Positions 1 to 52,659 of a DNA stretch of 52,659 nucleotides are shown in pieces. Every line of letters begins with the position of its first letter. Positions within the stretch are counted from its first letter, which is position 1. The notes beneath the pieces were generated by a model, which was not told the origin of the DNA, did not search any database, and worked only from the letters and a program-made list of their open reading frames with translations. This DNA comes from Myxococcota bacterium. GTDB taxonomy: Bacteria; Myxococcota; Myxococcia; Myxococcales; Myxococcaceae. The position numbers were made by a program, and so were the translations under genes. The DNA lies in contig JBMORE010000185.1 in the NCBI GenBank assembly GCA_049322255.1, positions 1 to 52,659 on the forward strand. Reading direction: 5' to 3'.

Positions 1-459
1 CGGCTGGCCCGCGAGAAGGCCGAGGCGGAGCGGCTGGCAGCGGAGAGAGCGGCGGCAGCGAGGGCGGAGAAAGCACGGCTGGCACACGAAAAGGCCGAAG
101 AGAAGAAGCTTGCGGGCGAGGCAGAGGCTCCTGCCAGCAAGCGCCGTCAGCTCACGTTCGTCGGCTTCAAGCTCGAGCCAGCAAGCGCACGCGTCTACGT
201 GCGCACCGACGCGCCTGCGCGATACCGCATCAGCGAGAGCGACGGTGAGACGGTCATGGTCGAGCTCGAGAATACGGTCATCAAGCTCCCCAACAACCAG
301 CGGTTCCTCGATACCTCGTTCTTCGACACCGCGGTCGCGCTGGTCAGCCCCGTGGAGGGCCCCGATCGCTCGGTGCGGGTGGCGATCAAGCTGAAGCGCT
401 CCGTTCCCTACCAGGCGCGCCAAGAGGGGAACGAGGTGGTGGTCGAGTTCCAGAAGTGA
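1..459 (+). CDS. AMIN-domain envelope protein, C-terminal part (5' truncated by the window edge), preceded by an Ala/Glu/Lys/Arg-rich helical linker
   Basis: Frame 1 is open from base 1: RLAREKAEAERLAAERAAAARAEKARLAHEK..., then a beta-rich domain (LTFVGF...ARVYVRTD...RFLDTSFFDTAV...VRVAIKLK...GNEVVVEF). Lies directly upstream of lptD. Confidence 0.65.
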   Translation, partial: RLAREKAEAERLAAERAAAARAEKARLAHEKAEEKKLAGEAEAPASKRRQLTFVGFKLEPASARVYVRTDAPARYRISESDGETVMVELENTVIKLPNNQRFLDTSFFDTAVALVSPVEGPDRSVRVAIKLKRSVPYQARQEGNEVVVEFQK

Positions 460-474
460 AATGGTAGCGGCCGC

Positions 475-2895
475 ATGACGGCGGCGATTCCTCTCGCGCT
501 GGCGCTCTACATCGCCGGGCAGCTCCCGTTGGCGACCGAGGTCGAGCCCTCCGATGGACGTCGCATCGAGCTGGCCGCCGACCAGCTGGTGGTGGAAGGC
601 AAGCACGCCCGGGCGCGGGGCAACGCGGTCTTGAGGGTGCAGGGCGCGGTCGTGCGCGCGAACGAAATCCTCTACGACCAGACGAACGAGGTGGCCTCGG
701 CCAAGGGCAACGTGCGCTTGGTTACCACCGTCAACGGGCTGTACGCCGCCGTGGCCGAACATGTCACGGTCAAGGTCGAGGACGGCATTCCCGTCGAGGT
801 CTCTGTCAGCGGCGGGCTGGTGATGCAAAAGCGCAACGTCTCGGCCGAACAGCTGCTCGCCGCTCAAAGCGCCGAGGAGCTGCGCGACTTGGGCATCACC
901 TCGCTCATCCTTTCCGGCACCCGCCTGACCCGCCGGGGCGCTTCGGAGTGGGCGGTGGAAGAGCTCTCCTTCACGCCTTGCGACTGCGACCTCAAAAAGC
1001 CCAGCTGGCGCATCGGAGCCTCGAGCGCCAACATCGACGTCGAAGGCGAGCACGCCACCTTGTGGTTTCCCAGAGTGTACCTCGACCCGCTGCCCTTCCC
1101 GGTGCTCGCCCTTCCGTGGGTGTACCTTCCTCTTTCCGAGCGGCGTACCGGGCTGCTCGTGCCCAAGCCCTCCTTCAGCTCGCTCAACGGCTTTTCGCTC
1201 GAGCAGCCAGTGTTCTTCGCGCTCGGCCGCAGCTACGACCTCACCCTCACCCCGGGCTACTTCTTTGGCGCCAAAGGCAAGGACGGCAACGACACCTACT
1301 CGGGTATCCGCGGACCCCGGCTGTCGAGCGAATTCCGGTACGTGCCCTCGCAGCAAACCAACGGCCGCGTCACCTTCGGCACGCTGCTCGACCAGAAGGC
1401 ACGGCGAGACCCGCTCACCGGCGCCCCTCTCGCGGGCGCGCGCGGGTTGCGCTTCGAGGGCTCGCTGCAGCACGCTCAAGACCTGGGGGCCGGCTGGCAC
1501 GACCGGGCGGACGTTTCGGTGGTTTCCGATGGCTTCTACGTCCGCGACCTCACCGCCGACGTCGTCGCGCGCGAGTCAGAGTACCTGCGCTCGACCGGAG
1601 TCCTCTTCCACCGTGGGGTTGACCACTACCTGGGCCTCGACGTGGGGCTGCGCCAGGAACTTCGCTCCGGTTACCACTTCTTCGAGGACGACCTCTCGTC
1701 CGCCGGCGAGGTCTTGCGTGGGCCCAACACCTTTCACCGGCTCCCCGGCGTGCTCCTCTCGCTCCCGGAGCAGCGCGTCGCTGGGCCCTTGCGGCTTGGC
1801 CTGCGCACCGAATTCGTGAGGTTGGCGCCCTTCGTCGGAGTCACTTCCGACGAGACTTCGGGAGCGCCCTACGACGGCCGAGGAGACCGCGTCTTCCAGC
1901 CGGGCGAACGGCAGGCGCGCGACCGGCTCGACCTGATGCCGCGGGTCTCGGCGACGCTGGTGGGGGGCCGCTTCGGTCGCCTGACTCCCTACGCCGCCTA
2001 CCGGCAGGACTTCTACTTCGGCGAGTACGATCGCGCCGTGCGCGGGCGGGGCTACCCTCTGGGTGGGGTGGTGCTCGACAGCGAGGTGTCGCGCGTCTTC
2101 GGTGAAGGCCAAGGCTCGCTGCGGCACCTGGTGGCTCCCACCCTCGAGCTGCGCTACGTGCCCCGCGTCTTCGGCCACCAGCCGGTGCCCTATGACGAGA
2201 TCGACCTCGCGCTGTCGGGCAAGTCACGAATGCTGCAGCTGGTGGCGGAGATGCGCCAGCGCCTTCTTCGCAAGGAGGGCCTCGTTGCACGTGAGTTGGT
2301 CCGCCTCGACCTCGGCCAGGGGTTCGACCTGCTCGACAGACAAGGCATCGGTCCGCTCGCCGATACGTTTGCCCGGCTGTCGACCTCGTATGGCTGGTTG
2401 GGCCTGTCCGTGCTCGGGCGCTACGACGCCGCACAGGGCAGGGTGACGCAACTCGCCGCCAGCCTCCATCTCGACACCGGGCGCGGGCACACCCTATGGG
2501 CGGGGTATGACAAGCTGTTCAACCAGGGCTCCGACCGCTCGCGTCGAGGCATCGACCTGCTCGTCGGTTCGCCGAGCGACCCTGCGCTCGCTCCCGCGTA
2601 CGCCGAACAGCTCACCGCCGGGGCCAGGGTAGCATTCAAGTTCGGGCTGACGGCCCAGTATGACCTGCTCTTGGGACGCGAGCGCTTCGAGGTGGGCGGG
2701 GCGGAGCAGTTCAAGCTCAGCTTGCGCCAGCACGGGGTAGGAGTGAGTTACGGGCCCGCGTGCGACTGCTGGCGGCTGGGCCTTCACGCGGTGCAGCGGC
2801 CCGATGTTCGGGCGCCCCGGTACCTGCTCACCAGACCCGACTTGGCCGCCACCCTTTCCATCACCCGCTTCGGCTCCTTCGGCACCGGCGGTTGA
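475..2895 (+). CDS. lptD: LPS-assembly outer membrane protein LptD
   Basis: 806 aa with signal peptide, OstA-like N-domain (ARGNAVLR...ANEILYDQ), FTPCDC, ERRTGLLVP, SYDLTLTP motifs, and a beta-barrel ending in CDCW. Confidence 0.88.
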   Translation: MTAAIPLALALYIAGQLPLATEVEPSDGRRIELAADQLVVEGKHARARGNAVLRVQGAVVRANEILYDQTNEVASAKGNVRLVTTVNGLYAAVAEHVTVKVEDGIPVEVSVSGGLVMQKRNVSAEQLLAAQSAEELRDLGITSLILSGTRLTRRGASEWAVEELSFTPCDCDLKKPSWRIGASSANIDVEGEHATLWFPRVYLDPLPFPVLALPWVYLPLSERRTGLLVPKPSFSSLNGFSLEQPVFFALGRSYDLTLTPGYFFGAKGKDGNDTYSGIRGPRLSSEFRYVPSQQTNGRVTFGTLLDQKARRDPLTGAPLAGARGLRFEGSLQHAQDLGAGWHDRADVSVVSDGFYVRDLTADVVARESEYLRSTGVLFHRGVDHYLGLDVGLRQELRSGYHFFEDDLSSAGEVLRGPNTFHRLPGVLLSLPEQRVAGPLRLGLRTEFVRLAPFVGVTSDETSGAPYDGRGDRVFQPGERQARDRLDLMPRVSATLVGGRFGRLTPYAAYRQDFYFGEYDRAVRGRGYPLGGVVLDSEVSRVFGEGQGSLRHLVAPTLELRYVPRVFGHQPVPYDEIDLALSGKSRMLQLVAEMRQRLLRKEGLVARELVRLDLGQGFDLLDRQGIGPLADTFARLSTSYGWLGLSVLGRYDAAQGRVTQLAASLHLDTGRGHTLWAGYDKLFNQGSDRSRRGIDLLVGSPSDPALAPAYAEQLTAGARVAFKFGLTAQYDLLLGRERFEVGGAEQFKLSLRQHGVGVSYGPACDCWRLGLHAVQRPDVRAPRYLLTRPDLAATLSITRFGSFGTGG

Positions 2896-3016
2896 GGAAG
2901 GCAGCTGTCGGGCGGAGTTCACTCCGCGTCGCTGGCGGCCTCCCCCCGACCTGTTAGGAAGCCGACTCCCTAACGCATTGAATCCCTTGGGGGGGCAACT
3001 ACTTCATCGAGGAATT

Positions 3017-3361
3017 GTGTCGGACCTAGGAAAGCGATTGGGAAGGCGGATTCGTGAGCTTCGCACCCAGCGCTCCGAGCGCTGGACGCAGGAGGATCTC
3101 GCCGAACACGCGCGGATCAGCGTGTCGTTTCTATCGATGATCGAACGTGGCGAGCGCGTCGCCCACGTCGACACGCTGGCGGCCATCGCTCGGGCGCTCA
3201 ACGTCAGTCTGGCCGAGCTGTTCGCCGGGACGGACGAGCCGAGCGGCGAGCGCGACGTGGCAGGGCCGCTGGTGGACTTCGTTCGTGCCCGACGGCTCAC
3301 CGCGCGCGACGTCGAACGTCTGCTGGGGGTTGCCCGGGCGATGTTCAGCTCCGCCCCTTAA
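3017..3361 (+). CDS. XRE-family helix-turn-helix transcriptional regulator
   Basis: GTG start after GAGGA; LGRRIRELR...WTQEDLAEHARISVSFLSMIERGER...LAAIARALNVSLAELF is an HTH_3 signature. Confidence 0.9.
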   Translation: MSDLGKRLGRRIRELRTQRSERWTQEDLAEHARISVSFLSMIERGERVAHVDTLAAIARALNVSLAELFAGTDEPSGERDVAGPLVDFVRARRLTARDVERLLGVARAMFSSAP

Positions 3362-3449
3362 GAAGGGAGGGCGGACCCTACAGTTCTTGACTGAACACCA
3401 GGCCAGCCGGAAAGATACGCGCCTTCTCACTCGAAGGAGTCGATAGCCG

Positions 3450-4973
3450 ATGCGTCTTGGCACGGTCGTGCTCGCCGTTTCGTGCAGCACCCTGCTCGCG
3501 TGCGGCGACGTGAGCCCCTCCTCGCTGGAGTTCGTGGAAATCTCCCCCGAGCAGCCGAAGCTGGGCGACGTGGTCACCATCAAGTTCCGGGCGGTGGACA
3601 GCCGGGGACAGCCGCAGGCGGGTGCCCTGGTGGAGTTCAGCCTCCAGTCCGAAAACCCGGCGGTGAAGCTCAGCCCCACCTCGGCGGGCACGAACAAAGG
3701 CGACGGCATTGCCTCTACGCAGCTCATCGCCAGTGGGCGTGTCGCCTCGGTGGTGGTGATTGCCACCTCGGGTGACAAGACAGCGGTGTCTCCCCCCATC
3801 GCCTTCGCGGGCGCCGCCGCCAACCACAAGCAAATGGTCTTCCAGTGTGGGCCGATCTCCAGCGAGGGTTCGGGTGGTGTCCACGCGATCGGCGCCTATG
3901 ACGAGACGCGCCACCTCATCGCCGGCGTGCGTCTCGACTGCTTCGTGCACGTGGGAGACCGCAACGGTGACGGGCTCAGCAATGTTCAGGTGACCTTCCT
4001 CACGGAGGCGGGCACCATCGCTCCTACCGGAATCACCGACGACAAGGGAACGGCCACCGCCCTGTACCAGACCAGCTACCCATTGCCCAAGGACGTCAGC
4101 CCCGGCACCTTCAGCTGGACCCCTCCCAACGACTCCAACCACACGGGGGAATACATTGCCCCGCTGTGGATGCACCCTTTCGAGTGGGTAAGTAACCCCG
4201 TCACCCAGTATGGCCAGGTGGGGGTTACGCCGAACCTCCAAGAACCGCGCCGCGCCGACCCGATTCGTCCGGGGCGGTCGCTCAACTCACGCGACAACCT
4301 GGTGTCGATGATTGCCATCACCACCGGTGAAGAAGCCTTCGACGACATCAACAACAATGGGCGCTACGACAACGGCGAGCCATACACCGACCTCACCGAG
4401 CCCTTCGTCGACGACAACGACAACGGCACCTGGGACCAGGACGAGCGCTACGTGGACACCAACGGCAACGGCCGGTGGGACGGGAAAAACGGGGTTTACG
4501 ACGCCTCCACCCTCATTTGGGTGCAGGAGCGCATTTTGTGGACAGGGATTCCACATCCGCGCGACGTCGTGGGCACCGCCGAGCCGGTGTTCCGCCTGAT
4601 TGAGCCCACGGGTCCGGTCAATCTTCCGCACTTCGGTAGCGTACAGGTAATTCTTCTTCTCGCCGACCCGTGGTTCAACACCATTGCCTCGAACGCGGAG
4701 GGCGACGGCTGCGGAACGTTGCCTTCCGAGGACGAACCCCTGGTCGTTGCATTGCCCAGCCGAACTGGCGGACTGCCCTTCACTTACCCGGCATTCGCGT
4801 TGCTCTCCTATCAAATCAAGGACGCGCACAAGCTGACCCCGCCTGATCCCCCGCACAACCCGGCGGTGAACTTCATCGCCCCCTTGCGCTGCGAGTTCAC
4901 TGCCACCCCGCACGACGACGGTACCCACACCGTCATCATCAACACCGGCGCGATCTCGGGTACGGTTCTCTGA
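3450..4973 (+). CDS. Lipoprotein with Ig-like (invasin/Big_1-like) domains and Asp/Asn-rich putative Ca2+-binding loops
   Basis: Lipobox LLAC; Big_1-like strands (DSRGQPQAGALVEF; DRNGDGLSNVQVTF...TDDKGTATA); repeated DxNxNGxxD loops; AAGGAG RBS. Confidence 0.7.
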   Translation: MRLGTVVLAVSCSTLLACGDVSPSSLEFVEISPEQPKLGDVVTIKFRAVDSRGQPQAGALVEFSLQSENPAVKLSPTSAGTNKGDGIASTQLIASGRVASVVVIATSGDKTAVSPPIAFAGAAANHKQMVFQCGPISSEGSGGVHAIGAYDETRHLIAGVRLDCFVHVGDRNGDGLSNVQVTFLTEAGTIAPTGITDDKGTATALYQTSYPLPKDVSPGTFSWTPPNDSNHTGEYIAPLWMHPFEWVSNPVTQYGQVGVTPNLQEPRRADPIRPGRSLNSRDNLVSMIAITTGEEAFDDINNNGRYDNGEPYTDLTEPFVDDNDNGTWDQDERYVDTNGNGRWDGKNGVYDASTLIWVQERILWTGIPHPRDVVGTAEPVFRLIEPTGPVNLPHFGSVQVILLLADPWFNTIASNAEGDGCGTLPSEDEPLVVALPSRTGGLPFTYPAFALLSYQIKDAHKLTPPDPPHNPAVNFIAPLRCEFTATPHDDGTHTVIINTGAISGTVL

Positions 4974-5019
4974 CCGCGTCTTTCACGGTGGGGCTCTTGT
5001 CCGTACGCGCGGAGGCGGT

Positions 5020-5799
5020 ATGGGAGAGGCACAAGTTCGCTACGAGGTTTTGGCCGGGCAAGCGGTCCTGACCATCGATCGTGAGAAGGCGCGTAACGCT
5101 CTCTCGCCTCAGGTGATTGCCGAGCTCAGCGAAGCCATCACCCGAGCGGAGGGCGACCCCGCGGTGCGGGTGCTGGTGCTCACCGGTGCCGGTCAGAAAG
5201 TCTTCTGTGCCGGTGGAGACCTGACCGGCATGAAGGGCGACGGCTTCTTGGCCGGACACGAGGGCCGCCGCGCCTTCGGAGCGCTGCTCACCCGCCTCTC
5301 GGCATGCCGAAAGCCATCGGTCGCTCAGGTGAACGGCCACGCCCTGGCCGGCGGGCTGGGGCTGATGCTCTCGTGCGATTTGGCGGTGGCCGTCGAGCAC
5401 GCCCAATTCGGCACCCCGGAGATTGACGTCGGGCTGTTCCCGATGATGGTGATGGCGCTTCTTCAGCGGCACGTGGGTCGAAAGCGTGCGCTGCAGCTGG
5501 TGATGACCGGCGAGCGGCTCTCCAGCCAAACCGCGCTGGAGTGGGGCCTGGTCAATCAGGTGGTGCCGGCGGCCGATCTTTCCTCCGCGGTGGGCGTGCT
5601 GGCCGAGAAGCTCGCCGGCAAGAGCCAGACGGTGCTCGCTTTGGGGCGCCAGGCCTTCTTCGCCGCCGAAGATCTGCCGTTTCCCCAGGCCATCGAGCTT
5701 CTCGCCTCGCAGCTGTCCCTCAATCTCTACACCGAAGACGCCAGTGAGGGAGTGACCGCCTTCCTGGAGAAGCGCAAACCGAAGTGGCGCGATCGTTAA
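5020..5799 (+). CDS. Enoyl-CoA hydratase/isomerase family protein
   Basis: FCAGGDL, VNGHALAGGLGL..CDL, FGTPEIDVG, EGVTAFLEKRKP. Confidence 0.93.
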   Translation: MGEAQVRYEVLAGQAVLTIDREKARNALSPQVIAELSEAITRAEGDPAVRVLVLTGAGQKVFCAGGDLTGMKGDGFLAGHEGRRAFGALLTRLSACRKPSVAQVNGHALAGGLGLMLSCDLAVAVEHAQFGTPEIDVGLFPMMVMALLQRHVGRKRALQLVMTGERLSSQTALEWGLVNQVVPAADLSSAVGVLAEKLAGKSQTVLALGRQAFFAAEDLPFPQAIELLASQLSLNLYTEDASEGVTAFLEKRKPKWRDR

Positions 5800-5804
5800 A
5801 AGCG

Positions 5805-6641
5805 TCAGTCGAGCTTGAGTCGCAAGAGGCTCTCCGCGTCCACCCAGCGGTCGTCCACCTTCACTCCCCAGTGCAGGTGTGGCCCGGTGACCCGCCCCGT
5901 CTTGCCCACCTCGCCGAGCAGCTGGCCCTTTTTCACACGCTGCCCCTGCTTCACCGCGAATTTCGAGAGGTGGAAGTAGGCGGTGTAGAGCGCGGCGCCG
6001 TGGTGGAGCACCACCGCGTTCCCCGCGGAGTAGCACTCCCGCACCAGCACCACCCGGCCGTCATTCGCCGCGTGCACCGGCTCTCCGATGCGGCCATCGA
6101 TGTCGGTGCCGAAGTGCTGGCTCTGCTTCTTGCCGTTGAACACCCGCAAGTCTCCGTACGGGGCGGTGACTTCCGCGCGTCGTGGCCAGGCGAAGCTGCC
6201 TCCAAAGAGCCACCCCCTCGGCTTCTGGTCGAACGCTCTCTTGAAGGCCGCCCGGTCCTCGGCGATCCACCTTTTCACCTTGGGAGGTGGCGCGACGTAC
6301 TTGTTCTCCACCGTCAGCGGGCGCTGATTGAAGTTGGGCGGTACGACATCGAGGGTGCCCACCAGCTCGTCCAGTCCCTCCCCCGGGTGGATCCGAACCT
6401 CGACCGCCCCTGGCCCGGTCTCGACCGGCAAGCCAGTGATGGCCTGGAAGACACCACGGTAGAGGAAGAAAGTGAGGGGAGCTCCGCCCAGCTCGCCCGA
6501 GGGGGTCGTCGGCGCGCCGTACACCCGAACCCGTACTGCATCGCCTGGCCGGGCGGTGGCGGGCTGCAGCTCGAGCACTTGCGTGGACAGCCCGGGAGAG
6601 GCGACGAGCACGCTGACGGTGGCGAAGGCGGAAAGGCTCAC
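5805..6641 (-). CDS. M23 family metallopeptidase
   Basis: HFGTD (HxxxD) and TGPHLHWG (HxH) zinc motifs; YTAYFHLS; N-terminal signal-like segment. Confidence 0.92.
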   Translation of the reverse strand: MSLSAFATVSVLVASPGLSTQVLELQPATARPGDAVRVRVYGAPTTPSGELGGAPLTFFLYRGVFQAITGLPVETGPGAVEVRIHPGEGLDELVGTLDVVPPNFNQRPLTVENKYVAPPPKVKRWIAEDRAAFKRAFDQKPRGWLFGGSFAWPRRAEVTAPYGDLRVFNGKKQSQHFGTDIDGRIGEPVHAANDGRVVLVRECYSAGNAVVLHHGAALYTAYFHLSKFAVKQGQRVKKGQLLGEVGKTGRVTGPHLHWGVKVDDRWVDAESLLRLKLD

Positions 6642-6705
6642 TTGCGGAGCATTTCGTTCGTCTCCGCGCGCGTCAAGGAAGCATCGGACGCATCGGAGGC
6701 TTTCC

Positions 6706-6735
6706 TTGACCGAAGTGAAACCCGATCGTTAGCTT
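6706..6735 (+). promoter_or_regulatory. Possible sigma70-type promoter for serA
   Basis: TTGACC followed 17-18 nt later by TTAGCT/TAGCTT, about 45 nt upstream of the serA ATG. Pattern match only. Confidence 0.35.
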
Positions 6736-6777
6736 GCCGCCTTTCTTTTGACTGACAAGGCGCCTGCGAGGACGCGA

Positions 6778-8352
6778 ATGAAGCTTTTGGTGGCCGATGA
6801 TCTCTCCGCCGACGGGGTGGACATTCTGCGGCACGGCAAGGGCCTGACGGTAGACGTGAAGGTCGGCCTCAAGCCCGCAGAGCTGCAGGCCATCGTCGGC
6901 GACTACGACGCGCTGGCGGTGCGCAGCGCGACCAAAGTGACCGCCCAAATCATCGAAGCGGGGAAGCGCTTGCGCCTCGTCGGTCGCGCCGGCGTGGGAG
7001 TGGACAACATCGATCTCGAGGCGGCGAATAAACGCGGCATCGTGGTGATGAACACCCCGGGAGGCAACACCATCACCGTGGCCGAGCTGACGGTGGCGAT
7101 GATGATGGCCATCTCCCGCCACATCGCCCAGGCCACCGCGAGCATCAAGGGCGGTAGGTGGGAGAAGAAGAAGTTCCAGGGCCGCGAGCTGTTCAACAAG
7201 ACGCTGGGCGTGATCGGCATCGGCAACATCGGCTCGGTGGTGGTGGACCGCTGCCTGGGAATGAAGATGAAGGTCATCGCCTATGACCCGTTCATCTCTC
7301 CCGAGGCGGCCAAGCGCATGGGCTGCGAGCTGGTGACGCTCGACGAGGTCTTGCGCCGCGCCGACTACGTGTCGATTCACGTACCGCTCACCGAGCAGAC
7401 CAAGAACCTGGTCAACAAAGACGCGCTGGCGAAAATGAAGAAGGGCGCCTTCTTGGTGAACTGCGCGCGCGGAGGCATCGTCGACGAGGCGGCGCTGGCC
7501 GAGACGCTGACCTCAGGGCAGCTGGGCGGAGCGGCGTTCGACGTCTTCGCCACCGAGCCGGTGTCTCCCGACAACCCGCTCCTTCGGCTCGACAACTTCA
7601 TCTGCACTCCGCACCTGGGCGCATCCACCGAAGAGGCGCAGCAGAACGTGGCCACCGCGCTCGCCGAGCAGATGGTCGACTATTTGGTGCACGGCACCAT
7701 TCGCAACGCGGTGAACGTTCCCTCGGTGTCGCGCGAGCTCCTGGAGAAGTTGGGCCCCTGGCTCATGTTGGCGCATCGGTTGGGCGAGCTCGCGGGGCAG
7801 CTGGGGCCGGAGGGCGTCACCGGGGTAGAGGTCACCGCCACCGGAGAGATCAAGGAGCAGCCCCTCAAGCCCATCACCGTGCAGGCGCTCAAGGGCCTCT
7901 TGTCTCAGGTGTGGGGGGAGGCGGTGAACGAGGTGAGCGCCCCGGCGTTGGCCAAGGAACGCGGCATCGAGGTGCTGGAGCAGCGCAGAGGCGAGCACGA
8001 AGAGTTCGCCTCCACCCTCTCGCTTCGGGTGAGAGGAAAGGTCGAGGTGCTGGTGGAGGGCACGGTGTTCGGTCGCCGCGACCCGCGCATCACCCGCGTC
8101 AACCAGTTCGAGATCGAGGCCGTGCCCAGCGGAACGCTGATCGCCATTCACAACCGCGACGTGCCCGGCGTGGTGGGCAAGGTGGGTACCCTGCTCGGTG
8201 ACGAGAAAGTGAACATCGCCCGCATTCACCTCTCCCGCGACCGTGGGGAAGCGTTCTCGCTCATCAATCTGGACAGCGAGCCTCCCACCCGAGTGGTGGA
8301 CGGAATCAAAGCCATTCCGGGCGTGATGAGCGTGCGCCTGATTCGCCTGTAG
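6778..8352 (+). CDS. serA: D-3-phosphoglycerate dehydrogenase (long type with ASB and ACT domains)
   Basis: GRAGVGVDNID, GVIGIGNIG, VNCARGG, TPHLGASTEEAQ; C-terminal ACT (NRDVPGVVGKVG). ATG at 6778 after GAGGA. Confidence 0.95.
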   Translation: MKLLVADDLSADGVDILRHGKGLTVDVKVGLKPAELQAIVGDYDALAVRSATKVTAQIIEAGKRLRLVGRAGVGVDNIDLEAANKRGIVVMNTPGGNTITVAELTVAMMMAISRHIAQATASIKGGRWEKKKFQGRELFNKTLGVIGIGNIGSVVVDRCLGMKMKVIAYDPFISPEAAKRMGCELVTLDEVLRRADYVSIHVPLTEQTKNLVNKDALAKMKKGAFLVNCARGGIVDEAALAETLTSGQLGGAAFDVFATEPVSPDNPLLRLDNFICTPHLGASTEEAQQNVATALAEQMVDYLVHGTIRNAVNVPSVSRELLEKLGPWLMLAHRLGELAGQLGPEGVTGVEVTATGEIKEQPLKPITVQALKGLLSQVWGEAVNEVSAPALAKERGIEVLEQRRGEHEEFASTLSLRVRGKVEVLVEGTVFGRRDPRITRVNQFEIEAVPSGTLIAIHNRDVPGVVGKVGTLLGDEKVNIARIHLSRDRGEAFSLINLDSEPPTRVVDGIKAIPGVMSVRLIRL

Positions 8353-8355
8353 CGC

Positions 8356-10914
8356 CTACTTTCTCCCTTTAGGCACCTTCGCCGGCGCCGGAGAAGGGAA
8401 GTTCTTCACCAGCACTTCCTTGGCGTTTTCGCGCAGGCGCTGGGAGTCGGCTTTCTCCGCGACGGCAACCAACGTTTCCTTGGCGTCTTTGGTCTTCACC
8501 TCGTCGAGCAGCCGAAGAAAGCGCGCCTTCATGTCGTCGCCGAAATCGGTGTTGGAAAGGACGAAGTCGCGCACCAAGAGGGCGGCGTCGGGCGAGCTCT
8601 TCACGGTGTAGTTGTCCCATAGGCGCGACAGCACGTTTCGCGCGAGCTCGTTGTTCCCCGGCGCGTCCTTGAGAAGGTCGCGAATCGCCGGCACCACCTC
8701 GGGGTTCTCCACCGCTCCCAGTGCCTCGGCCGCTGCCTTGAAGAACGGGTAGCCGCGTGTCTTTTGGGTGTTCACCGCGGCCCGCAGCGTCGCCAGCGCG
8801 ATGGTGTCTCCCAGCCGCGCGGTCCCCGCCGCCAGCCCGGGAAGGTAGTTCAAGTCGATCTCTCTCCTGGCGATCTCCTCGAGGAGGTAGCTCCGCGCCT
8901 CGGTGGAGTCGAACTTGCCCAAGAGCTCCATCGCCGCCCGCCGCACCCGGATGAGCCCGAACGCGTCTTCGGGTAGGCCGGTGGGGCGCTTCGCCAACGC
9001 GAGCACGTGCGGCCCAAGCTCGCTCGGCAGCCGCTTCCACTTGGCGCTCGCCAATCGGTTCATCACCGCCTCGCGCACGTAGGGAGAGGGGTCCTTGTTC
9101 AAGGCGTCGATGAGGGCTCCCATTGCTGCGTCGGTGGGGCGGGTCTCTTCCTTGGCGTCGGGGTTGACCAGCTCGCCCATCAAAGACATCTGCGCAAGCA
9201 TTCGCCACACCGGGTCGGGGTCGCTGCGCGCGGCCAAAATCCACTGCTGCTCGCCGATGGCGGGCGCGTAGATCTTCGCCAGCGCGGCGCCGCCCTTGTT
9301 CCAGTTCACCCACTGCGGCAGCGCGGGGACGGAGATTTTCGCGGTCACCACCGGTTTGTCGATCACCAAGGTGTGCTCCTGGTGGTAGCTCGGCTCGAGC
9401 TCGCGGTGGACGACGATGGGCAGCTTGAAGACGAACGGCCCCTTCTCGCCCGGGTGGTTGGGCTGCTGGCGCACGGTGATGCTCAGCTGGCCGCCCGCGT
9501 AAGCCGTCTCGGTCCACAGCACCGGGTAGCCGCGCTTCTTGAGCCACGCGTCTTTGAAGGCGCGCAGCTCCGAGGCCTTCTTGGAAGAGACGCCCACCGC
9601 GGCGAAGAACTGCTCGGAGGTCGCGTTCCCCAGGGCGTGCTTTTCCAAGTACGCCTTGAGGGCCTTCCTCATCTCGTCGCGGCCGATCCACTGCTCGAGC
9701 ATGCGTAAGACGTGAGCGCCTTTTTGATAGGAGATGGCGTCGAACACATCCTCGGGAGAGGGCGCGCCCTTGGGCACCAAGGGGTGCGAGCGCGGCCCGT
9801 CTTCGTGGCGCAGGTAGTCGACGAAGGTGTCGTAGGCGACGTCCACGTCGACGTAGTCGTTGTCGTAGTAGGCGTCTTCGGTGAGGCGACCCAAATACGT
9901 GGCAAAGCCCTCATTGAGCCAGGTGTCGTCCCACCACTTGCAAGTGACGTAGTCACCGAACCACTGGTGCGCCAGCTCGTGCGCCACCAGAGCGGTGATG
10001 CGCGCGCGCCCCACGATGTGGTTCTGGTGCTCGAGCACCAACCCGTTTTCCCGCTGCATCACCAGGGTGGTGTTCTCCATGCCGCCCCAGATGAAACGCG
10101 GCACCGCCACTTGGTCGAATTTGTCCCACGGGTACTTCACCCCCACGAATGCGGCCTGAAACTGGAGCGCATGTTGGGTCGCATCCTTGGCGATGAAGGC
10201 ACGGTCTGCCTGGCCCTTGCCGACGTGGAGGGTCGCTGGCACCTCCCCACCCACCTCCACCTCTTCGAATTCGCCCACCGCCACTGCCACCAGGTAGGTC
10301 GAGTGCGGCATTTGTTGTTTCCAGTGCACCCGACGCAGGTTCTCGCCCTCGGCGGAGAACGCCTCGTCCTTCAGCTGCTGGCCGTTGGAGAGCACCCGGT
10401 AGCGGCCGTCCACCACCGCGAACAGCTCGGTGGTCGCCTTGTCGTCGGGCTGATCGTTGCAAGGAAAGAAGCGCGGCGCGCCGTGCGGCTGGAAGTGGGT
10501 GAAGTACGAGGGGAGCCCGCCTTCGTTCTCGACGACGAAGAGCCCCTCGTGCGCCGCGCTGGCCTTGCCGGTGTAAGCAAGCTCGACCACCGCGTCCTTT
10601 CCAGGAGGCAATGCCTTGGGCGCCTTCACCGTCAGACGGCCCATGCGTTCGGAGGCATCTTCCTTGACTCGGAAGGTGGCGGCGGCGCCGTTCACGCTGG
10701 CGGAGCCGATGCTCAGCCCGAAAGCATCGAGCTCGACTTCGGTCAACGCGCGCTTGGGACGCAAGGTGACCTGCACCTTGTTTTCGAAAGTGCCGCCCTC
10801 CTTCAGGCGAAAGTCGATGCGGTAGTGCTGCGCGTCGTAGGGCCGGCTCTTGGGCGTGAAGGCGGTCGTCGGCTTGGCCGCCGTCAATGAGAGGAGAATG
10901 AGGGCGTGGAACAT
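8356..10914 (-). CDS. Secreted M1 family aminopeptidase with C-terminal HEAT-like repeats
   Basis: GGMEN exopeptidase motif, HELAH-x18-E (WLNEGFA), catalytic YQKG, signal peptide, helical repeats (DPDPVWR, DPSPYVRE). Confidence 0.92.
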   Translation of the reverse strand: MFHALILLSLTAAKPTTAFTPKSRPYDAQHYRIDFRLKEGGTFENKVQVTLRPKRALTEVELDAFGLSIGSASVNGAAATFRVKEDASERMGRLTVKAPKALPPGKDAVVELAYTGKASAAHEGLFVVENEGGLPSYFTHFQPHGAPRFFPCNDQPDDKATTELFAVVDGRYRVLSNGQQLKDEAFSAEGENLRRVHWKQQMPHSTYLVAVAVGEFEEVEVGGEVPATLHVGKGQADRAFIAKDATQHALQFQAAFVGVKYPWDKFDQVAVPRFIWGGMENTTLVMQRENGLVLEHQNHIVGRARITALVAHELAHQWFGDYVTCKWWDDTWLNEGFATYLGRLTEDAYYDNDYVDVDVAYDTFVDYLRHEDGPRSHPLVPKGAPSPEDVFDAISYQKGAHVLRMLEQWIGRDEMRKALKAYLEKHALGNATSEQFFAAVGVSSKKASELRAFKDAWLKKRGYPVLWTETAYAGGQLSITVRQQPNHPGEKGPFVFKLPIVVHRELEPSYHQEHTLVIDKPVVTAKISVPALPQWVNWNKGGAALAKIYAPAIGEQQWILAARSDPDPVWRMLAQMSLMGELVNPDAKEETRPTDAAMGALIDALNKDPSPYVREAVMNRLASAKWKRLPSELGPHVLALAKRPTGLPEDAFGLIRVRRAAMELLGKFDSTEARSYLLEEIARREIDLNYLPGLAAGTARLGDTIALATLRAAVNTQKTRGYPFFKAAAEALGAVENPEVVPAIRDLLKDAPGNNELARNVLSRLWDNYTVKSSPDAALLVRDFVLSNTDFGDDMKARFLRLLDEVKTKDAKETLVAVAEKADSQRLRENAKEVLVKNFPSPAPAKVPKGRK

Positions 10915-10985
10915 GGGGGCGGACCCTAGTGCATCACCGCAACAGGGGGACTTACTTTTCTTGCACCAACTGGCGAGGAGAGAAC

Positions 10986-11258
10986 ATGAGCCGCCGACAA
11001 GACCTGCCGCCTGAGCACCCGCCTGCCCCTTCTGCTGCCGCCCCGGAGCTCCAGGGGTCGCCCATCGGTGCTCTCCCCGTGGCAGAAGAGCCGTACCGTC
11101 CCTCGCGCCCCCGCGAGCTGCTCGAGGACGCCCGGCGGCGGGTGCGCGCGGTGAAAAACGCCGGAGAAGACCTGGCCGCGGCGACCGCTCGCTTGCTCCG
11201 CTTGCCGATGGAGGCGGGAAAGCTCATGGCGCGCAAGATGTTTCCCCGGCGTGCCTGA
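10986..11258 (+). CDS. Small hypothetical protein (Pro-rich N-terminus, amphipathic C-terminus)
   Basis: ATG after GAGGAG; stop overlaps the next start region, consistent with the first gene of an operon. Confidence 0.55.
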   Translation: MSRRQDLPPEHPPAPSAAAPELQGSPIGALPVAEEPYRPSRPRELLEDARRRVRAVKNAGEDLAAATARLLRLPMEAGKLMARKMFPRRA

Positions 11259-12018
11259 GCTGACCATCGCCTCGTACAACATCCACAGCGGGATCGGCAC
11301 CGACGGGAAGTTCAACCTGCACCGCGTGGGCGAGGTGCTACAGGAGATCGGCGCGGACATCGTCGCCTTGCAGGAGTGCGGCGACTTTCGCGGTCACACC
11401 GATCACGAGGAGCACCCCGAGCTGCTCGCCCAGATGCTCTCGCTGCACATGGCGTTCGGGCCCAACGTCATTCAGAACGGCCGGCGCTATGGCAATGCCA
11501 TTCTTTCGCGGCTGCCCATCTTGCGCTCGCACAACTACGATTTGTCTTTTCGGGATCGCGAGCCTCGCGGAGCGCTGCGCTGCGATCTCGACCTGGGCAA
11601 CTCCAAGCCGTTGCATGTCTTCTGCCTCCACCTGGGGCTGCGGGTGGGAGAGCGGCGCGCCCAGGAGACGCGGCTTCTTTCCGCCGACATCTTCCGCGAT
11701 GCGATGCGGGAGGACCCGGTCATCGTCTGCGGCGACTTCAACTATTGGTGGAGCGGCCCTGTGCCCGCGCTGGTGCGCCACTCCATTCACGACGCGGCGC
11801 TCCGCTTAGGAAGGCTTCAGCGCACCTACCATTCGCGGCTTCCCTTCTTGCGGCTCGACCGCATCTTCGTCGACGACGGGGTGCGGCCGCTGAATGTGTG
11901 GGCCCACAAGAGCGCGCTCGCCTCCCGCGCGTCGGACCATTTGCCCATCGTGATGCGCTTCGAAGCGCCGCCGCCGCAGCTTTTCTCCAGCCAACACCTG
12001 AGGCGGCAAACGCCGTAA
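11251..12018 (+). CDS. Endonuclease/exonuclease/phosphatase (EEP, YbhP-like) protein
   Basis: SYNIH, DIVALQE, GNAILSR, CGDFN, RLDRIF and ASDHLP motifs. Confidence 0.92.
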   Translation: MPELTIASYNIHSGIGTDGKFNLHRVGEVLQEIGADIVALQECGDFRGHTDHEEHPELLAQMLSLHMAFGPNVIQNGRRYGNAILSRLPILRSHNYDLSFRDREPRGALRCDLDLGNSKPLHVFCLHLGLRVGERRAQETRLLSADIFRDAMREDPVIVCGDFNYWWSGPVPALVRHSIHDAALRLGRLQRTYHSRLPFLRLDRIFVDDGVRPLNVWAHKSALASRASDHLPIVMRFEAPPPQLFSSQHLRRQTP

Positions 12019-12061
12019 GCTCGTTGTCGCCGCCGCACATCGGTGGCTACCCTGGTCCTTC

Positions 12062-12481
12062 GTGTCTCCCTCGAACGCCAACGGCAGCCTCTCTGGGCAC
12101 TTGAACCAGCTCGCCGAGGGGCTGGGCCGGCTCTTCTCGCACCACCTCCAGCTCGCCAAGCTCGAGCTCTCTGGCGACGCCCAGGCGATTGGCGCGGCAG
12201 TGGCCAGGTTGGCCGTGTTCATTCCCTTCGTCGTGGTGGGGTACGCCTTCCTCTGCGCCGGGGTGGCGCTGCTCTTGCTTCGCCTGATGCCTGCATACGC
12301 CTCGGCGCTCCTTGTCGGGGGAATCAACGTGGTGGGCGGAGGAGTGGGCCTCTACGTCGCCTCTCGCAAGCTCAAGGGTCGCGAGGTGATGAAGGAGACG
12401 GTCAGCGAGTTTCGGGCCAGTGCCGCCGCGCTCGCCCACGCGCGCGAGCTACCCCGTCTGGAGGGCCCTGATGCCCGCTGA
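12062..12481 (+). CDS. YqjE/phage-holin-like two-TM membrane protein
   Basis: LGRLFSHHLQLAKLEL amphipathic N-terminus, two hydrophobic segments, then KETVSEFR. Confidence 0.7.
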   Translation: MSPSNANGSLSGHLNQLAEGLGRLFSHHLQLAKLELSGDAQAIGAAVARLAVFIPFVVVGYAFLCAGVALLLLRLMPAYASALLVGGINVVGGGVGLYVASRKLKGREVMKETVSEFRASAAALAHARELPRLEGPDAR

Positions 12482-12680
12482 CCCCCCGGTGAAAACGAGC
12501 CCCGAGGCGTTGCGCGCCGAGATTGCCAGGGCGCGCGCGCAGGTCATCTCCTCCGCGGTGGCGCTGCGTGAGGAAGTGGCACTGCGGGTCGACTGGCGCG
12601 CTTGGGTACGGCGTCACCCCGGCTGGTGCCTCGCCGGCGCCTTCACCGTTGGACTTCTCATCGGCTGCCGCAAGAAATGA
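12471..12680 (+). CDS. DUF3618/YqjK-like small tail-anchored protein
   Basis: SPEALRAEIARARAQV...ALREEV...WVRRHPGWCLAGAFTVGLLIG; GGAGG RBS; overlaps the upstream gene. Confidence 0.65.
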   Translation: MPADPPVKTSPEALRAEIARARAQVISSAVALREEVALRVDWRAWVRRHPGWCLAGAFTVGLLIGCRKK

Positions 12681-12702
12681 CTCGAAGACAAGGAGCAACC
12701 CC

Positions 12703-12906
12703 ATGGAAGCGATGCCACAGGAAGAGCTCGAGCAGCGTGCCCGCGAGCTGCAGGCGCGGCTGGCGCCCAAGCTCGAGCATGCCAAAGCCACCTTGAGCGA
12801 CTGGAACACCCGGGTCACCACCTTCGTTCGCCAAAACCCCGGCACCTGCCTGTTGGGAGCGCTCGCAGTGGGTTACGTGGTGGGCAAGTTGGCCTCGCGC
12901 CGATGA
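12703..12906 (+). CDS. ElaB/YqjD (DUF883)-like tail-anchored protein
   Basis: AAGGAG RBS; C-terminal FVRQNPGTCLLGALAVGYVVGKLASRR. Confidence 0.7.
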   Translation: MEAMPQEELEQRARELQARLAPKLEHAKATLSDWNTRVTTFVRQNPGTCLLGALAVGYVVGKLASRR

Positions 12907-12917
12907 AAGGAGAAGGG

Positions 12918-13334
12918 ATGAATCCCCCGGAAACCCCCATGGGCAACGGCGCCGAGTCACGCGATGGCCCCGGCGTGGCACAGCGGGTGGGCCAGCGCGG
13001 TGAGTCGGCGCACCAGCTCTACAGCGAGGCGCGCGGCGCGGTGGAGGACTTGTCCCACGCCCTCGACTTGCGCGGGCGTGTGCAGAAGCACCCTTACGGC
13101 ATGCTCTTCGCGGCCGCCGGCGTGGGCTACGTGCTCGGCGGAGGCTTGTTTACTCCACTCACCGGTCGCATCTTGCGGCTCGGTATGCGGCTGGCAGCCC
13201 TCCCCTTGGTGAAAGAAGAGCTCCTCACCCTCGCAGAGGCGGCGGTCGATGGCTTCGTCCGAGGGGCACAAGAGGGGACGCCGAGCCAGGGCCCTGCAAC
13301 GCCCGACCCGTCGAAAGGTCCCGCCCCTACCTGA
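12918..13334 (+). CDS. Hypothetical membrane protein with an ElaB-like motif (alternative start 12903)
   Basis: RVQKHPYGMLFAAAGVGYVLGGG; AAGGAG upstream; coupled to the previous gene. Confidence 0.6.
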   Translation: MNPPETPMGNGAESRDGPGVAQRVGQRGESAHQLYSEARGAVEDLSHALDLRGRVQKHPYGMLFAAAGVGYVLGGGLFTPLTGRILRLGMRLAALPLVKEELLTLAEAAVDGFVRGAQEGTPSQGPATPDPSKGPAPT

Positions 13335-13376
13335 CCGGCACCGTCATTCGTCAACCCCAAGCAGTGGAGGTAAGCC

Positions 13377-13664
13377 ATGTGGAGCAAGCTCAAGGAGCTC
13401 AAAGACCTGGACAAGGACGACGTGCTGGAGGTGCTGGGGCTGCAAAGTCGCCGCACCGCGGTCGACTACCTCTTGCCTGCGGTGGGCATCTTCAGCGTCG
13501 GTGTCTTGGTGGGGGCGGGTATCGGACTCCTGCTCGCTCCCAAGCCCGGCGCCGAGCTGCGTCACGACCTGCGTGAGCGCCTGACCGGCGGCCCCGACCA
13601 GCTGAAGGGCCAGTTCCCCCCCGAGGCGCGTGCTCCCTCTCCCCTTGGGAGAGGGCCGGGGTGA
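13377..13664 (+). CDS. YtxH-domain general stress protein
   Basis: GVLVGAGIGLLLAPKPGAELRHDL is the YtxH signature; GGAGG RBS. Confidence 0.85.
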   Translation: MWSKLKELKDLDKDDVLEVLGLQSRRTAVDYLLPAVGIFSVGVLVGAGIGLLLAPKPGAELRHDLRERLTGGPDQLKGQFPPEARAPSPLGRGPG

Positions 13665-13667
13665 GGG
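13633..13667 (-). repeat. REP-like palindromic element (CCCTCACCC..GCCCTCTCCC-loop-GGGAGAGGG), copy 1
   Basis: Reverse complement CCCTCACCCCGGCCCTCTCCCAAGGGGAGAGGGAG is near-identical to 42579-42614. Confidence 0.8.
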
Positions 13668-13678
13668 ATAATGCGGAC

Positions 13679-14134
13679 ATGCCTAGGTGGTGCTTCGCCG
13701 CCGTCGGTTTGCTTTTGGCCTGCGTCGCTCATCGCCGGCTCGAGCAGGTGCAAGCGCTCTCCGACGAGGGCAAGGAGCTGTACAGCAAGTACCGTCAGTT
13801 CATGACCGAGGGACAGCAAGACCAGTTTTTGGACTTGCCCTCCGACGAGGAGCGCGGCCAGTTCATCGCCGCTCTGAAAATCGAAGAACGGCTGGCCCGC
13901 TACCCCAGGTACATCCAAGAGGCGATCTGGTCGCAGGAGGTCGTCCCCGGAATGGACCGCGAGGCGGTCTTGCTCACCTGGAGCACCCCGATGCTGCGGG
14001 AGTGGGACGAGCAAGAGCTCGCCAAGGGCAACGAGGTCGAGCGCTGGAGCTACCGGCGCTTCGACCAGCTCGTTCAGGTCATCCTCACCAACGGGGTGGT
14101 GACATCGGTGGAGCGCGCGGAGACCCAACAGTGA
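13679..14134 (+). CDS. Lipoprotein with SmpA/OmlA(BamE)-like C-terminal domain
   Basis: Lipobox LLAC; VVPGMDREAVLLTWSTP...ERWSY...VILTNGVVTSV. Confidence 0.6.
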   Translation: MPRWCFAAVGLLLACVAHRRLEQVQALSDEGKELYSKYRQFMTEGQQDQFLDLPSDEERGQFIAALKIEERLARYPRYIQEAIWSQEVVPGMDREAVLLTWSTPMLREWDEQELAKGNEVERWSYRRFDQLVQVILTNGVVTSVERAETQQ

Positions 14135-15018
14135 GCGCGCTTTTGCACATCGGCGAAGCGGCGCTCACCCGGGTCCGCACCATCGAGACCCTGGAAGATG
14201 CCTACCGGGCCTGGGCGGAGCTGCGGCTTCAGCACGCCGCCTCGCTGGTGAGAATCTCCGAGGAGCGGCGCCAGCTCCACGAGCAGGGCAACTTCCTCAT
14301 GGGCGCGGCGCGGGCGGCCAGCGGCGAGTTTTCGGGCGCGAGCGCACCGGGTGAGACGGCGCTCGCCGAAAGCGGGGCGCTGGAGCGGTACCTCGCCGAC
14401 GCGGAAAGCCGGCTGAGCGCGGCCCGCCGCGAGCTCGACGCCCGCGCCGACGGCGAAGCCGAAGGGTACGCCGCCGCCTTCGCACAGATTCGCAGCACCT
14501 TGCGGGAACGCATCGAGCGCTTCCTGACGACGGTGCGCCCCAAGCTGCACCTCTTTCTGCGCCCGGCGGGCCCGGGGCGAAAGATTCTTCACCTGGCGCG
14601 CGTGAGCGGGGATGCGCCGGTGCTCTTGCTCTACCTCTTCGGTCGCCGCATTCCTTCGCGCTACGACTTTCTCTTCGACGACTCCACCGACGAGGTGGGG
14701 CTGCCCCCGCCGCCGCTCTATGCCGAGGAGGGGGTGGAAAGCGCCGACATTCGCCCCACCGCGGCCGCCTTGCGCGCGCGCGTGGAAGCCCAAGGCGAAG
14801 TGCTCCCTGCCAAGGGCTTCCTCCCGGTGTTCGTGCCCATCGACGGCGGCGAAGCGTTTTACCGGCTGCTCCAGCGCGGCCCGGTGCTGGAGGTCGAGAT
14901 CCAGGACGGCGAGCACTTTCGCCACCTCCTCTTCGAGGTCGAGGCTGAACGCTTCGCCGGGCACCTCTTGCGCCTGAAGCTCGAGGGAAAGCTCGAGCTG
15001 GAGTTGGAGGCGGGTTGA
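14131..15018 (+). CDS. Hypothetical protein with N-terminal coiled coil
   Basis: GTG start overlaps the upstream TGA (GTGA); 295 aa with strong GC3 bias. Confidence 0.7.
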   Translation: MSALLHIGEAALTRVRTIETLEDAYRAWAELRLQHAASLVRISEERRQLHEQGNFLMGAARAASGEFSGASAPGETALAESGALERYLADAESRLSAARRELDARADGEAEGYAAAFAQIRSTLRERIERFLTTVRPKLHLFLRPAGPGRKILHLARVSGDAPVLLLYLFGRRIPSRYDFLFDDSTDEVGLPPPPLYAEEGVESADIRPTAAALRARVEAQGEVLPAKGFLPVFVPIDGGEAFYRLLQRGPVLEVEIQDGEHFRHLLFEVEAERFAGHLLRLKLEGKLELELEAG

Positions 15019-15020
15019 GC

Positions 15021-15914
15021 CTACTTGGTTCGCACTACGCCCACGTCGGCGGTGCCCGCCAGAATCGCCGAGCCGGTGAACAGGTTGTCGGACTTGGGCC
15101 CGCCTGACTTCACCGACTGAAAGACGATGAGGTAGGTGCGGTCGAGCGCGGGGAAGGCCGTGCCCGGGAGAGTGACCGAGGTCTTCTTCCAGTCCGAAGG
15201 CAGGGCGATGAGCTTGAGAAAGTCGAGTGGCGTTTGCGGCACGTTGGAGTACGTCGGCTCGCCGCGCTCGCCGTTCTCGCCCAGAGGCACCACGGTGACG
15301 AACCCCAGGTTGCGCTCCTTCCCCGGGGGCGGGTCGGGACGCACGAAGGTGAAGGAGGTGTTCACCGGCTGCTCGATGTAGCCCTTGGGCGGGTGCAGCG
15401 CGCCGATGCGCTCGAGCGGAGGGACGGCCTCGACCTCACCCACGTAGGTCTCCCCCTCGTGGACGACACGGAACTCGTAGTTGGCGCCTTCGGAATAACG
15501 AAAGCTGGAGTCTTCGACGCTGGTCTTCGAGTAGTTGCCGCTGCCGTCGTTGTTCAGCGTCACCGCCGTGCCACCCGCGGGGAGCACGCTCGCCGTGGCG
15601 TTGGAGAGCGGCTGGGGCGGCGTGTCGAGGCTCTCGCTCGTGCGCATGCCGAAGAAGACGAACGCCCCGGTGTGAGAGGGAATGGAGAGCACGCCGCCGT
15701 CGAAGGTCGCTCCGGCGTCCAGCCCGCCTCCGTCGAAGCTGCCGGCGTCGAAACCGGAAAACGCCAGGGGGTCGACGTCCACCGGCGGGGTGGCGAGCAA
15801 CGTCGCCACCATCACGTGGGGGGAACGCAGCTGGTTCGAGGTCTTCTGGAGGTCGCAGGCGAGCGGCCAGGCGAGGAGGGCACAGACCGCGGTGAGAAAG
15901 AGAGTTTTTCGCAT
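15021..15914 (-). CDS. Hypothetical lipoprotein (DUF4249-like beta-rich, with DAG/DGG low-complexity linker)
   Basis: MRKTLFLTAVCALLAWPLAC lipobox; LSNATASV...GSGNY...YEFRVVHEGETY pattern. Confidence 0.65.
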   Translation of the reverse strand: MRKTLFLTAVCALLAWPLACDLQKTSNQLRSPHVMVATLLATPPVDVDPLAFSGFDAGSFDGGGLDAGATFDGGVLSIPSHTGAFVFFGMRTSESLDTPPQPLSNATASVLPAGGTAVTLNNDGSGNYSKTSVEDSSFRYSEGANYEFRVVHEGETYVGEVEAVPPLERIGALHPPKGYIEQPVNTSFTFVRPDPPPGKERNLGFVTVVPLGENGERGEPTYSNVPQTPLDFLKLIALPSDWKKTSVTLPGTAFPALDRTYLIVFQSVKSGGPKSDNLFTGSAILAGTADVGVVRTK

Positions 15915-15983
15915 AGGGGAGTGAAGGCAAGCCGGCCTTTGGAATTCGTGCGCCAGCATAACAGGGCTATCCTTTCGCGCACG

Positions 15984-18548
15984 GTGCTCAACCCCTTTCA
16001 GTCGGCCTGGAGGCCCTTCCTTCAGAAGTTCGGCTTCGCTTTCCTCTGGGCTGCGCTCTTCGGCGCCCTCTTCGGTGGCCTGGTGTACTTCCGGGTGCCA
16101 CGCGCGGCGCTGGAGGGGGACCCGAATTGGCACCAGCGGCTGCGCCTTTGGTTGGAGGCGGTCGAGCTGTGGACCTACGACTGGCGGGTGCGCGAGTTGG
16201 GGGCGGCCTCGGCGCGCTCCGATGCGGTGGTGCCGGTGGTGATCGACGATGACACCTTGGCCAACGCCCGCGAGAGCTCCTCGTTGCTGCTCGCCGCTCA
16301 GCCCTGGCCACGCGAGGTCCTCGGGGGCCTGGCCGATCAGCTCCAGCGTGAGGGCGCCACCCTGGTGCTTTTTGATTTGGCGCTCACCGATCTTTCGCCT
16401 CGCTCCTGTCCGTCGCCCATGGTGCGCGGCGATGAGCAGCGCTACGCCGACGACGAGAGTCTGCGCTCGCTCCTCGATCGTCACCCCGGCGGCTCGCTGC
16501 TCACCTTCACCTGGAGCTCCGCCGCCGAGCGCCCGGCCGAAAAGGAGCTGCGGCCCTATCTGCTCCTGGTGGAAAGCCGCCGGTCGCTGGATGAGGCACG
16601 CGAGCAGGTGCGCCGCATCTTGGCCGAGCGCGCCCCTGCGTTCCTGGTGCCCAACGGCGATCAGGTGCAGCTGTGGGTGGGGGTGGCGTCGGAGCAGCGC
16701 GGCAAGGAGCTCTTCGAGGCCTGGAACCTCAAAGGCAGCCCCACCCTCCGCCAGCGCACCGCCGCCGATCGGGCGCACGAGGTACCGCCGTGGCGGCTCC
16801 TGGCCTCCCTCTCCGAGGTGAAGGTCGAGGGGCTGAAGGTCGCCAAGCTGCCGCGTGCGCGTTCGCTGGAGGGCCCGGTGCCGGTGCTGCTCTCGGAAGG
16901 GAGCCAGTACGGGGCCGCGACGACGCGCGCCGACCCGGACGGCTTGGTGCGCGCTTACCCGCATTTTCTCCATTTCGTTCCCGACGAAGGGAAAGGTTAC
17001 GTGTTGCCCTCGGCGCCCATCGCCGCGGCAATGCAGCTCGCCGGCTCCCGCTCGCTGCGGTACGCCGACGGGAGGCTGTTCATCGGGGAGAAGTACTCCG
17101 TCCCCATGGACGAGAGCGGGTACGCGCTCATTCGCTGGGATGCCGTCGAGGTGGGGCGCGGAGCGAAGGGTTCGCTCAAACGCTCGTTGTCGGTGTGGCG
17201 GGTCCTGGTCAACCTGCTCGATCACAATCTGCGCCGGGGGCTGGCCCATCACGACAACGACCTGACGGGACGGGTGGCGGTGCTCTCCGATGCGTCGACC
17301 CGCTCGGGAACATCGCACTTGACGCCCATTGGCCTCACCCCCAGCAGCGCGGTGCTCGGGCAGGCGCTGGTGAACATTCTTCGCTCCGACGGCATCAGCC
17401 GCGCCTCGCCCAGGCTCGACCTCCTTCTCACCGGGGTGTTTGCCTTGGTAGGTGCCGTTCTCGCCGTGGCCTTCTCCACCGTCTCGAGGGCGCGCGCGGG
17501 CCCCGTGTCATACGGCTTGGCGCTCGGCGCTGCGGGCGGGGTGTACCTGTGGGTGGCGCGGCAGATCTTCCTCCAAGAGGGAAGGTGGATCGCCGTCGCC
17601 GGGCCGCTCTTGGCCATGTCGGCCACCTTCCTCGCCGCCAGCGGCTATGCGGTGGTGCTCGAGCGTCGGATTCGCGAGCTCATCATCGGGGCGCTGGGCC
17701 GCTACGTGCCCCCCGACGTCGCTTCGCGCCTGCAGCGCGATTTGGCGCTGATGCGTCCGAAGCGAAAAGTAGTGACGGTGTGCTTCACCGACATCGAGGG
17801 CTTCGGAGCACTCGCCGGCAAGCTCACTCCCAAAAAGCTGGTGGCGCTGCTCAACGAGTTCTTCACCGAGATGTCGGCGGTGGTGCAGGAAAACCGCGGG
17901 CAGGTGGACAAGTACGTCGCCGACTCGCTCATGGCGTTCTGGGGAGCGCCGGTGCAGCACGACACCCACGCCGAGTCCGCTTGCGAGAGCGCTTTGATGA
18001 TGCGCGAGGTGCTGAAGCGGCGCCGCGACGACTGGGAGAAGCGCTACGGCCATCGGCTGGAGTTTCGCGCCGGCATCAACACCGGCGAGGCGGTGGTGGG
18101 CGACATGGGCGCCGAGCAAAAATCGAACTACACCGCGATGGGGGCCCCGGTGGCGTTTGCCTCGGAGCTGGAGGCCCTCAATGAGAAATACGGCACCTTC
18201 ATCCTCGTGGGTCAGGCGACCTGTGAGGCCGCCGCCGGCCGGTTCGTTTTTCGCGAGGTCGACCGCTTCTTCGAGGGCGCCACCACCACACGCATCTTCG
18301 AGCTCTTGGGGCGCAAAGGCGCGCTGGGTGAGGAACAGGCGCGCTTCCTGGCGCGGCACGAAGAGGCGTTGGCGGCTTACTACGACCGTCGATTCGGCGA
18401 GGCTGAGGAGAAGTTCGAAGAGATCGTCAAGGACAACGGCGACTTGCTCGCCCGTCGCTACGCCGGCCGGTGCAAGCAGCTCCTCTCATCGCCGCCTCCC
18501 GAGAGCTGGGAGGGTGTGTACACCGGGCCGGAGATCGAGCTGCGTTGA
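15984..18548 (+). CDS. CHASE2-domain class III adenylate/guanylate cyclase family protein with degenerate catalytic motif
   Basis: N-terminal TM, CHASE2 (ELWTYDWR, VVIDD, PWPR, DPDGLVR), three TMs, cyclase domain (FTDIEGF, VDKYVAD, RAGINTG), TPR-like tail. Start codon uncertain. Confidence 0.88.
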   Translation: MLNPFQSAWRPFLQKFGFAFLWAALFGALFGGLVYFRVPRAALEGDPNWHQRLRLWLEAVELWTYDWRVRELGAASARSDAVVPVVIDDDTLANARESSSLLLAAQPWPREVLGGLADQLQREGATLVLFDLALTDLSPRSCPSPMVRGDEQRYADDESLRSLLDRHPGGSLLTFTWSSAAERPAEKELRPYLLLVESRRSLDEAREQVRRILAERAPAFLVPNGDQVQLWVGVASEQRGKELFEAWNLKGSPTLRQRTAADRAHEVPPWRLLASLSEVKVEGLKVAKLPRARSLEGPVPVLLSEGSQYGAATTRADPDGLVRAYPHFLHFVPDEGKGYVLPSAPIAAAMQLAGSRSLRYADGRLFIGEKYSVPMDESGYALIRWDAVEVGRGAKGSLKRSLSVWRVLVNLLDHNLRRGLAHHDNDLTGRVAVLSDASTRSGTSHLTPIGLTPSSAVLGQALVNILRSDGISRASPRLDLLLTGVFALVGAVLAVAFSTVSRARAGPVSYGLALGAAGGVYLWVARQIFLQEGRWIAVAGPLLAMSATFLAASGYAVVLERRIRELIIGALGRYVPPDVASRLQRDLALMRPKRKVVTVCFTDIEGFGALAGKLTPKKLVALLNEFFTEMSAVVQENRGQVDKYVADSLMAFWGAPVQHDTHAESACESALMMREVLKRRRDDWEKRYGHRLEFRAGINTGEAVVGDMGAEQKSNYTAMGAPVAFASELEALNEKYGTFILVGQATCEAAAGRFVFREVDRFFEGATTTRIFELLGRKGALGEEQARFLARHEEALAAYYDRRFGEAEEKFEEIVKDNGDLLARRYAGRCKQLLSSPPPESWEGVYTGPEIELR

Positions 18549-18621
18549 AGCGGCGGCGGTAGGCACGCGCCAGGTTCGACGGTATACCTTCGAGACTTCG
18601 ACAACCGGTCAAGGAGGCACC

Positions 18622-19368
18622 GTGCAGCTCAATCAACTGAAAGTCATCGTCACTGGCGCCGCGCAAGGCATGGGCGCTCACTTCGCCACCCGGCTGGCCG
18701 AGGCCGGGGCGCAGGTCACGGCAGGAGACGTCAACGAGGCAGGGCTGGCTGCGTTGCCCAAGGGCGTTCACCGGCGCAAGCTCGACGTCTCCAACGAGGC
18801 CGACGTCACCTCCTTCGCGGCTTTTGCGTTCGACGCCATGGGCGGGCTCAACGGGCTGGTGAACAACGCCGGCATCTTGCGCGACGGGCTACTCGTCAAG
18901 CGGGACAAGAGCACTGGCCAGGTGACCAAGTTGGCCACCTCCGACTGGAACGCGGTGCTCGGCGTCAACTTGACCGGCGCAACGCTGATGGTGCGCGAGG
19001 TGGTGGCGCGCATGGTGGAGAAGGAGCAGCGCCCCGGGGTCATCGTGAACATGTCGTCGATCGCCCGGCACGGAAACCGCGGGCAGTCGAACTACGTGGC
19101 GGCGAAGGCAGCGCTGGCGGCCAACACCGTCACCTGGGCCAAGGAGTTTGGGCCGTTCGGCATTCGCGTGGGCGCCATCGCGCCGGGAATGATCGAGACC
19201 CCGATGACCCAGGGGATGAACCAGAAGGCACGCGACGCGCTGGTGGCCGCGGTGCCGGTGGGCCGGGTGGGTGTGCCCGAGGACATCTGGGTGGCGGTGA
19301 AGTTCGTGCTCGAGTGCGACTACTTCAACGGCCGCACCATCGACGTCGACGGCGGTCTGAGCATGTGA
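18622..19368 (+). CDS. SDR family oxidoreductase (FabG-like)
   Basis: TGAAQGMG, NNAGI, YVAAK (YxxxK), APGMIETPM, VDGG; AAGGAGG RBS. Confidence 0.92.
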   Translation: MQLNQLKVIVTGAAQGMGAHFATRLAEAGAQVTAGDVNEAGLAALPKGVHRRKLDVSNEADVTSFAAFAFDAMGGLNGLVNNAGILRDGLLVKRDKSTGQVTKLATSDWNAVLGVNLTGATLMVREVVARMVEKEQRPGVIVNMSSIARHGNRGQSNYVAAKAALAANTVTWAKEFGPFGIRVGAIAPGMIETPMTQGMNQKARDALVAAVPVGRVGVPEDIWVAVKFVLECDYFNGRTIDVDGGLSM

Positions 19369-19376
19369 CCGAAGGG

Positions 19377-19757
19377 TTATTTGTTTTCGCCCTTGCGCAG
19401 GTCGTCTTCTTTCGAGGGGTCGCCCAGAAGCTCAGTCACCGTCCGGTCGGCTCCGATGTGCTCGGCCACCACGCGCTCCATCGCCGGAGGGTTCATCGCT
19501 CCGTAGTAGGCCTCGCCCTCGAAGCCCATGAGCTGAAAGTCCTCACGGGAAAACGGGTCTCGCTTCTTGCCGGTGTCCTCGCGCACCACCACGTTGGGGC
19601 CCAGGTGGCATAAGCCGTAGCACCCGCCCCGGTAGACCTCGCAGCGTGGCGTCAGGCCGGCCTTGCCCACCGCCTCGCGGGCGGCGGCGAACACCGCGTC
19701 GGCCCCGTTGCGCTTGCAGTCGGGGCCCTTGCAGACGGAGAGGCGGTACTTCTTCAC
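19377..19757 (-). CDS. Thioredoxin-like [2Fe-2S] ferredoxin
   Basis: C-x4-C-x31-C-x3-C (CKGPDC...CYGLC) followed by GPNV; closing ERVVAEHI. Confidence 0.85.
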   Translation of the reverse strand: MKKYRLSVCKGPDCKRNGADAVFAAAREAVGKAGLTPRCEVYRGGCYGLCHLGPNVVVREDTGKKRDPFSREDFQLMGFEGEAYYGAMNPPAMERVVAEHIGADRTVTELLGDPSKEDDLRKGENK

Positions 19758-19815
19758 AGCGCCAACGGTATGGACTTTGCCCCTCGGTGGGAAGCTGCTT
19801 TCTTCGACCCCTTCC

Positions 19816-21114
19816 ATGGGCGAGAAGCACTTCCGAGGCCTCGGCGGCATTCGCCGCGCATTCGCCACCCCGTCGGCGCTGACGATGCTCTTTTTGGGCT
19901 TTGGCAGCGGGCTTCCGTTTCTCCTGGTGGGGGGAACGTTGTCCACCTGGCTTCGCGACACGGGAGTGGGGCTCACCGCGATTGGGCTCATCAGCTATGC
20001 GAGCTTCTTCTACGCGCTCAAGTTCTTCTGGGCGCCGCTGGTCGACCGCTGGGCGGTGCCCCTGTTCCGCAAGCTGGGGAGGCGCCGCAGTTGGCTTCTT
20101 ACCTCGCAGCTTCTCCTCCTCGTCGCGCTGGCAGCGATGGGCGTGAGCGACCCGGCGGTCTCCATCACCGCCTTCGTCGCGCTGGCAGCGGTGGCTTCGT
20201 TCGCGGGAGCGACGCAAGACATCGTGGTCGACGCCTACCGCATCGAGATCGCCCCCGCCGAAGCGCAGGCCGCGCTCGCCGCGACGTACACGTTGGGATA
20301 CCGGGTGGCGCTCATCCTCTCCGGCGCCGGCGTCCTCTACCTCGCGGAGCTTTCCAGCTGGCGCCTCGCCTACCTCGCGATGGCGGGGCTCTTCCTCCTA
20401 CCCATCGGGGCCACCCTGCTCGCGCGCGAGCCTGAGCGGGTGGCCGACGTCGGCAGGGCGCCTACCCTCGTGGGCAGCTTCCTGCAGCCGTTCCTCGAGT
20501 TCTTTTCCCGCAACGGGCTTGTGCTTGGGCTGGCGCTGCTCGCCTTCGTCGGGCTCTTCAAGTTCCCCGATCAAATCATCGGCGTGCTTTCCGGCCCTTT
20601 CTATTTGGACTGCGGCTACAGCAAGGCGGAGATCGCCACCGTCTCCAAGCTCTACGGGGTGTGGGTGGGGGTCGCCGGCGCGTTTCTCGGAGGGGCGGGC
20701 GTGGCGATGTTTCGCATGAGGCCCGTGCTCGTCCTCGCGGCGATCGCCGTGGCCGTCTCCAATCTCGCTTTTCTCCTGATGGCCCAGTTTCCGGCGCAGC
20801 TGTGGGCCTTCGTGGTGGCCATCTCGGCGGACAACCTCTCGCAGGGCCTCGCGGGCACCGTGCTGGTGGCGTTCATGTCCTCTCTCACCCATCGGCACTT
20901 CACCGCGACGCAGTACGCGCTGCTCGTGTCGCTGGCCAACCTGCCGGGCAAGCTGGCGGCGGGAGTGTCGGGGATGATCGTCGAAGCGAGCAGCTACGGC
21001 GCCTTCTTCCTGCTCAGCGCGCTCTCGGTGGTGCCAGCCCTGCTCTTGCTCACGTGGCTGGGGCAACGCCTCGATGCCCAGCCGGTCGTGCTGGTGGCGG
21101 ACGGGGTTACTTGA
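19816..21114 (+). CDS. ampG: AmpG-family MFS muropeptide permease
   Basis: LGFGSGLPFLL, LKFFWAPLVD, LGRRRSW, ATQDIVVDAYRIE, FTATQYAL. Confidence 0.88.
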   Translation: MGEKHFRGLGGIRRAFATPSALTMLFLGFGSGLPFLLVGGTLSTWLRDTGVGLTAIGLISYASFFYALKFFWAPLVDRWAVPLFRKLGRRRSWLLTSQLLLLVALAAMGVSDPAVSITAFVALAAVASFAGATQDIVVDAYRIEIAPAEAQAALAATYTLGYRVALILSGAGVLYLAELSSWRLAYLAMAGLFLLPIGATLLAREPERVADVGRAPTLVGSFLQPFLEFFSRNGLVLGLALLAFVGLFKFPDQIIGVLSGPFYLDCGYSKAEIATVSKLYGVWVGVAGAFLGGAGVAMFRMRPVLVLAAIAVAVSNLAFLLMAQFPAQLWAFVVAISADNLSQGLAGTVLVAFMSSLTHRHFTATQYALLVSLANLPGKLAAGVSGMIVEASSYGAFFLLSALSVVPALLLLTWLGQRLDAQPVVLVADGVT

Positions 21115-21199
21115 TCCGTGGGGGTAGATCTCCATGCCCACCCGGGTGTCGAGTGCATCGGGCGTGAAGAGGCAATAGACTTTCAAATGCGAGGTTTCA

Positions 21200-21781
21200 A
21201 TGCGCATTCCCGGCAAACGGCCAGCCACCTACGAGGACTTGAAGGCCGTCCCCGATACGATGATCTCTCAGATCCTCGACGGAGAGCTTATCGCAACGCC
21301 ACGGCCGGCGTTCGGACACGCGGCGGCCACGACGGCATTGAGCGGCGAGCTTTCGGGTCCGTTCCATCGAGGGAGAGGAGGCCCTGGTGGTTGGTGGATT
21401 TTCTACGAGCCCGAGCTCCACTTGGGCCGCGACATCCTCGTTCCCGACCTGGCCGGTTGGCGACGCGAACGCATGGTCAAGCCACCCGCACCAAACGAGC
21501 CATTCGTTACCCTCTCGCCCGACTGGGTCTGCGAGGTGCTATCGCCGTCAACGGTCAGCCTCGATCGGGTGAAGAAGAAGCACATCTATGCACGCGAGCG
21601 TGTGCAATATGTGTGGTTCGTCGACCCCATCGGCAAGACGCTCGAGGTCTTCAAGCTGCAGGACGGCGAAATCTGGATCGAGCTAGGGACTCATGCGGGC
21701 GATGAGAAAGTTCGCGCGGAACCCTTCGACGCGATCGAGCTCGAGCTCTCGGCGCTCTGGCTCCCCGAGGAACCCGCCTAA
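21200..21781 (+). CDS. Uma2 family (DUF820) putative endonuclease
   Basis: PATYEDL, EPELHL, VPDLAGW, PDWVCEVLSPST, DRVKK..Y, WFVDP. Confidence 0.93.
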   Translation: MRIPGKRPATYEDLKAVPDTMISQILDGELIATPRPAFGHAAATTALSGELSGPFHRGRGGPGGWWIFYEPELHLGRDILVPDLAGWRRERMVKPPAPNEPFVTLSPDWVCEVLSPSTVSLDRVKKKHIYARERVQYVWFVDPIGKTLEVFKLQDGEIWIELGTHAGDEKVRAEPFDAIELELSALWLPEEPA

Positions 21782-21783
21782 GG

Positions 21784-22485
21784 TTACTTGAAGAACTTGG
21801 TGACGTGCACCTGCTTCTGGGTGTCGACCTCGAAGCGCGGTGTGCTGGACGCGGACGCCTGGATGCGGGTGTGCGCCTCCTTGTGCACCTCCTCGGGAGC
21901 CGGCGACGCGTCACGCTTGTACCAGGGGTCGGAGGGGTGGGTGACTGCCGGCCCCTTGAGCAGCTTGGGGATGTCGTAGACGAAGCCCTGCCGGGTGTAC
22001 TCCGAGGGGGTGTGGGTGTACGTGTCCATGCGAATCGCGTCCTTGGGGCAGGCGTCGACGCACAACCCGCACACGATGCAGCGCAGCTCGTCGATGACGA
22101 ACTGGGTGGGGAATTTCTCAATCACCCGCGAGGCGCTCTGGGGGACCGCGTCCTCGTACTCCCCGGCTTCGATGTAGATGCACTGCGCAGGGCAAATGGT
22201 GGCGCACATGTAGCAAGCCACGCAGCGCGGCTTTCCGTCCTCCCGCGGCACCAACCGGTGCAGCCCCCGGTAACCAGGCGGGTAAGGGACTTTCTCCTCG
22301 GGGTACTGCACGGTGGAGACCAGGTTGGTGCCGGTGCGGTCCACCACGCTGGGGTTCATGTCGCGGGTGCCGAAGAGGTTGCGCAGGAAGTGGCGGGTGG
22401 TCACCGCCAGCCCGCGCAAAAGCTCGGGGAGGAACGTGCGAACGCGAACGTCTTCGGTTTCGCTGTGGACGGGCTTGAAGGACAT
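21784..22485 (-). CDS. nuoI: NADH-quinone oxidoreductase subunit I (set 1)
   Basis: [24 protein letters not shown] and [12 protein letters not shown]. Confidence 0.93.
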
Positions 22486-22500
22486 GAGCCGTGTGGAACC

Positions 22501-23856
<1,356 letters not shown>

Positions 23857-23858
23857 CG

Positions 23859-25541
23859 TCAGATTCCCCTCACCCGCGGCACGCCCTGCTCGCGGTAACC
23901 GGGCGGGCGCCCGTCGGCGGCAGCGGGCAGCGGGCTCAACCCCGGCGTCTTCTTTTGCAGCGGCGCCTGGTCCCAATCGACGCTGGCGAACTCCTTCACC
24001 GTGCAAGAAAGCGCCTTCCACACCTCGCGGGCGGTGGTGTGCGGCGTCGGCTTGCCCAGCTCGCCCGACAGCTCGCACGCCCAGCGCCAGTGCGGCCAGC
24101 TCTCGCCGCGTGCGGGGTATGCGCGACGGAAACGCTGGGTGATGCCTGCCTCCTGGGTGAACGAGCCCTCTTCCTCGACGTGGGGAGTGGCCGCGAGCAG
24201 CACGTGTGCTTGCGTGCTCACCGGGCCGACGTTGAAGGCTTGGAGGACGAACAGCTCGAGCTGGGCGAGCGACTTGGAGAAGAGCTCGGCGTCGACGGGT
24301 ACTTCTCCGCCGATCGCGTACACCGCCTTGACCTTGCCGCTCTCGATGTCGGCCGCGAGCACGTCGACGGCGGCGAGACGCAGCCCCAAGGCAGCGGCGA
24401 TCCACTCCAGGCCCTTGCGGTTGGGGTTTTTGTCCGCGGTCATCAGGAGATGGTCGGCCTGACCTTCGGGCCGCCCGGACACGTGCACGGTGGAGACGCC
24501 CAAGACCTCCTTGGCGAAGGTGAGGCCAGCGAGCAGGTCTTCGTTCGAGGCCAGGGCCGACGCCATCACCGCCAGCCCGGAGGTGTTCACCAGCGGCTCG
24601 AGCTTCATCGCTGCGTACTTCACCGCCTCGAGCCGCGCCGCCTCGCGTACGTCAGCGCCGCGCCCGATGGAGGAGGTCAGTACCCTTTCCAGATTCAAAT
24701 ACTTGTACGAGAGCCGGCCCTGGTCGCACATCCAGCTCTTGTTGATCGCCTCGTTCTCCCGGGGACGGTAGCGATAGGTGTCTTGCCCCATGAAGTCCAC
24801 GTAGATGTTGCAGCCACGCGAGCATCCCGTGCACACCGAGGGCGCCGCGGAGAGGAACCAGGCGCGCGCGCGGAAGCGGAAGTCACGGTTCAAAAGCGCG
24901 CCCACCGGGCAGATGTCCACCGTGTTGCCGGCGTAGTTCGAGTCGAGCGGCTGGCCAGGGAAGACGTCGATGCGCTCGTGCGAGCCACGGCCGAAGACTC
25001 CCAGCTGCGGCTCTTTGGGTACTTCGTCCATGAAGCGCACGCAGCGGGTGCAGAGGATGCAGCGCTCCTGGTCCAGCACCACCAGCGGCCCCAAGACTTT
25101 GCGCTTGTCCTTGAGGACCTTGCCGCCCTCCAGCCGTGAGGGCCGGTGGTCGTAGCGCATGTAGTAATCCTGAAGCTTGCACTCGCCGGCCTGGTCGCAG
25201 ATGGCGCAGTCCACCGGGTGGTTGAGCAGGAGGAACTCGAGCACCGCGCGCTGGTTGTCCTTCACCTTGGGGGTCTGGGTCTTCACCGCCAGCCCTTCGG
25301 TGAGCGCGGTCTGGCACGCGGGGACGAGCTTGGGCGCGTTGGAGACCTCGACCAGGCACATGCGGCAGTTGGCGGCGATGGAGAGGCGAGGGTGGTAGCA
25401 GTAGTAAGGAATCTCCGAGCCGGCGCCGCGCGCGGCTTCGATCATGTTGGTGCCCGGCTTGACCACCACTTCCTTGCCGTCGATGGTGGCGGTGACGAAG
25501 CCGGGGTTCTTCGGCTGCGGTTTCTGTGGCCCGTTGCTCAC
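23859..25541 (-). CDS. nuoG: NADH-quinone oxidoreductase subunit G, short form (~560 aa)
   Basis: N1b (CYH...CRMC...C), N5 (HPVDCAICDQAGEC), N4 (CILCTRC...C) and N7 (CTGCSRGC...C) motifs; GTG start overlaps the nuoD stop. Confidence 0.9.
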   Translation of the reverse strand: MSNGPQKPQPKNPGFVTATIDGKEVVVKPGTNMIEAARGAGSEIPYYCYHPRLSIAANCRMCLVEVSNAPKLVPACQTALTEGLAVKTQTPKVKDNQRAVLEFLLLNHPVDCAICDQAGECKLQDYYMRYDHRPSRLEGGKVLKDKRKVLGPLVVLDQERCILCTRCVRFMDEVPKEPQLGVFGRGSHERIDVFPGQPLDSNYAGNTVDICPVGALLNRDFRFRARAWFLSAAPSVCTGCSRGCNIYVDFMGQDTYRYRPRENEAINKSWMCDQGRLSYKYLNLERVLTSSIGRGADVREAARLEAVKYAAMKLEPLVNTSGLAVMASALASNEDLLAGLTFAKEVLGVSTVHVSGRPEGQADHLLMTADKNPNRKGLEWIAAALGLRLAAVDVLAADIESGKVKAVYAIGGEVPVDAELFSKSLAQLELFVLQAFNVGPVSTQAHVLLAATPHVEEEGSFTQEAGITQRFRRAYPARGESWPHWRWACELSGELGKPTPHTTAREVWKALSCTVKEFASVDWDQAPLQKKTPGLSPLPAAADGRPPGYREQGVPRVRGI

Positions 25542-26755
25542 TGCTCGACCTCGCCGCCGATCATGTTGATGGTGTCGAAGGTGGGGATGAGGTCGGCAAG
25601 CATTCTGCCTTCGATCATTCGGCTCACCCCCGAGAGAATGGCGAAGCCCGGCGCGCGCACGTGGACCTTGTAGGGCCGCCCGCTGCCGTCGCTCACCAGG
25701 TACCATCCCAGCTCGCCGTTGGCGGCCTCGGTGCTGTCGTAGACCTCTCCGGCAGGCACCTGCACCCCCTCCATGATGAGCTTGAAGTGCGCCATCACTC
25801 CTTCGATGGTGCCGTACACCTCGGGCTTGGGCGGAAGCACGATGCGCCAGTCGTCGATGATCACCGGCCCCTCGGGCAGCTGTTCGAAGGCCTGCCGCAC
25901 GATGCGCATCGACTGCTTGAGCTCCTCCAAGCGCACCAGGTAGCGGTCGTAGTTGTCGCCGTTCTTCCCCAGCGGCACGTCGAACTCGAGCCGGTCGTAA
26001 ACCCAGTACGGTTTGGCCTTGCGCACGTCGTAGGCCACTCCGCAGGCGCGCAGGCAGGGGCCGGTGAAGCCGAAGTCGAGCGCGTCACGGTCGGTGATCA
26101 CCCCGGTGCCCTTCATGCGATCGACGAAGATGCGGTTGCGCGTGAGCAGCGTGTCGACCTCGTCGGCCAGGGAGGCAATCTTGTCGAGAGACTTGAGGAC
26201 CTTGTCCTTCCAGCCGTCGGGTAGGTCGCGGTTGAGCCCCCCCACCCGGCCGAAGGTGGTGGTCAGCCGCGCCCCAGTGAGCTCGGTGATGCGATCGATG
26301 ATCAGCTCTCGCGCTTCGATGCCGTAGAGGAAAGCGGAGAAGCCGCCCAGCTCGAGGCCGATCGCGCCGATGCAGGTGAGGTGGTCGGCGATGCGGTGCA
26401 GCTCGCTGCCGATGACGCGGATGTATTGGGCCCGCTCGGGAACCGTCAGACCGATGAGCTTTTCGACCGCGTTCAAGAAACCGAAGTTGTTCATCAACGC
26501 CGAGACGTAGTTGAGCCGGTCGGTGTACGGCAGGCACTGCGTCCAGGTGACGTTCTCGCAGCTTTTTTGGAAGCCGCGGTGGAGGAAGCCAATCTCCGGG
26601 TCGGCGCGGACGATGGTTTCACCCTCCAGCTCGACCTTCATCCGCACGGTGCCGTGCATCGCCGGGTGCGAGGGCCCTAAGTTGACCACCATGTGCTTGG
26701 TGGGCAGGTGCGCTTCGAGCTCGCTCTCGGGCGGGTTGGGGTCGTAGTCGGCCAT
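25538..26755 (-). CDS. nuoD: NADH-quinone oxidoreductase subunit D (set 1)
   Basis: GPSHPAMHG, GFLHRG, DRLNY, TGARLT, EAANGELG; no NiFe CxxC pairs. Confidence 0.94.
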   Translation of the reverse strand: MADYDPNPPESELEAHLPTKHMVVNLGPSHPAMHGTVRMKVELEGETIVRADPEIGFLHRGFQKSCENVTWTQCLPYTDRLNYVSALMNNFGFLNAVEKLIGLTVPERAQYIRVIGSELHRIADHLTCIGAIGLELGGFSAFLYGIEARELIIDRITELTGARLTTTFGRVGGLNRDLPDGWKDKVLKSLDKIASLADEVDTLLTRNRIFVDRMKGTGVITDRDALDFGFTGPCLRACGVAYDVRKAKPYWVYDRLEFDVPLGKNGDNYDRYLVRLEELKQSMRIVRQAFEQLPEGPVIIDDWRIVLPPKPEVYGTIEGVMAHFKLIMEGVQVPAGEVYDSTEAANGELGWYLVSDGSGRPYKVHVRAPGFAILSGVSRMIEGRMLADLIPTFDTINMIGGEVEQ

Positions 26756-26764
26756 GGAGGTAGG

Positions 26765-27298
26765 TCAGGCGACGCCGCTGGTGCCGGGGCCGCGGAAGAT
26801 GTCTTTGAGGGGGCGTTCGGGAATGAGCGGCTGTCGTTCCCGTAAAGCATAGTCCTTGCGCAGCGGGTGGCCCTTGAACTCCTCGTATAGAAGGATGCGC
26901 CGCAGGTCGGGGTGCTCGGTGAAGCGGACGCCGTAAAAGTCCCACACCAGGCGCTCCCACCAGTTGGCGCCCTGGTAGATGCCCGCCAGGCTGGGGATTT
27001 CCGGCTGGTCTTCAAAGACGCGCACCTTGAGCCGCACGTGCTCGTTACGCTTGAGCGAGTAGAGGAAATAGACGACCTCGAAGCGCGGCGTGGGCTGGGG
27101 GAGGTTCAGCCGATCCACCGCGTCGGCGGAAAGGAAGAGGGAGAAGTCGAGCTCAGGAGCGTTCTTGAGGTGGCTGGCCACCTCGCACAAGCGCTCGGCA
27201 CGAACGACCGCCCACTCGGCCCCGGTGCGGTCGAAATACCGCTCGGAGAAGGCGTCGGGGAACAGCTCGGCGACCTTGTCCAACGCGAACTTGCTCAC
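26765..27298 (-). CDS. nuoC: NADH-quinone oxidoreductase subunit C (set 1)
   Basis: [40 protein letters not shown]. Confidence 0.93.
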   Translation of the reverse strand: MSKFALDKVAELFPDAFSERYFDRTGAEWAVVRAERLCEVASHLKNAPELDFSLFLSADAVDRLNLPQPTPRFEVVYFLYSLKRNEHVRLKVRVFEDQPEIPSLAGIYQGANWWERLVWDFYGVRFTEHPDLRRILLYEEFKGHPLRKDYALRERQPLIPERPLKDIFRGPGTSGVA

Positions 27299-27578
27299 GA
27301 GCTCTCCGCAGCCGTCGACGAACGCGCGCGGGTCATAGCGAGGGGACCTAGCCGCGTCAACGGGGCGCGATAGTCCACCGATTGAGACGGTGGGTCCACG
27401 AACATGGAAAAACGGTTGGTTTGGGTTCGATTTCGATTGTTCCGTATTCGAATTCGAATGTTCTGCATTCGATCACCGTTGCGATGTAAAGGACCTTTCA
27501 TGCGGCGTAATGGTTTTCGCTTCCATCACATTCCAATTCGGTTCCGGCGGGTTCGATGATCGAATGCTCCGTATGATG

Positions 27579-28043
27579 ATGAGCGACCAGAGCCTCCAAG
27601 AACGCTTCGCGCCTAGTTCCATTTGCTTTGGCTGCGGGCCGGTCAACCAGAAGGGCTTGCGAATTCGAAGCTTCGAGCAAGGCGATGCCTTGGTGTGTGA
27701 GTGGACGCCGCAGAAGCACCACGAGGCGTTCCCGGGCATGCTCAACGGCGGCATCGTGGGTTCTCTGCTCGATTGCCACTCGAACTGGACCGCGGCGGTG
27801 CATTTGATGAAGCGGCGCAAGCTCGAGCAACCGCCGGTCACCGTCACCGCGGACTACGCCGTTTCACTCAAGCGCCCCTGCCCCAGCGATAAGCCACTGA
27901 CGATGAAGGCGCGCGTGGTCGAGTCGGCCGACCCGCGGGTCGTGGTGGAGGCGACGTTGGAATCTGACGGGAAGGTGCGCGCCACCTGCCGAGGGACCTT
28001 CATCGCCGTCGAGCCCGGGCACCCGGCGTACCACCGCTGGTAG
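27579..28043 (+). CDS. PaaI family (hotdog-fold) thioesterase
   Basis: CFGCGPVNQKGL, HEAFPGMLNGGIVGSLLDC, VTADYAV. Three tandem ATGs at 27573-27581 make the start uncertain. Confidence 0.88.
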   Translation: MSDQSLQERFAPSSICFGCGPVNQKGLRIRSFEQGDALVCEWTPQKHHEAFPGMLNGGIVGSLLDCHSNWTAAVHLMKRRKLEQPPVTVTADYAVSLKRPCPSDKPLTMKARVVESADPRVVVEATLESDGKVRATCRGTFIAVEPGHPAYHRW

Positions 28044-28099
28044 ACGCCATAGATCCTCCGGCCGCGTCGCGCGTTCAAGCCTCTCGCACGGAGGAAACC

Positions 28100-29185
28100 A
28101 TGACCCGACGAGGCCTTCTGGCCGCCACGCTGGCGGCGACTCTCTCCTTCACCGCTTTCGCCGACGAGAAGTCGGAGCGCGCCGCCGCCGACCTGCTGCA
28201 CAAGCGGCTCCAGCACGAAAACCCACAGGACAAGGCGCTCCTCGATGCGGTGAAGGGCAAGGACATTGTCGTGGTCCGCGGGAGCATGGACCAAATCGAG
28301 GACGTTCTCCGCGCTGCGCGCATTCAGCACACGGTGATCGACCCCGAACGGGTCGCTCGCTACCCGCTCTCCTCGAGCATGATCCTGATGGTCAATTGCC
28401 CCGGCGACATGCCCGAGGCATCGCTTCGACGCATCGAGAAGTTCGTGCGTGCCGGCGGGCTGCTCTACACGACCGACTGGGCGCTGGCGAACGTGGTGCA
28501 GCGGCTCTTCCCCAAGACCATCGTCCACAACGGCGGCAGCACCGGAGACGAAGTGGTGCCGGTGCGCATCGACCAACAGAACGACAACCTCATGTCGCGC
28601 ATGCTCTTGCGCAAAGGAACCGACCCGCAGTGGTGGCTGGAGGGTGGCAGCTACCCGATCAAGATTCTCGACTCCAAGCGCGTGGAGGTGCTCGCCAGCT
28701 CGGCGACGATGGGCAAGCGCTACGGCGCCACGCCGGTGGTGGTGCGTTTCCGCCACGAAGACGGCGAGGTGATTCACGTCGTCAGCCATTTCTACCGACA
28801 GCTGTCGACCCAGGGACCGGCGGTGGCGGCGAAGGACGCGCAGATTGACGGGCTGTCCAAGTCCGACGCCGAGGATTTCAGGAAGAGCGAGGCGGCGGAG
28901 GCCAAGCTCGGCGACGTCGAGAGCAGCTACGCCTTCCAGCGCATGACCAGCAACCTGGTGACGACCAAGCAGAAGCGCAACGTGGAGCTGCAGGAGATCT
29001 ACAACCAGACAGTGCGCGCTCCCGCGGCGCTGCGCGGAGCTCCGTCGGCAAGCGCCGCGCCCGTGGTCGACGCTCGAAAAGGCACGCGGATGAAGGTGCT
29101 CACGCGTCAGGGCGACCAGGTGAAGGTGCGCGACGAATTCGGGAACGAGGGCTGGGTCGCCGCCGATGATCTGGTCGCCCACTGA
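28100..29185 (+). CDS. Exported hypothetical protein: putative Tat signal, GATase-like alpha/beta domain, C-terminal SH3b-like domain
   Basis: MTRRGLL...AFA signal; ILMVNCPG...FVRAGGLLYTTDWA; C-terminal ALRGAPS...KGTRMKVL...GDQVKVR...EGWV; GGAGG RBS. Confidence 0.65.
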   Translation: MTRRGLLAATLAATLSFTAFADEKSERAAADLLHKRLQHENPQDKALLDAVKGKDIVVVRGSMDQIEDVLRAARIQHTVIDPERVARYPLSSSMILMVNCPGDMPEASLRRIEKFVRAGGLLYTTDWALANVVQRLFPKTIVHNGGSTGDEVVPVRIDQQNDNLMSRMLLRKGTDPQWWLEGGSYPIKILDSKRVEVLASSATMGKRYGATPVVVRFRHEDGEVIHVVSHFYRQLSTQGPAVAAKDAQIDGLSKSDAEDFRKSEAAEAKLGDVESSYAFQRMTSNLVTTKQKRNVELQEIYNQTVRAPAALRGAPSASAAPVVDARKGTRMKVLTRQGDQVKVRDEFGNEGWVAADDLVAH

Positions 29186-29565
29186 TCGACGATCGCCTCA
29201 GCTTCGATTTCGACCTTCCACCTCGGGTCGAGCAGGCCAGCGACGACGATCATCGTGGCCGCTGGCCGGACGTTACGGAAGAAAGCCTCATGGGCGCGAC
29301 CGACTGCGTCGGCGTAGGCCGCGGAGGTGATGAACATGCGCGTGCGCACCACATGCGCGATGTCCGCATCCGCTTGCCGCAGCGCCTCAGCGACGATCTC
29401 GAAACAGCGCCGTGCTTGGACCTCCGGGTCGGGATCGCACGAGCCGTCAGGCCAGATGGGCGCGGTGCCTGAAACGAGCACGCGGTCTTTCACGCGCACC
29501 GCGCGGCAAAAGCCGATGGCGGCTTCGTAGGGAGAGCCGGATGAGATTCGCAGACGCTCGGCCAT
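29107..29565 (-). CDS. RidA family protein (Rid subfamily), with a C-terminal extension overlapping the convergent gene
   Basis: SSGSPYE..IGFCRAVR, VSGTAP, VVRTRMF, RPAATM, VEIEAEA. Confidence 0.9.
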   Translation of the reverse strand: MAERLRISSGSPYEAAIGFCRAVRVKDRVLVSGTAPIWPDGSCDPDPEVQARRCFEIVAEALRQADADIAHVVRTRMFITSAAYADAVGRAHEAFFRNVRPAATMIVVAGLLDPRWKVEIEAEAIVDQWATRSSAATQPSFPNSSRTFTWSP

Positions 29566-29643
29566 GGGGGAGGGCTTCTACCAGCTTCGCCGACGTCGGT
29601 ATGCCCTGGGGCTCACTGGCGGCTTCCGCGTCACCGACACACG

Positions 29644-29757
29644 ACTCGGCCAACACCATTGCACCCAGAATGCCATCTCCTGTTCGGCTTTCCTCGGGAG
29701 GGTCGGGCGAAAGTCGATTCTGGGTGCAATCGTGTTGGCGCCCGTCGGTTGCCGAGT
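29644..29757. repeat. Long imperfect inverted repeat / hairpin
   Basis: 29649-29671 GCCAACACCATTGCACCCAGAAT matches the reverse complement of 29717-29739 at 22/23; further inner and outer pairings are possible. Confidence 0.75.
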
Positions 29758-29810
29758 GGAGTCGAGGGCCGGCCCCGAATCGATGGAACGGTCCACACGC
29801 CCTCCGAGGT

Positions 29811-30228
29811 TCACGAACGCTCGTCGGGAACGATGCGGAGCTCAGTGGAGCGATCAGCAATGCTTAGCCGGCGCCAGGCGGCATAAAAGAGCGCAAGCGT
29901 CGCAGATGCGCTGCCCCAAAAGAGCACCACGCTTCCCATCGTGTTGGCGTCGATGGTTTGCCGAACCAGTCCGACGGTGCACCCAGCGATGGCACCGAAC
30001 ACCGCGGCGGGGAAGCGCCGAGTGCTGGGCAGAGAATGCCGCGCTCTGGAGGTCCTCTTCGCTCATCAACAGGCCCGTCGGAGTTGCGCCAGCCGAGCCC
30101 GTGCCCTCCGCAGTCACCACCAACCTCGCGCCACAAGCACACGTTCGATCGACCCGTACTTCCGATGACGACTCGAGGTTGCGACTCTGCGCAGTTCTGA
30201 TGAGTGAGAACAACCCCCACAGTCCCAT
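29811..30228 (-). pseudogene. Possible frameshifted small membrane-protein gene downstream of nuoB
   Basis: GGAG RBS plus ATG 16 nt after the nuoB stop. Frame A reads MGLWGLF...RTCACG...SAQHSA; the +1 frame continues with two TM-like segments (FPAAVFGAIAGCTVGLV; GSVVLFWGSASATLALFYAAW). Confidence 0.35.
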
Positions 30229-30243
30229 GTGGAATGCTCCGGT

Positions 30244-30813
30244 CTACTTGTTCAACTTGTTCATGTCGGCGAGCAGGTCGTGCGCGCCGGGACGCAGCGG
30301 GGGCTGCCGCTCGACCAGCTTGTGGGTCTGCCGGGAGATCTTGTCCTGCAGGAGCATGAGACCGTCGAGCACCTGCTCGGGCCGGGGCGGGCACCCGGGG
30401 ATGTACACGTCGACTGGAATGATGCGGTCGATGCCCTGGGACACCGCGTAGTTGTCGTAGAACCCACCCGAGCTGGCGCACACCCCGAACGCCACCACCC
30501 ACTTGGGGTCGCACATCTGCTCGTAGACGCGCTTCAAAATCGGCGCCTGCTTCATGTTGATGGTACCGATGACCATCAAGAGGTCGGCCTGGCGCGGGCT
30601 GAAGCGGGGGAACTCGGCTCCGAAGCGCGCGATGTCGTAGCGGCTGGCGGCGACCGACATGTACTCCATGCCGCAGCAGGCGGTGGCGAAGGGATAGGTG
30701 AACAGCGAGTACTTGCGCGCCCAGCCCAGGCCCTTGGAAACCATCTTCTCGAAGAAGCCCATCGCCTCTTCGCGGCGGGTCGCCAGCACAGGCGTGATGT
30801 CGAGCTCGGCCAT
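30244..30813 (-). CDS. nuoB: NADH-quinone oxidoreductase subunit B (set 1)
   Basis: [35 protein letters not shown]. Confidence 0.95.
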   Translation of the reverse strand: MAELDITPVLATRREEAMGFFEKMVSKGLGWARKYSLFTYPFATACCGMEYMSVAASRYDIARFGAEFPRFSPRQADLLMVIGTINMKQAPILKRVYEQMCDPKWVVAFGVCASSGGFYDNYAVSQGIDRIIPVDVYIPGCPPRPEQVLDGLMLLQDKISRQTHKLVERQPPLRPGAHDLLADMNKLNK

Positions 30814-30816
30814 CGT

Positions 30817-31188
30817 TTAGCTCTCCCAGGTGAGCGCGCCCTTCTTCCACACGTACAAAAGCCCAGCGACCAGGGTGGCGGCGAACACCGCCATCTCAGC
30901 GAAGCCAAACCACGCCAGCTCTTTGAAGCTCACCGCCCACGGGTAGAGAAACACCGCCTCCACGTCGAAGACGATGAAGAGCAGGGCGACCACGTAGAAC
31001 TTCACCGCGAAGCGCTGGCGCGCGCTGCCGATCGTCTCCGAGCCGCACTCGAAGGTCTCCGACTTGGTCGCGCTCGGCCGCGTGGGGCCCAAGATCGAGG
31101 CGATGCCGGTGATGGCCACCGCCAAAAGCCCGGCGACCAGGAGGACGACCGCCAGCGGGATGTAGGGCTCCAGGGGGTTGGGCGCCAT
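30817..31188 (-). CDS. nuoA: NADH-quinone oxidoreductase subunit A (set 1)
   Basis: FECG, KFYVVALLFIVFDVE..FLYPW, WKKGALTW. Confidence 0.94.
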   Translation of the reverse strand: MAPNPLEPYIPLAVVLLVAGLLAVAITGIASILGPTRPSATKSETFECGSETIGSARQRFAVKFYVVALLFIVFDVEAVFLYPWAVSFKELAWFGFAEMAVFAATLVAGLLYVWKKGALTWES

Positions 31189-31287
31189 GGGCGCGGGAAG
31201 ATGACACGGCTTCCAAGTGCTTGACAACAAAGGGCGTACCTGAAATCAACCCCGCGGTTTCGCCCTGTGCGCGTGAGGTGAAAAATC
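31189..31287. promoter_or_regulatory. 99-bp divergent control region shared by the two nuoA genes
   Basis: Head-to-head nuoA genes; contains TTGACA at 31221 and an IHF-like site at 31214-31226. Confidence 0.6.
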
Positions 31288-31737
31288 GTGCAGTTCGACT
31301 TCGCGATGGTGCTGGTCTTCGTGGTCGCGGCGGTTGGCTTTGCCATCGCCAACCTGGTGATCGGCTACTTCCTGCGGCCCCGCTTCCCCAACCCCGAGAA
31401 GGACATCATCTACGAGTGTGGCGAGCGGCCGATCGGCAGCGCGTGGATCAACTTCAACCCGCGCTTCTACATCATCGCCCTGGTGTTCGTGATCTTCGAG
31501 GTGGAGATCGCCCTCACCATTCCGGTGGCGCTGGTCTTCCGCAAGTGGGTGTACGAGCACCAAGGCATGACCGCCCTGTGGGAGATTTTGGCCTTCGTCG
31601 CCATTCTCTTCACCGGCCTGGTGTGGATTTGGGCGCGCCGTGACCTCGAGTGGGTGAAGAAGCTCGAAAACGACCAGGAGCCCGCGCCCGCAACGGCTGG
31701 CGTGTCGTCGCCCCGTTCCTACGTGGAGAACGTCTGA
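31288..31737 (+). CDS. nuoA: Complex I-like subunit A (set 2)
   Basis: [36 protein letters not shown]. Confidence 0.92.
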
Positions 31738-32309
31738 TGGCTACGCTCGACGAGAAGAAGGGCTACGCGCACGATCCAGGAGCCTCCACCGCCCTGGTGA
31801 CCACCCACACCAACGTGCTGGAGAACCTGATCAACTGGTCGCGGCGCTCCTCGATGTTCTACCTGCTCTTCGGGCTGGCCTGCTGCGGCATCGAGCTGAT
31901 GCAGACCGGCGGCCCGCGCGCCGACTTGGACCGCTTCGGCTCGGTGCCCCGCGCCACTCCACGCCAGAGCGACTTGATGATCGTCGCCGGCACGCTCACC
32001 TACAAGATGGCGCTGCGCTGCAAGCTCCTCTACGAGCAGATGGCCGAGCCGAAGTACGTCATCTCCATGGGTTCGTGCGCCAACTGCGGAGGCCTCTTCC
32101 AGCTCGCGTATTCGGTCTGCAAGGGCGTGGACAAAATCATCCCCGTCGATGTCTACGTGCCCGGTTGTCCTCCGCGGCCGGAGGCGCTCACCGAGGGCTT
32201 CTTGCGCATTCAGGAACTCATTCGCCGCGAGACCTTGAAGCAGAAGTACCGCCCCTCGCTCGGGCCTGCCGACACCGGCGCGGGCTACGTCGTTCCGGAG
32301 AGGGTCTAA
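31737..32309 (+). CDS. nuoB: Complex I-like subunit B (set 2)
   Basis: [42 protein letters not shown] overlap with nuoA. Confidence 0.95.
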
Positions 32310-32312
32310 AAG

Positions 32313-32927
32313 ATGCCCGCCCTCACCTCGGAGCAGATTCACGCCAAGCTCGCCGCCAAGTTCGGCGAGGCGGTGGGCACGCTGACGGCGGCGAAGGACC
32401 CGTTCTGCGTCTTCAAGAAGGAGAGGGTGGAGGAGATTTTCCGCTTCCTCCACGACGAGCCTGAGCTGGCCTTCGACTTCCTGCAAGACGAGACGGCCAC
32501 CGACCACCCCAAGGAGGGGCTCGTCCGCGTCGTCTACCACTTCTATAGCTACACCCACCGGCACCTGTTCGTGGGCAAGGTGGAGCTGGACCGCACCTCG
32601 CCCGAGCTGGCCAGCGCCGAGCCGGTGTGGAAGGCAGCCAACTGGATGGAGCGCGAGATCTACGATCTCTACGGAGTGACCTTCACCGGGCACTCCGACC
32701 TGCGGCGCATCTTGCTACCCTACGACTGGGTGGGGCACCCCTTGCGCAAGGACTACTCCGAGGCCGGCGGCTACCGCGACATCTCCAACGTGCGGGACAA
32801 CCCGCTCGATTTGTATTTGAACCTCGACCGGCAAATTCGCGCGGCGAAAGAGGAAGCGCGAGATGCCGCTTCGCCGCCGTCGATTGCCCCCGCTCCTCAG
32901 CCGGCGGCTCCTAAGGCGGAGGGCTGA
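32313..32927 (+). CDS. nuoC: Complex I-like subunit C (set 2)
   Basis: [24 protein letters not shown]...GHPLRKDY. Confidence 0.93.
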
Positions 32928-32929
32928 CC

Positions 32930-34096
32930 ATGGCGCTCGACCAGCTGCTCATCACCAAGAAGTTCGGGCCCGATGCGGACCAGGAGATGATCCTCAACAT
33001 GGGGCCGCAGCACCCCTCGACCCACGGGGTGATCAACTTCATCGTTCAAGCCGACGGCGAGATCATGAAGAAGGCGGTGCCCGAGGTCGGGTACCTGCAC
33101 CGCTCGATCGAGAAGATCGGCGAGACGGTGACCTACTCCGGCTTCATGCCGTACACCGACCGCATCGACTACATCGCGGCGATGTTCGCCAACGAGGGCT
33201 ACGCGCTGGCGGTGGAGAAGCTTTTGGGCATTCGCGCCCCCCCGCGGGCCGAGTACCTACGCGTCATTTCCTGCGAGCTCAACCGCATCGCCAGCCACCT
33301 CATCTCGGTGGGGACGATGGCGATGGACATCGGCGCGGTGACCCCTTTCCCCTACGCCTTGCGCGAGCGGGAGAGCATCAACGACCTCATCGAGGCGCTG
33401 TGCGGCGCGCGGCTCACCTACAACTACCACCGCATCGGCGGAGTGGCCTTCGACATGCCGCCCGACTGGGTGCCTCTGTGCCACAAGTGGCTCGACCACT
33501 TCGACAAGATTCTCGACGAGTGGGACCGGCTGATTTCGGGCAACGAGGTGTTCGTGCAGCGGCTGGCGGGGCTGTCAGTGATTCCCGCCCAGATGGCGAT
33601 CAACTACGGCCTGGTGGGACCTAACCTGCGCGCCTCGGGGGTCGACTTCGACCTACGCAAGGTGCACCCCTACAGCGCCTACCCCGACTTCGAGTTCAAG
33701 ATTCCGGTGGGGAGGGCGTACGGCGGCAAGCACCGCGGCGCGGTGGTGGGTGACTGCTACGACCGGTTCTATTGCCGCGTGCTCGAGTGCCGCGAGTCGG
33801 TGTCCATCGTGCGCCAGGCGCTCAAGAAGCTCCCGGGCGGCGAGTACATGGCCAAGGTGCCGAGGAAGATCAAACCGCCCGCGGGCGAGGCACAGTCCCG
33901 CGTCGAGTCGGCTCGCGGGGAGATGGCGTACTACGTCGTCTCCGACGGCTCGGAGCGCGCATACCGGGTCCGTGCTCGCACTGGTTCCTTCCTGGCGATG
34001 GGGATCATCGAGGAGCTCTCCAAGGGCCTGATGATCGCCGACTTGGTGGCGCTGATTGCCTCCCTCGATGTCGTCGCCCCGGAGATCGACCGCTAA
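32930..34096 (+). CDS. nuoD: Complex I-like subunit D (set 2)
   Basis: [32 protein letters not shown]-terminal EIDR. Confidence 0.94.
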
Positions 34097-34099
34097 GCC

Positions 34100-35371
34100 A
34101 TGCACGAGACGCTCGACACCTTCATCCGCGAAACGCTGCAGCAAGACCCGTCGACTTGGCCTTTGACCCAGGGCGTCTACCTGGTGGCGATGATGGTCAT
34201 CGGTGTGGCGCTCACCACCTTCGGTGCGGTGTTCGCCGGCATCGTCTCCTTCTGGGAGCGTCGCGTCGCCGGCCGCATGCAGTCGCGCATCGGCCCTAAC
34301 CGCGTGGGCCCGGGTGGGTTTCTCCAGTGGGTGGCGGACGCGCTCAAGCTGATTCTCAAGGAGGACTTGATTCCTGCCGAGTCGGACAAGATCCTCTTCC
34401 GCATCGCGCCGTACTTCGTCATCACCGGCTTCATTCTCACCTTCGTGGTGCTGCCGTTCGGTTACCACCTGAGCGCGACCCAGATGAACGTAGGGCTGTT
34501 CTACGTGGTGTCGATCACCTCGCTGGTGGTGGTGGGCATTCTCGTCTCCGGTTGGGCGTCGAACTCAAAGTGGTCGCTCTTCGGAGGCATTCGCGCCGCG
34601 GCGCAGGTGGTGAGCTACGAGATTCCGGCGGGCATGGTGATTCTGGTGCCGATCATCATGGCCGGCTCGCTCAACATGCATGAAATCATTCGCCAGCAGG
34701 GCGGGGCGCCGTGGGACTGGTTCGTCTTCCAGACCCCAATGGGTTACGCGGCGTTCTTCATTCTCTTCGTGGCGTTGCTCGCGGAAGGAAACCGCACTCC
34801 CTTCGATCTTCCAGAGGCGGAGAGCGAGCTCGTCTCCGGCTACAACACAGAGTACTCGGGCATGCGCTTCGGGTATTTCTTCCTCGCCGAGTGGGGGAAC
34901 CTCTGGGTGATGAGCGCCATTCTCACCACGCTCTTCCTCGGTGGGTGGCAGGTGCCGGGCATCTCGGTGGCGCAGCTTACCCAGTGGGAAGCGGGCAACG
35001 CGGTGCCGGTGTGGTTCTACATTGCCTCGGCGATCGTCTTTTGCACCAAGGTGGTGGTGCTGGTGAACGTGGTCATCTGGATTCGGTGGACCTTCCCCCG
35101 CATTCGCGTCGACCAGATGATGTCCTTGTGTTGGAAGTACCTGGTGCCCATCGGCTTGGGGCTGGTGATTTTGGCTGCGTTCACCGAGGTGCTCTCCTTC
35201 CAGCTGTTCGGAGAGGCGGCGAAGGGGCAGGCGCCCTTGGCGAGCGCGCGCGGGGTGCTCCATTTCCTCTTCTTTGTCGTGGGCGGATTGCTCCCGATTG
35301 CGGCCTTCGTCATGAAGACTTTCCAAAACATCCGCCTCACCGGGGAGCGGGTGGACTTGAGCAACTGGTAG
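34100..35371 (+). CDS. nuoH: Complex I-like subunit H (set 2)
   Basis: ERRVAGRMQSRIGPNRVG, KEDLIP, AAQVVSYE, NRTPFDLPEAESELV.GY.TEYSG, RWTFPRIRVDQ. Confidence 0.94.
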   Translation: MHETLDTFIRETLQQDPSTWPLTQGVYLVAMMVIGVALTTFGAVFAGIVSFWERRVAGRMQSRIGPNRVGPGGFLQWVADALKLILKEDLIPAESDKILFRIAPYFVITGFILTFVVLPFGYHLSATQMNVGLFYVVSITSLVVVGILVSGWASNSKWSLFGGIRAAAQVVSYEIPAGMVILVPIIMAGSLNMHEIIRQQGGAPWDWFVFQTPMGYAAFFILFVALLAEGNRTPFDLPEAESELVSGYNTEYSGMRFGYFFLAEWGNLWVMSAILTTLFLGGWQVPGISVAQLTQWEAGNAVPVWFYIASAIVFCTKVVVLVNVVIWIRWTFPRIRVDQMMSLCWKYLVPIGLGLVILAAFTEVLSFQLFGEAAKGQAPLASARGVLHFLFFVVGGLLPIAAFVMKTFQNIRLTGERVDLSNW

Positions 35372-35385
35372 GAGCGATAAGACCG

Positions 35386-36285
35386 ATGCCCGTCGCCAAC
35401 TACGTCGGCAACATCAAGGACACGGTGAAGAGCGCCTGGGAGGGGATGAGCATCACCCTCTCCTACATGTTCCGCCGCCCGATGACCGTGCAGTACGCCG
35501 GCCCGGAGGAGGCGCGGCGCACCGGGGAGCTCATTCAGAACACGATGCCCTCGCGCTACCGCGGCTTCCTCGAAGTGGACATGGAGATTTGCACTGCCTG
35601 CCAGGCTTGCGAGCGGGCCTGTCCGATCAACGTCATCGCCATCGAGATCGAGAAGGACCCGTCCAACCCCAAGCAGCGGGCGATGACCCGCTTCGACATC
35701 GACGAGGCCAAGTGCATGTACTGCGGCCTGTGCGTCGAGCCGTGTCCCACCGGCGCCATTCAGCACACCAAAGAGTTCGAAGGCGCCCAGCGCTTCCTCT
35801 CCAACATGGTGTTGCGCTTCGTCGACCCGGCCAGGCCGGTGGCGCCTTACAAGCCGCCCAAGGGAGCGACGGCGTTTCCTCGGGTGATGCTGGGAGAGAT
35901 TACCCGCGGGCTGGTCAAACGGTGGGACTCGCCGCCGCCGCCGTTCCCGGTGGCCGGCACTGCGGCTCCGGTGGCAAAGAAGGACTCTGGCGACAGCAAG
36001 GCGCTGGCGCTCGAGCTGGCGAAGAAGGCGATCGGCGTCGATACCAAGAAGCTCGCCGCCATCCTCGAAGAAGCCCAGGCCGGCACCGACTGCGGCGCGT
36101 GCACCTACCCCACCTGCCGCGACTACTCGGAGGCGATGGCTTCAGGCAAAGAGAAGCGCCTGCACATGTGCGAGCCCGGCGGCGCCGAGAGCGCCCGCGC
36201 CACCCACATCATCATGGACTCGGTGAAGGCCGGGGCGGTGACGGTGACTCCCGAGGCGGAGAACGCCAAGTACGAGAGCCCGTAG
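35386..36285 (+). CDS. nuoI: Complex I-like subunit I fused to a C-terminal RnfB-type Fe-S domain
   Basis: TVQY, RYRG, CTACQACERACP, CMYCGLCVEPCP; then a Pro/Ala linker and DCGACTYPTC-x17-CEPGG. Confidence 0.9.
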   Translation: MPVANYVGNIKDTVKSAWEGMSITLSYMFRRPMTVQYAGPEEARRTGELIQNTMPSRYRGFLEVDMEICTACQACERACPINVIAIEIEKDPSNPKQRAMTRFDIDEAKCMYCGLCVEPCPTGAIQHTKEFEGAQRFLSNMVLRFVDPARPVAPYKPPKGATAFPRVMLGEITRGLVKRWDSPPPPFPVAGTAAPVAKKDSGDSKALALELAKKAIGVDTKKLAAILEEAQAGTDCGACTYPTCRDYSEAMASGKEKRLHMCEPGGAESARATHIIMDSVKAGAVTVTPEAENAKYESP

Positions 36286-36310
36286 GTCCAGTCTAAAAGT
36301 CGGTTGCCAA

Positions 36311-36410
36311 NNNNNNNNNNNNNNNNNNNNNNNNNNNNNNNNNNNNNNNNNNNNNNNNNNNNNNNNNNNNNNNNNNNNNNNNNNNNNNNNNNNNNNNNNN
36401 NNNNNNNNNN
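36311..36410. other. Scaffold gap (100 N) flanked by an exact 127-bp duplication (assembly artefact)
   Basis: 36184-36310 is identical to 36411-36537. Confidence 0.9.
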
Positions 36411-36519
36411 GCCGAGAGCGCCCGCGCCACCCACATCATCATGGACTCGGTGAAGGCCGGGGCGGTGACGGTGACTCCCGAGGCGGAGAACGCCAAGTAC
36501 GAGAGCCCGTAGGTCCAGT

Positions 36520-37146
36520 CTAAAAGTCGGTTGCCAAACCCACCATTCCTCCCGAGGGCGTCGGCATCGCCACCGGTCGAATGCTCTTGGCGACATTGCT
36601 CAAGTGACTCTCTTCCAGCCAGTGCGCTGGAAGGATGATCATGACAAGAGGTGCGGCGAGGAGCAGCGGGAAGAAGAAGATCCCCGGGATGAGCAGAGCG
36701 ACGCCGAAGAGAGCGCCCTTGATGGCTGTGCTCCAGTCGCCAGTTCCATTCAGCGCCTGGTGGAGCGCCAAGGCTCCGAACCCCGCCGAGCACGCTATCG
36801 CCAGCGCCGACCCTCCCGCGAACACCAGCATGAATGCGAGCCGTTCGAGCGTGCCGCCACGCCCTGCAACAGACCCCATGAAGCCCAAGGCGAAGTAGAG
36901 CCCGGTGGCGGCACCCGCGGCAAAGGCGGTTGCGCCGAGCGTGGAAACCGTGACCCGAAGGAGCGAATAACGTTCGAGGTTCGCCGCCGACGGGGCCGGA
37001 GCTCGAGCAGCCGGGGCAACTGTCTCGTCAGCGGGCTGGCCCACGTCCGAGGGCAACGGTGGCGGCGAGAGCGGAGCGAGCGGGCCGTTGGCAAACGCCG
37101 CGCCGGAAAGAAGCAGGGTGGTGGCAAGAATTGGAACGGTTCGCAT
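36520..37146 (-). CDS. Hypothetical membrane protein (signal peptide, Pro-rich linker, Gly/Ala-rich TMs), antisense within the nuo set 2 cluster
   Basis: MRTVPILATTLLLSGAAFA signal; several hydrophobic segments; C-terminal PVAMPTPSGGMVGLATDF. Confidence 0.6.
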   Translation of the reverse strand: MRTVPILATTLLLSGAAFANGPLAPLSPPPLPSDVGQPADETVAPAARAPAPSAANLERYSLLRVTVSTLGATAFAAGAATGLYFALGFMGSVAGRGGTLERLAFMLVFAGGSALAIACSAGFGALALHQALNGTGDWSTAIKGALFGVALLIPGIFFFPLLLAAPLVMIILPAHWLEESHLSNVAKSIRPVAMPTPSGGMVGLATDF

Positions 37147-37310
37147 GCTGGGCAATCAGGCAACAGGCTTGCCCCGTACTTTACGACGCGGATTCAAGGC
37201 CTTGTACGGGGAATGCCGCTCCATGTGCAGCGGCCTTCTTGGCGTCTTGTGCGAGCGCTTGCTCATCGAAGGGATTAGAAGGCCCTCGGAAAGTCGCTCA
37301 CAAATCGCTT

Positions 37311-37323
37311 TAAGCGCTTGATT
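37311..37323 (-). promoter_or_regulatory. IHF-consensus site upstream of nuoJ
   Basis: TAAGCGCTTGATT is the exact reverse complement of WATCAANNNNTTR. Confidence 0.45.
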
Positions 37324-37357
37324 TTCCTCGCGCTTGCGGCGAAAAGCGCACCTCCTG

Positions 37358-38020
37358 ATGGCTGACGACAACGTGAAGAAGCCAGAGCGATCGACGCACT
37401 ATGCGGAGATCCTTGGCGGGCTGCTCTTGATGGCCTTCTTGGTGGCGGTGGTGTTCTGGGGCGCAGCGAAGATGCTCCCGGGCATGGCGCCAGTGGCGGC
37501 GAAGGGCGCCGAGCTGGCCAAGCCCACCGACTTGCTCTTCTTCCTCATCGCCGGAGTGACGATGGTGTCGGCCGCCGGCGTGGCCTTTTCGCGCAACATC
37601 ATCTACTCAGCGCTCGCGCTCCTGGGCGCGCTCTTGGGCACCGGGGCGCTCTACATTTTCTTGAACGCCGACTACGTGGCCATCACCCAGCTGCTCATCT
37701 ACGTCGGCGGCGTGCTGGTGCTCATTCTCTTCGCGGTGATGCTCACCAATCGCATCGATGAAAAGAAGCAGTCGAACCCGATGAGCAACGTCTTCCCTGG
37801 TCTGGGGCTCTTGGGCGCGCTGCTGCTCCTCTTTGGATTTATCGCGGCGAAGGCGCCCTGGAAGCTGGGCGACGCAAAGCTCTCTGTCAGCTCGACGGTG
37901 GACAAGATCGGCGACCTCTTCTTGGGGCACTACCTGCTCGCCTTCGAGGTCATCTCGCTGCTCTTGCTCGCCACGCTCATCGGCGCGGTGGTCATCGCCC
38001 GCAAGGAAATCAAGGAGTAG
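37358..38020 (+). CDS. nuoJ: Complex I-like subunit J with an extra N-terminal hydrophobic helix
   Basis: RNIIYSAL, QLLIYVGGVLVLILFAVML, YLLAFEVISLLLL..LIGAVVIARK. Confidence 0.92.
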   Translation: MADDNVKKPERSTHYAEILGGLLLMAFLVAVVFWGAAKMLPGMAPVAAKGAELAKPTDLLFFLIAGVTMVSAAGVAFSRNIIYSALALLGALLGTGALYIFLNADYVAITQLLIYVGGVLVLILFAVMLTNRIDEKKQSNPMSNVFPGLGLLGALLLLFGFIAAKAPWKLGDAKLSVSSTVDKIGDLFLGHYLLAFEVISLLLLATLIGAVVIARKEIKE

Positions 38021-38022
38021 CC

Positions 38023-38337
38023 ATGGTGACCATCGGGCTGCCTCACTTCCTCATCGTCGGCGCAGTGCTCTTCGCCTTCGGCACCTACACCGTCGTCACT
38101 CGCTCCAACGCGGTGGGCATCTTGATGGGCGTCGAGCTCATCTTGAACGCCGCCAATCTGAACTTCGTGGCCTTCAACCGCTTCAACCCCACGCCGCATT
38201 TGAGCGGTCAGGTCTTCAGCCTATTCGTCATCGTGCTGGCGGCGGCGGAGGCGGCGGTGGCGCTGGCCATCGTGCTCGCCATCTACATGAACCAGAAGAG
38301 CATCGACGTCTCCGAGGCAGACACCTTGCGGGAATAG
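38023..38337 (+). CDS. nuoK: Complex I-like subunit K
   Basis: LMGVELILNAANLNFV and LAAAEAAVALAI; both conserved Glu present. Confidence 0.95.
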   Translation: MVTIGLPHFLIVGAVLFAFGTYTVVTRSNAVGILMGVELILNAANLNFVAFNRFNPTPHLSGQVFSLFVIVLAAAEAAVALAIVLAIYMNQKSIDVSEADTLRE

Positions 38338-38340
38338 CGA

Positions 38341-40872
38341 ATGAACATCTTCTTTGCGCTCAATGAATTGGTGCTGGCGTCGGGAGCCCACGCCCCTGCC
38401 GCCGCTCCACACTCACCACAGGAAGTCGTCCACGTCGGGTACCTGTGGCTCATTCCGCTCTTGCCCCTGCTCGGCTCGGCGGTGAACGCCTTCGTCGGCC
38501 ACAAGCTGCAGAAGCTCTACGGGAAGAAAATCACCTCGCACATCGCCATCGGCGCGATGGTGGGTGCGTTCGCGGTGGCAGTGGTGGCCTTCGCGCAGAT
38601 GCTCTCGCTGCCTGCGGAGCAGCGCTACCTCTCCGACTTCGTCTTCAACATGTTTACCGCGGGCGACGTGCAGGCCGACCTGGCGTTCGCCCTCGACCCG
38701 CTGTCGATGATGATGACGCTGATCATCACCTTCATCGGTACGCTCATTCACATCTACTCCACCGGGTACATGGCGGACGAGCCGGCCTACTGGCGGTTCT
38801 TCTGCTACCTGAACCTCTTCGTCTTCTCGATGCTCCTGTTGGTCATGGGAGACAACTTCGTCCTCATGTTCTTCGGCTGGGAGGGCGTGGGGCTGTGCAG
38901 CTACCTCTTGATTGGGTTCTGGTACGAGGACAAGGAGAAGGCGCAGGCGGGCGTCAAAGCGTTCGTCACCAACCGCTTCGGCGACTTCGGCTTCGTGCTC
39001 GGGCTGTTCCTTCTCTTCTGGGCGCTGGGCGGCAGCTGGACCAAGGAGGACAACGTTCTGCCTGCGCGCGAGGCGGTATGGGCGCGTAGCGACCCCGCTT
39101 ACGTGCCGCAGGTCGAGAGCGGAACCGTCTATCGGAAGGACCTCGCGTACGCGCCGAGGCAGCCTCCTTCTACCTATGCCGAGGTGGAGGCGCAGAAGGG
39201 CGAGGGCGGCAAGTGGCAGGCAGGCCCGGCGGCGGCGGTACGGGCCGGTCTCAAGGTCGGCCCCACGCTCAACTTCCGGGAGCTACGCGATCAGGTCGTC
39301 ATCGAGGCGACCGGAGTGAAGAAGCGGCTCCTCGGGATGGAGTTCCTCGGCATTCCGCTCCTGGCGCTGGTGGGCATTCTCTTCTTCGTCGGCGCCACCT
39401 CGAAGAGCGCGCAGATTCCGCTGTACGTGTGGCTGCCGGACGCCATGGCCGGCCCCACGCCGGTGTCGGCGCTCATCCACGCGGCCACCATGGTCACCGC
39501 CGGCGTCTACATGGTGGCGCGGCTCAACTTCATCTTCTCCCTGTCCCCGATCGCGATGACGGTGATTGCCGTCACCGGAGCGGCCACCGCGATGTTCGCC
39601 GCCTCCATCGGGTTTTTGCAGCACGACATCAAGAAGGTGCTGGCGTACTCCACGGTGTCGCAGCTGGGCTTCATGTTCATCGGCGTCGGCGTGGGCGCCT
39701 ATTGGGCCGGCGTCTACCACTTGCTCACCCACGCCTTCTTCAAGGCCTGTCTCTTCTTGGGCTCGGGCTCGGTGATCCTCGGCTGCCACCACGAGCAGGA
39801 CATGCGGAAGATGGGCGGCCTCAAGAAGTACATGCCGCTCACCGAGAAGACCTACCTCTACGCCTGCATCGCCATCGCCGGCTTCCCCATCGCCAACGGC
39901 TTCTTCTCCAAGGATGAAATCCTCTGGAAGGCGTTCGACTCGGGGAGCAACCTGCTCGATCCCACCATCGGCAAGGTCATTTGGTTCGTCGGCTGGCTCA
40001 CCGCGCTGGGCACCAGCTTCTACATGTGGCGCAGCTACTACATGACCTTCACCGGCGAGTACCGGGGAGGGGTGGGGCACGGACACGCGCACGCGGATGC
40101 GCATGCTCCTTCGGCTACGCCAGTGTTGGCGACGCACTCGGTGGGGGCGGCGCACGCAGCGACCTTCGACCACGACGTGGGTCACGGCGGCGATTCACAC
40201 GGGCACGGGCACCACGGTGGTACTCCTCACGAGTCGCCCCGGGCGATGACCTGGGTGCTCGCGACCTTGGCCATTGGCTGTTTCCTCACCATCGCCTTGG
40301 GCTTCTGGGCGCCGTTGGGGATTACCCCCGCGCTGGAGCACTGGCTCGAGCCGGTACTTTCGCCTTCGGCCGCGCTGGTCCACGAGCGCAGCCTCAAGCA
40401 GGGGCACGCCCTGGAGTACCTGCTCATTGGTCTTTCAGTGGCGGTGGCGTTCGGCGGCTGGCTCATCGCCCGCGCGCTCTACAAAGACGCCAAGAGCACC
40501 GTGCCGGCAACGCTGGCGGCCAAATTCCCGCGGGTGCACCGAGTCGTCTACAACAAGTATTACGTCGACGAGCTGTACCAGAAGACGGTGCTCGCGGGGG
40601 CGATGGTCATCGCCAAGGCCTCCAGCGCGTTTGACCGCATCGTCATCGACGGTGCGGTGGGTGCGGTCGCCGCCGTCGGCAGGTTCGTGTGCAACATCGA
40701 GGGCGCGATCGACAAGTACCTGGTCGATGGTGCGGTGAACTTCGTCGCCGACACCGCCCTGCGGTCTGGCAAGGCGATTCGCCGGCTTCAGACCGGGCGT
40801 ATTCAGCACTACCTCTACGCGGCGCTCGCCGGCGCACTGATTGTCGCCGGCATCAACTTCCTCATCCGGTAG
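38341..40872 (+). CDS. nuoL: Complex I-like subunit L (843 aa; loop insertion, His-rich loop, extended lateral helix)
   Basis: GWEGVG, NRFGD, KSAQIPLYVWLPDAMAGPTPVSALIHAATMV, DIKKVLAYST, FFSKDEI, YYVDELY...LQTG. Confidence 0.95.
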   Translation: MNIFFALNELVLASGAHAPAAAPHSPQEVVHVGYLWLIPLLPLLGSAVNAFVGHKLQKLYGKKITSHIAIGAMVGAFAVAVVAFAQMLSLPAEQRYLSDFVFNMFTAGDVQADLAFALDPLSMMMTLIITFIGTLIHIYSTGYMADEPAYWRFFCYLNLFVFSMLLLVMGDNFVLMFFGWEGVGLCSYLLIGFWYEDKEKAQAGVKAFVTNRFGDFGFVLGLFLLFWALGGSWTKEDNVLPAREAVWARSDPAYVPQVESGTVYRKDLAYAPRQPPSTYAEVEAQKGEGGKWQAGPAAAVRAGLKVGPTLNFRELRDQVVIEATGVKKRLLGMEFLGIPLLALVGILFFVGATSKSAQIPLYVWLPDAMAGPTPVSALIHAATMVTAGVYMVARLNFIFSLSPIAMTVIAVTGAATAMFAASIGFLQHDIKKVLAYSTVSQLGFMFIGVGVGAYWAGVYHLLTHAFFKACLFLGSGSVILGCHHEQDMRKMGGLKKYMPLTEKTYLYACIAIAGFPIANGFFSKDEILWKAFDSGSNLLDPTIGKVIWFVGWLTALGTSFYMWRSYYMTFTGEYRGGVGHGHAHADAHAPSATPVLATHSVGAAHAATFDHDVGHGGDSHGHGHHGGTPHESPRAMTWVLATLAIGCFLTIALGFWAPLGITPALEHWLEPVLSPSAALVHERSLKQGHALEYLLIGLSVAVAFGGWLIARALYKDAKSTVPATLAAKFPRVHRVVYNKYYVDELYQKTVLAGAMVIAKASSAFDRIVIDGAVGAVAAVGRFVCNIEGAIDKYLVDGAVNFVADTALRSGKAIRRLQTGRIQHYLYAALAGALIVAGINFLIR

Positions 40873-40878
40873 ATCTCC

Positions 40879-42570
40879 ATGACCAACCACCTGCTCAGCC
40901 TCATCATCTTCCTTCCGCTCGCCGGGGCGGCGCTCATCGCGCTCACGATGGCCCTGCCGATGGCCAAAGAGGTGCGAGACAACGCCTCGCGGTGGCTCTC
41001 CCTCCTCGTCTCCGCCCTGGCGATGCTCGGCGGCCTCTACCTCTGGACGAGCTACACCGGCGGCGGAGTGCAGTACGTCGAGCGCTTCACGTGGATTCGC
41101 TCGCTGGGCATCGAGTACTACGTGGGGGTCGACGGCATCAGCGTGTCGATGGTCATCCTCTCCACCCTCGTCTCCTTCATCGCCACCATCGCCTCCATGC
41201 CCTGGTGGAAGGGCGCCAAGGAGCACGACGACCCGCACCACCCGCACTTCTCCCAGGTGAAGGTGCCCGGCTACATGGCGATGCTGCTCATCCTCCAGAC
41301 GGGCATGAGCGGGACCTTCGCCGCGCTGGACATGTTCCTCTTCTTCGTCTTCTGGGAGGTCATGCTCCTGCCGATGTACTTCCTCATCGGCATCTGGGGC
41401 GGGCCGCGCAAGGAGTATGCGGCGATCAAGTTCTTCCTCTACACCCTGGCCGGCTCGGTGCTGCTGCTCCTCGCGATCATCGCGCTCCACTACAAGAGCG
41501 GGGATTTGGGCCTGCTCGCCAAGCTGCGCGAGTCCAACCCGATGGCGTTCGCCGCGCTTCTCGACGGGAAGGCGTTGGTTCAGGGGCCAGACGGCGCGCT
41601 CGGCTACCTCCTGGGAGACGGCGCCTTCGTCCCCCGTACTTTCGACATGGTGGTTTTGGCCAAGCTGGGTCAAAGCAGCTTGTTCGACTTGGTGGGCCCG
41701 TTCCTCTTCGGCGTCACCTTCGCCAAGTTGATGTGGGTGTTCATGTTCATCGCCTTCGCGGTGAAGGTGCCGATGGTGCCCTTCCACACCTGGCTCCCCG
41801 ATGCCCACGTCGAGGCGCCCACGCCCATCTCGGTCATCCTCGCCGGGGTGCTCCTCAAGATGGGCATCTACGGCATGCTCCGTTTCAACTGGGCGATGCT
41901 CCCTGGGGCGACGTCGGCCTTCGCCACCTTCGTGGCGGTCTTCGGGGTCATCAACGTCGTCTACGCGGCGATGGTTTGCCTGGCGCAGAAGGACTTGAAG
42001 AAGCTGATCGCCTACTCCTCGGTGTCGCACATGGGCTTTTCGCTCCTCGGCATGGCGGCGATGACCGAGGCGGGCATCAGCGGAGCGGTGCTCAACCTCT
42101 TCACCCACGGCCTCATCAGCCCGATGCTCTTCCTCATCGTGGGCGTCATCTACGACCGCGCCCACCACCGGGAGATCGAGGGCTTCGGCGGGATCGCCAA
42201 GGTGGTGCCCGAGTACACCGCGGTGATGGGCCTGGCCTTCTTCGCCTCCCTGGGCCTGCCGGGCCTGGCGGGCTTCGTGAGCGAGTTCATGGTGCTCAAC
42301 GGCTCGTTCATGAACCTGCCGTGGCACACCGCGCTCGCGGCGCTCTCGGTCATCATCACCGCGGCCTACTACCTGTGGACGGTGCAGCGCATGTTCCTGG
42401 GCAAGCTCAACGAGAAGTACGCCGAGCTTCCCGACTTGAACTGGCGCGAGCGCTTCACCCTCTACCCGCTGGCGGCGCTCACCTTGGTGTTCGGGTTCTA
42501 TCCGAACGTGATGCTCAACCTCATCAACTCGGACTTGTACAAGCTGCTTCGGGTGGTGAAGGGGGCGTAA
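40879..42570 (+). CDS. nuoM: Complex I-like subunit M
   Basis: FWEVMLLPMY, AVKVPMVPFHTWLPDAHVEAPT, LLKMGIYG, LIAYSSVSHMG, GFVSEF. Confidence 0.95.
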   Translation: MTNHLLSLIIFLPLAGAALIALTMALPMAKEVRDNASRWLSLLVSALAMLGGLYLWTSYTGGGVQYVERFTWIRSLGIEYYVGVDGISVSMVILSTLVSFIATIASMPWWKGAKEHDDPHHPHFSQVKVPGYMAMLLILQTGMSGTFAALDMFLFFVFWEVMLLPMYFLIGIWGGPRKEYAAIKFFLYTLAGSVLLLLAIIALHYKSGDLGLLAKLRESNPMAFAALLDGKALVQGPDGALGYLLGDGAFVPRTFDMVVLAKLGQSSLFDLVGPFLFGVTFAKLMWVFMFIAFAVKVPMVPFHTWLPDAHVEAPTPISVILAGVLLKMGIYGMLRFNWAMLPGATSAFATFVAVFGVINVVYAAMVCLAQKDLKKLIAYSSVSHMGFSLLGMAAMTEAGISGAVLNLFTHGLISPMLFLIVGVIYDRAHHREIEGFGGIAKVVPEYTAVMGLAFFASLGLPGLAGFVSEFMVLNGSFMNLPWHTALAALSVIITAAYYLWTVQRMFLGKLNEKYAELPDLNWRERFTLYPLAALTLVFGFYPNVMLNLINSDLYKLLRVVKGA

Positions 42571-42578
42571 GTCACATT

Positions 42579-42614
42579 CCCTCACCCTTGCCCTCTCCCT
42601 TCGGGAGAGGGGAG
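42579..42614 (+). repeat. REP-like palindromic element, copy 2, between nuoM and nuoN
   Basis: CCCTCACCCTTGCCCTCTCCC-TTC-GGGAGAGGGGAG; 9-bp perfect GC-rich stem. Confidence 0.8.
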
Positions 42615-42620
42615 ATTGAC

Positions 42621-44204
42621 ATGAACCACGTCCTCAACAACGTCGAGAGCCTGGCGTTCTTCGCCCCGGAGATCGTCCTCACCGCAGGGGCGATGGCCAT
42701 CTTCGTGCTCGACCTAGGCCTCAAGAATGCGCCCAAGCGGGTCGGCATTCTCACCGGGGCGAGCCTGGTCGTTCTCGCCCTTGCCACCCTAGCCACCTAC
42801 TGGTCGACCCAGCTGACCTACGTGGTCGACGGCCAGGCGTACACCGCCATCCAGCAGCCGATGGGTTTGTTCAACGGGCTCATCGTGCTCGACCCCTGGG
42901 CGGTGTTCTTCAAGTACCTCTCGTGGGCGGTCACCGCCTTGGCGATCGTCATCGCCGCACCCTCGTTGGAAATCTCCTCCGAGCGCATGGGCGAGTACTG
43001 CGCGATGCTCTTGGCCATCGCCGTCGGCCTGTCGCTGATGGCCAGCTCCACCGACATGCTGATGATGGTCATCGGCGTCGAGCTGGTGTCGATGGTCAGC
43101 TACGCACTGGCGGGCTTTCGTAAGCACCACCGCCGTTCCTCCGAGGCCGCGCTCAAGTACGTGGTCTACGGCGGCGTGGCGAGCGGAATGATGCTCTTCG
43201 GCATGAGCTGGCTCTACGGGCTCATCGGCACCACCAACGTGGTGGGCGCCGCCGGCCGCATCAACGAGTACGGCGAGAAGGTCTATTTGCAGCTGCTCCA
43301 GACCGGCTCGGAGGGCGCCGGACGCGTGGCGCTCATCGTGGCCATCGTGCTCATCCTCTCGGGCATCGGGTACAAGATTGCCGCGGTCCCCTGGCACATG
43401 TGGTGCCCCGACGTTTACGAAGGAGCGCCCACCCCGTTCACCGCCTTCCTCTCGGTGGGTCCCAAGGCCGCAGGCTTCGCCTTGGCGGTGCGGGTGCTCT
43501 ACGGCGCGATGAGCGAGAGCGGCGGACAGGACTTGGCCACTGTGTTGCGCGACGTTCCCTGGCCGGAAATCATCGGGGTGCTCGCCGCGGTGACGATGAC
43601 CGTGGGCAACTTCGCCGCGCTCAACCAGACCAATGTGAAGCGCATGCTGGCTTACAGCTCGATCGCTCACGCCGGTTACCTTTTGATGGGTCTGGCGGCG
43701 GCCTCGGCGACCGGATCAGAGTCGATCGCCATCTACCTGGTGGTCTACCTGTTCATGAACCTGGGGGCCTTCCTGGTGGTGGGGACGGTGGGGCGGCTAG
43801 CGGGGTCAGAGTCGATCTTCGAGTACCGAGGCCTCTCCGCCCGTGCGCCCTTCGCCGCGGTGGCCTTTGCCATCTTCCTCTTCTCGCTCACCGGCTTGCC
43901 GCCGCTGGCGGGCTTCGTGGGCAAGTTCCACCTGTTCAAGGCGCTCATCGATCGGGGAGAAGCCTGGCACGTCACCTTGGCCCTCATCGGTGTCCTCAAC
44001 AGCGCGGTGTCGCTCTACTATTACGCGCGCATCGTCAAGGCGATGTTCCTCGACAAGCCAGCCAACACCGCCCGCATTCCCGTGCCGAAGTCGTACAACT
44101 TCCTGCTCGGGTTTTTGGTGGCGGCGGTGATTGGCCTCGGGGTCTACTTCGAGGGGCTGCGCACGCTCGCTGGGGCCTCGGTGCACCTGTTCGGTCATTC
44201 TTAA
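42621..44204 (+). CDS. nuoN: Complex I-like subunit N
   Basis: GVELVS, SEAALKY, YKIAAVPWHMWCPDVYEGAPTP, GPKAAG, KRMLAYSSIAHAGY, GFVGKF. Confidence 0.95.
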   Translation: MNHVLNNVESLAFFAPEIVLTAGAMAIFVLDLGLKNAPKRVGILTGASLVVLALATLATYWSTQLTYVVDGQAYTAIQQPMGLFNGLIVLDPWAVFFKYLSWAVTALAIVIAAPSLEISSERMGEYCAMLLAIAVGLSLMASSTDMLMMVIGVELVSMVSYALAGFRKHHRRSSEAALKYVVYGGVASGMMLFGMSWLYGLIGTTNVVGAAGRINEYGEKVYLQLLQTGSEGAGRVALIVAIVLILSGIGYKIAAVPWHMWCPDVYEGAPTPFTAFLSVGPKAAGFALAVRVLYGAMSESGGQDLATVLRDVPWPEIIGVLAAVTMTVGNFAALNQTNVKRMLAYSSIAHAGYLLMGLAAASATGSESIAIYLVVYLFMNLGAFLVVGTVGRLAGSESIFEYRGLSARAPFAAVAFAIFLFSLTGLPPLAGFVGKFHLFKALIDRGEAWHVTLALIGVLNSAVSLYYYARIVKAMFLDKPANTARIPVPKSYNFLLGFLVAAVIGLGVYFEGLRTLAGASVHLFGHS

Positions 44205-45016
44205 GACGCGCGCGCCTGCAGCTGCTCGAGATTTTCGGGAGGCATCGAGGTGCTGCCCAGCTTGCGCAGCGGAGCCACCTTTTCTCCGTGAAAGTCGCTT
44301 CCCGCGGTGGGAACCAGATCGAGCTCTTGGGCCAGGGTCAAGAACTTCTGCCGCACGCTGGGGCTGTGATCGGAGTGGTACACCTCGAGCCCGGCCAAAC
44401 CGACGGCGGCGAGGCTTGCAAGCTCGGAGCGCTCCAGCTTCGAAGTCCCCGGGTGGGCCACCGTGGCCGCTCCCTTCGCGCCGCGGATGAGGGCGATCGC
44501 CTCTTGTCCTGAGAGTCGGTACCGGTCGACGTATGCCCGCCGGCCGTCTCCTAAGTAGCGGTCGAAGGCCTCCTTGGTGTCGGCGCAGAAACCTCGCTCC
44601 ACCATCACCCGAGCGAGATGGGGGCGGCCCAGGTGGGCGTCGCCGGCAAGGGTGCGCACCTCTTCCATCGTCACCGGAAAACCCAGGGAGCAAACCTTCT
44701 CCACCATCCGTTCCATGCGTTTTTCCCGTTCGGTACGCAAGAAGGCGGAGAAGCCACCCAAGCGCGCGTCGCCGGGTTCGATGAAGTGCCCCAGGATGTG
44801 CACCTCGCGGTCGTTGATGAAGGCGGAGAGCTCGATGCCATTCACCAGACGCAGACCCCTCGCTGCAGCCGCGCTTTGGCACGCCCCGAGCCCCGCCACG
44901 GTGTCGTGATCGGTCACCGCGAGCACCGTCACCCCCGCCTGGGCCGCGAGCGCCACGAGCTCATGGGGAGCGTACTGTCCGTCGCTCGCCGTGGTGTGGG
45001 AGTGGAGATCGATCAT
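44201..45016 (-). CDS. PHP-domain phosphoesterase (YciV/TrpH-like)
   Basis: IDLHSHTTASDG, VTDHDT, GIELS, VHILG, GRPHLA, AHP, GSDFHG. Confidence 0.93.
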   Translation of the reverse strand: MIDLHSHTTASDGQYAPHELVALAAQAGVTVLAVTDHDTVAGLGACQSAAAARGLRLVNGIELSAFINDREVHILGHFIEPGDARLGGFSAFLRTEREKRMERMVEKVCSLGFPVTMEEVRTLAGDAHLGRPHLARVMVERGFCADTKEAFDRYLGDGRRAYVDRYRLSGQEAIALIRGAKGAATVAHPGTSKLERSELASLAAVGLAGLEVYHSDHSPSVRQKFLTLAQELDLVPTAGSDFHGEKVAPLRKLGSTSMPPENLEQLQARAS

Positions 45017-45024
45017 CGGGCGTC

Positions 45025-46950
45025 TTAGAGGCTCACCAGCACCTTGAGGTCCGCCGGGGGCGAGGGCTGCCCCACGTTGTCGTAGACGGTGAGCGTCACC
45101 TGGTAGAGCCCGGTGACCAAGGGGTCGAGGATGAGCTTCACCTTGTCGTTGGCTTGCTTCACCCCGTCCTGCTCCAGGGAAGCATTGGCGGCGTTGGTGG
45201 GCTTTTTGACCAAGCGGAACTGGTACTGGCTTCCGGTGGGCATGGTGGTGCCGGGCGGGTCGTAGCTGTTCATGCCCGAGATGATCAGCTCCTTGGCGGC
45301 AACGAGGCTGGAGAGGCGAACGCTCATGGTGCCTCTCTCGGGTTGGGAGCAGCTGACATCGGTAGGGTAGCAGCCTTCGACCACCGCCACCGGGAGCTGA
45401 TCGAGGGGCGAGTCGGAGTACAGCCGCACCACTTTGTACGGCGTCGGTCCGTAGTCGGGGTCGTTGGTGTCGATGCGCAAAACCCCAGTCTGGGTACCGC
45501 CCGACACCGGCTTTTTGTACTGGACGGTGGCGATCACCGCGGTGTTGGCCGCCACCTGGGTGCCCGCGGGGATGAGCGGTTCGACCACCGAGAAGAAAGG
45601 GTTGGGGTCGACGAACACCCGGTTCACCATGAGCGTGCCGCAGCCCTGGCCGTTCTTGATCTGCACCTGCTTTCTGGTCAGCTCGGTGGTGGCGTTCTGG
45701 AAATCGAGCTGCTCGGCCGGGTCGGTGGAGAGGCAAGGCTTGAGCCCACCGGCCAAAGAGAGCACCGCCTTCCCAGCGGGGCGGCCGGCGGAGCTCGCGG
45801 TCACGGTGAGCAGCTCGGTGGTGTAGAGCGGCGCGTCATTGTGCGAAACGAGGAGGAAGGCGGAGCCGCCCGGGACGATGGTTTGCCCCTGCACATTCTG
45901 GGTGATGGTGAAGCGGGTCTGGCCGGGGTTGCCGAAGGCCACCGAGTCGATGGAGATGTCGGCGTTGCCGCCGTTCTTGATTTCGAAGCGCGCCTGGTTG
46001 GGCTGCTTGGTGGGGTTGCCGCACAGGTCGAGCGGCTGGGTGAAGTCACAGAAGGTCGGCTGGGAGTACACCGAGGGCTCGGCGGCGCTTCCCCCCAGCT
46101 GGATGAGGAATTCCGGATTGGCCGGGTCGTTGGTGCGTACCTTGAGTAAGGCGTACCGCTGAGTGATGCCCGAGCCGTCGTTCTCGGGGGCAAAGCGAAT
46201 CTTAAGGACACTCTCGGCGCGCCCGTCGGCGGTGGTGAGAAGCAGCGGCGTCGCCGACGTCGGCGGCACGGCAGGCTCGTCGAGGAAGTACGCCAGGTTG
46301 GTTCCGCCGCCAGCGTTGATGCGCTCGAGCTCCAGCGCGGAAATTTTCAGCGCCGGGCAGCCGGTGTTCTCGAGCTTGATGAGCAGGGTCGAGCTCTCCC
46401 CGTAGAAGGTGTCGGGGAAGACTTGAAGACAAGTGCCACCGGTGAAGCAGGTGGAGTAGGTATCGGGCAGGTCCTTGTCCTGGAGCGAGACTTCGAGGGT
46501 CGGCTGCGCAGGCAAGTTGCGCCCCGTGCCCACCAGCGCCACCGTGACCAGGTCGGTGGTTTCATCGCCGTCGTCGATGGTCATCTCCGCCTTGGAGTCG
46601 CCCCGCTTGGTGGGCGTGAAGCGCACTGGAAATTCGACCTCCGAGGTCGCATCCACCGTCTGCGGGGTTTGACCTTCCACCAGCGAGAAGGCGTCCATCT
46701 CGGGCCCGGCGAAGGTGATGTGCACCTCGCCGGGCGCCTTACCGAGGTTCTTGAGCAAGAGCTTCTTTTCGTCGGGGAAGACGTCTTGCACCGGGTTGCC
46801 GCCCTCGTCCTGCACCGGGCAAGCCTCGAAGGACATCGCCTTGGGGTTGGGATCGAAATCGGGCCTGGCGCCGCCGGTGTTGGGGGGCTCGCAGCGGCAG
46901 CCTGCGAGCGCCAGGGTAACGGAAGCAACGAGTAGCCGGGAGGTACGCAC
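45025..46950 (-). CDS. Multi-Ig-domain lipoprotein (choice-of-anchor-D/ASH-like repeats, PKD-like C-terminus)
   Basis: Lipobox LALAGC; repeated (L/I)xNxG..L.I strands, VRF.P and RTNDP motifs; C-terminal NSYDP...GLYQVTLTVYDN. Confidence 0.75.
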   Translation of the reverse strand: MRTSRLLVASVTLALAGCRCEPPNTGGARPDFDPNPKAMSFEACPVQDEGGNPVQDVFPDEKKLLLKNLGKAPGEVHITFAGPEMDAFSLVEGQTPQTVDATSEVEFPVRFTPTKRGDSKAEMTIDDGDETTDLVTVALVGTGRNLPAQPTLEVSLQDKDLPDTYSTCFTGGTCLQVFPDTFYGESSTLLIKLENTGCPALKISALELERINAGGGTNLAYFLDEPAVPPTSATPLLLTTADGRAESVLKIRFAPENDGSGITQRYALLKVRTNDPANPEFLIQLGGSAAEPSVYSQPTFCDFTQPLDLCGNPTKQPNQARFEIKNGGNADISIDSVAFGNPGQTRFTITQNVQGQTIVPGGSAFLLVSHNDAPLYTTELLTVTASSAGRPAGKAVLSLAGGLKPCLSTDPAEQLDFQNATTELTRKQVQIKNGQGCGTLMVNRVFVDPNPFFSVVEPLIPAGTQVAANTAVIATVQYKKPVSGGTQTGVLRIDTNDPDYGPTPYKVVRLYSDSPLDQLPVAVVEGCYPTDVSCSQPERGTMSVRLSSLVAAKELIISGMNSYDPPGTTMPTGSQYQFRLVKKPTNAANASLEQDGVKQANDKVKLILDPLVTGLYQVTLTVYDNVGQPSPPADLKVLVSL

Positions 46951-47026
46951 GAAAGGACTCCTAGGGGTGAAGTCGGCCGCGAAACCTATACCCAATTCCG
47001 GCGGCGGAGGTATACCCCCGCGCCCC

Positions 47027-48238
47027 ATGAGCAAGAACGTGCAACGAAGTCTGCGAAAGGCCTACGAGCGCTCGCGGCGGGTGGACCCCAAGCCCATCAC
47101 CGGCAAGGAACGTCCGGCAGAGCTGTTCGCCCACGCCTTCGGCGCCTACGTGGGCCGCCAGGAGAGAAAAGGCTACGAGCTGATGCGCCGCTCGGTGGAG
47201 GAGGACGCGTCGATCTACCTCACCATGAGCGGGGCGATGACCCCCGCCGGGCTGCACCAAAGCTGCGTCATTCCCCTCATCGAGCGCGGGCTGGTGAGCT
47301 GCCTGACCACCACCGGCGCCAACCTGTACCACGACGCCCACCGGATCATCGGGCACGGCCTGCGGGAGGTCGACCCCAACGCCGGCGACCTCGCCTTACG
47401 CATGGCGCGCATCATCCGCATCTACGACTTGGGGTTTTGGGAAGAGGCGCTCCTCGACACCGATCGGCTCTTCTCGGCGATCATTTTGCGGCCTGAGTTC
47501 CAGCGGAAGATGACCACCCCCGAGTTCCACTACCTCTTGGGCAAGGCGGTGGACGAGATGGAGCGGGCGCTCCAAGTGAAGCAGCCCTCGCTCCTCTCCA
47601 CCTGCTACCGGTACGGGGTGCCGATCTTCGTCGGCGCGGTGCAGGACGGGTCGATCTTCCTCAACGTGGTCAAGCTCAAGCGCATGCTGGGTGAGAAGTT
47701 CAAGTTCGAGATCGACATCAACGACGACGTCTACGCGATGGCGGCGATGCAGCACTACTGCCGGCACCACTTCTCCAAGAAGCTGGCGATCTGGATCCTT
47801 GGCGGCGGGGTGCCGAAGAATTACACCCTGCAGGGAGAGCCGCTGCTCGACCAGATTTTCGGCGTGCCCACTCAAGGCTTCGACATCGACGTGCAGTTCT
47901 GCGTCGACCCGGTGGACAACGGAGCGCTCTCCAGCTGCCCGGCGGGGGAGGGTCACACCTGGGGCAAGGTGTCGGTGGAGGCGGTGGAGACGGGATCGAT
48001 CTATGTGCACTCTGACGTCACCGCCGTCTTCCCCTGGGTGACGTATGCGCTGTTTGGCGACCAGAAGATGAGGCGCAAACCCTTCCGCCTGATGGACCAC
48101 TACGAAAAGGCGCTGCGCTTCCTCGACAAGGACATCGCGAAGCGCAAGAAGAAGCTCGAGCAGACCATCCACTTCGATCTCGCCGAGGTGCCGCCTGTTG
48201 AGCACCCGCCCGCGGACGAGCGGGTGTTCGTGCGGTAG
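47027..48238 (+). CDS. Deoxyhypusine synthase-like protein (probable homospermidine-pathway enzyme)
   Basis: SGAMTPAG, TTGANLYHD, RIYD, LGGGVPKN, GALSS...EGHTWGK with the active-site Lys. Confidence 0.88.
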   Translation: MSKNVQRSLRKAYERSRRVDPKPITGKERPAELFAHAFGAYVGRQERKGYELMRRSVEEDASIYLTMSGAMTPAGLHQSCVIPLIERGLVSCLTTTGANLYHDAHRIIGHGLREVDPNAGDLALRMARIIRIYDLGFWEEALLDTDRLFSAIILRPEFQRKMTTPEFHYLLGKAVDEMERALQVKQPSLLSTCYRYGVPIFVGAVQDGSIFLNVVKLKRMLGEKFKFEIDINDDVYAMAAMQHYCRHHFSKKLAIWILGGGVPKNYTLQGEPLLDQIFGVPTQGFDIDVQFCVDPVDNGALSSCPAGEGHTWGKVSVEAVETGSIYVHSDVTAVFPWVTYALFGDQKMRRKPFRLMDHYEKALRFLDKDIAKRKKKLEQTIHFDLAEVPPVEHPPADERVFVR

Positions 48239-48250
48239 GGGTGCAGGGAG

Positions 48251-48865
48251 TTACCAGATAGAGGTCATGTCGAGCTCGAGACCTTGCATCTCGGGCTCAC
48301 CGGACAAGACGGAGGGTGCATCCAGTCGCTCAGGCGCTCGCCCCGTCCTGTAGACGAACACGAGACGATCCTCGGGGTCGATGAGAATGCCGAGAGCGGC
48401 GCCGTTGTCGCGGTACTCCGCCATCTTCGCCTGAAGCTCGCCCAGGTCTTCCGAGGGCGAGCGCAGCTCGATGACGAAGTCGGGGCAAAGTGGCACGAAC
48501 CTCCGCCGCTGCTCCGGGGTGAGCGCCTCCCAGCGTCGCTTCCCTACCCACGCCAGGTCGGGCGAACGCTCGGCGCCATTGGGTAGAATGAAACCTGTCG
48601 ATGAGTCGAACCCTACGCCCGTCTGGTTCTTGGCCACCCAGGCGAAGAACAGCCCGATGAGAGTGAAGTTTCTGCGGCCGGTCTCGCCTCCGGTCGGCGA
48701 CATAACGATGATCTCCCCCTCGCGCGTCCGTTCGATGCGAAGCTCCCGGTTCATGCGACACAACTCGAAGAGCTCGTCGTCGCTCAACGGGACAGCGGGA
48801 CGAATCCGCAGCGGCAAGTGCTCCGCGGGAGCTTGAATCGATACGGTCGTGCCGCCCAACTCCAT
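48251..48865 (-). CDS. Uma2 family (DUF820) putative endonuclease
   Basis: FDSSTGF.LPNGA.RSPDLAW, CPDFVIELRSPS, KMAEY, LIDP. Confidence 0.93.
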   Translation of the reverse strand: MELGGTTVSIQAPAEHLPLRIRPAVPLSDDELFELCRMNRELRIERTREGEIIVMSPTGGETGRRNFTLIGLFFAWVAKNQTGVGFDSSTGFILPNGAERSPDLAWVGKRRWEALTPEQRRRFVPLCPDFVIELRSPSEDLGELQAKMAEYRDNGAALGILIDPEDRLVFVYRTGRAPERLDAPSVLSGEPEMQGLELDMTSIW

Positions 48866-49030
48866 GCGCTCATCGTAACAGCGGGCAACCCCATCCAGAA
48901 GGGGGCTTCACGGGCGCAGGAAATGGTAACCGCCACCGGGCAAGCGCTTCCTTGCACGGCGGGCCGCCCGCTCGCCATAGTTAGAAAGGGTTGGCCACGC
49001 TGGCTTCGCTTCTGCCGGGGGTCCGCGACG

Positions 49031-49441
49031 ATGAAGGGTGTGCAAAAAGCTGTGAGAATCTGTCTCGTGATCTCAACGGGCTGTGCGAGCGGAGCGCCGG
49101 CGACCATCCTAACGCGGGAACCAATGGCGACGCCCAAGGAAGTCGAGACTCGAGTCAGCTGGTTGATGGTGCAGGTCGATTGCCCGGATCCTGCAGAGCT
49201 CGACCAGAGCAAGGAGTACTGCCCGGCGATCGATCTCGTGATCGCCACCGATGGCGTCGTTAACGATGCGCGTCTCGTCGCCCCCCCCGAGTTTCTCGGC
49301 AAGGACACGCAGGATTGCTGGCGTGCCAAGATGCTCTCATGGCGGTTGCCCCGCAGTGCAAAGGGCCTGGAGCTTCGCGGCTACACGTCTTACTGCACCG
49401 GCTTTCTCACCAAGCCTGACCCGGCCTACCTCAGCCACTGA
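49031..49441 (+). CDS. Small putative lipoprotein with an AgmX/PglI/TonB-C-like domain
   Basis: ISTGC possible lipobox; IDLVIATDGVVNDARLV...DCWRAKMLSWRLP pattern. Confidence 0.45.
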   Translation: MKGVQKAVRICLVISTGCASGAPATILTREPMATPKEVETRVSWLMVQVDCPDPAELDQSKEYCPAIDLVIATDGVVNDARLVAPPEFLGKDTQDCWRAKMLSWRLPRSAKGLELRGYTSYCTGFLTKPDPAYLSH

Positions 49442-49476
49442 GGGCGTCAGCGGGAGGGGCTCATCTGACGTAGTAG

Positions 49477-51474
49477 TCAAGTCCCCGTCGACTTGCCCGA
49501 CTTCGTATCGGGTGGCGCCACCAGCCGCAGCTGCCCGGCGGCGGGGAAGGACTTGGCGTCCACCTCGCGCTCCAGGTAGGTGTAGCCGCTCAGGCCGTCT
49601 TCATACATACGCAAAAGCTGCCGCGACTCGTCGAGGGTGATGCGCTGCTTGCGCAAGGCCACCTCGGCCATGCGCCGCACTCGCGCCACCATGTCGTCTT
49701 TGTTGTAGGCGACGTAGTTGAGCACCTCGGTCACCGTGTCCCCTTCGACCACGTGGTCGATGAGGTAACCGCCGTTGGGCGCCAAGGACACCTGCACCGC
49801 GTGGGTGTCGCCGAAGAGGTTGTGCAAGTCGCCCAGAATCTCCTGGTACGCCCCCACCAGGAAGATGCCCAGGTAGTAGTCGTCGTCGTTGAGCGGGTGC
49901 AGCTCGAGGAAGTCGCGCACCTCGCGCTTGTCGATGAAGTGGTCGATCTTCCCGTCGGAGTCACAGGTGATGTCGGCGAGCACTCCGCGCCGAGTGGGCT
50001 TCTCGTTCAGCCGGTGAATGGGCATCACCGGGAAGAGCTGGTCGATCGCCCAGGAGTCGGGCAGCGACTGGAACACCGAGAAGTTGCAGAAGTAGGTGTC
50101 GGAGAGCAATCGCTCGAGCGCTTCCAGCTCCTCGGGAACCTCGTCTCCCATCTCGCGAGCGATGCGGACAATCTTGTGGCACAGCGCCCAGAAGATGTTC
50201 TCGGCCACTACCCGCGCCTGCAAAGAGAGGTGGCCCAAGGAGAAGAGGGTGAGGCACTCCTCTTTGTACTCGGTGGCGTCGTGCCAGGCCTCGAGTAGGT
50301 TCTTGCGGGTGACGTCGCGGTAGGTGGCGTGCAGGTTCTTCACCACCGTGGGCGTGTCTTCGGGCAGCGGGTCGGGCACGCTGTGCACCCCGAACTCGCT
50401 CGCCCCCAGCACCTCGGTCACCAGCACCGCGTGGTGGGCGACGATCGCCCGGCCCGACTCCGAGACCAGGGTGGGGTGCTCGACCCCGGCCAGGTCGCAG
50501 GCCTCCATGATCTGGAACACCACGTCGTTGGCATACTCCTGGGTGGTGTAGTTCATCGACGAAGCGAAGTTGGTCTGCGAACCGTCGTAGTCGACGCCCA
50601 GCCCGCCGCCGACGTCGAGGTACTTGAGCGGCGCCCCCATGCGGCGCACCTCGACGTAGAAGCGCCCCGCCTCGCGCAGCGCGTTCTTCACATTGCGGAT
50701 GTTGGAAATTTGGCTCCCCAGGTGAAAGTGCAACAGCTCGAAGCAGTCGAGCAGGCCCGCCTCGCGCATGAAGGCAATCGCATCCACCAGCTCTGAGGAC
50801 GACAGCCCGAACTTCGAACGGTCGCCGCCCGAGGCCTCCCACTTGCCCGCCCCTCGCGAGGACAGCCGCACCCGAATGCCGATGCGGGGGTTGACGCCGG
50901 TGCGGCGCGCCACTTCGGCGATCAGCGGCAGCTCGCTGGGCTTCTCCACCACCATCACCACCTTGCGCCCCAGCTTCGAGGCGTAGAGAGCGGTCTCGAC
51001 GTACTCCTCGTCTTTGTAGCCGTTGCAGATGATCAGCGCCTCTTCGTCCTCGAGCAGCGCCATCACCGCGAGGAGCTCGGGCTTGGAGCCGGCTTCGAGG
51101 CCGTAGCCGTACTGCTTGCCGGTGTCGACGATCGTCTCAGCGACGTAGCGGTGCTGGTTGACCTTGATCGGGTACACCCCGCGGTAGGGCGCCTTGTAGC
51201 CGTACTCGGCGATCGCCTTCTTGAAGGCCTCGTTCAAGTGCACCACCCGGTGGCGCAAGACATCGGTGAAGCGAATGAGCAGCGGCAGGCCGATGCCGCG
51301 GCGACGGGTCTCGTCGACCAGCTCCTTCAAGTCGAAGCTGGGACCCTCCGGGCCTCCCGGGTGCACCTCGACGTGTCCTTTGGCGTTGATGCCGAAGTAG
51401 CCCGCTCCCCAGTTGGGGATGGCGTAGGTGTCCAAAGAGTCGGCGATCGTCCAGCGCTGCGGGGTGGTGGCCAT
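49477..51474 (-). CDS. speA: Biosynthetic arginine decarboxylase
   Basis: WGAGYF, YPIKVNQ (PLP Lys), LEAGSKPEL, HFHLGSQ, DVGGGLG, TCDSDG, GAYQEILGDLHNLFG; GGAGG RBS. Confidence 0.96.
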   Translation of the reverse strand: MATTPQRWTIADSLDTYAIPNWGAGYFGINAKGHVEVHPGGPEGPSFDLKELVDETRRRGIGLPLLIRFTDVLRHRVVHLNEAFKKAIAEYGYKAPYRGVYPIKVNQHRYVAETIVDTGKQYGYGLEAGSKPELLAVMALLEDEEALIICNGYKDEEYVETALYASKLGRKVVMVVEKPSELPLIAEVARRTGVNPRIGIRVRLSSRGAGKWEASGGDRSKFGLSSSELVDAIAFMREAGLLDCFELLHFHLGSQISNIRNVKNALREAGRFYVEVRRMGAPLKYLDVGGGLGVDYDGSQTNFASSMNYTTQEYANDVVFQIMEACDLAGVEHPTLVSESGRAIVAHHAVLVTEVLGASEFGVHSVPDPLPEDTPTVVKNLHATYRDVTRKNLLEAWHDATEYKEECLTLFSLGHLSLQARVVAENIFWALCHKIVRIAREMGDEVPEELEALERLLSDTYFCNFSVFQSLPDSWAIDQLFPVMPIHRLNEKPTRRGVLADITCDSDGKIDHFIDKREVRDFLELHPLNDDDYYLGIFLVGAYQEILGDLHNLFGDTHAVQVSLAPNGGYLIDHVVEGDTVTEVLNYVAYNKDDMVARVRRMAEVALRKQRITLDESRQLLRMYEDGLSGYTYLEREVDAKSFPAAGQLRLVAPPDTKSGKSTGT

Positions 51475-51605
51475 CGTGCTGCCCCTCCAAGAACGCGCCA
51501 CTATAGGGAAATGGTCCGGCATTCAACAGAGCCCGTGCGCCTGGAAGGTGGCGTGCCGGGCGGCCGCGGGGTGCCGTTGCCCTTGGGTCGCCCTAGCTTT
51601 GCGAT

Positions 51606-52659
51606 GTGGAAAGCTCGGCGCGACGGCGGGACGAGCACGCTCTGACGCCGCGACAAATCTACCGGCGGCTGGACAAGTACGTCATCGGCCAGGAGGAGGC
51701 CAAGCGCGCGGTGGCGATCGCCGCCTACAACCACCTGAAGCGGGTGGAGGCCCGTCGCGCCGGCAAAGCGGTGCTGCTCAAGAAGTCGAACCTCCTGCTC
51801 ATCGGTCCTACCGGCTGTGGCAAGACGCACCTCGCGCGACAGCTGGCCGCGACGCTGTCGGTGCCCTTCACCGCGGTGGACGCCACCGAGTACACCGAGG
51901 CCGGCTACTACGGAAAAGACGTCGAGATGATGGTCGCCGAGCTGCTCTTGCGCGCCGAGCAGAAGGTGGAGGAAGCCCAGCGCGGCATCATCTTCATCGA
52001 CGAGGTGGACAAGATTGCCCGCCGCTCCCAGACCGCGCGCAACGGTGCGGGAAGCCGCGACATCGGCGGTGAGGGCGTGCAGCAGGCCCTGCTCAAGCTC
52101 CTCGAGGGCCGGGAGGTGTACGTGCCGCAGTCGGTGGCCTCGCCGTGGGCGAAGGGCGACTTCGTCGCAGTGGACACCACCGAGGTGCTCTTCATCTGCG
52201 CCGGAGCGTACTCCGACCTTCTCGGCTACGGCGGCGAGGACGACAAGAGGCCGGTGGGTTTTGGCGCCGCGGAGGTGGCCCACCGCCCCAAGCCGGTGAG
52301 CCACAAGATGCTGGTCGATTACGGCATGCTCCCCGAGTTTCTCGGCCGGCTGCCGGTGACGGTGCAGCTGCAGAGGCTGACCGAGGAAGAGCTCTTACGT
52401 GTGCTCACCGAGCCGCCCGACGCCATCACCCGTGAATATGCCCAGCTGCTCGCGCTCGACGGCATCGACCTCGAGCTCTCCCCCGGGGCGATGGAGCGGG
52501 TGGTGCGGTTCGCTTCGATGCGGGGGTTGGGAGCGCGGGGCTTAAGGGCGGTGCTCGAGCAGGTGATGCGCGAGGTGATGTTCGACGCTCCCGAGCGACG
52601 CAAACGCCGGGTGCGCATCACCCGCGCCTTCGTGGACAGGCGCCTCGCCCACGTCGATG
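51606..52659 (+). CDS. clpX: ClpX-like AAA+ ATPase paralog lacking the N-terminal zinc-binding domain (3' end beyond window; absent from the ORF track)
   Basis: Manual translation: LTPRQIYRRLDKYVIGQEEAKRAVAIAAYNH, KSNLLLIGPTGCGKT, DATEYTEAGYYGKDVE, IDEVDKI, GEGVQQALLK, GMLPEFLGRLP, GARGL. Confidence 0.88.
   Translation, partial: MESSARRRDEHALTPRQIYRRLDKYVIGQEEAKRAVAIAAYNHLKRVEARRAGKAVLLKKSNLLLIGPTGCGKTHLARQLAATLSVPFTAVDATEYTEAGYYGKDVEMMVAELLLRAEQKVEEAQRGIIFIDEVDKIARRSQTARNGAGSRDIGGEGVQQALLKLLEGREVYVPQSVASPWAKGDFVAVDTTEVLFICAGAYSDLLGYGGEDDKRPVGFGAAEVAHRPKPVSHKMLVDYGMLPEFLGRLPVTVQLQRLTEEELLRVLTEPPDAITREYAQLLALDGIDLELSPGAMERVVRFASMRGLGARGLRAVLEQVMREVMFDAPERRKRRVRITRAFVDRRLAHVD

Follow-up and report, generated by a model that had tools for sequence, protein, structure and literature searches.

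The electron donor of 11-subunit complexes I is a long-standing question, and the window examined here (the whole stretch of DNA analysed, 52,659 nucleotides from a myxobacterium) raises it together with two others. It encodes a set of nuo genes, here called nuo2, beside a second set (nuo1) of canonical NADH type. What enzyme does nuo2 encode, from what does it draw electrons, and how many protons does it pump? The results presented here reveal that the operon is a known Chlorobium-type 11-subunit complex I, real and intact.

Gene content and integrity

Eleven nuo genes lie on the plus strand in the order A-B-C-D-H-I / J-K-L-M-N (Table 1). Each matches its own Pfam family, and neither the gene set nor a Pfam profile search placed nuoE, nuoF or nuoG in the operon (31288..44204). 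Neighbouring genes overlap by 1 bp or are separated by 2-50 bp, except for nuoI2 and nuoJ2, which are 1,072 bp apart. Within that interval are a scaffold gap of 100 N, a duplicated stretch of 126 bp and, on the minus strand, a single orphan ORF; in relatives, the nuoI-nuoJ gap is occupied by different genes. The N gap and the duplication are an assembly artefact, because a public contig joins position 36183 directly to 36411.

The nuo2 subunits were aligned to those of E. coli and compared at the residues that we take to be the key ones. The alignment revealed that NuoA E71/E73, NuoB C49/C50/C114/C144, NuoD H32/Y81/D133, NuoK E38/E76, NuoL E181/K355/K468/K524, NuoM E160/K296/K327/E469, NuoN E155/K253/K283/K436 and the acidic residues of NuoH are retained. 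The first-pass annotation, which had described an intact complex of 11 subunits without NuoEFG that keeps its quinone-site, N2 and key NuoK, NuoL, NuoM and NuoN residues, is thereby upheld. The C-terminus of NuoD2 has no CxxC, i.e. no NiFe cysteine pair; absence of this pair is a criterion for NUO11 in PMC3144371.

Upstream of nuoA2, a TTGACA hexamer is shared with most of 10 aligned relatives. A consensus scan of this region found no full sigma-70 match, a promoter and terminator scan gave no signal above chance, and no FNR-like box was visible by eye in the aligned upstream regions.

Table 1. Features of the nuo2 operon and its surroundings (positions in the window)
Feature	Position	Strand	Remarks
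nuoC1, D1, G1 (25541-23859), H1 (23856-22501), I1	21784..27298	-	canonical
nuoA1-nuoB1	30244..31188	-	canonical; divergent from nuoA2, 99-bp spacer
TTGACA hexamer	31222..31227	+	likely -35 element, 5' of nuoA2; seen in relatives
nuoA2	31288..31737	+	149 aa; PF00507; acidic pair retained
nuoB2	31737..32309	+	190 aa; PF01058, NF011393 over cut-off; four N2 cysteines
nuoC2	32313..32927	+	204 aa; PF00329
nuoD2	32930..34096	+	388 aa; quinone-site His/Tyr/Asp retained
nuoH2	34100..35371	+	423 aa; 58-aa C-terminal extension; PF00146; alignment
nuoI2	35386..36285	+	299 aa; core with two clusters, then a Pro/Ala linker and the extra domain
RnfB FdI-like domain on NuoI	36001..36240	+	C236, C239, C244, C262; predicted [4Fe-4S]
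100-N scaffold gap and 126-bp false duplication	36184..36410	.	assembly artefact
Orphan ORF between nuoI and nuoJ	36520..37155	-	about 205-211 aa; no family match
nuoJ2	37358..38020	+	220 aa; 56-aa N-terminal extension; PF00499; alignment
nuoK2	38023..38337	+	104 aa; PF00420; E38/E76 present
nuoL2	38341..40872	+	843 aa; ~90 added loop residues after TM6, His-rich loop, doubled lateral helix
Two 26-aa lateral-helix units (764-789, 790-815)	40630..40785	+	each D-x4-DG-x-V
nuoM2	40879..42570	+	563 aa; single nuoM of operon; helix-docking H303, Y379 retained
nuoN2	42621..44204	+	527 aa; profile match; alignment

The neighbouring NADH-type complex

The canonical nuoABCDGHI genes run on the minus strand from 31188, back-to-back with nuoA2, and their partners nuoEFJKLMN lie in the same genome on another contig (C31). 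The first-pass annotation is silent on both sets. NuoD1 carries, and NuoD2 lacks, a C-terminal insert of about 25 residues, which we take to contact NuoG. The insert is present in all 52 NuoD whose genes are followed by E/F/G and in none of the 76 followed by H.

Conceivably, the second complex is an isoenzyme of NADH:menaquinone type that makes use of the one NuoEFG module belonging to the canonical enzyme. The two operons stand head-to-head, 99 bp apart, in the host genome and in many relatives, one nuoF is found in the host genome and in each of five relatives, and Spero et al. raise the possibility of a shared N-module for Syntrophobacter (PMC4453560). However, NuoD2 lacks the insert of all 52 NuoEFG-linked NuoD, which argues against a borrowed NADH module. 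Moreover, E/F/G genes are absent from 59 of the 62 operons with a long NuoL helix (described below) that were seen from D to L, and the sister green sulfur bacteria mostly lack nuoEFG (PMC3362086). Borrowing is thus considered very unlikely. Both marks of the 14-subunit NADH:quinone oxidoreductase, the N-module genes and the NuoD insert, are missing from the operon.

Ancestry and distribution

Of 201 Myxococcota genomes, 67 carry relatives of the operon; in the host family (f1, which is Myxococcaceae going by homologue names), it is present in only 6 of the 95 genomes. In quick LG+G4 trees of 34 rows, the operon's clade is sister to a green-sulfur-bacterial group (SH-aLRT 96 for B+D+H and 100 for L+M+N) and nested in an N-module-less clade (SH-aLRT 99, B+D+H). 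FMO was found in three of five checked genomes of the green-sulfur-bacterial group. For B+D+H, AU tests rejected a grouping with the NADH complex of the same genome (p 0.009) as well as one with Nitrospira-type 2M complexes (p 0.0004). The phylogeny that the first-pass annotation had called for therefore gives the operon an ancestry of its own, apart from the host's canonical NADH-type complex. The trees were built either with 21-26 redundant loci removed or from 34-43 selected rows.

The membrane arm of the Nitrospira-type 2M complex did not group with the operon in the best trees; an AU test did not reject the monophyly of the long-helix membrane arms as a whole, those of 2M complexes among them (p 0.14). 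A FastTree placement of the clade's NuoM as sister to Nitrospira-type M2 was unstable and vanished from a quick tree built under a mixture model with four more 11-subunit NuoM.

Gene set, residues and grouping in both arms are those of Chlorobium-type NUO11. The Fpo models C, D, H, I, K and L all scored under cut-off, so that on these subunits the operon does not qualify as an F420H2 dehydrogenase. The view that the system was undescribed did not survive: the cluster and its back-to-back position are already in Thomas et al. 2008 (PMC2330069), which reports a Chlorobium-like nuo cluster back-to-back with a myxobacterial one in Anaeromyxobacter and synteny of the A. dehalogenans cluster with Chlorobium. 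Nor did the view that its modifications are coordinated. The enlarged loops themselves were confirmed by the E. coli alignment. The TM6-7 span of NuoL ranges from 63 to 206 residues across the clade (102 in canonical NuoL1), and the NuoM span ranges from 58 to 112 (86 in NuoM1). Loops of variable length that are also large in the host's canonical NuoL and NuoM are ruled out as a coordinated package; the helix doubling is ancestral, the loops vary several-fold, and the extra Fe-S domain is found in a minority of the clade.

An RnfB-like domain on NuoI

The extra Fe-S domain noticed in the first-pass annotation is real. NuoI2 matches PF04060 (E 2e-8; 34.1 bits against a cut-off of 23) and, at residues 207-278, the rnfB model TIGR01944 (E 6e-17). 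The best PDB sequence matches of the domain are RnfB chains 7zc6_B and 8ahx_B, both weak (E 0.012 and 0.023). Its four cysteines are invariant in 45 of 45 aligned homologues, a set chosen among domain-bearing matches. AlphaFold modelled the domain block with pLDDT 78-94, its placement relative to the NuoI core being unfixed (pTM 0.42). Distribution of the domain is patchy: 15 of 47 clade members have it, and Anaeromyxobacter-type members are among the 32 without. It is the sole such motif in the host genome, so no rnfB was found there. The openly searchable literature, to which the search was confined, yielded no description of a NuoI-RnfB fusion.

Electron donor and direction

The best explanation is that the complex likely functions as a forward ferredoxin:menaquinone proton pump. 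A ferredoxin-type donor, as proposed in the first-pass annotation, is the best reading of an N-module-less complex with its own ancestry. Oxidation of 2-oxoacids by KorAB would provide reduced ferredoxin, whose electrons would enter at NuoI and pass through N6a, N6b and N2 to menaquinone, with protons pumped by L, M, N and the H/J/K/A channel. The RnfB-like domain, with its predicted [4Fe-4S] cluster, may act as a tethered, dispensable relay from the donor to N6a. Calculated from midpoint potentials, about 3.8-5.7 H+ could be pumped for every 2 e- that pass from ferredoxin to menaquinone.

The search for ferredoxin-dependent enzymes that had been recommended found one KorA-type 2-oxoacid oxidoreductase in the host genome, on another contig and unlinked to the operon, and the ferredoxins FdxA and a polyferredoxin. 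The host genome also encodes five E1-type dehydrogenases, suggesting that flux through KorAB may be small. The menB model scored over cut-off, and the futalosine route to menaquinone was not found in the host genome search. Among 28 checked family-f1 genomes, POR is present in 9 of 10 with a second complex and in 2 of 18 without; these are hand-chosen kin, so that the Fisher p (7e-5) overstates the association. Two fragmented genomes (G135 and G105, 96% and 95% complete) have the operon and no POR match, and several genomes without the operon nevertheless have POR. For green sulfur bacteria and Ignavibacterium, a two-complex arrangement has been described and ferredoxin proposed as donor (PMC3362086, PMC3534657), and rotenone tests in Desulfitobacterium led to a ferredoxin-input model (PMC11238625). 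Another 11-subunit type in relatives lies directly behind korA at six of seven loci.

Alternatively, the complex may run mainly in reverse, with the proton motive force driving the reduction of ferredoxin by menaquinol for biosynthetic use. Calculated from redox potentials, reverse transfer is just feasible when five protons are pumped and the force is about 170 mV, and KorAB is reversible. Such a role was proposed for extra-pump complexes (PMC9040806). However, the host genome looks like that of an aerobic heterotroph: it encodes two heme-copper oxidases with ACIII, neither a bd oxidase nor anaerobic reductases were found in it, and, besides NuoG and ActB, it has one molybdopterin protein, which is unassigned. 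It also has a single POR-family enzyme and, beyond the canonical set and the one nuoM of the operon, no further nuoM. A mainly reverse function seems quite unlikely.

It is also unlikely, though slightly less so, that a flavoprotein (ETF, flavodoxin or a group 3b hydrogenase) replaces free ferredoxin as donor and docks on the tethered NuoI domain. The host genome does encode a group 3b hydrogenase as well as a membrane Fe-S oxidoreductase, and the FdI domain of RnfB is a mobile one-electron shuttle (PMC9588780), yet the candidate genes are unlinked to the operon at the examined loci, and most clade members do without the domain. A forward ferredoxin:menaquinone pump is the preferred reading. 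The operon also points to a respiratory entry based on ferredoxin that is retained in some Myxococcaceae of seemingly aerobic habit.

The NuoL lateral helix and the number of pumps

The lateral helix of NuoL2 is indeed lengthened, as first annotated, extending from Asp743 to Gln817 (74 residues, compared to 48-50 in standard NuoL). D765 aligns to Paracoccus D648, a residue whose role is described in PMC9802314. The 26-residue doubling is ancestral and common to green sulfur bacteria; no description of it in Chlorobi was found in the same openly searchable literature, and the supplementary text searched for PMC9040806 has no passage on NuoL.

The genes encode three antiporter types, corresponding to about 4 H+ per 2 e-. 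The aspartates that dock NuoM stand in both helix copies, so the product of the one nuoM may be built into each complex at two places. The raised H+/e- ratio suggested in the first-pass annotation would depend on such double use, the operon having no second nuoM gene. Whether this NuoM is indeed present a second time (L-M-M-N, about 5 H+ per 2 e-) is, on such evidence, roughly an even bet. The evenly matched alternative concerns membrane architecture only: the long helix would be either left over from an ancestor with four pumps or a brace of greater length, in an enzyme with the ordinary three antiporter subunits. Several observations are consistent with this alternative. One nuoM is present at 80 of 84 long-helix loci, the host genome has no spare nuoM, and four closed family-f2 genomes contain two L/M/N sets and one three-gene antiporter cluster elsewhere. 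A common origin of long-helix arms, 2M included, is compatible with the AU test given above, and an "evolutionary transition" is among the options of Yu et al. Finally, nuoM has no translation-rate signal: Shine-Dalgarno strength and codon bias did not clearly differ between nuoM and nuoL/N (p 0.055 and 0.46) across 54 long and 57 standard operons, which include kin and are not independent. An ordinary three-antiporter arm does not, however, sit easily with the conservation of the insert. Helix length is almost constant (74 in 81 loci), all four docking aspartates are retained in 78 of 78 single-nuoM NuoL across phyla, and the spacing along the helix is 26 residues (D765-D791-Q817). In the three two-gene 2M proteins, by contrast, divergence has left the second unit with 0-1 of 11 positions identical, compared to a mean of 6.3.

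A broader proposal is that Chlorobium-type enzymes are cryptic four-pump machines, in which the doubled helix serves as a ruler for the docking of two identical NuoM (L-M-M-N, ~5 H+/2 e- from ferredoxin to menaquinone), and that in the host lineage NuoI captured an RnfB-type mobile [4Fe-4S] shuttle. This combination is possible but rather doubtful. If one nuoM does serve at two positions, proton pumping is underestimated when genes are counted across a large multi-phylum family, and if there are two NuoM per complex, extra-pump complexes could arise without gene duplication. Hosts of the long-helix family include cultured, tractable green sulfur bacteria and Anaeromyxobacter. The Fe-S domain fused to NuoI offers a handle on the donor.

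Comparison with known systems

The operon as such is known; its less familiar parts are the extra Fe-S domain of NuoI and the doubled NuoM-docking motif. The third NADH dehydrogenase cluster of A. dehalogenans 2CP-C (PMC2330069) has the same 11-gene order and back-to-back position, and NuoM among the named Anaeromyxobacter proteins is 62% identical to the nuoM2 product. Orthologues in family f2 likewise have the long helix and no more than one nuoM, whereas their NuoI has an Ala/Pro tail in place of the Cys domain. Unlike Anaeromyxobacter, the host belongs to family f1 and anaerobic reductases were not found in it.

The NUO11 of green sulfur bacteria and Ignavibacteria (PMC3144371, PMC3362086, PMC4758237) also lacks the N-module. 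It likewise has no NuoD insert, the 26-residue helix doubling and one nuoM, and its NuoD is about 50% identical to NuoD2. The host loops are larger, and the extra NuoI domain is absent from the examined loci of these bacteria.

The 2M complex I of Nitrospira (Chadwick et al. 2018, as given in PMC9040806) has, in the three two-nuoM operons examined, a NuoL helix of the same length. In contrast to it, the host operon has neither a second nuoM nor nuoG, its quinone module is unrelated by the AU test, and the docking motif is kept in both helix units.

The FdI domain of RnfB and the corrinoid Fe-S protein domain (PF04060; PMC9588780) share with the NuoI domain the pattern C-x2-C-x4-C-x17-C-x-PGG, flanking helices and a flexible linker. 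Unlike RnfB FdI, the domain discussed here is C-terminal on NuoI, occurs in one or two copies and has no transmembrane anchor.

Gene content of the 11-subunit operon and its canonical neighbor

All eleven products of the operon, NuoA-D and NuoH-N, match their respective Pfam families. Alignment to E. coli revealed that the N2 ligands, the quinone-site His/Tyr/Asp and the membrane-axis charged residues, which we take to be the key residues, are all retained. The first-pass description of 11 genes with intact key residues was thus confirmed. Adjacent nuo genes are separated by at most 50 bp, except nuoI and nuoJ, where a 126-bp duplication flanks a 100-N gap. The gap and duplication are an assembly artefact, since a public contig, compared with the window, joins 36183 directly to 36411. 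The single minus-strand orphan ORF left in this interval matched no family in a profile search.

A canonical NADH-type complex (suffix 1; suffix 2 denotes the 11-gene operon) is also encoded, a neighbor absent from the first-pass account. Its nuoA-B genes start 99 bp upstream of the operon on the minus strand, with nuoC-D-G-H-I after them, and nuoE-F-J-K-L-M-N are located on contig C31. The host genome (G000; 4.85 Mb, 99.6% complete) carries a single nuoF, and its six antiporter-like genes divide into three for each complex. At the nuoB1-nuoC1 junction, close relatives carry other insertions and family-f2 genomes none.

It is unlikely, judging from sequence, that the 11-gene complex shares NuoEFG of the canonical enzyme. 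All 52 NuoD encoded directly ahead of nuoE/F/G carry a C-terminal insert of ~25 residues, which presumably contacts the N-module; none of the 76 followed by nuoH has it, nor do three more whose gene context was not visible. NuoD1 has the insert, but NuoD2 lacks it. Each of five relatives checked has a single nuoF.

Features of the window, the host genome and a related locus
Feature	Location	Strand	Remark
11-gene nuo operon	31288-44204	+	
NuoH2	34100-35371		58-aa C-terminal extension with hydrophobic stretch; may add a membrane helix
NuoJ2	37358-38020		56-aa N-terminal extension with hydrophobic stretch; may add a membrane helix
NuoG1	23859-25541	-	Short, 560 aa
Insertion between nuoB1 and nuoC1	27299-30243		~2.9 kb, splits canonical operon; thioesterase-like ORF and 361-aa SH3-domain protein (+)
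Homospermidine-biosynthesis protein	46715-48238	+	Ordinary polyamine gene
Arginine-decarboxylase-like gene (presumed from sequence)	49477-51522	-	Ordinary polyamine gene near the homospermidine gene
NuoL1	G000:C31:15506-17767		Lateral helix slightly shortened (45 vs 53-54, same measure)
Group 3b (sulfhydrogenase-type) NiFe hydrogenase genes	G000:C144:29506-34211		Genome otherwise aerobic-looking
Other 11-subunit complex	L137:2890-16596		Gene order korA-korB-ferritin-like gene-nuoA

Distribution and ancestry

The system is already described at the operon level, because excerpts of Thomas et al. 2008 (PMC2330069) report a Chlorobium-like nuo cluster back-to-back with a myxobacterial one in Anaeromyxobacter; the proposal of an undescribed system fails for both operon and arrangement. 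Across the phylum, NuoD of the NuoD2 type was detected in 67 of 201 genomes (E 1e-110 or better). In a class-level sample, it was found in 32/33 genomes of family f2 (Anaeromyxobacteraceae, as inferred from grouping with such loci) vs 6/95 of family f1 (Myxococcaceae, as inferred from labels on close homologues; the 95 include one unpublished genome, G081). Related operons are present in Binatia, Eisenbacteria, Planctomycetota and Bdellovibrionota records, many loci repeat the head-to-head placement, and a TTGACA hexamer is conserved upstream of nuoA2. In family f14 (L130, L131, L132; G261, G227, G277), the operon ends after nuoI and NuoH has 520-590 aa; antiporter genes are dispersed over the G227 genome.

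In quick LG+G4 trees of 34-36 chosen rows, the sister group of the clade consists of 11-subunit complexes from Bacteroidota-phylum genomes (SH-aLRT 96 for B+D+H; 100 for L+M+N, helix insert removed). The green-sulfur-bacterial FMO gene is present in three of these genomes. The phylogeny suggested by the first-pass annotation separates the operon from the genome's own NADH complex (AU test on B+D+H, p 0.009) and from Nitrospira-type 2M complexes, which have a second nuoM (p 0.0004).

Electron donor and direction

The best reading of the gene content is that the complex would oxidize ferredoxin in the forward direction, with menaquinone as acceptor. Ferredoxin input has been proposed for such enzymes in the parts seen of PMC3362086, PMC3534657 and PMC11238625. 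The suggested search for ferredoxin-dependent enzymes found one KorA-type 2-oxoacid oxidoreductase in G000, which also encodes one FdxA, one four-motif polyferredoxin and menB. Among 28 family-f1 genomes, which we selected and whose kin are not independent, POR-family genes occur in 5/6 with this operon, 4/4 with another second complex and 2/18 with the canonical complex only. Arithmetic from potentials we assume gives ~3.8-5.7 H+ per 2 e- for ferredoxin to menaquinone and ~2.7-3.3 for NADH.

G000 looks aerobic because it encodes two heme-copper oxidases, ACIII, five E1 genes, a group 3b hydrogenase and one molybdopterin protein without assigned role, and has no match to bd oxidase. The first-pass ferredoxin:quinone oxidoreductase stands as the best reading, but its alternative of reverse electron transport has no pointer in the features examined in G000 (nitrogenase and citrate lyase lay outside the search).

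The other second complex of family f1 also has 11 subunits and immediately follows korA in 6 of the 7 loci examined, so the gene-linkage case for ferredoxin input is stronger there than for the window's operon. This complex (L137, L138, L139, L140, L141, L143; G017, G015, G048, G025, G100, G146) comprises A, fused B-C, D and H-N in related genomes, with a standard or short helix.

NuoL helix, loops and the NuoI domain

Of 205 loci, 81 have an Asp743-Gln817 span of 74 residues in NuoL, and 105 have one of 48-50. Where nuoN is visible, long-helix loci have one nuoM in 80 cases and two in 3 (Nitrospirota), and 1 further locus is frameshifted. Green sulfur bacteria share the long helix, which is thus an ancestral trait and not a local innovation; such insertions occur in non-2M clusters according to excerpts of Yu et al. 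2022 (PMC9040806). The extra length stems from the doubling of a 26-residue segment that bears the NuoM-docking Asp (D765 aligns to Paracoccus D648, which docks the helix on NuoM in the part seen of PMC9802314), with D765-D791-Q817 spaced 26 and 26. Both copies retain both aspartates in 78/78 single-nuoM proteins, whereas the second copy has diverged in the three two-gene 2M proteins. This sequence pattern fits one NuoM docked twice, in which the doubled segment would hold NuoM at two positions; no translation signal for double use of nuoM was found. That the long helix is a relic was not rejected by an AU test (p 0.14). Other NuoL forms include one whose C-terminal span of 139 residues exceeds the doubled form by ~65 and contains additional hydrophobic segments, in loci with a single nuoM (L239, L244; G317, G303), and a Nitrospirota antiporter-like subunit with a 103-residue helix span and at least three repeat units, adjoining two M-like genes (L105; G151:C6).

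NuoI2 residues 206-285 match PF04060 and the RnfB N-terminal domain, which acts as a mobile shuttle in Rnf (excerpts of PMC9588780). AlphaFold predicts a confident separate fold after a low-confidence linker, its position not fixed (pTM 0.42). The four cysteines are invariant in 45 aligned homologues. The motif occurs once in 65 of the 119 top NuoI homologues, twice in 47 (a tandem pair, as in L011, L102 and L103) and not at all in 7. Within the clade, 15 of 47 loci, scattered on the tree, carry the domain, a real but dispensable addition. No description of this fusion was found in the literature searched.

The lengthened NuoL arm and extra Fe-S domain are present as first annotated, but not as a local coordinated package, the helix being ancestral and the domain patchy. 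The large loops of L, M and N were rejected as part of a coordinated design because their lengths vary several-fold within the clade and the loops of the canonical L/M subunits of the same genome are likewise enlarged.

Comparison with known systems

Family-f2 NuoI has an Ala/Pro tail where NuoI2 has the RnfB-like domain. The type of enzyme and its arrangement are both already known, and in the host family the operon is uncommon. It has one domain fusion that seems not to have been reported and one structural feature that it shares with others.

Follow-up and report, generated by a model that had tools for sequence, protein, structure and literature searches.

A tethered RnfB-type domain on the NuoI subunit of a complex I operon lacking nuoEFG co-occurs with a polyferredoxin and a b6-type cytochrome complex in Myxococcota

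Where do electrons enter a complex I whose operon lacks the genes of the NADH head? The question is raised by the DNA analysed here (the window), a stretch of 52,659 nucleotides from a bacterium of the Myxococcota, whose nearest named relatives are Myxococcaceae MAGs. In an operon without nuoEFG, its nuoI gene encodes an additional C-terminal domain with four cysteines. The operon resembles those of 11-subunit complexes I such as cyanobacterial NDH-1 and the Desulfitobacterium enzyme, which consist of nuoABCDHIJKLMN without nuoEFG and whose donor is, in the accessible text of the relevant papers, either unknown or ferredoxin (PMC3144371, PMC11238625, PMC7021789). For the enzymes outside cyanobacteria, the same text of two of them relates that no common donor emerged from a search and that a docking-platform role was proposed (PMC3144371, PMC11238625); the donor of these enzymes is a standing question. 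A sequence-only reading of the window had described the nuoI product as NuoI fused through a linker to an RnfB-type domain, and had suggested that this domain could be a built-in electron entry or exit port for ferredoxin or a soluble oxidoreductase.

The 299-residue translation product (P0001, Table 1) is identified as NuoI by two CxxCxxCxxxCP motifs (C69-C79 and C110-C120) and by the position of its gene 3′ of nuoH in a nuo operon; its 49 best Foldseek matches are NuoI/NdhI/TYKY-type chains. With TIGR01971 it scores 88.5 bits against a curated cut-off of 113.05, which the headed NuoI encoded in this genome, at 101.4, does not reach either. Pfam returned two Fer4 domains and, at residues 233-257, FeS (PF04060) with 34.1 bits for a cut-off of 23. 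The fusion described by the sequence-only reading is thereby borne out, together with its Pro/Ala linker and with the motif C236-x2-C239-x4-C244-x17-C262-x-PGG at 36091-36183. The RnfB-type identity was likewise recovered: the NCBIfam RnfB model matches residues 207-278, and a PDB sequence search with residues 201-285 has the N-terminal domains of RnfB as its top three matches (7zc6_B, 8ahx_B and 9eri_B; E 0.01-0.23). A search with residues 190-299 of P0001 gave 69 proteins, of which 62 full-length homologues were aligned, leaving out the short fragments P0004, P0005, P0037 and P0040, P0047, and the frameshifted-looking P0059 and P0069. The four cysteines are invariant in all 62, as well as in 25 of 25 proteins of a further comparison; the lack of cysteine conservation that would have told against the earlier reading is not seen. 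In the window genome (G000), the strict cysteine motif occurs once among 51,678 six-frame open frames, and the single PF04060 copy is that of nuoI. By motif and Pfam score, the domain, hereafter the arm, belongs to the PF04060 / RnfB FdI-B8 family.

Table 1. Coordinates of the features of the window that bear on the armed nuoI gene.
Feature	Position	Strand	Remark
nuoI of second complex I operon, PF04060 fusion	35386..36285	+	translation, Pfam
Two NuoI ferredoxin motifs (clusters N6a/N6b)	35590..35745	+	beta-hairpin between them, with invariant K90 and K96
Pro/Ala/Lys-rich linker, residues ~180-205	35926..36000	+	pLDDT <50 at residues 185-202, which does not prove mobility
Helical RnfB FdI/B8-type four-Cys domain	35995..36240	+	Pfam, alignment, PDB sequence search
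nuoA 31288-31737, nuoB 31734-32309, nuoC 32313-32927, nuoD 32930-34096, nuoH 34100-35371	31288..35371	+	second operon; nuoEFG absent between D and H
nuoJ 37334-38020, nuoK 38023-38337, nuoL 38341-40872, nuoM 40879-42570, nuoN to 44204 (start codon not fixed)	37334..44204	+	second operon
Headed complex I: nuoA, nuoB, inserted genes, nuoC, nuoD, nuoG, nuoH, arm-less nuoI	21784..31230	-	head to head with second operon
211-aa hydrophobic ORF between nuoI and nuoJ	36520..37155	-	without Pfam or NCBIfam match
Scaffold gap 36311-36410 with exact 127-base overlap on its flanks	36184..36537	.	assembly artefact, repeats last 33 nuoI codons

The four-Cys motif is shared with the N-termini of RnfB (7ZC6, 8AHX, 9ERI) and of AcsC (2YCL, 4C1N), and a helical domain on putatively flexible linkers is a probable further similarity. 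An AlphaFold2 model of P0001, computed on the 62-row alignment, has a mean pLDDT of 68.8 and a pTM of 0.46, with a helical C-terminal domain; modelled in isolation, the arm reaches a pLDDT of 84. A fold search with the isolated domain placed A. woodii RnfB (9eri_B 31-92; Z 5.0, rmsd 3.7 over 61) at rank 2, below an unrelated helical protein. AcsC chains 4c1n_G and 2ycl_A gave rmsd values of 2.1-2.3 but non-significant E values of 3.8-4.8. No fold match of the isolated domain was significant; the predicted fold is consistent, but weakly, with that of RnfB and AcsC. Two structural leads were discarded. A NdhI-like lysine patch does not mark the armed NuoI, the hairpin being identical in armed and arm-less orthologues and the NdhI alignment ending before those residues; NdhI at the top Foldseek rank was not separated from other NuoI chains.

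The distribution of the arm was determined at two scales. Among the best 80 of 580 genome loci, 34 carry it and 46 do not, at least five of the latter running off the locus end; 11 of these 80 loci encode two tandem arms, which are joined by Pro/Ala linkers and spaced by about 100-120 residues. Anaeromyxobacter-labelled loci retain the Pro/Ala tail without the arm. In a quick NuoI tree with midpoint root, from which the motif filter had removed L010, L033, L035 and L059, armed forms occupy deep branches and arm-less forms are nested in several places. The simplest reading of this tree would be an ancestral arm with several losses. The arm-less L014 falls in the window's own NuoI clade. At the larger scale, 301 Myxococcota genomes (at least 85% complete, mostly MAGs) were sampled. 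The orthologous NuoI clade (E<=1e-50) is represented in 98 of them, 28 with the arm and 70 without. The 28 consist of 27 strong matches and of one genome with altered Cys spacing (G024), and 10 weak matches were set aside; seven of the 28 have two arms. The arm is rare in the family to which the window belongs, with 7 carriers among 125 genomes. Judged from its absence in 70 of 98 orthologous NuoI, the arm is dispensable.

The same domain family is found on other proteins. When the arm profile was run against 50%-identity representatives, the best 150 of 1766 matches comprised NuoI fusions, one NuoC fusion and many CysJ-like FAD/NAD-binding proteins, in which the domain takes the position of the flavodoxin. 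With the NuoC fusion as query, 186 matches were obtained; among the 120 listed were 98 NuoC-arm and 4 NuoB-arm fusions, those with names being mostly from Thermoanaerobaculia. Among 19 metagenome loci of this NuoB/NuoC type, NuoC bears the arm at 14 and NuoB at 10 or more, some nuoB having been missed by gene picking. NuoI is short and arm-less there, and nuoD is followed by nuoH without nuoEFG in 14 of the 14 loci that span both. The link between arm and EFG-less operons that had been anticipated for NuoI thus extends to related domains on NuoB and NuoC. In a weakly supported domain tree of 60 columns, the NuoB/NuoC arms group with the CysJ-type and not with the NuoI-type domains, which suggests separate fusion events. 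The CysJ-like sulfite reductase alpha subunit (NCBIfam PRK06214) resembles the armed NuoI in that a domain of this family is tethered to a redox module, here an FAD/NAD-binding one. However, this enzyme is soluble and assimilatory, and its domain subtype goes with the NuoB/NuoC arms in the same weak tree. Three Q-module subunits are known here with a fused domain of this family, which suggests that the loss of the NADH head was solved in this way more than once.

A genome motif scan of G000 detected a 162-residue polyferredoxin with four ferredoxin motifs (P0341, G000:C15:26268-26753). Its gene is unlinked to nuoI, and its score exceeds the RnfB model cut-off. Of the 28 armed genomes, 25 encode this polyferredoxin (E<=1e-35), versus 7 of 273 others, namely 4 of the 70 with arm-less orthologous NuoI and 3 of the remaining 203. 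The same pattern holds within families, comparing armed with other genomes: 7/7 versus 1/118 in f1, 4/5 versus 1/14 in f14, 1/1 versus 0/2 in f10 and 6/6 versus 1/3 in f5. As the genomes are kin and mostly MAGs, Fisher P values overstate this co-occurrence. Further armed loci had the polyferredoxin in 21 of 23 cases; 10 of these repeat genomes of the sample, which leaves 11 of 13 new ones. A b6-type cytochrome b is encoded in 50 of the 301 genomes, and all 32 genomes with the polyferredoxin are among them. The polyferredoxin gene lies inside or next to the b6-type operon, on the same strand, in six genomes of four families (G142, G177, G268, G043, G048, G093) and about 13 kb from it in three (G201, G260, G272). 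It was beside the second nuo operon at none of the 32 loci examined. Names in the polyferredoxin cluster bear Myxococcota or Deltaproteobacteria labels only. One atlas cluster is commonest in Verrucomicrobiota.

The association was also put to a prediction. In the genomes of four arm-less NuoI lineages outside Anaeromyxobacteraceae (L014, L034, L067, L068), whose completeness is not given, neither the polyferredoxin (0 of 4) nor a cytochrome b exceeding 49% identity was found; the distant armed L061 has both. The correspondence has exceptions in each direction. Four f2 genomes (G201, G260, G272, G286) have the polyferredoxin, the b6 complex and an arm-less NuoI with no other copy of the domain, therefore the polyferredoxin/b6 module can exist without the arm. 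In G299, G288 and G055 the polyferredoxin and b6 complex are present and no second NuoI was found, and G116, which has a close b6 complex, lacks both the arm and the polyferredoxin. Conversely, the armed genomes G024, G031 and G088 have neither polyferredoxin nor b6 complex. Among these three, G024 shows the altered Cys spacing, G031 has PAG for PGG, and G088 is 86% complete. Shared ecology or co-inheritance could produce the same profile, in which a single control gene was included. Overall, the co-occurrence of arm, polyferredoxin and b6-type complex across 301 Myxococcota genomes is a new observation. The components themselves, NuoI, PF04060, 11-subunit complex I and b6-type complexes, are known already.

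The b6-type operons encode a Rieske protein, a split cytochrome b, subunit IV and an octaheme cytochrome c. That of G000 lies at C56:2046-7746. The best PDB matches of its cytochrome b are cytochromes b6, and the heme cn cysteine is kept, Cys66 aligning with Cys35; its multiheme cytochrome c has 8 CxxCH motifs. In composition, with a b6-like four-helix cytochrome b, the heme cn Cys, subunit IV and octaheme cytochrome c, these operons are similar to Kuste4569-4574 and Kustd1480-1485 of the anammox bacterium Kuenenia stuttgartiensis. On the cytoplasmic side, a chain of four Fe-S clusters is a further resemblance (PMC12954380, accessible text). In the models of the anammox complexes, as available in two papers, such a chain leads from cytochrome b to FAD (PMC12954380, PMC5600118). 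Among 20 b6 loci inspected, three of the more distant b6/octaheme loci (L235, L237, L243) have adjoining NuoF- or GltD-like flavoproteins and no polyferredoxin, an arrangement that matches the anammox complexes as far as those accounts describe them (PMC12954380, PMC5600118). At nine other distant b6 loci, without flavoprotein, no cytoplasmic module was found within the stretch inspected. Unlike the anammox complexes, those of the Myxococcota clade have a flavin-free four-cluster polyferredoxin in place of an NAD(P) oxidoreductase, and no NAD(P) flavoprotein was found among the ORFs of G000:C56:1-14000. The polyferredoxin is therefore a chain without a catalytic end of its own, a gap that the arm may fill.

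These observations suggest a mechanism. The arm would be a one-electron [4Fe-4S] carrier, held on its tether at that face of the Q-module which lies under NuoG in headed complex I. Swinging to and fro, it would connect cluster N6a in NuoI with a partner, in the way that the homologous FdI/B8 domain connects the polyferredoxin chain of RnfB with RnfAE; in Rnf, according to the portions of the structural reports available to us, this domain is highly mobile and is the shuttle that leads from the chain of RnfB clusters to the centre in the membrane (PMC9588780; bioRxiv 2024.06.21.599731). The most likely partner would be P0341, taken as the cytoplasmic module of the b6-type Rieske/cytochrome b complex with octaheme cytochrome c. 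Arm and polyferredoxin together would then amount to an RnfB split in two, connecting the head-less complex I to the b6 complex on the cytoplasmic side without NADH. We give this reading, in which the arm shuttles single electrons between N6a and the polyferredoxin/b6 module, about an even chance of being right. Cluster binding, mobility, docking at N6a and contact with the polyferredoxin are what we infer for the arm. The missing head would lie over the Q-module, of which NuoB, NuoC and NuoI are all part, and an arm on any of them may therefore reach the ferredoxin-docking site; in NDH-1, ferredoxin is described as docking at NdhI and reducing N6a (PMC7021789, accessible text). Both arm and polyferredoxin are net acidic, so that simple electrostatic docking is not favoured. 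The idea of a putative entry or exit port for electrons thus gains from the NuoB/NuoC fusions and the tandem arms; the proposed partner, ferredoxin or a soluble oxidoreductase, gives way to the polyferredoxin of the b6-type complex as the best-correlated candidate.

The proposed arrangement differs from Rnf and from other 11-subunit enzymes. Unlike in RnfB, the arm is C-terminal and not behind a membrane helix, and the polyferredoxin is encoded by a gene of its own, unlinked to that of the arm. An RnfD/E match was not found: PF03116 matched nothing in the 99.6% complete G000, the control being positive in 4 of 14, and true RnfB operons were seen as controls in G228, G250 and G037. A split Rnf complex in G000 was considered and ruled out by this lack of an RnfD/E match and by the single PF04060 copy. 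Unlike in other 11-subunit enzymes, NuoI bears an extra putative cluster domain once or twice, a headed complex I coexists, and the armed complex tracks the polyferredoxin and the b6-type complex.

With regard to direction, electrons would preferably flow from the polyferredoxin to the arm, then through N6a, N6b and N2 to quinone with proton pumping. Their source would be either ferredoxin-linked catabolism, for which G000 has a KorAB-type enzyme, or the low-potential branch of the b6 complex. We consider entry into complex I fairly likely and favour it over the opposite direction, because G000 has heme-copper oxidase-like genes (tblastn matches only, on C166) and a KorAB-type enzyme whose ferredoxin needs reoxidation. 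The second source would imply a cytoplasmic electron loop joining head-less complex I and b6-type complex. The low-potential electron of quinol bifurcation would leave via hemes bN/cN and the polyferredoxin, and be brought to N6a by the arm. It would then get back to quinone by way of the proton-pumping complex I, and the reduction of quinone at the N site would be bypassed. Such a loop would extend the Q-cycle by a second proton pump without intervening NAD or soluble ferredoxin, and would have been assembled twice, with the NuoI arm in Myxococcota and the NuoB/NuoC arms in Thermoanaerobaculia. It requires a low-potential branch near the NADH level and is energetically marginal; we regard it as unlikely. 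Myxobacteria use menaquinone. For the anammox complexes, the available text of PMC12954380 presents a low-potential branch of this kind as proposed, not shown, the argument being drawn from Rieske potentials higher than +300 mV and a menaquinone potential of about -70 mV.

As an alternative to the polyferredoxin as specific partner, the arm could be a general built-in ferredoxin through which soluble donors (KorAB, FdxA, a group 3b-type hydrogenase) reduce N6a, the match with polyferredoxin and b6 complex then reflecting a shared ferredoxin-fed respiratory lifestyle and no direct contact. G000 does encode a KorAB-type enzyme, FdxA and a sulfhydrogenase-type (group 3b-type) NiFe enzyme. The replacement of flavodoxin in the CysJ-like proteins, the b6 module without arm in four f2 genomes and the feeding of cyanobacterial NDH-1 by free ferredoxin at NdhI, as given in the accessible text of PMC7021789, also speak for such a role. 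However, KorA-type 2-oxoacid:ferredoxin oxidoreductase, profiled as a control, follows the arm poorly: it is far less specific than the polyferredoxin, occurring in 20 of 28 armed versus 97 of 273 other genomes and in 43 of the 70 with arm-less orthologues. KorAB as the specific partner of the arm was rejected on this ground. A general role also leaves unexplained why polyferredoxin and b6 complex are jointly absent from the four arm-less lineages. We hold this alternative to be possible but doubtful.

Another question is whether the second complex simply borrows the head of the first, the arm being a placeholder or switch over N6a when the head is off. The second operon runs nuoA-B-C-D-H-I, an inserted ORF, then J-K-L-M-N, the nuoI-nuoJ interval varying in length among relatives. 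Its NuoD (PF00346, 291.9 bits) lacks NiFe-binding CxxC motifs and is not that of a group 4 hydrogenase. Of the headed set, nuoG is at 23859-25706, and nuoE, F, K, L, M and N are on contig C31. A complete 14-subunit complex I is encoded besides the nuoEFG-less operon, and the description of a complex without NuoEFG holds for the operon but not for the genome, which has one full NuoEFG set. A single NuoF domain in G000, at least one in 34 of 35 carrier genomes, and the head-to-head arrangement of the two operons in many relatives speak for sharing of the head. So does the place of the polyferredoxin gene in three f14 genomes (G080, G085, G106), 2-3 kb away from nuoEF, which at the same time counts against the polyferredoxin as partner of the arm. 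For Gemmatimonas-type genomes, the accessible part of PMC4453560 raises two possible isozymes from one nuoEFG set and a doubled remainder. On the other side, the two sets are divergent (NuoD 37%, NuoI 26-28% identical), the headed NuoI of G000 has no arm, and a cap would need neither four invariant cysteines nor tandem copies nor a link with the b6 complex. Sharing of the head is thus, in our estimate, quite unlikely.

A role outside the catalytic path, as a redox or oxygen sensor or as an aid to Fe-S storage or assembly, was also weighed. Related domains do occur on proteins without an obvious respiratory role, a GidB-like methyltransferase (P0111) and a 253-residue protein of Planctomycetota (P0228), and the arm has probably been lost repeatedly. 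Against this, the domain has joined three different Q-module subunits, every time in nuoEFG-less operons, it tracks a redox partner, and the characterised RnfB domain transfers electrons. The N-terminal domain of AcsC transfers electrons as well. This makes a sensor or storage function very improbable.

The gene ends close to a scaffold gap, on either side of which the same 127 bases are found (36184-36310 and 36411-36537); an identical 127-base overlap flanks 17 of the 42 gaps of the assembly. Unitigs of run X1, which may be the source sample, tile nuoI in overlapping pieces, the NuoI core and the domain never being on one single unitig. Two strain variants lie between 35802 and 36153. The Cys codons are free of the X1 differences listed, a further 69 differences lying outside that listing. 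RNA runs X17, X18 and X20 contained short pieces of relatives only. Despite the gap and the duplicated stretch directly behind the domain, we regard a mis-join, which the sequence-only reading had named as a risk, or a chance cysteine pattern as having a negligible probability, because the motif ends upstream of the overlap, the 62 aligned proteins share it and the fusion recurs in 34 of the best 80 of 580 loci from other genomes.

With regard to the literature, no paper on PF04060 fused to Nuo subunits or on the polyferredoxin was found in a search of the main text of openly accessible papers. The accessible text of PMC3144371, PMC11238625, PMC4453560 and PMC4758237 makes no mention of the fusion; that of PMC3144371 suggests that NuoC extensions may contact partners. 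Returning to the proposed tethered shuttle between N6a and the polyferredoxin, the enzyme would bring its own electron carrier in the form of the arm, and the genome comparison points to a single small soluble protein as its partner; the donor question of 11-subunit complex I thereby becomes testable with two short proteins. The same polyferredoxin bears on a second question, that of the cytoplasmic electron partner of heme cn in b6-type complexes. Overall, many uncultured myxobacteria encode an armed head-less complex I, nearly always alongside a polyferredoxin and a chloroplast-type cytochrome complex, which gives this complex I a testable candidate for its electron partner.

The arm, a four-cysteine Fe-S domain of the RnfB type (PF04060) carried at the C-terminus of NuoI in the nuoEFG-less operon of the window, is not confined to this subunit. 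In Thermoanaerobaculia-type nuoEFG-less operons, arms were found on NuoB and NuoC (loci L093, L095, L098, L103 and L108). Genes resembling those of an ATP synthase, assigned by appearance, lie downstream of such operons in L095, L103 and L105. In two of the families of the sampled Myxococcota genomes, f14 and f30, armed nuoI is the last gene of the second operon (L203, L210, L211, L212 and L232), and at these loci nuoJ-N do not adjoin it.

The domain family also occurs in other proteins. Its fusion partners include a 250-residue helical Planctomycetota protein (P0228, P0238, P0152 and P0160) and a GidB-like methyltransferase (P0111 and P0182), and one protein fragment (P0071) holds three copies in tandem. 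In the CysJ-like proteins P0122, P0168 and P0125, the Fe-S domain precedes FAD- and NAD-binding domains, P0125 having nitrite/sulfite reductase domains in addition.

Within the window, the thioredoxin-like ferredoxin sits 1.8 kb downstream of nuoI of the headed set, the complex I genes with nuoEFG. The nuoI-nuoJ interval of the second operon is, in relatives, a site of variable insertions.

Features of the window, of its genome (G000) and of related loci
Feature	Location	Strand	Remark
Stand-alone thioredoxin-like [2Fe-2S] ferredoxin	window 19377-19991	-	weak PF01257 match
Thioesterase-like ORF, SH3-domain protein, RidA-family protein	window 27299-30243		insert between nuoB and nuoC of headed set
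Hydrophobic orphan ORF	window 36520-37155	-	between nuoI and nuoJ
Deoxyhypusine synthase-like gene near putative arginine decarboxylase gene	window 46715-51522		former by scan, latter by eye
Four-cluster polyferredoxin, 162 aa	G000:C15:26268-26753 (L085:6266-6754)	-
b6 operon: Rieske protein, cytochrome b of the b6 type (CxGG present), subunit IV, 1175-aa octaheme cytochrome c	G000:C56:2046-7746 (L225)
Sulfhydrogenase-type (group 3b-like) NiFe hydrogenase cluster; KorAB-type 2-oxoacid:ferredoxin oxidoreductase	G000:C144 (L084, L089)
Polyferredoxin, HEAT-repeat protein and b6 operon	L221:12472-13892; L222; L223		same-strand run; HEAT-repeat protein scanned in L221

The polyferredoxin, a candidate electron partner of the arm, is frequently labelled RnfB by automatic annotation, yet Rnf is absent. 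It is accompanied by the Rieske/cytochrome b (b6) complex in all 32 of 32 genomes. Subunit IV of this complex conserves a WPxxxxxE motif, whose glutamate may be the counterpart of the heme cn ligand in firmicute complexes. At three Myxococcota loci (L235, L237 and L243), the b6/octaheme operons include NuoF-like or GltD-like flavoproteins, an arrangement as in anammox bacteria.

What the first reader, a model, noticed from the sequence alone, without database searches (positions are those of the whole stretch)
40567..40800. NuoL lateral helix carries the 26-residue '2M' duplication, but the operon has only one nuoM
Seen: between YYVDELY and LQTG the motif D-x4-DGAV occurs twice (FDRIVIDGAVG at 40633; IDKYLVDGAVN at 40711), exactly 78 nt or 26 codons apart. 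The DELY..QTG span is 77 aa; I count about 48-53 aa in ordinary NuoL sequences recalled from memory. Established: this helix clamps NuoL-M-N, and ~26-aa insertions mark 2M complex I variants with a fourth antiporter-like subunit (Chadwick et al. 2018, ISME J). Inference: the arm is long enough for four antiporter subunits but only L, M and N are encoded. Either the single NuoM is used twice, a NuoM is borrowed from another locus, a second nuoM was recently lost, or tandem nuoM copies were collapsed in assembly. A cryptic 2M complex would be missed by surveys that count nuoM genes.
Basis: partly seen in the sequence, partly recalled or inferred. Interest (0 to 1): 0.9.

Follow-up and report, generated by a model that had tools for sequence, protein, structure and literature searches.

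The report
One nuoM gene, two NuoM docks
The side helix that straps together the proton-pump subunits of this bacterium's respiratory complex I carries two conserved copies of its NuoM-binding motif although only one nuoM gene lies beside it, so the enzyme likely builds in the same NuoM twice and would then be a hidden four-subunit pump, in a gene layout found in many bacterial phyla.

Summary
NuoL (38341-40872) has a 26-residue tandem duplication in its lateral helix (span 77 aa; 51-53 in ordinary NuoL), beside a single nuoM. It is not peculiar to this genome: of 151 long-helix loci with a readable L-to-N interval, 132 have one nuoM and 19 have two (a biased sample, several phyla). Assembly collapse and recent loss are refuted; borrowing fails as a general explanation. 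All four repeat aspartates are invariant in 120 of 120 one-nuoM sequences although the repeats are otherwise about 40% identical; the first corresponds to the Paracoccus aspartate that binds NuoM. Both helix anchors keep ordinary spacing, and the length changes in whole modules. In true 2M operons repeat 2 has diverged along with the second NuoM. Best reading (0.55, inferred): one NuoM is used twice (L-M-M-N). Rivals: looped-out module or other partner (0.2); helix shifted onto NuoN (0.18). No direct stoichiometry evidence exists. The mismatch is already noted in print for Manganitrophaceae (PMC9040806), and this scan found it before in at least 8 other genomes.

The parts
31288..35371 (+). 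nuoA, nuoB, nuoC, nuoD, nuoH of the 11-subunit operon (no nuoE/F/G)
   Evidence: ORFs; names by inspection and by homology to the second set in tblastn; same order in relatives
35383..36285 (+). nuoI with a fused C-terminal extra Fe-S domain (PF04060, RnfB-like)
37334..38337 (+). nuoJ and nuoK
38341..40872 (+). nuoL, 843 aa, long-lateral-helix type
   Evidence: TIGR01974 628.9 bits, cutoff 407.5; model matches solved NuoL, Z 53.5, rmsd 4.6, 596 aligned
40555..40578 (+). N-terminal anchor of the lateral helix, KYYVDELY (K739-Y746)
   Evidence: same consensus in long one-nuoM, short and 2M NuoL
40597..40674 (+). helix module 1 (res 753-778) with D765-x4-D770-G-x-V773
   Evidence: D765 and D770 invariant in 120 of 120 one-nuoM span-77 sequences
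40675..40752 (+). helix module 2 (res 779-804) with D791-x4-D796-G-x-V799-N800
   Evidence: D791, D796, V799 invariant in 120 of 120
40780..40866 (+). C-terminal anchor RxxQTGxxQxY and predicted TM16 (res 821-842)
   Evidence: anchor consensus shared with short and 2M NuoL; helix 821-842 in the model
40879..42570 (+). single nuoM, 563 aa, with E160, K184, K296, H303, D308, K327, Y379, E469 intact
   Evidence: TIGR01972 546.3 bits; residues
42621..44204 (+). nuoN, 527 aa
   Evidence: TIGR01770 380.9 bits

Best explanation
This operon encodes an 11-subunit complex I without the NADH-input module, whose NuoL lateral helix has two conserved NuoM-docking modules, and the membrane arm likely assembles as NuoL-NuoM-NuoM-NuoN from the single nuoM gene. 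The helix would act as a ruler: its start is anchored on NuoL, its end and TM16 on NuoN, and each 26-residue module would clamp one NuoM through its Asp. The extra subunit would allow one more proton per electron pair if the donor is of low potential, such as a ferredoxin. Shown: duplication, gene content, conservation. Inferred: docking of both modules, stoichiometry, donor and extra pumping.
For: [quoted passage not shown] (2) D648 of Paracoccus NuoL contacts NuoM H239 and Y315 and is needed for stability (PMC9802314, passages). D648 aligns to the first Asp of either repeat. Both repeat Asp pairs are invariant in 120 of 120 span-77 one-nuoM sequences, in 50 of 50 not picked by the DNA-pattern scan, and in 49 of 49 representatives under 55% identity, while repeat identity between proteins is 39% and 44%. 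The matching NuoM residues H303 and Y379 are 100% and 99% conserved in 131 single NuoMs (mapping to Paracoccus by motif, inferred). (3) Spacing from the N-anchor to repeat 1 (27) and from repeat 2 to QTG (23) equals that of the single module in short NuoL (27-28 and 23 in the 4 checked), and both anchors are unchanged. One NuoM cannot sit at both places. (4) In 16 span-77 two-nuoM operons repeat 2 keeps an acidic first residue (13 E, 3 D) but has lost the second Asp (0 of 16), and their second NuoM has lost the D308 equivalent (19 of 19); repeat 1 versus repeat 2 identity is 13% against 32% in one-nuoM operons. (5) No measured span fell between 54 and 75 (189 of 202 loci gave an automatic span). 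Short forms are nested in long clades: L162 and L180 lost one module; L160 and L161 lost 28 aa including the N-anchor and keep a degenerate repeat 1. (6) G318 and G323 hold only one L/M/N set genome-wide.
Against: No direct evidence of stoichiometry. Start-region strength, codon bias and 5' folding of nuoM relative to nuoL and nuoN do not differ significantly between 109 long and 16 short operons (p 0.27, 0.10, 0.10; rough start calls), and the window's nuoM has the weakest Shine-Dalgarno score of the three. NuoM is not slower relative to NuoL (ratio 1.07 long, 1.11 short). The single-chain model is helical from 739 to 792 but breaks with pLDDT under 50 at 791-797, inside repeat 2. NuoN keeps the homologous Lys/His/Asp/Tyr residues, so repeat 2 could dock there. 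Five relatives carry a 65-aa two-helix hydrophobic insert between the repeats, so the helix tolerates interruption. The second NuoM of the true 2M operons sampled is one distinct clade without the TM7 lysine, so a fourth subunit need not be an ordinary pump. The 2M contrast rests on few, related lineages.
Confidence: 0.55

Rival explanations
1. The arm is ordinary L-M-N and the extra module loops out or folds back. It is conserved because it binds something else (a second complex, an electron donor, a lipid site) or because the two modules take turns on the one NuoM site.
For: Low-confidence break in repeat 2 in the single-chain model. Two-helix insert tolerated between the repeats in 5 loci. 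In MBS the lateral helix forms a dimer contact (PMC7684303, passages). No translation signal for doubled NuoM.
Against: Both modules keep the same NuoM-type motif without exception, both flanking segments stay amphipathic, and the length is almost fixed (152 of 164 long spans are exactly 77). A free loop would be expected to drift. No extra conserved gene was seen between L, M and N.
Confidence: 0.2
2. The arm is L-M-N, repeat 1 binds NuoM, repeat 2 binds the homologous site of NuoN, and QTG plus TM16 are anchored one subunit further in, near NuoA/J/K/H: a longer brace with no extra pump.
For: NuoN keeps K179, H259, D264 and Y345, the homologues of the NuoM site (homology of these positions in PMC3046159, passages). 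It needs no unusual stoichiometry.
Against: The RxxQTGxxQxY anchor is the same in long, short and 2M NuoL, and no polar NuoN residue is specific to long operons. Loss of exactly one module in nested lineages restores ordinary spacing.
Confidence: 0.18
3. The fourth slot is filled by a NuoM or MrpD borrowed from another locus (here the C31 NuoM).
For: The window's genome has a second nuoM. G491 carries a stand-alone extra nuoM. G484 and G464 have Mrp-like genes.
Against: G318 and G323 have no other antiporter-like gene (completeness not given). The C31 NuoM belongs to its own short-helix L-M-N set.
Confidence: 0.04
4. A second nuoM was lost recently and the helix is a relic, or tandem nuoM copies were collapsed in assembly.
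For: The length is the 2M length. Yu et al. raised 'evolutionary transition' for Manganitrophaceae.
Against: 132 loci from several phyla have one nuoM, including one-contig genome G053. In run X1 one piece bridges nuoL-nuoM at depth 37.4 and one bridges nuoM-nuoN at 32, with flanks at 32-33 and no joint back from the end to the start of nuoM among those listed. The repeats are under strict selection.
Confidence: 0.03

Closest known systems
2M complex I (Chadwick, Hemp, Fischer, Orphan 2018, ISME J 12:2668). Paper not held; seen only through citing passages in PMC9040806 and PMC7419157
   Same: A 26-residue insertion at the same place in the NuoL lateral helix; span 77 aa in the two-nuoM operons fetched here.
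   Different: One nuoM gene, not two. Both repeats keep the motif, whereas repeat 2 has diverged in 2M. The NuoM keeps its TM7 lysine, which the second NuoM of the sampled 2M operons lacks. The NuoL is not in either sampled 2M clade.
Complex_I_1 and Complex_I_2 of Ca. Manganitrophaceae (Yu et al. 2022, PMC9040806; section 10 read, Fig. S2 not seen)
   Same: Helix insertion in NuoL of clusters described as canonical in gene content and order.
   Different: There it is a remark on one family whose genomes also carry a 2M-type cluster. Here it is shown across several phyla, in genomes with no second nuoM, with residue-level conservation of both modules.
11-subunit complex I without NuoEFG (PMC3144371; search listing and abstract start only)
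   Same: Gene set A-B-C-D-H-I-J-K-L-M-N; 130 of 131 long one-nuoM loci showed no E, F or G upstream of L within the fetched stretch.
   Different: Lengthened lateral helix; here also a NuoI with a fused extra Fe-S domain.
Canonical complex I (E. coli 3rko, Thermus 4he8, Paracoccus 8qby, cyanobacterial 6hum)
   Same: NuoL fold and anchors; the module Asp corresponds to Paracoccus D648.
   Different: The solved chains aligned have one module; no chain covering both repeats was found among 177635 PDB sequences.

Membership tests
2M complex I | About 26-aa insertion in the NuoL lateral helix | tested here: met
   77 versus 51-53 aa
2M complex I | Second nuoM gene in the cluster | tested here: not met
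   nuoL-nuoM-nuoN are contiguous; depth and junctions single-copy
2M complex I | Four antiporter-like subunits in the assembled arm | not testable with these tools
   needs a structure or quantitative proteomics
2M complex I | NuoL belongs to a two-nuoM clade | tested here: not met
   window NuoL lies in starred all-one-nuoM sets (8, 31, 35 rows); the 19 two-nuoM rows form 2 other clades (FastTree only, Chloroflexota 2M not sampled)
11-subunit complex I | nuoABCDHIJKLMN without nuoEFG in the cluster | tested here: met
   E and F lie on C31 and G on the other strand, with the second set
11-subunit complex I | Electron donor other than NADH (ferredoxin or a separate module) | not testable with these tools
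   only a hint: extra Fe-S domain on NuoI
NuoL / NuoM / NuoN | Curated family score | tested here: met
   TIGR01974, TIGR01972, TIGR01770 all above cutoff
NuoM | Central-axis residues GluTM5, LysTM7, LysTM8, GluTM12 | tested here: met
   E160, K296, K327, E469; labels recalled, matched by motif to PMC3046159 and PMC9802314 numbering

The most novel reading that the evidence does not exclude
A large, multi-phylum class of complex I, including the only complex I of green sulfur bacteria such as Chlorobium ferrooxidans, is a four-subunit proton pump built from three genes: the NuoL helix is a ruler that counts two copies of one NuoM, and gain or loss of one 26-residue module switches pump number without any change in gene content.
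Probability: 0.5. Interest if true: 0.82.

Novelty: new variant of a known kind. Interest (0 to 1): 0.55.

Why it matters
Four-subunit complex I is counted today by nuoM genes. If one gene can fill two slots, such enzymes are far commoner than counted, and energy budgets of Chlorobi, Ignavibacteria, Acidobacteriota, Myxococcota and others would need revising. It would also ease an ordering problem in the evolution of 2M enzymes, since a longer helix would be useful before a second gene exists. Cultured organisms with a single complex I of this type make the question testable with one cryo-EM map. If the arm is 1:1:1, the helix-length rule seen in all solved relatives has an exception, which is of more modest interest. 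The locus itself is an ordinary member of the lineage.

Tried and rejected
Complex prediction of the helix (88 aa) with two NuoM copies (456 aa each) from relative L120 returned 'no answer' (score 0.00, controls not folded); it is no evidence either way. The window's own NuoM was too long for two copies. Sequencing runs: no RNA holder listed; X2 holds only short related pieces. X1 may be the source sample and gives contig depth only. Translation-signal comparison was not significant. Relative-rate test was inconclusive: M/L the same, M/N lower in long operons (0.73 versus 0.82, subsample range 0.69-0.78), but the pairs are not independent. Within-protein repeat similarity barely exceeds cross-protein similarity (BLOSUM 30.4 versus 28.2), so concerted evolution is not claimed. 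I first took the loss of the TM7 lysine in the second NuoM as two convergent events; the tree puts all 19 in one starred set, so it is one. The fold search confirms NuoL but barely tests residues beyond 798. Chadwick 2018 and Zhu and Vik 2015 are not held; PMC13073174 had none of the terms sought. Ten literature searches listed no paper proposing double use of one NuoM; most subscription journals are outside this library. The supplements of PMC9040806 were listed, not read, and its Fig. S2 could bear on gene counts in those clusters. Chloroflexota 2M operons were not sampled.

Full report
Observation. NuoL is the ORF 38341-40872 (843 aa), followed by nuoM 40879-42570 and nuoN 42621-44204 (families above cutoff). 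D743ELY..QTG819 spans 77 aa. The two motifs start at 40633 and 40711. The best internal match is at lag 26, reached by 4 of 2000 shuffles. Solved short-helix chains have one module that aligns to either repeat, and none found covers both; 6hum_F spans 51. The duplication and the net insertion are real.

Genome context. The window's genome (99.6% complete) is in the same family as G019, whose locus is identical to one titled Myxococcaceae bacterium. It holds two complex I sets. The first is the plus-strand operon A-B-C-D-H-I-J-K-L-M-N with no E, F or G. The second is split: A, B, C, D, G, H, I on the minus strand of this window (21784-31230) and E, F, J, K, L, M, N on contig C31, with a short 53-aa helix. 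tblastn finds no other antiporter-like subunit.

Assembly. In run X1, which may be the source sample, one piece covers 40198-41397 at depth 37.4 and another 41368-46000 at depth 32; upstream pieces are at 32.1 and 32.9, and no listed joint returns from the end of nuoM to its start. nuoM is single-copy.

Distribution. I annotated 200 fetched loci plus the two own sets; 198 remained after removing 4 duplicates. Classes: long helix with one nuoM 132; long with two nuoM 19; long with nuoN outside the stretch or displaced 15; short 25; two repeats but shortened 2; span 142 5. Ten rows were classed by hand, and five one-nuoM rows have a broken or unmatched nuoM and were classed by L-to-N distance. 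This is no census. Titles include Myxococcota, Binatia, Acidobacteriota, Planctomycetota, Melioribacter, Chlorobium ferrooxidans, Prosthecochloris and Nitrospirota; every one of those 80 loci that reached nuoN had room for one nuoM, apart from displaced L124.

Borrowing. Fifteen genomes were searched whole with NuoM. G318 (holding L129, C. ferrooxidans) and G323 show only one L/M/N set. G484 and G464 show one nuoM plus weak Mrp-like hits. Most others have a second full operon. One, G491, has a stand-alone extra nuoM.

What the repeats bind. In Paracoccus, D648 of the helix contacts NuoM H239 and Y315, and D648N destabilises the complex without changing pumping (PMC9802314, passages). D648 aligns to the first Asp of either repeat. 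Among 120 span-77 one-nuoM sequences all four Asp are invariant, the Val three residues after the second Asp is 99-100% and the next Asn 88-98%, while the repeats are only 39% and 44% identical between proteins. This holds in the 50 not picked by the DNA pattern and in 49 representatives under 55% identity; the profile search still favours such sequences. The corresponding NuoM residues are kept. In 16 span-77 two-nuoM operons repeat 1 mostly keeps the motif (first Asp 16 of 16, second 13 of 16), but repeat 2 has E or D first and never the second Asp, and the second NuoM lacks the D308 equivalent and the TM7 lysine. So the repeat tracks its partner there, and two equal repeats suggest two equal partners. 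That step is inference, and the second NuoMs form one clade.

Geometry. Both anchors, KYYVDE and RxxQTGxxQxY, have the same consensus in 128 long one-nuoM, 23 short and 19 two-nuoM sequences, and NuoN shows no long-specific polar residue. Repeat 1 sits at the ordinary distance from the first anchor and repeat 2 at the ordinary distance from the second. In solved relatives helix length matches the subunit number (PMC8165549, PMC7684303; passages). A FastTree tree of 183 NuoL cores with the helix removed (15 of 198 rows left out as broken or partial) needs 9 long/short changes. Short L162 and L180 and shortened L160 and L161 lie inside a starred set otherwise made of long forms, and the genome's own short NuoL lies inside a larger long group. 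The tree has no outgroup root, so direction and order are not established.

Results against. Translation signals give no support. The M/L rate ratio is unchanged. The single-chain model has a continuous helix 739-792 and a low-confidence break at 791-797. Five relatives have two hydrophobic segments inserted between the repeats. NuoN retains a homologous site, so a shifted register is not excluded. The single module of short NuoL is less strictly conserved than either long repeat (second Asp 16 of 23 in a rough end-anchored register), which no model here fully explains.

Mechanism. Most likely (0.55) the helix is a ruler for L-M-M-N with one NuoM used twice. The operon lacks the NADH module and its NuoI carries an extra Fe-S domain (also in 8 of 103 other long loci), which would fit a low-potential donor able to drive another proton; donor and pumping ratio are untested. 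Rivals are a looped-out module with another partner (0.2), a shifted brace (0.18), borrowing (0.04), and relic or collapse (0.03).

Known and new. It fails the gene-count test for 2M complex I and is not filed as a member, though it may work like one. Yu et al. 2022 already noted such insertions in clusters of canonical gene content and left them open (PMC9040806, section 10). Chadwick 2018 could not be read and may discuss such cases. This scan had logged the same mismatch in at least 8 other genomes; those notes are unchecked, and the distribution claim was tested here independently. What this analysis adds is the residue-level contrast between one-nuoM and two-nuoM repeats and the whole-module length changes.

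Noticed in passing
window 35383-36285: NuoI of the long-helix operon has a fused C-terminal Fe-S domain (PF04060, RnfB-like). The same motif occurs in 8 of 103 other long one-nuoM loci (L032, L040-L044, L069, L093). Possible electron-entry site.
   Followed up: partly
window 21784-31230 (minus strand) and G000:C31:12782-21087: A second complex I is split over two contigs: A, B, C, D, G, H, I here, divergent from the long-helix operon, and E, F, J, K, L, M, N on C31. The back-to-back nuoA arrangement recurs in relatives (L033, L039, L056, L057).
   Followed up: partly
L133-L145, L165-L167, L222, L226, L227: In all 19 two-nuoM operons the second NuoM lacks the TM7 lysine and has WxPxGH for WLPDAH; these form one clade. 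The first NuoM lacks the His of that motif. The fourth subunit of these 2M enzymes may not be an ordinary pump.
   Followed up: partly
L146-L150 (NuoL C-terminus): NuoL with a 65-aa insert of two hydrophobic, membrane-length segments between the two repeats; one nuoM.
   Followed up: partly
L160, L161: NuoL that lost 28 aa including the KYYVDE anchor and keeps a degenerate repeat 1, returning to about the short total length.
   Followed up: partly
L231:7108-8739: Stand-alone intact nuoM in G491, away from its two operons, among unrelated ORFs; 1 of 15 genomes searched whole.
   Followed up: partly
window 36520-37155 (minus strand): 211-aa hydrophobic ORF inside the operon between nuoI and nuoJ, with no Pfam or NCBIfam match; a run of N lies just upstream near 36300-36410.
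   Followed up: no
L177-L179, L182: Short-helix operons with an unassigned 1.7-2.3 kb stretch between nuoM and nuoN.
   Followed up: no
window 39030-39330 and 40060-40230; 41490-41700: NuoL carries a long soluble insert and a His-rich loop, and NuoM a loop insert of about 60 aa, relative to solved homologues.
   Followed up: no
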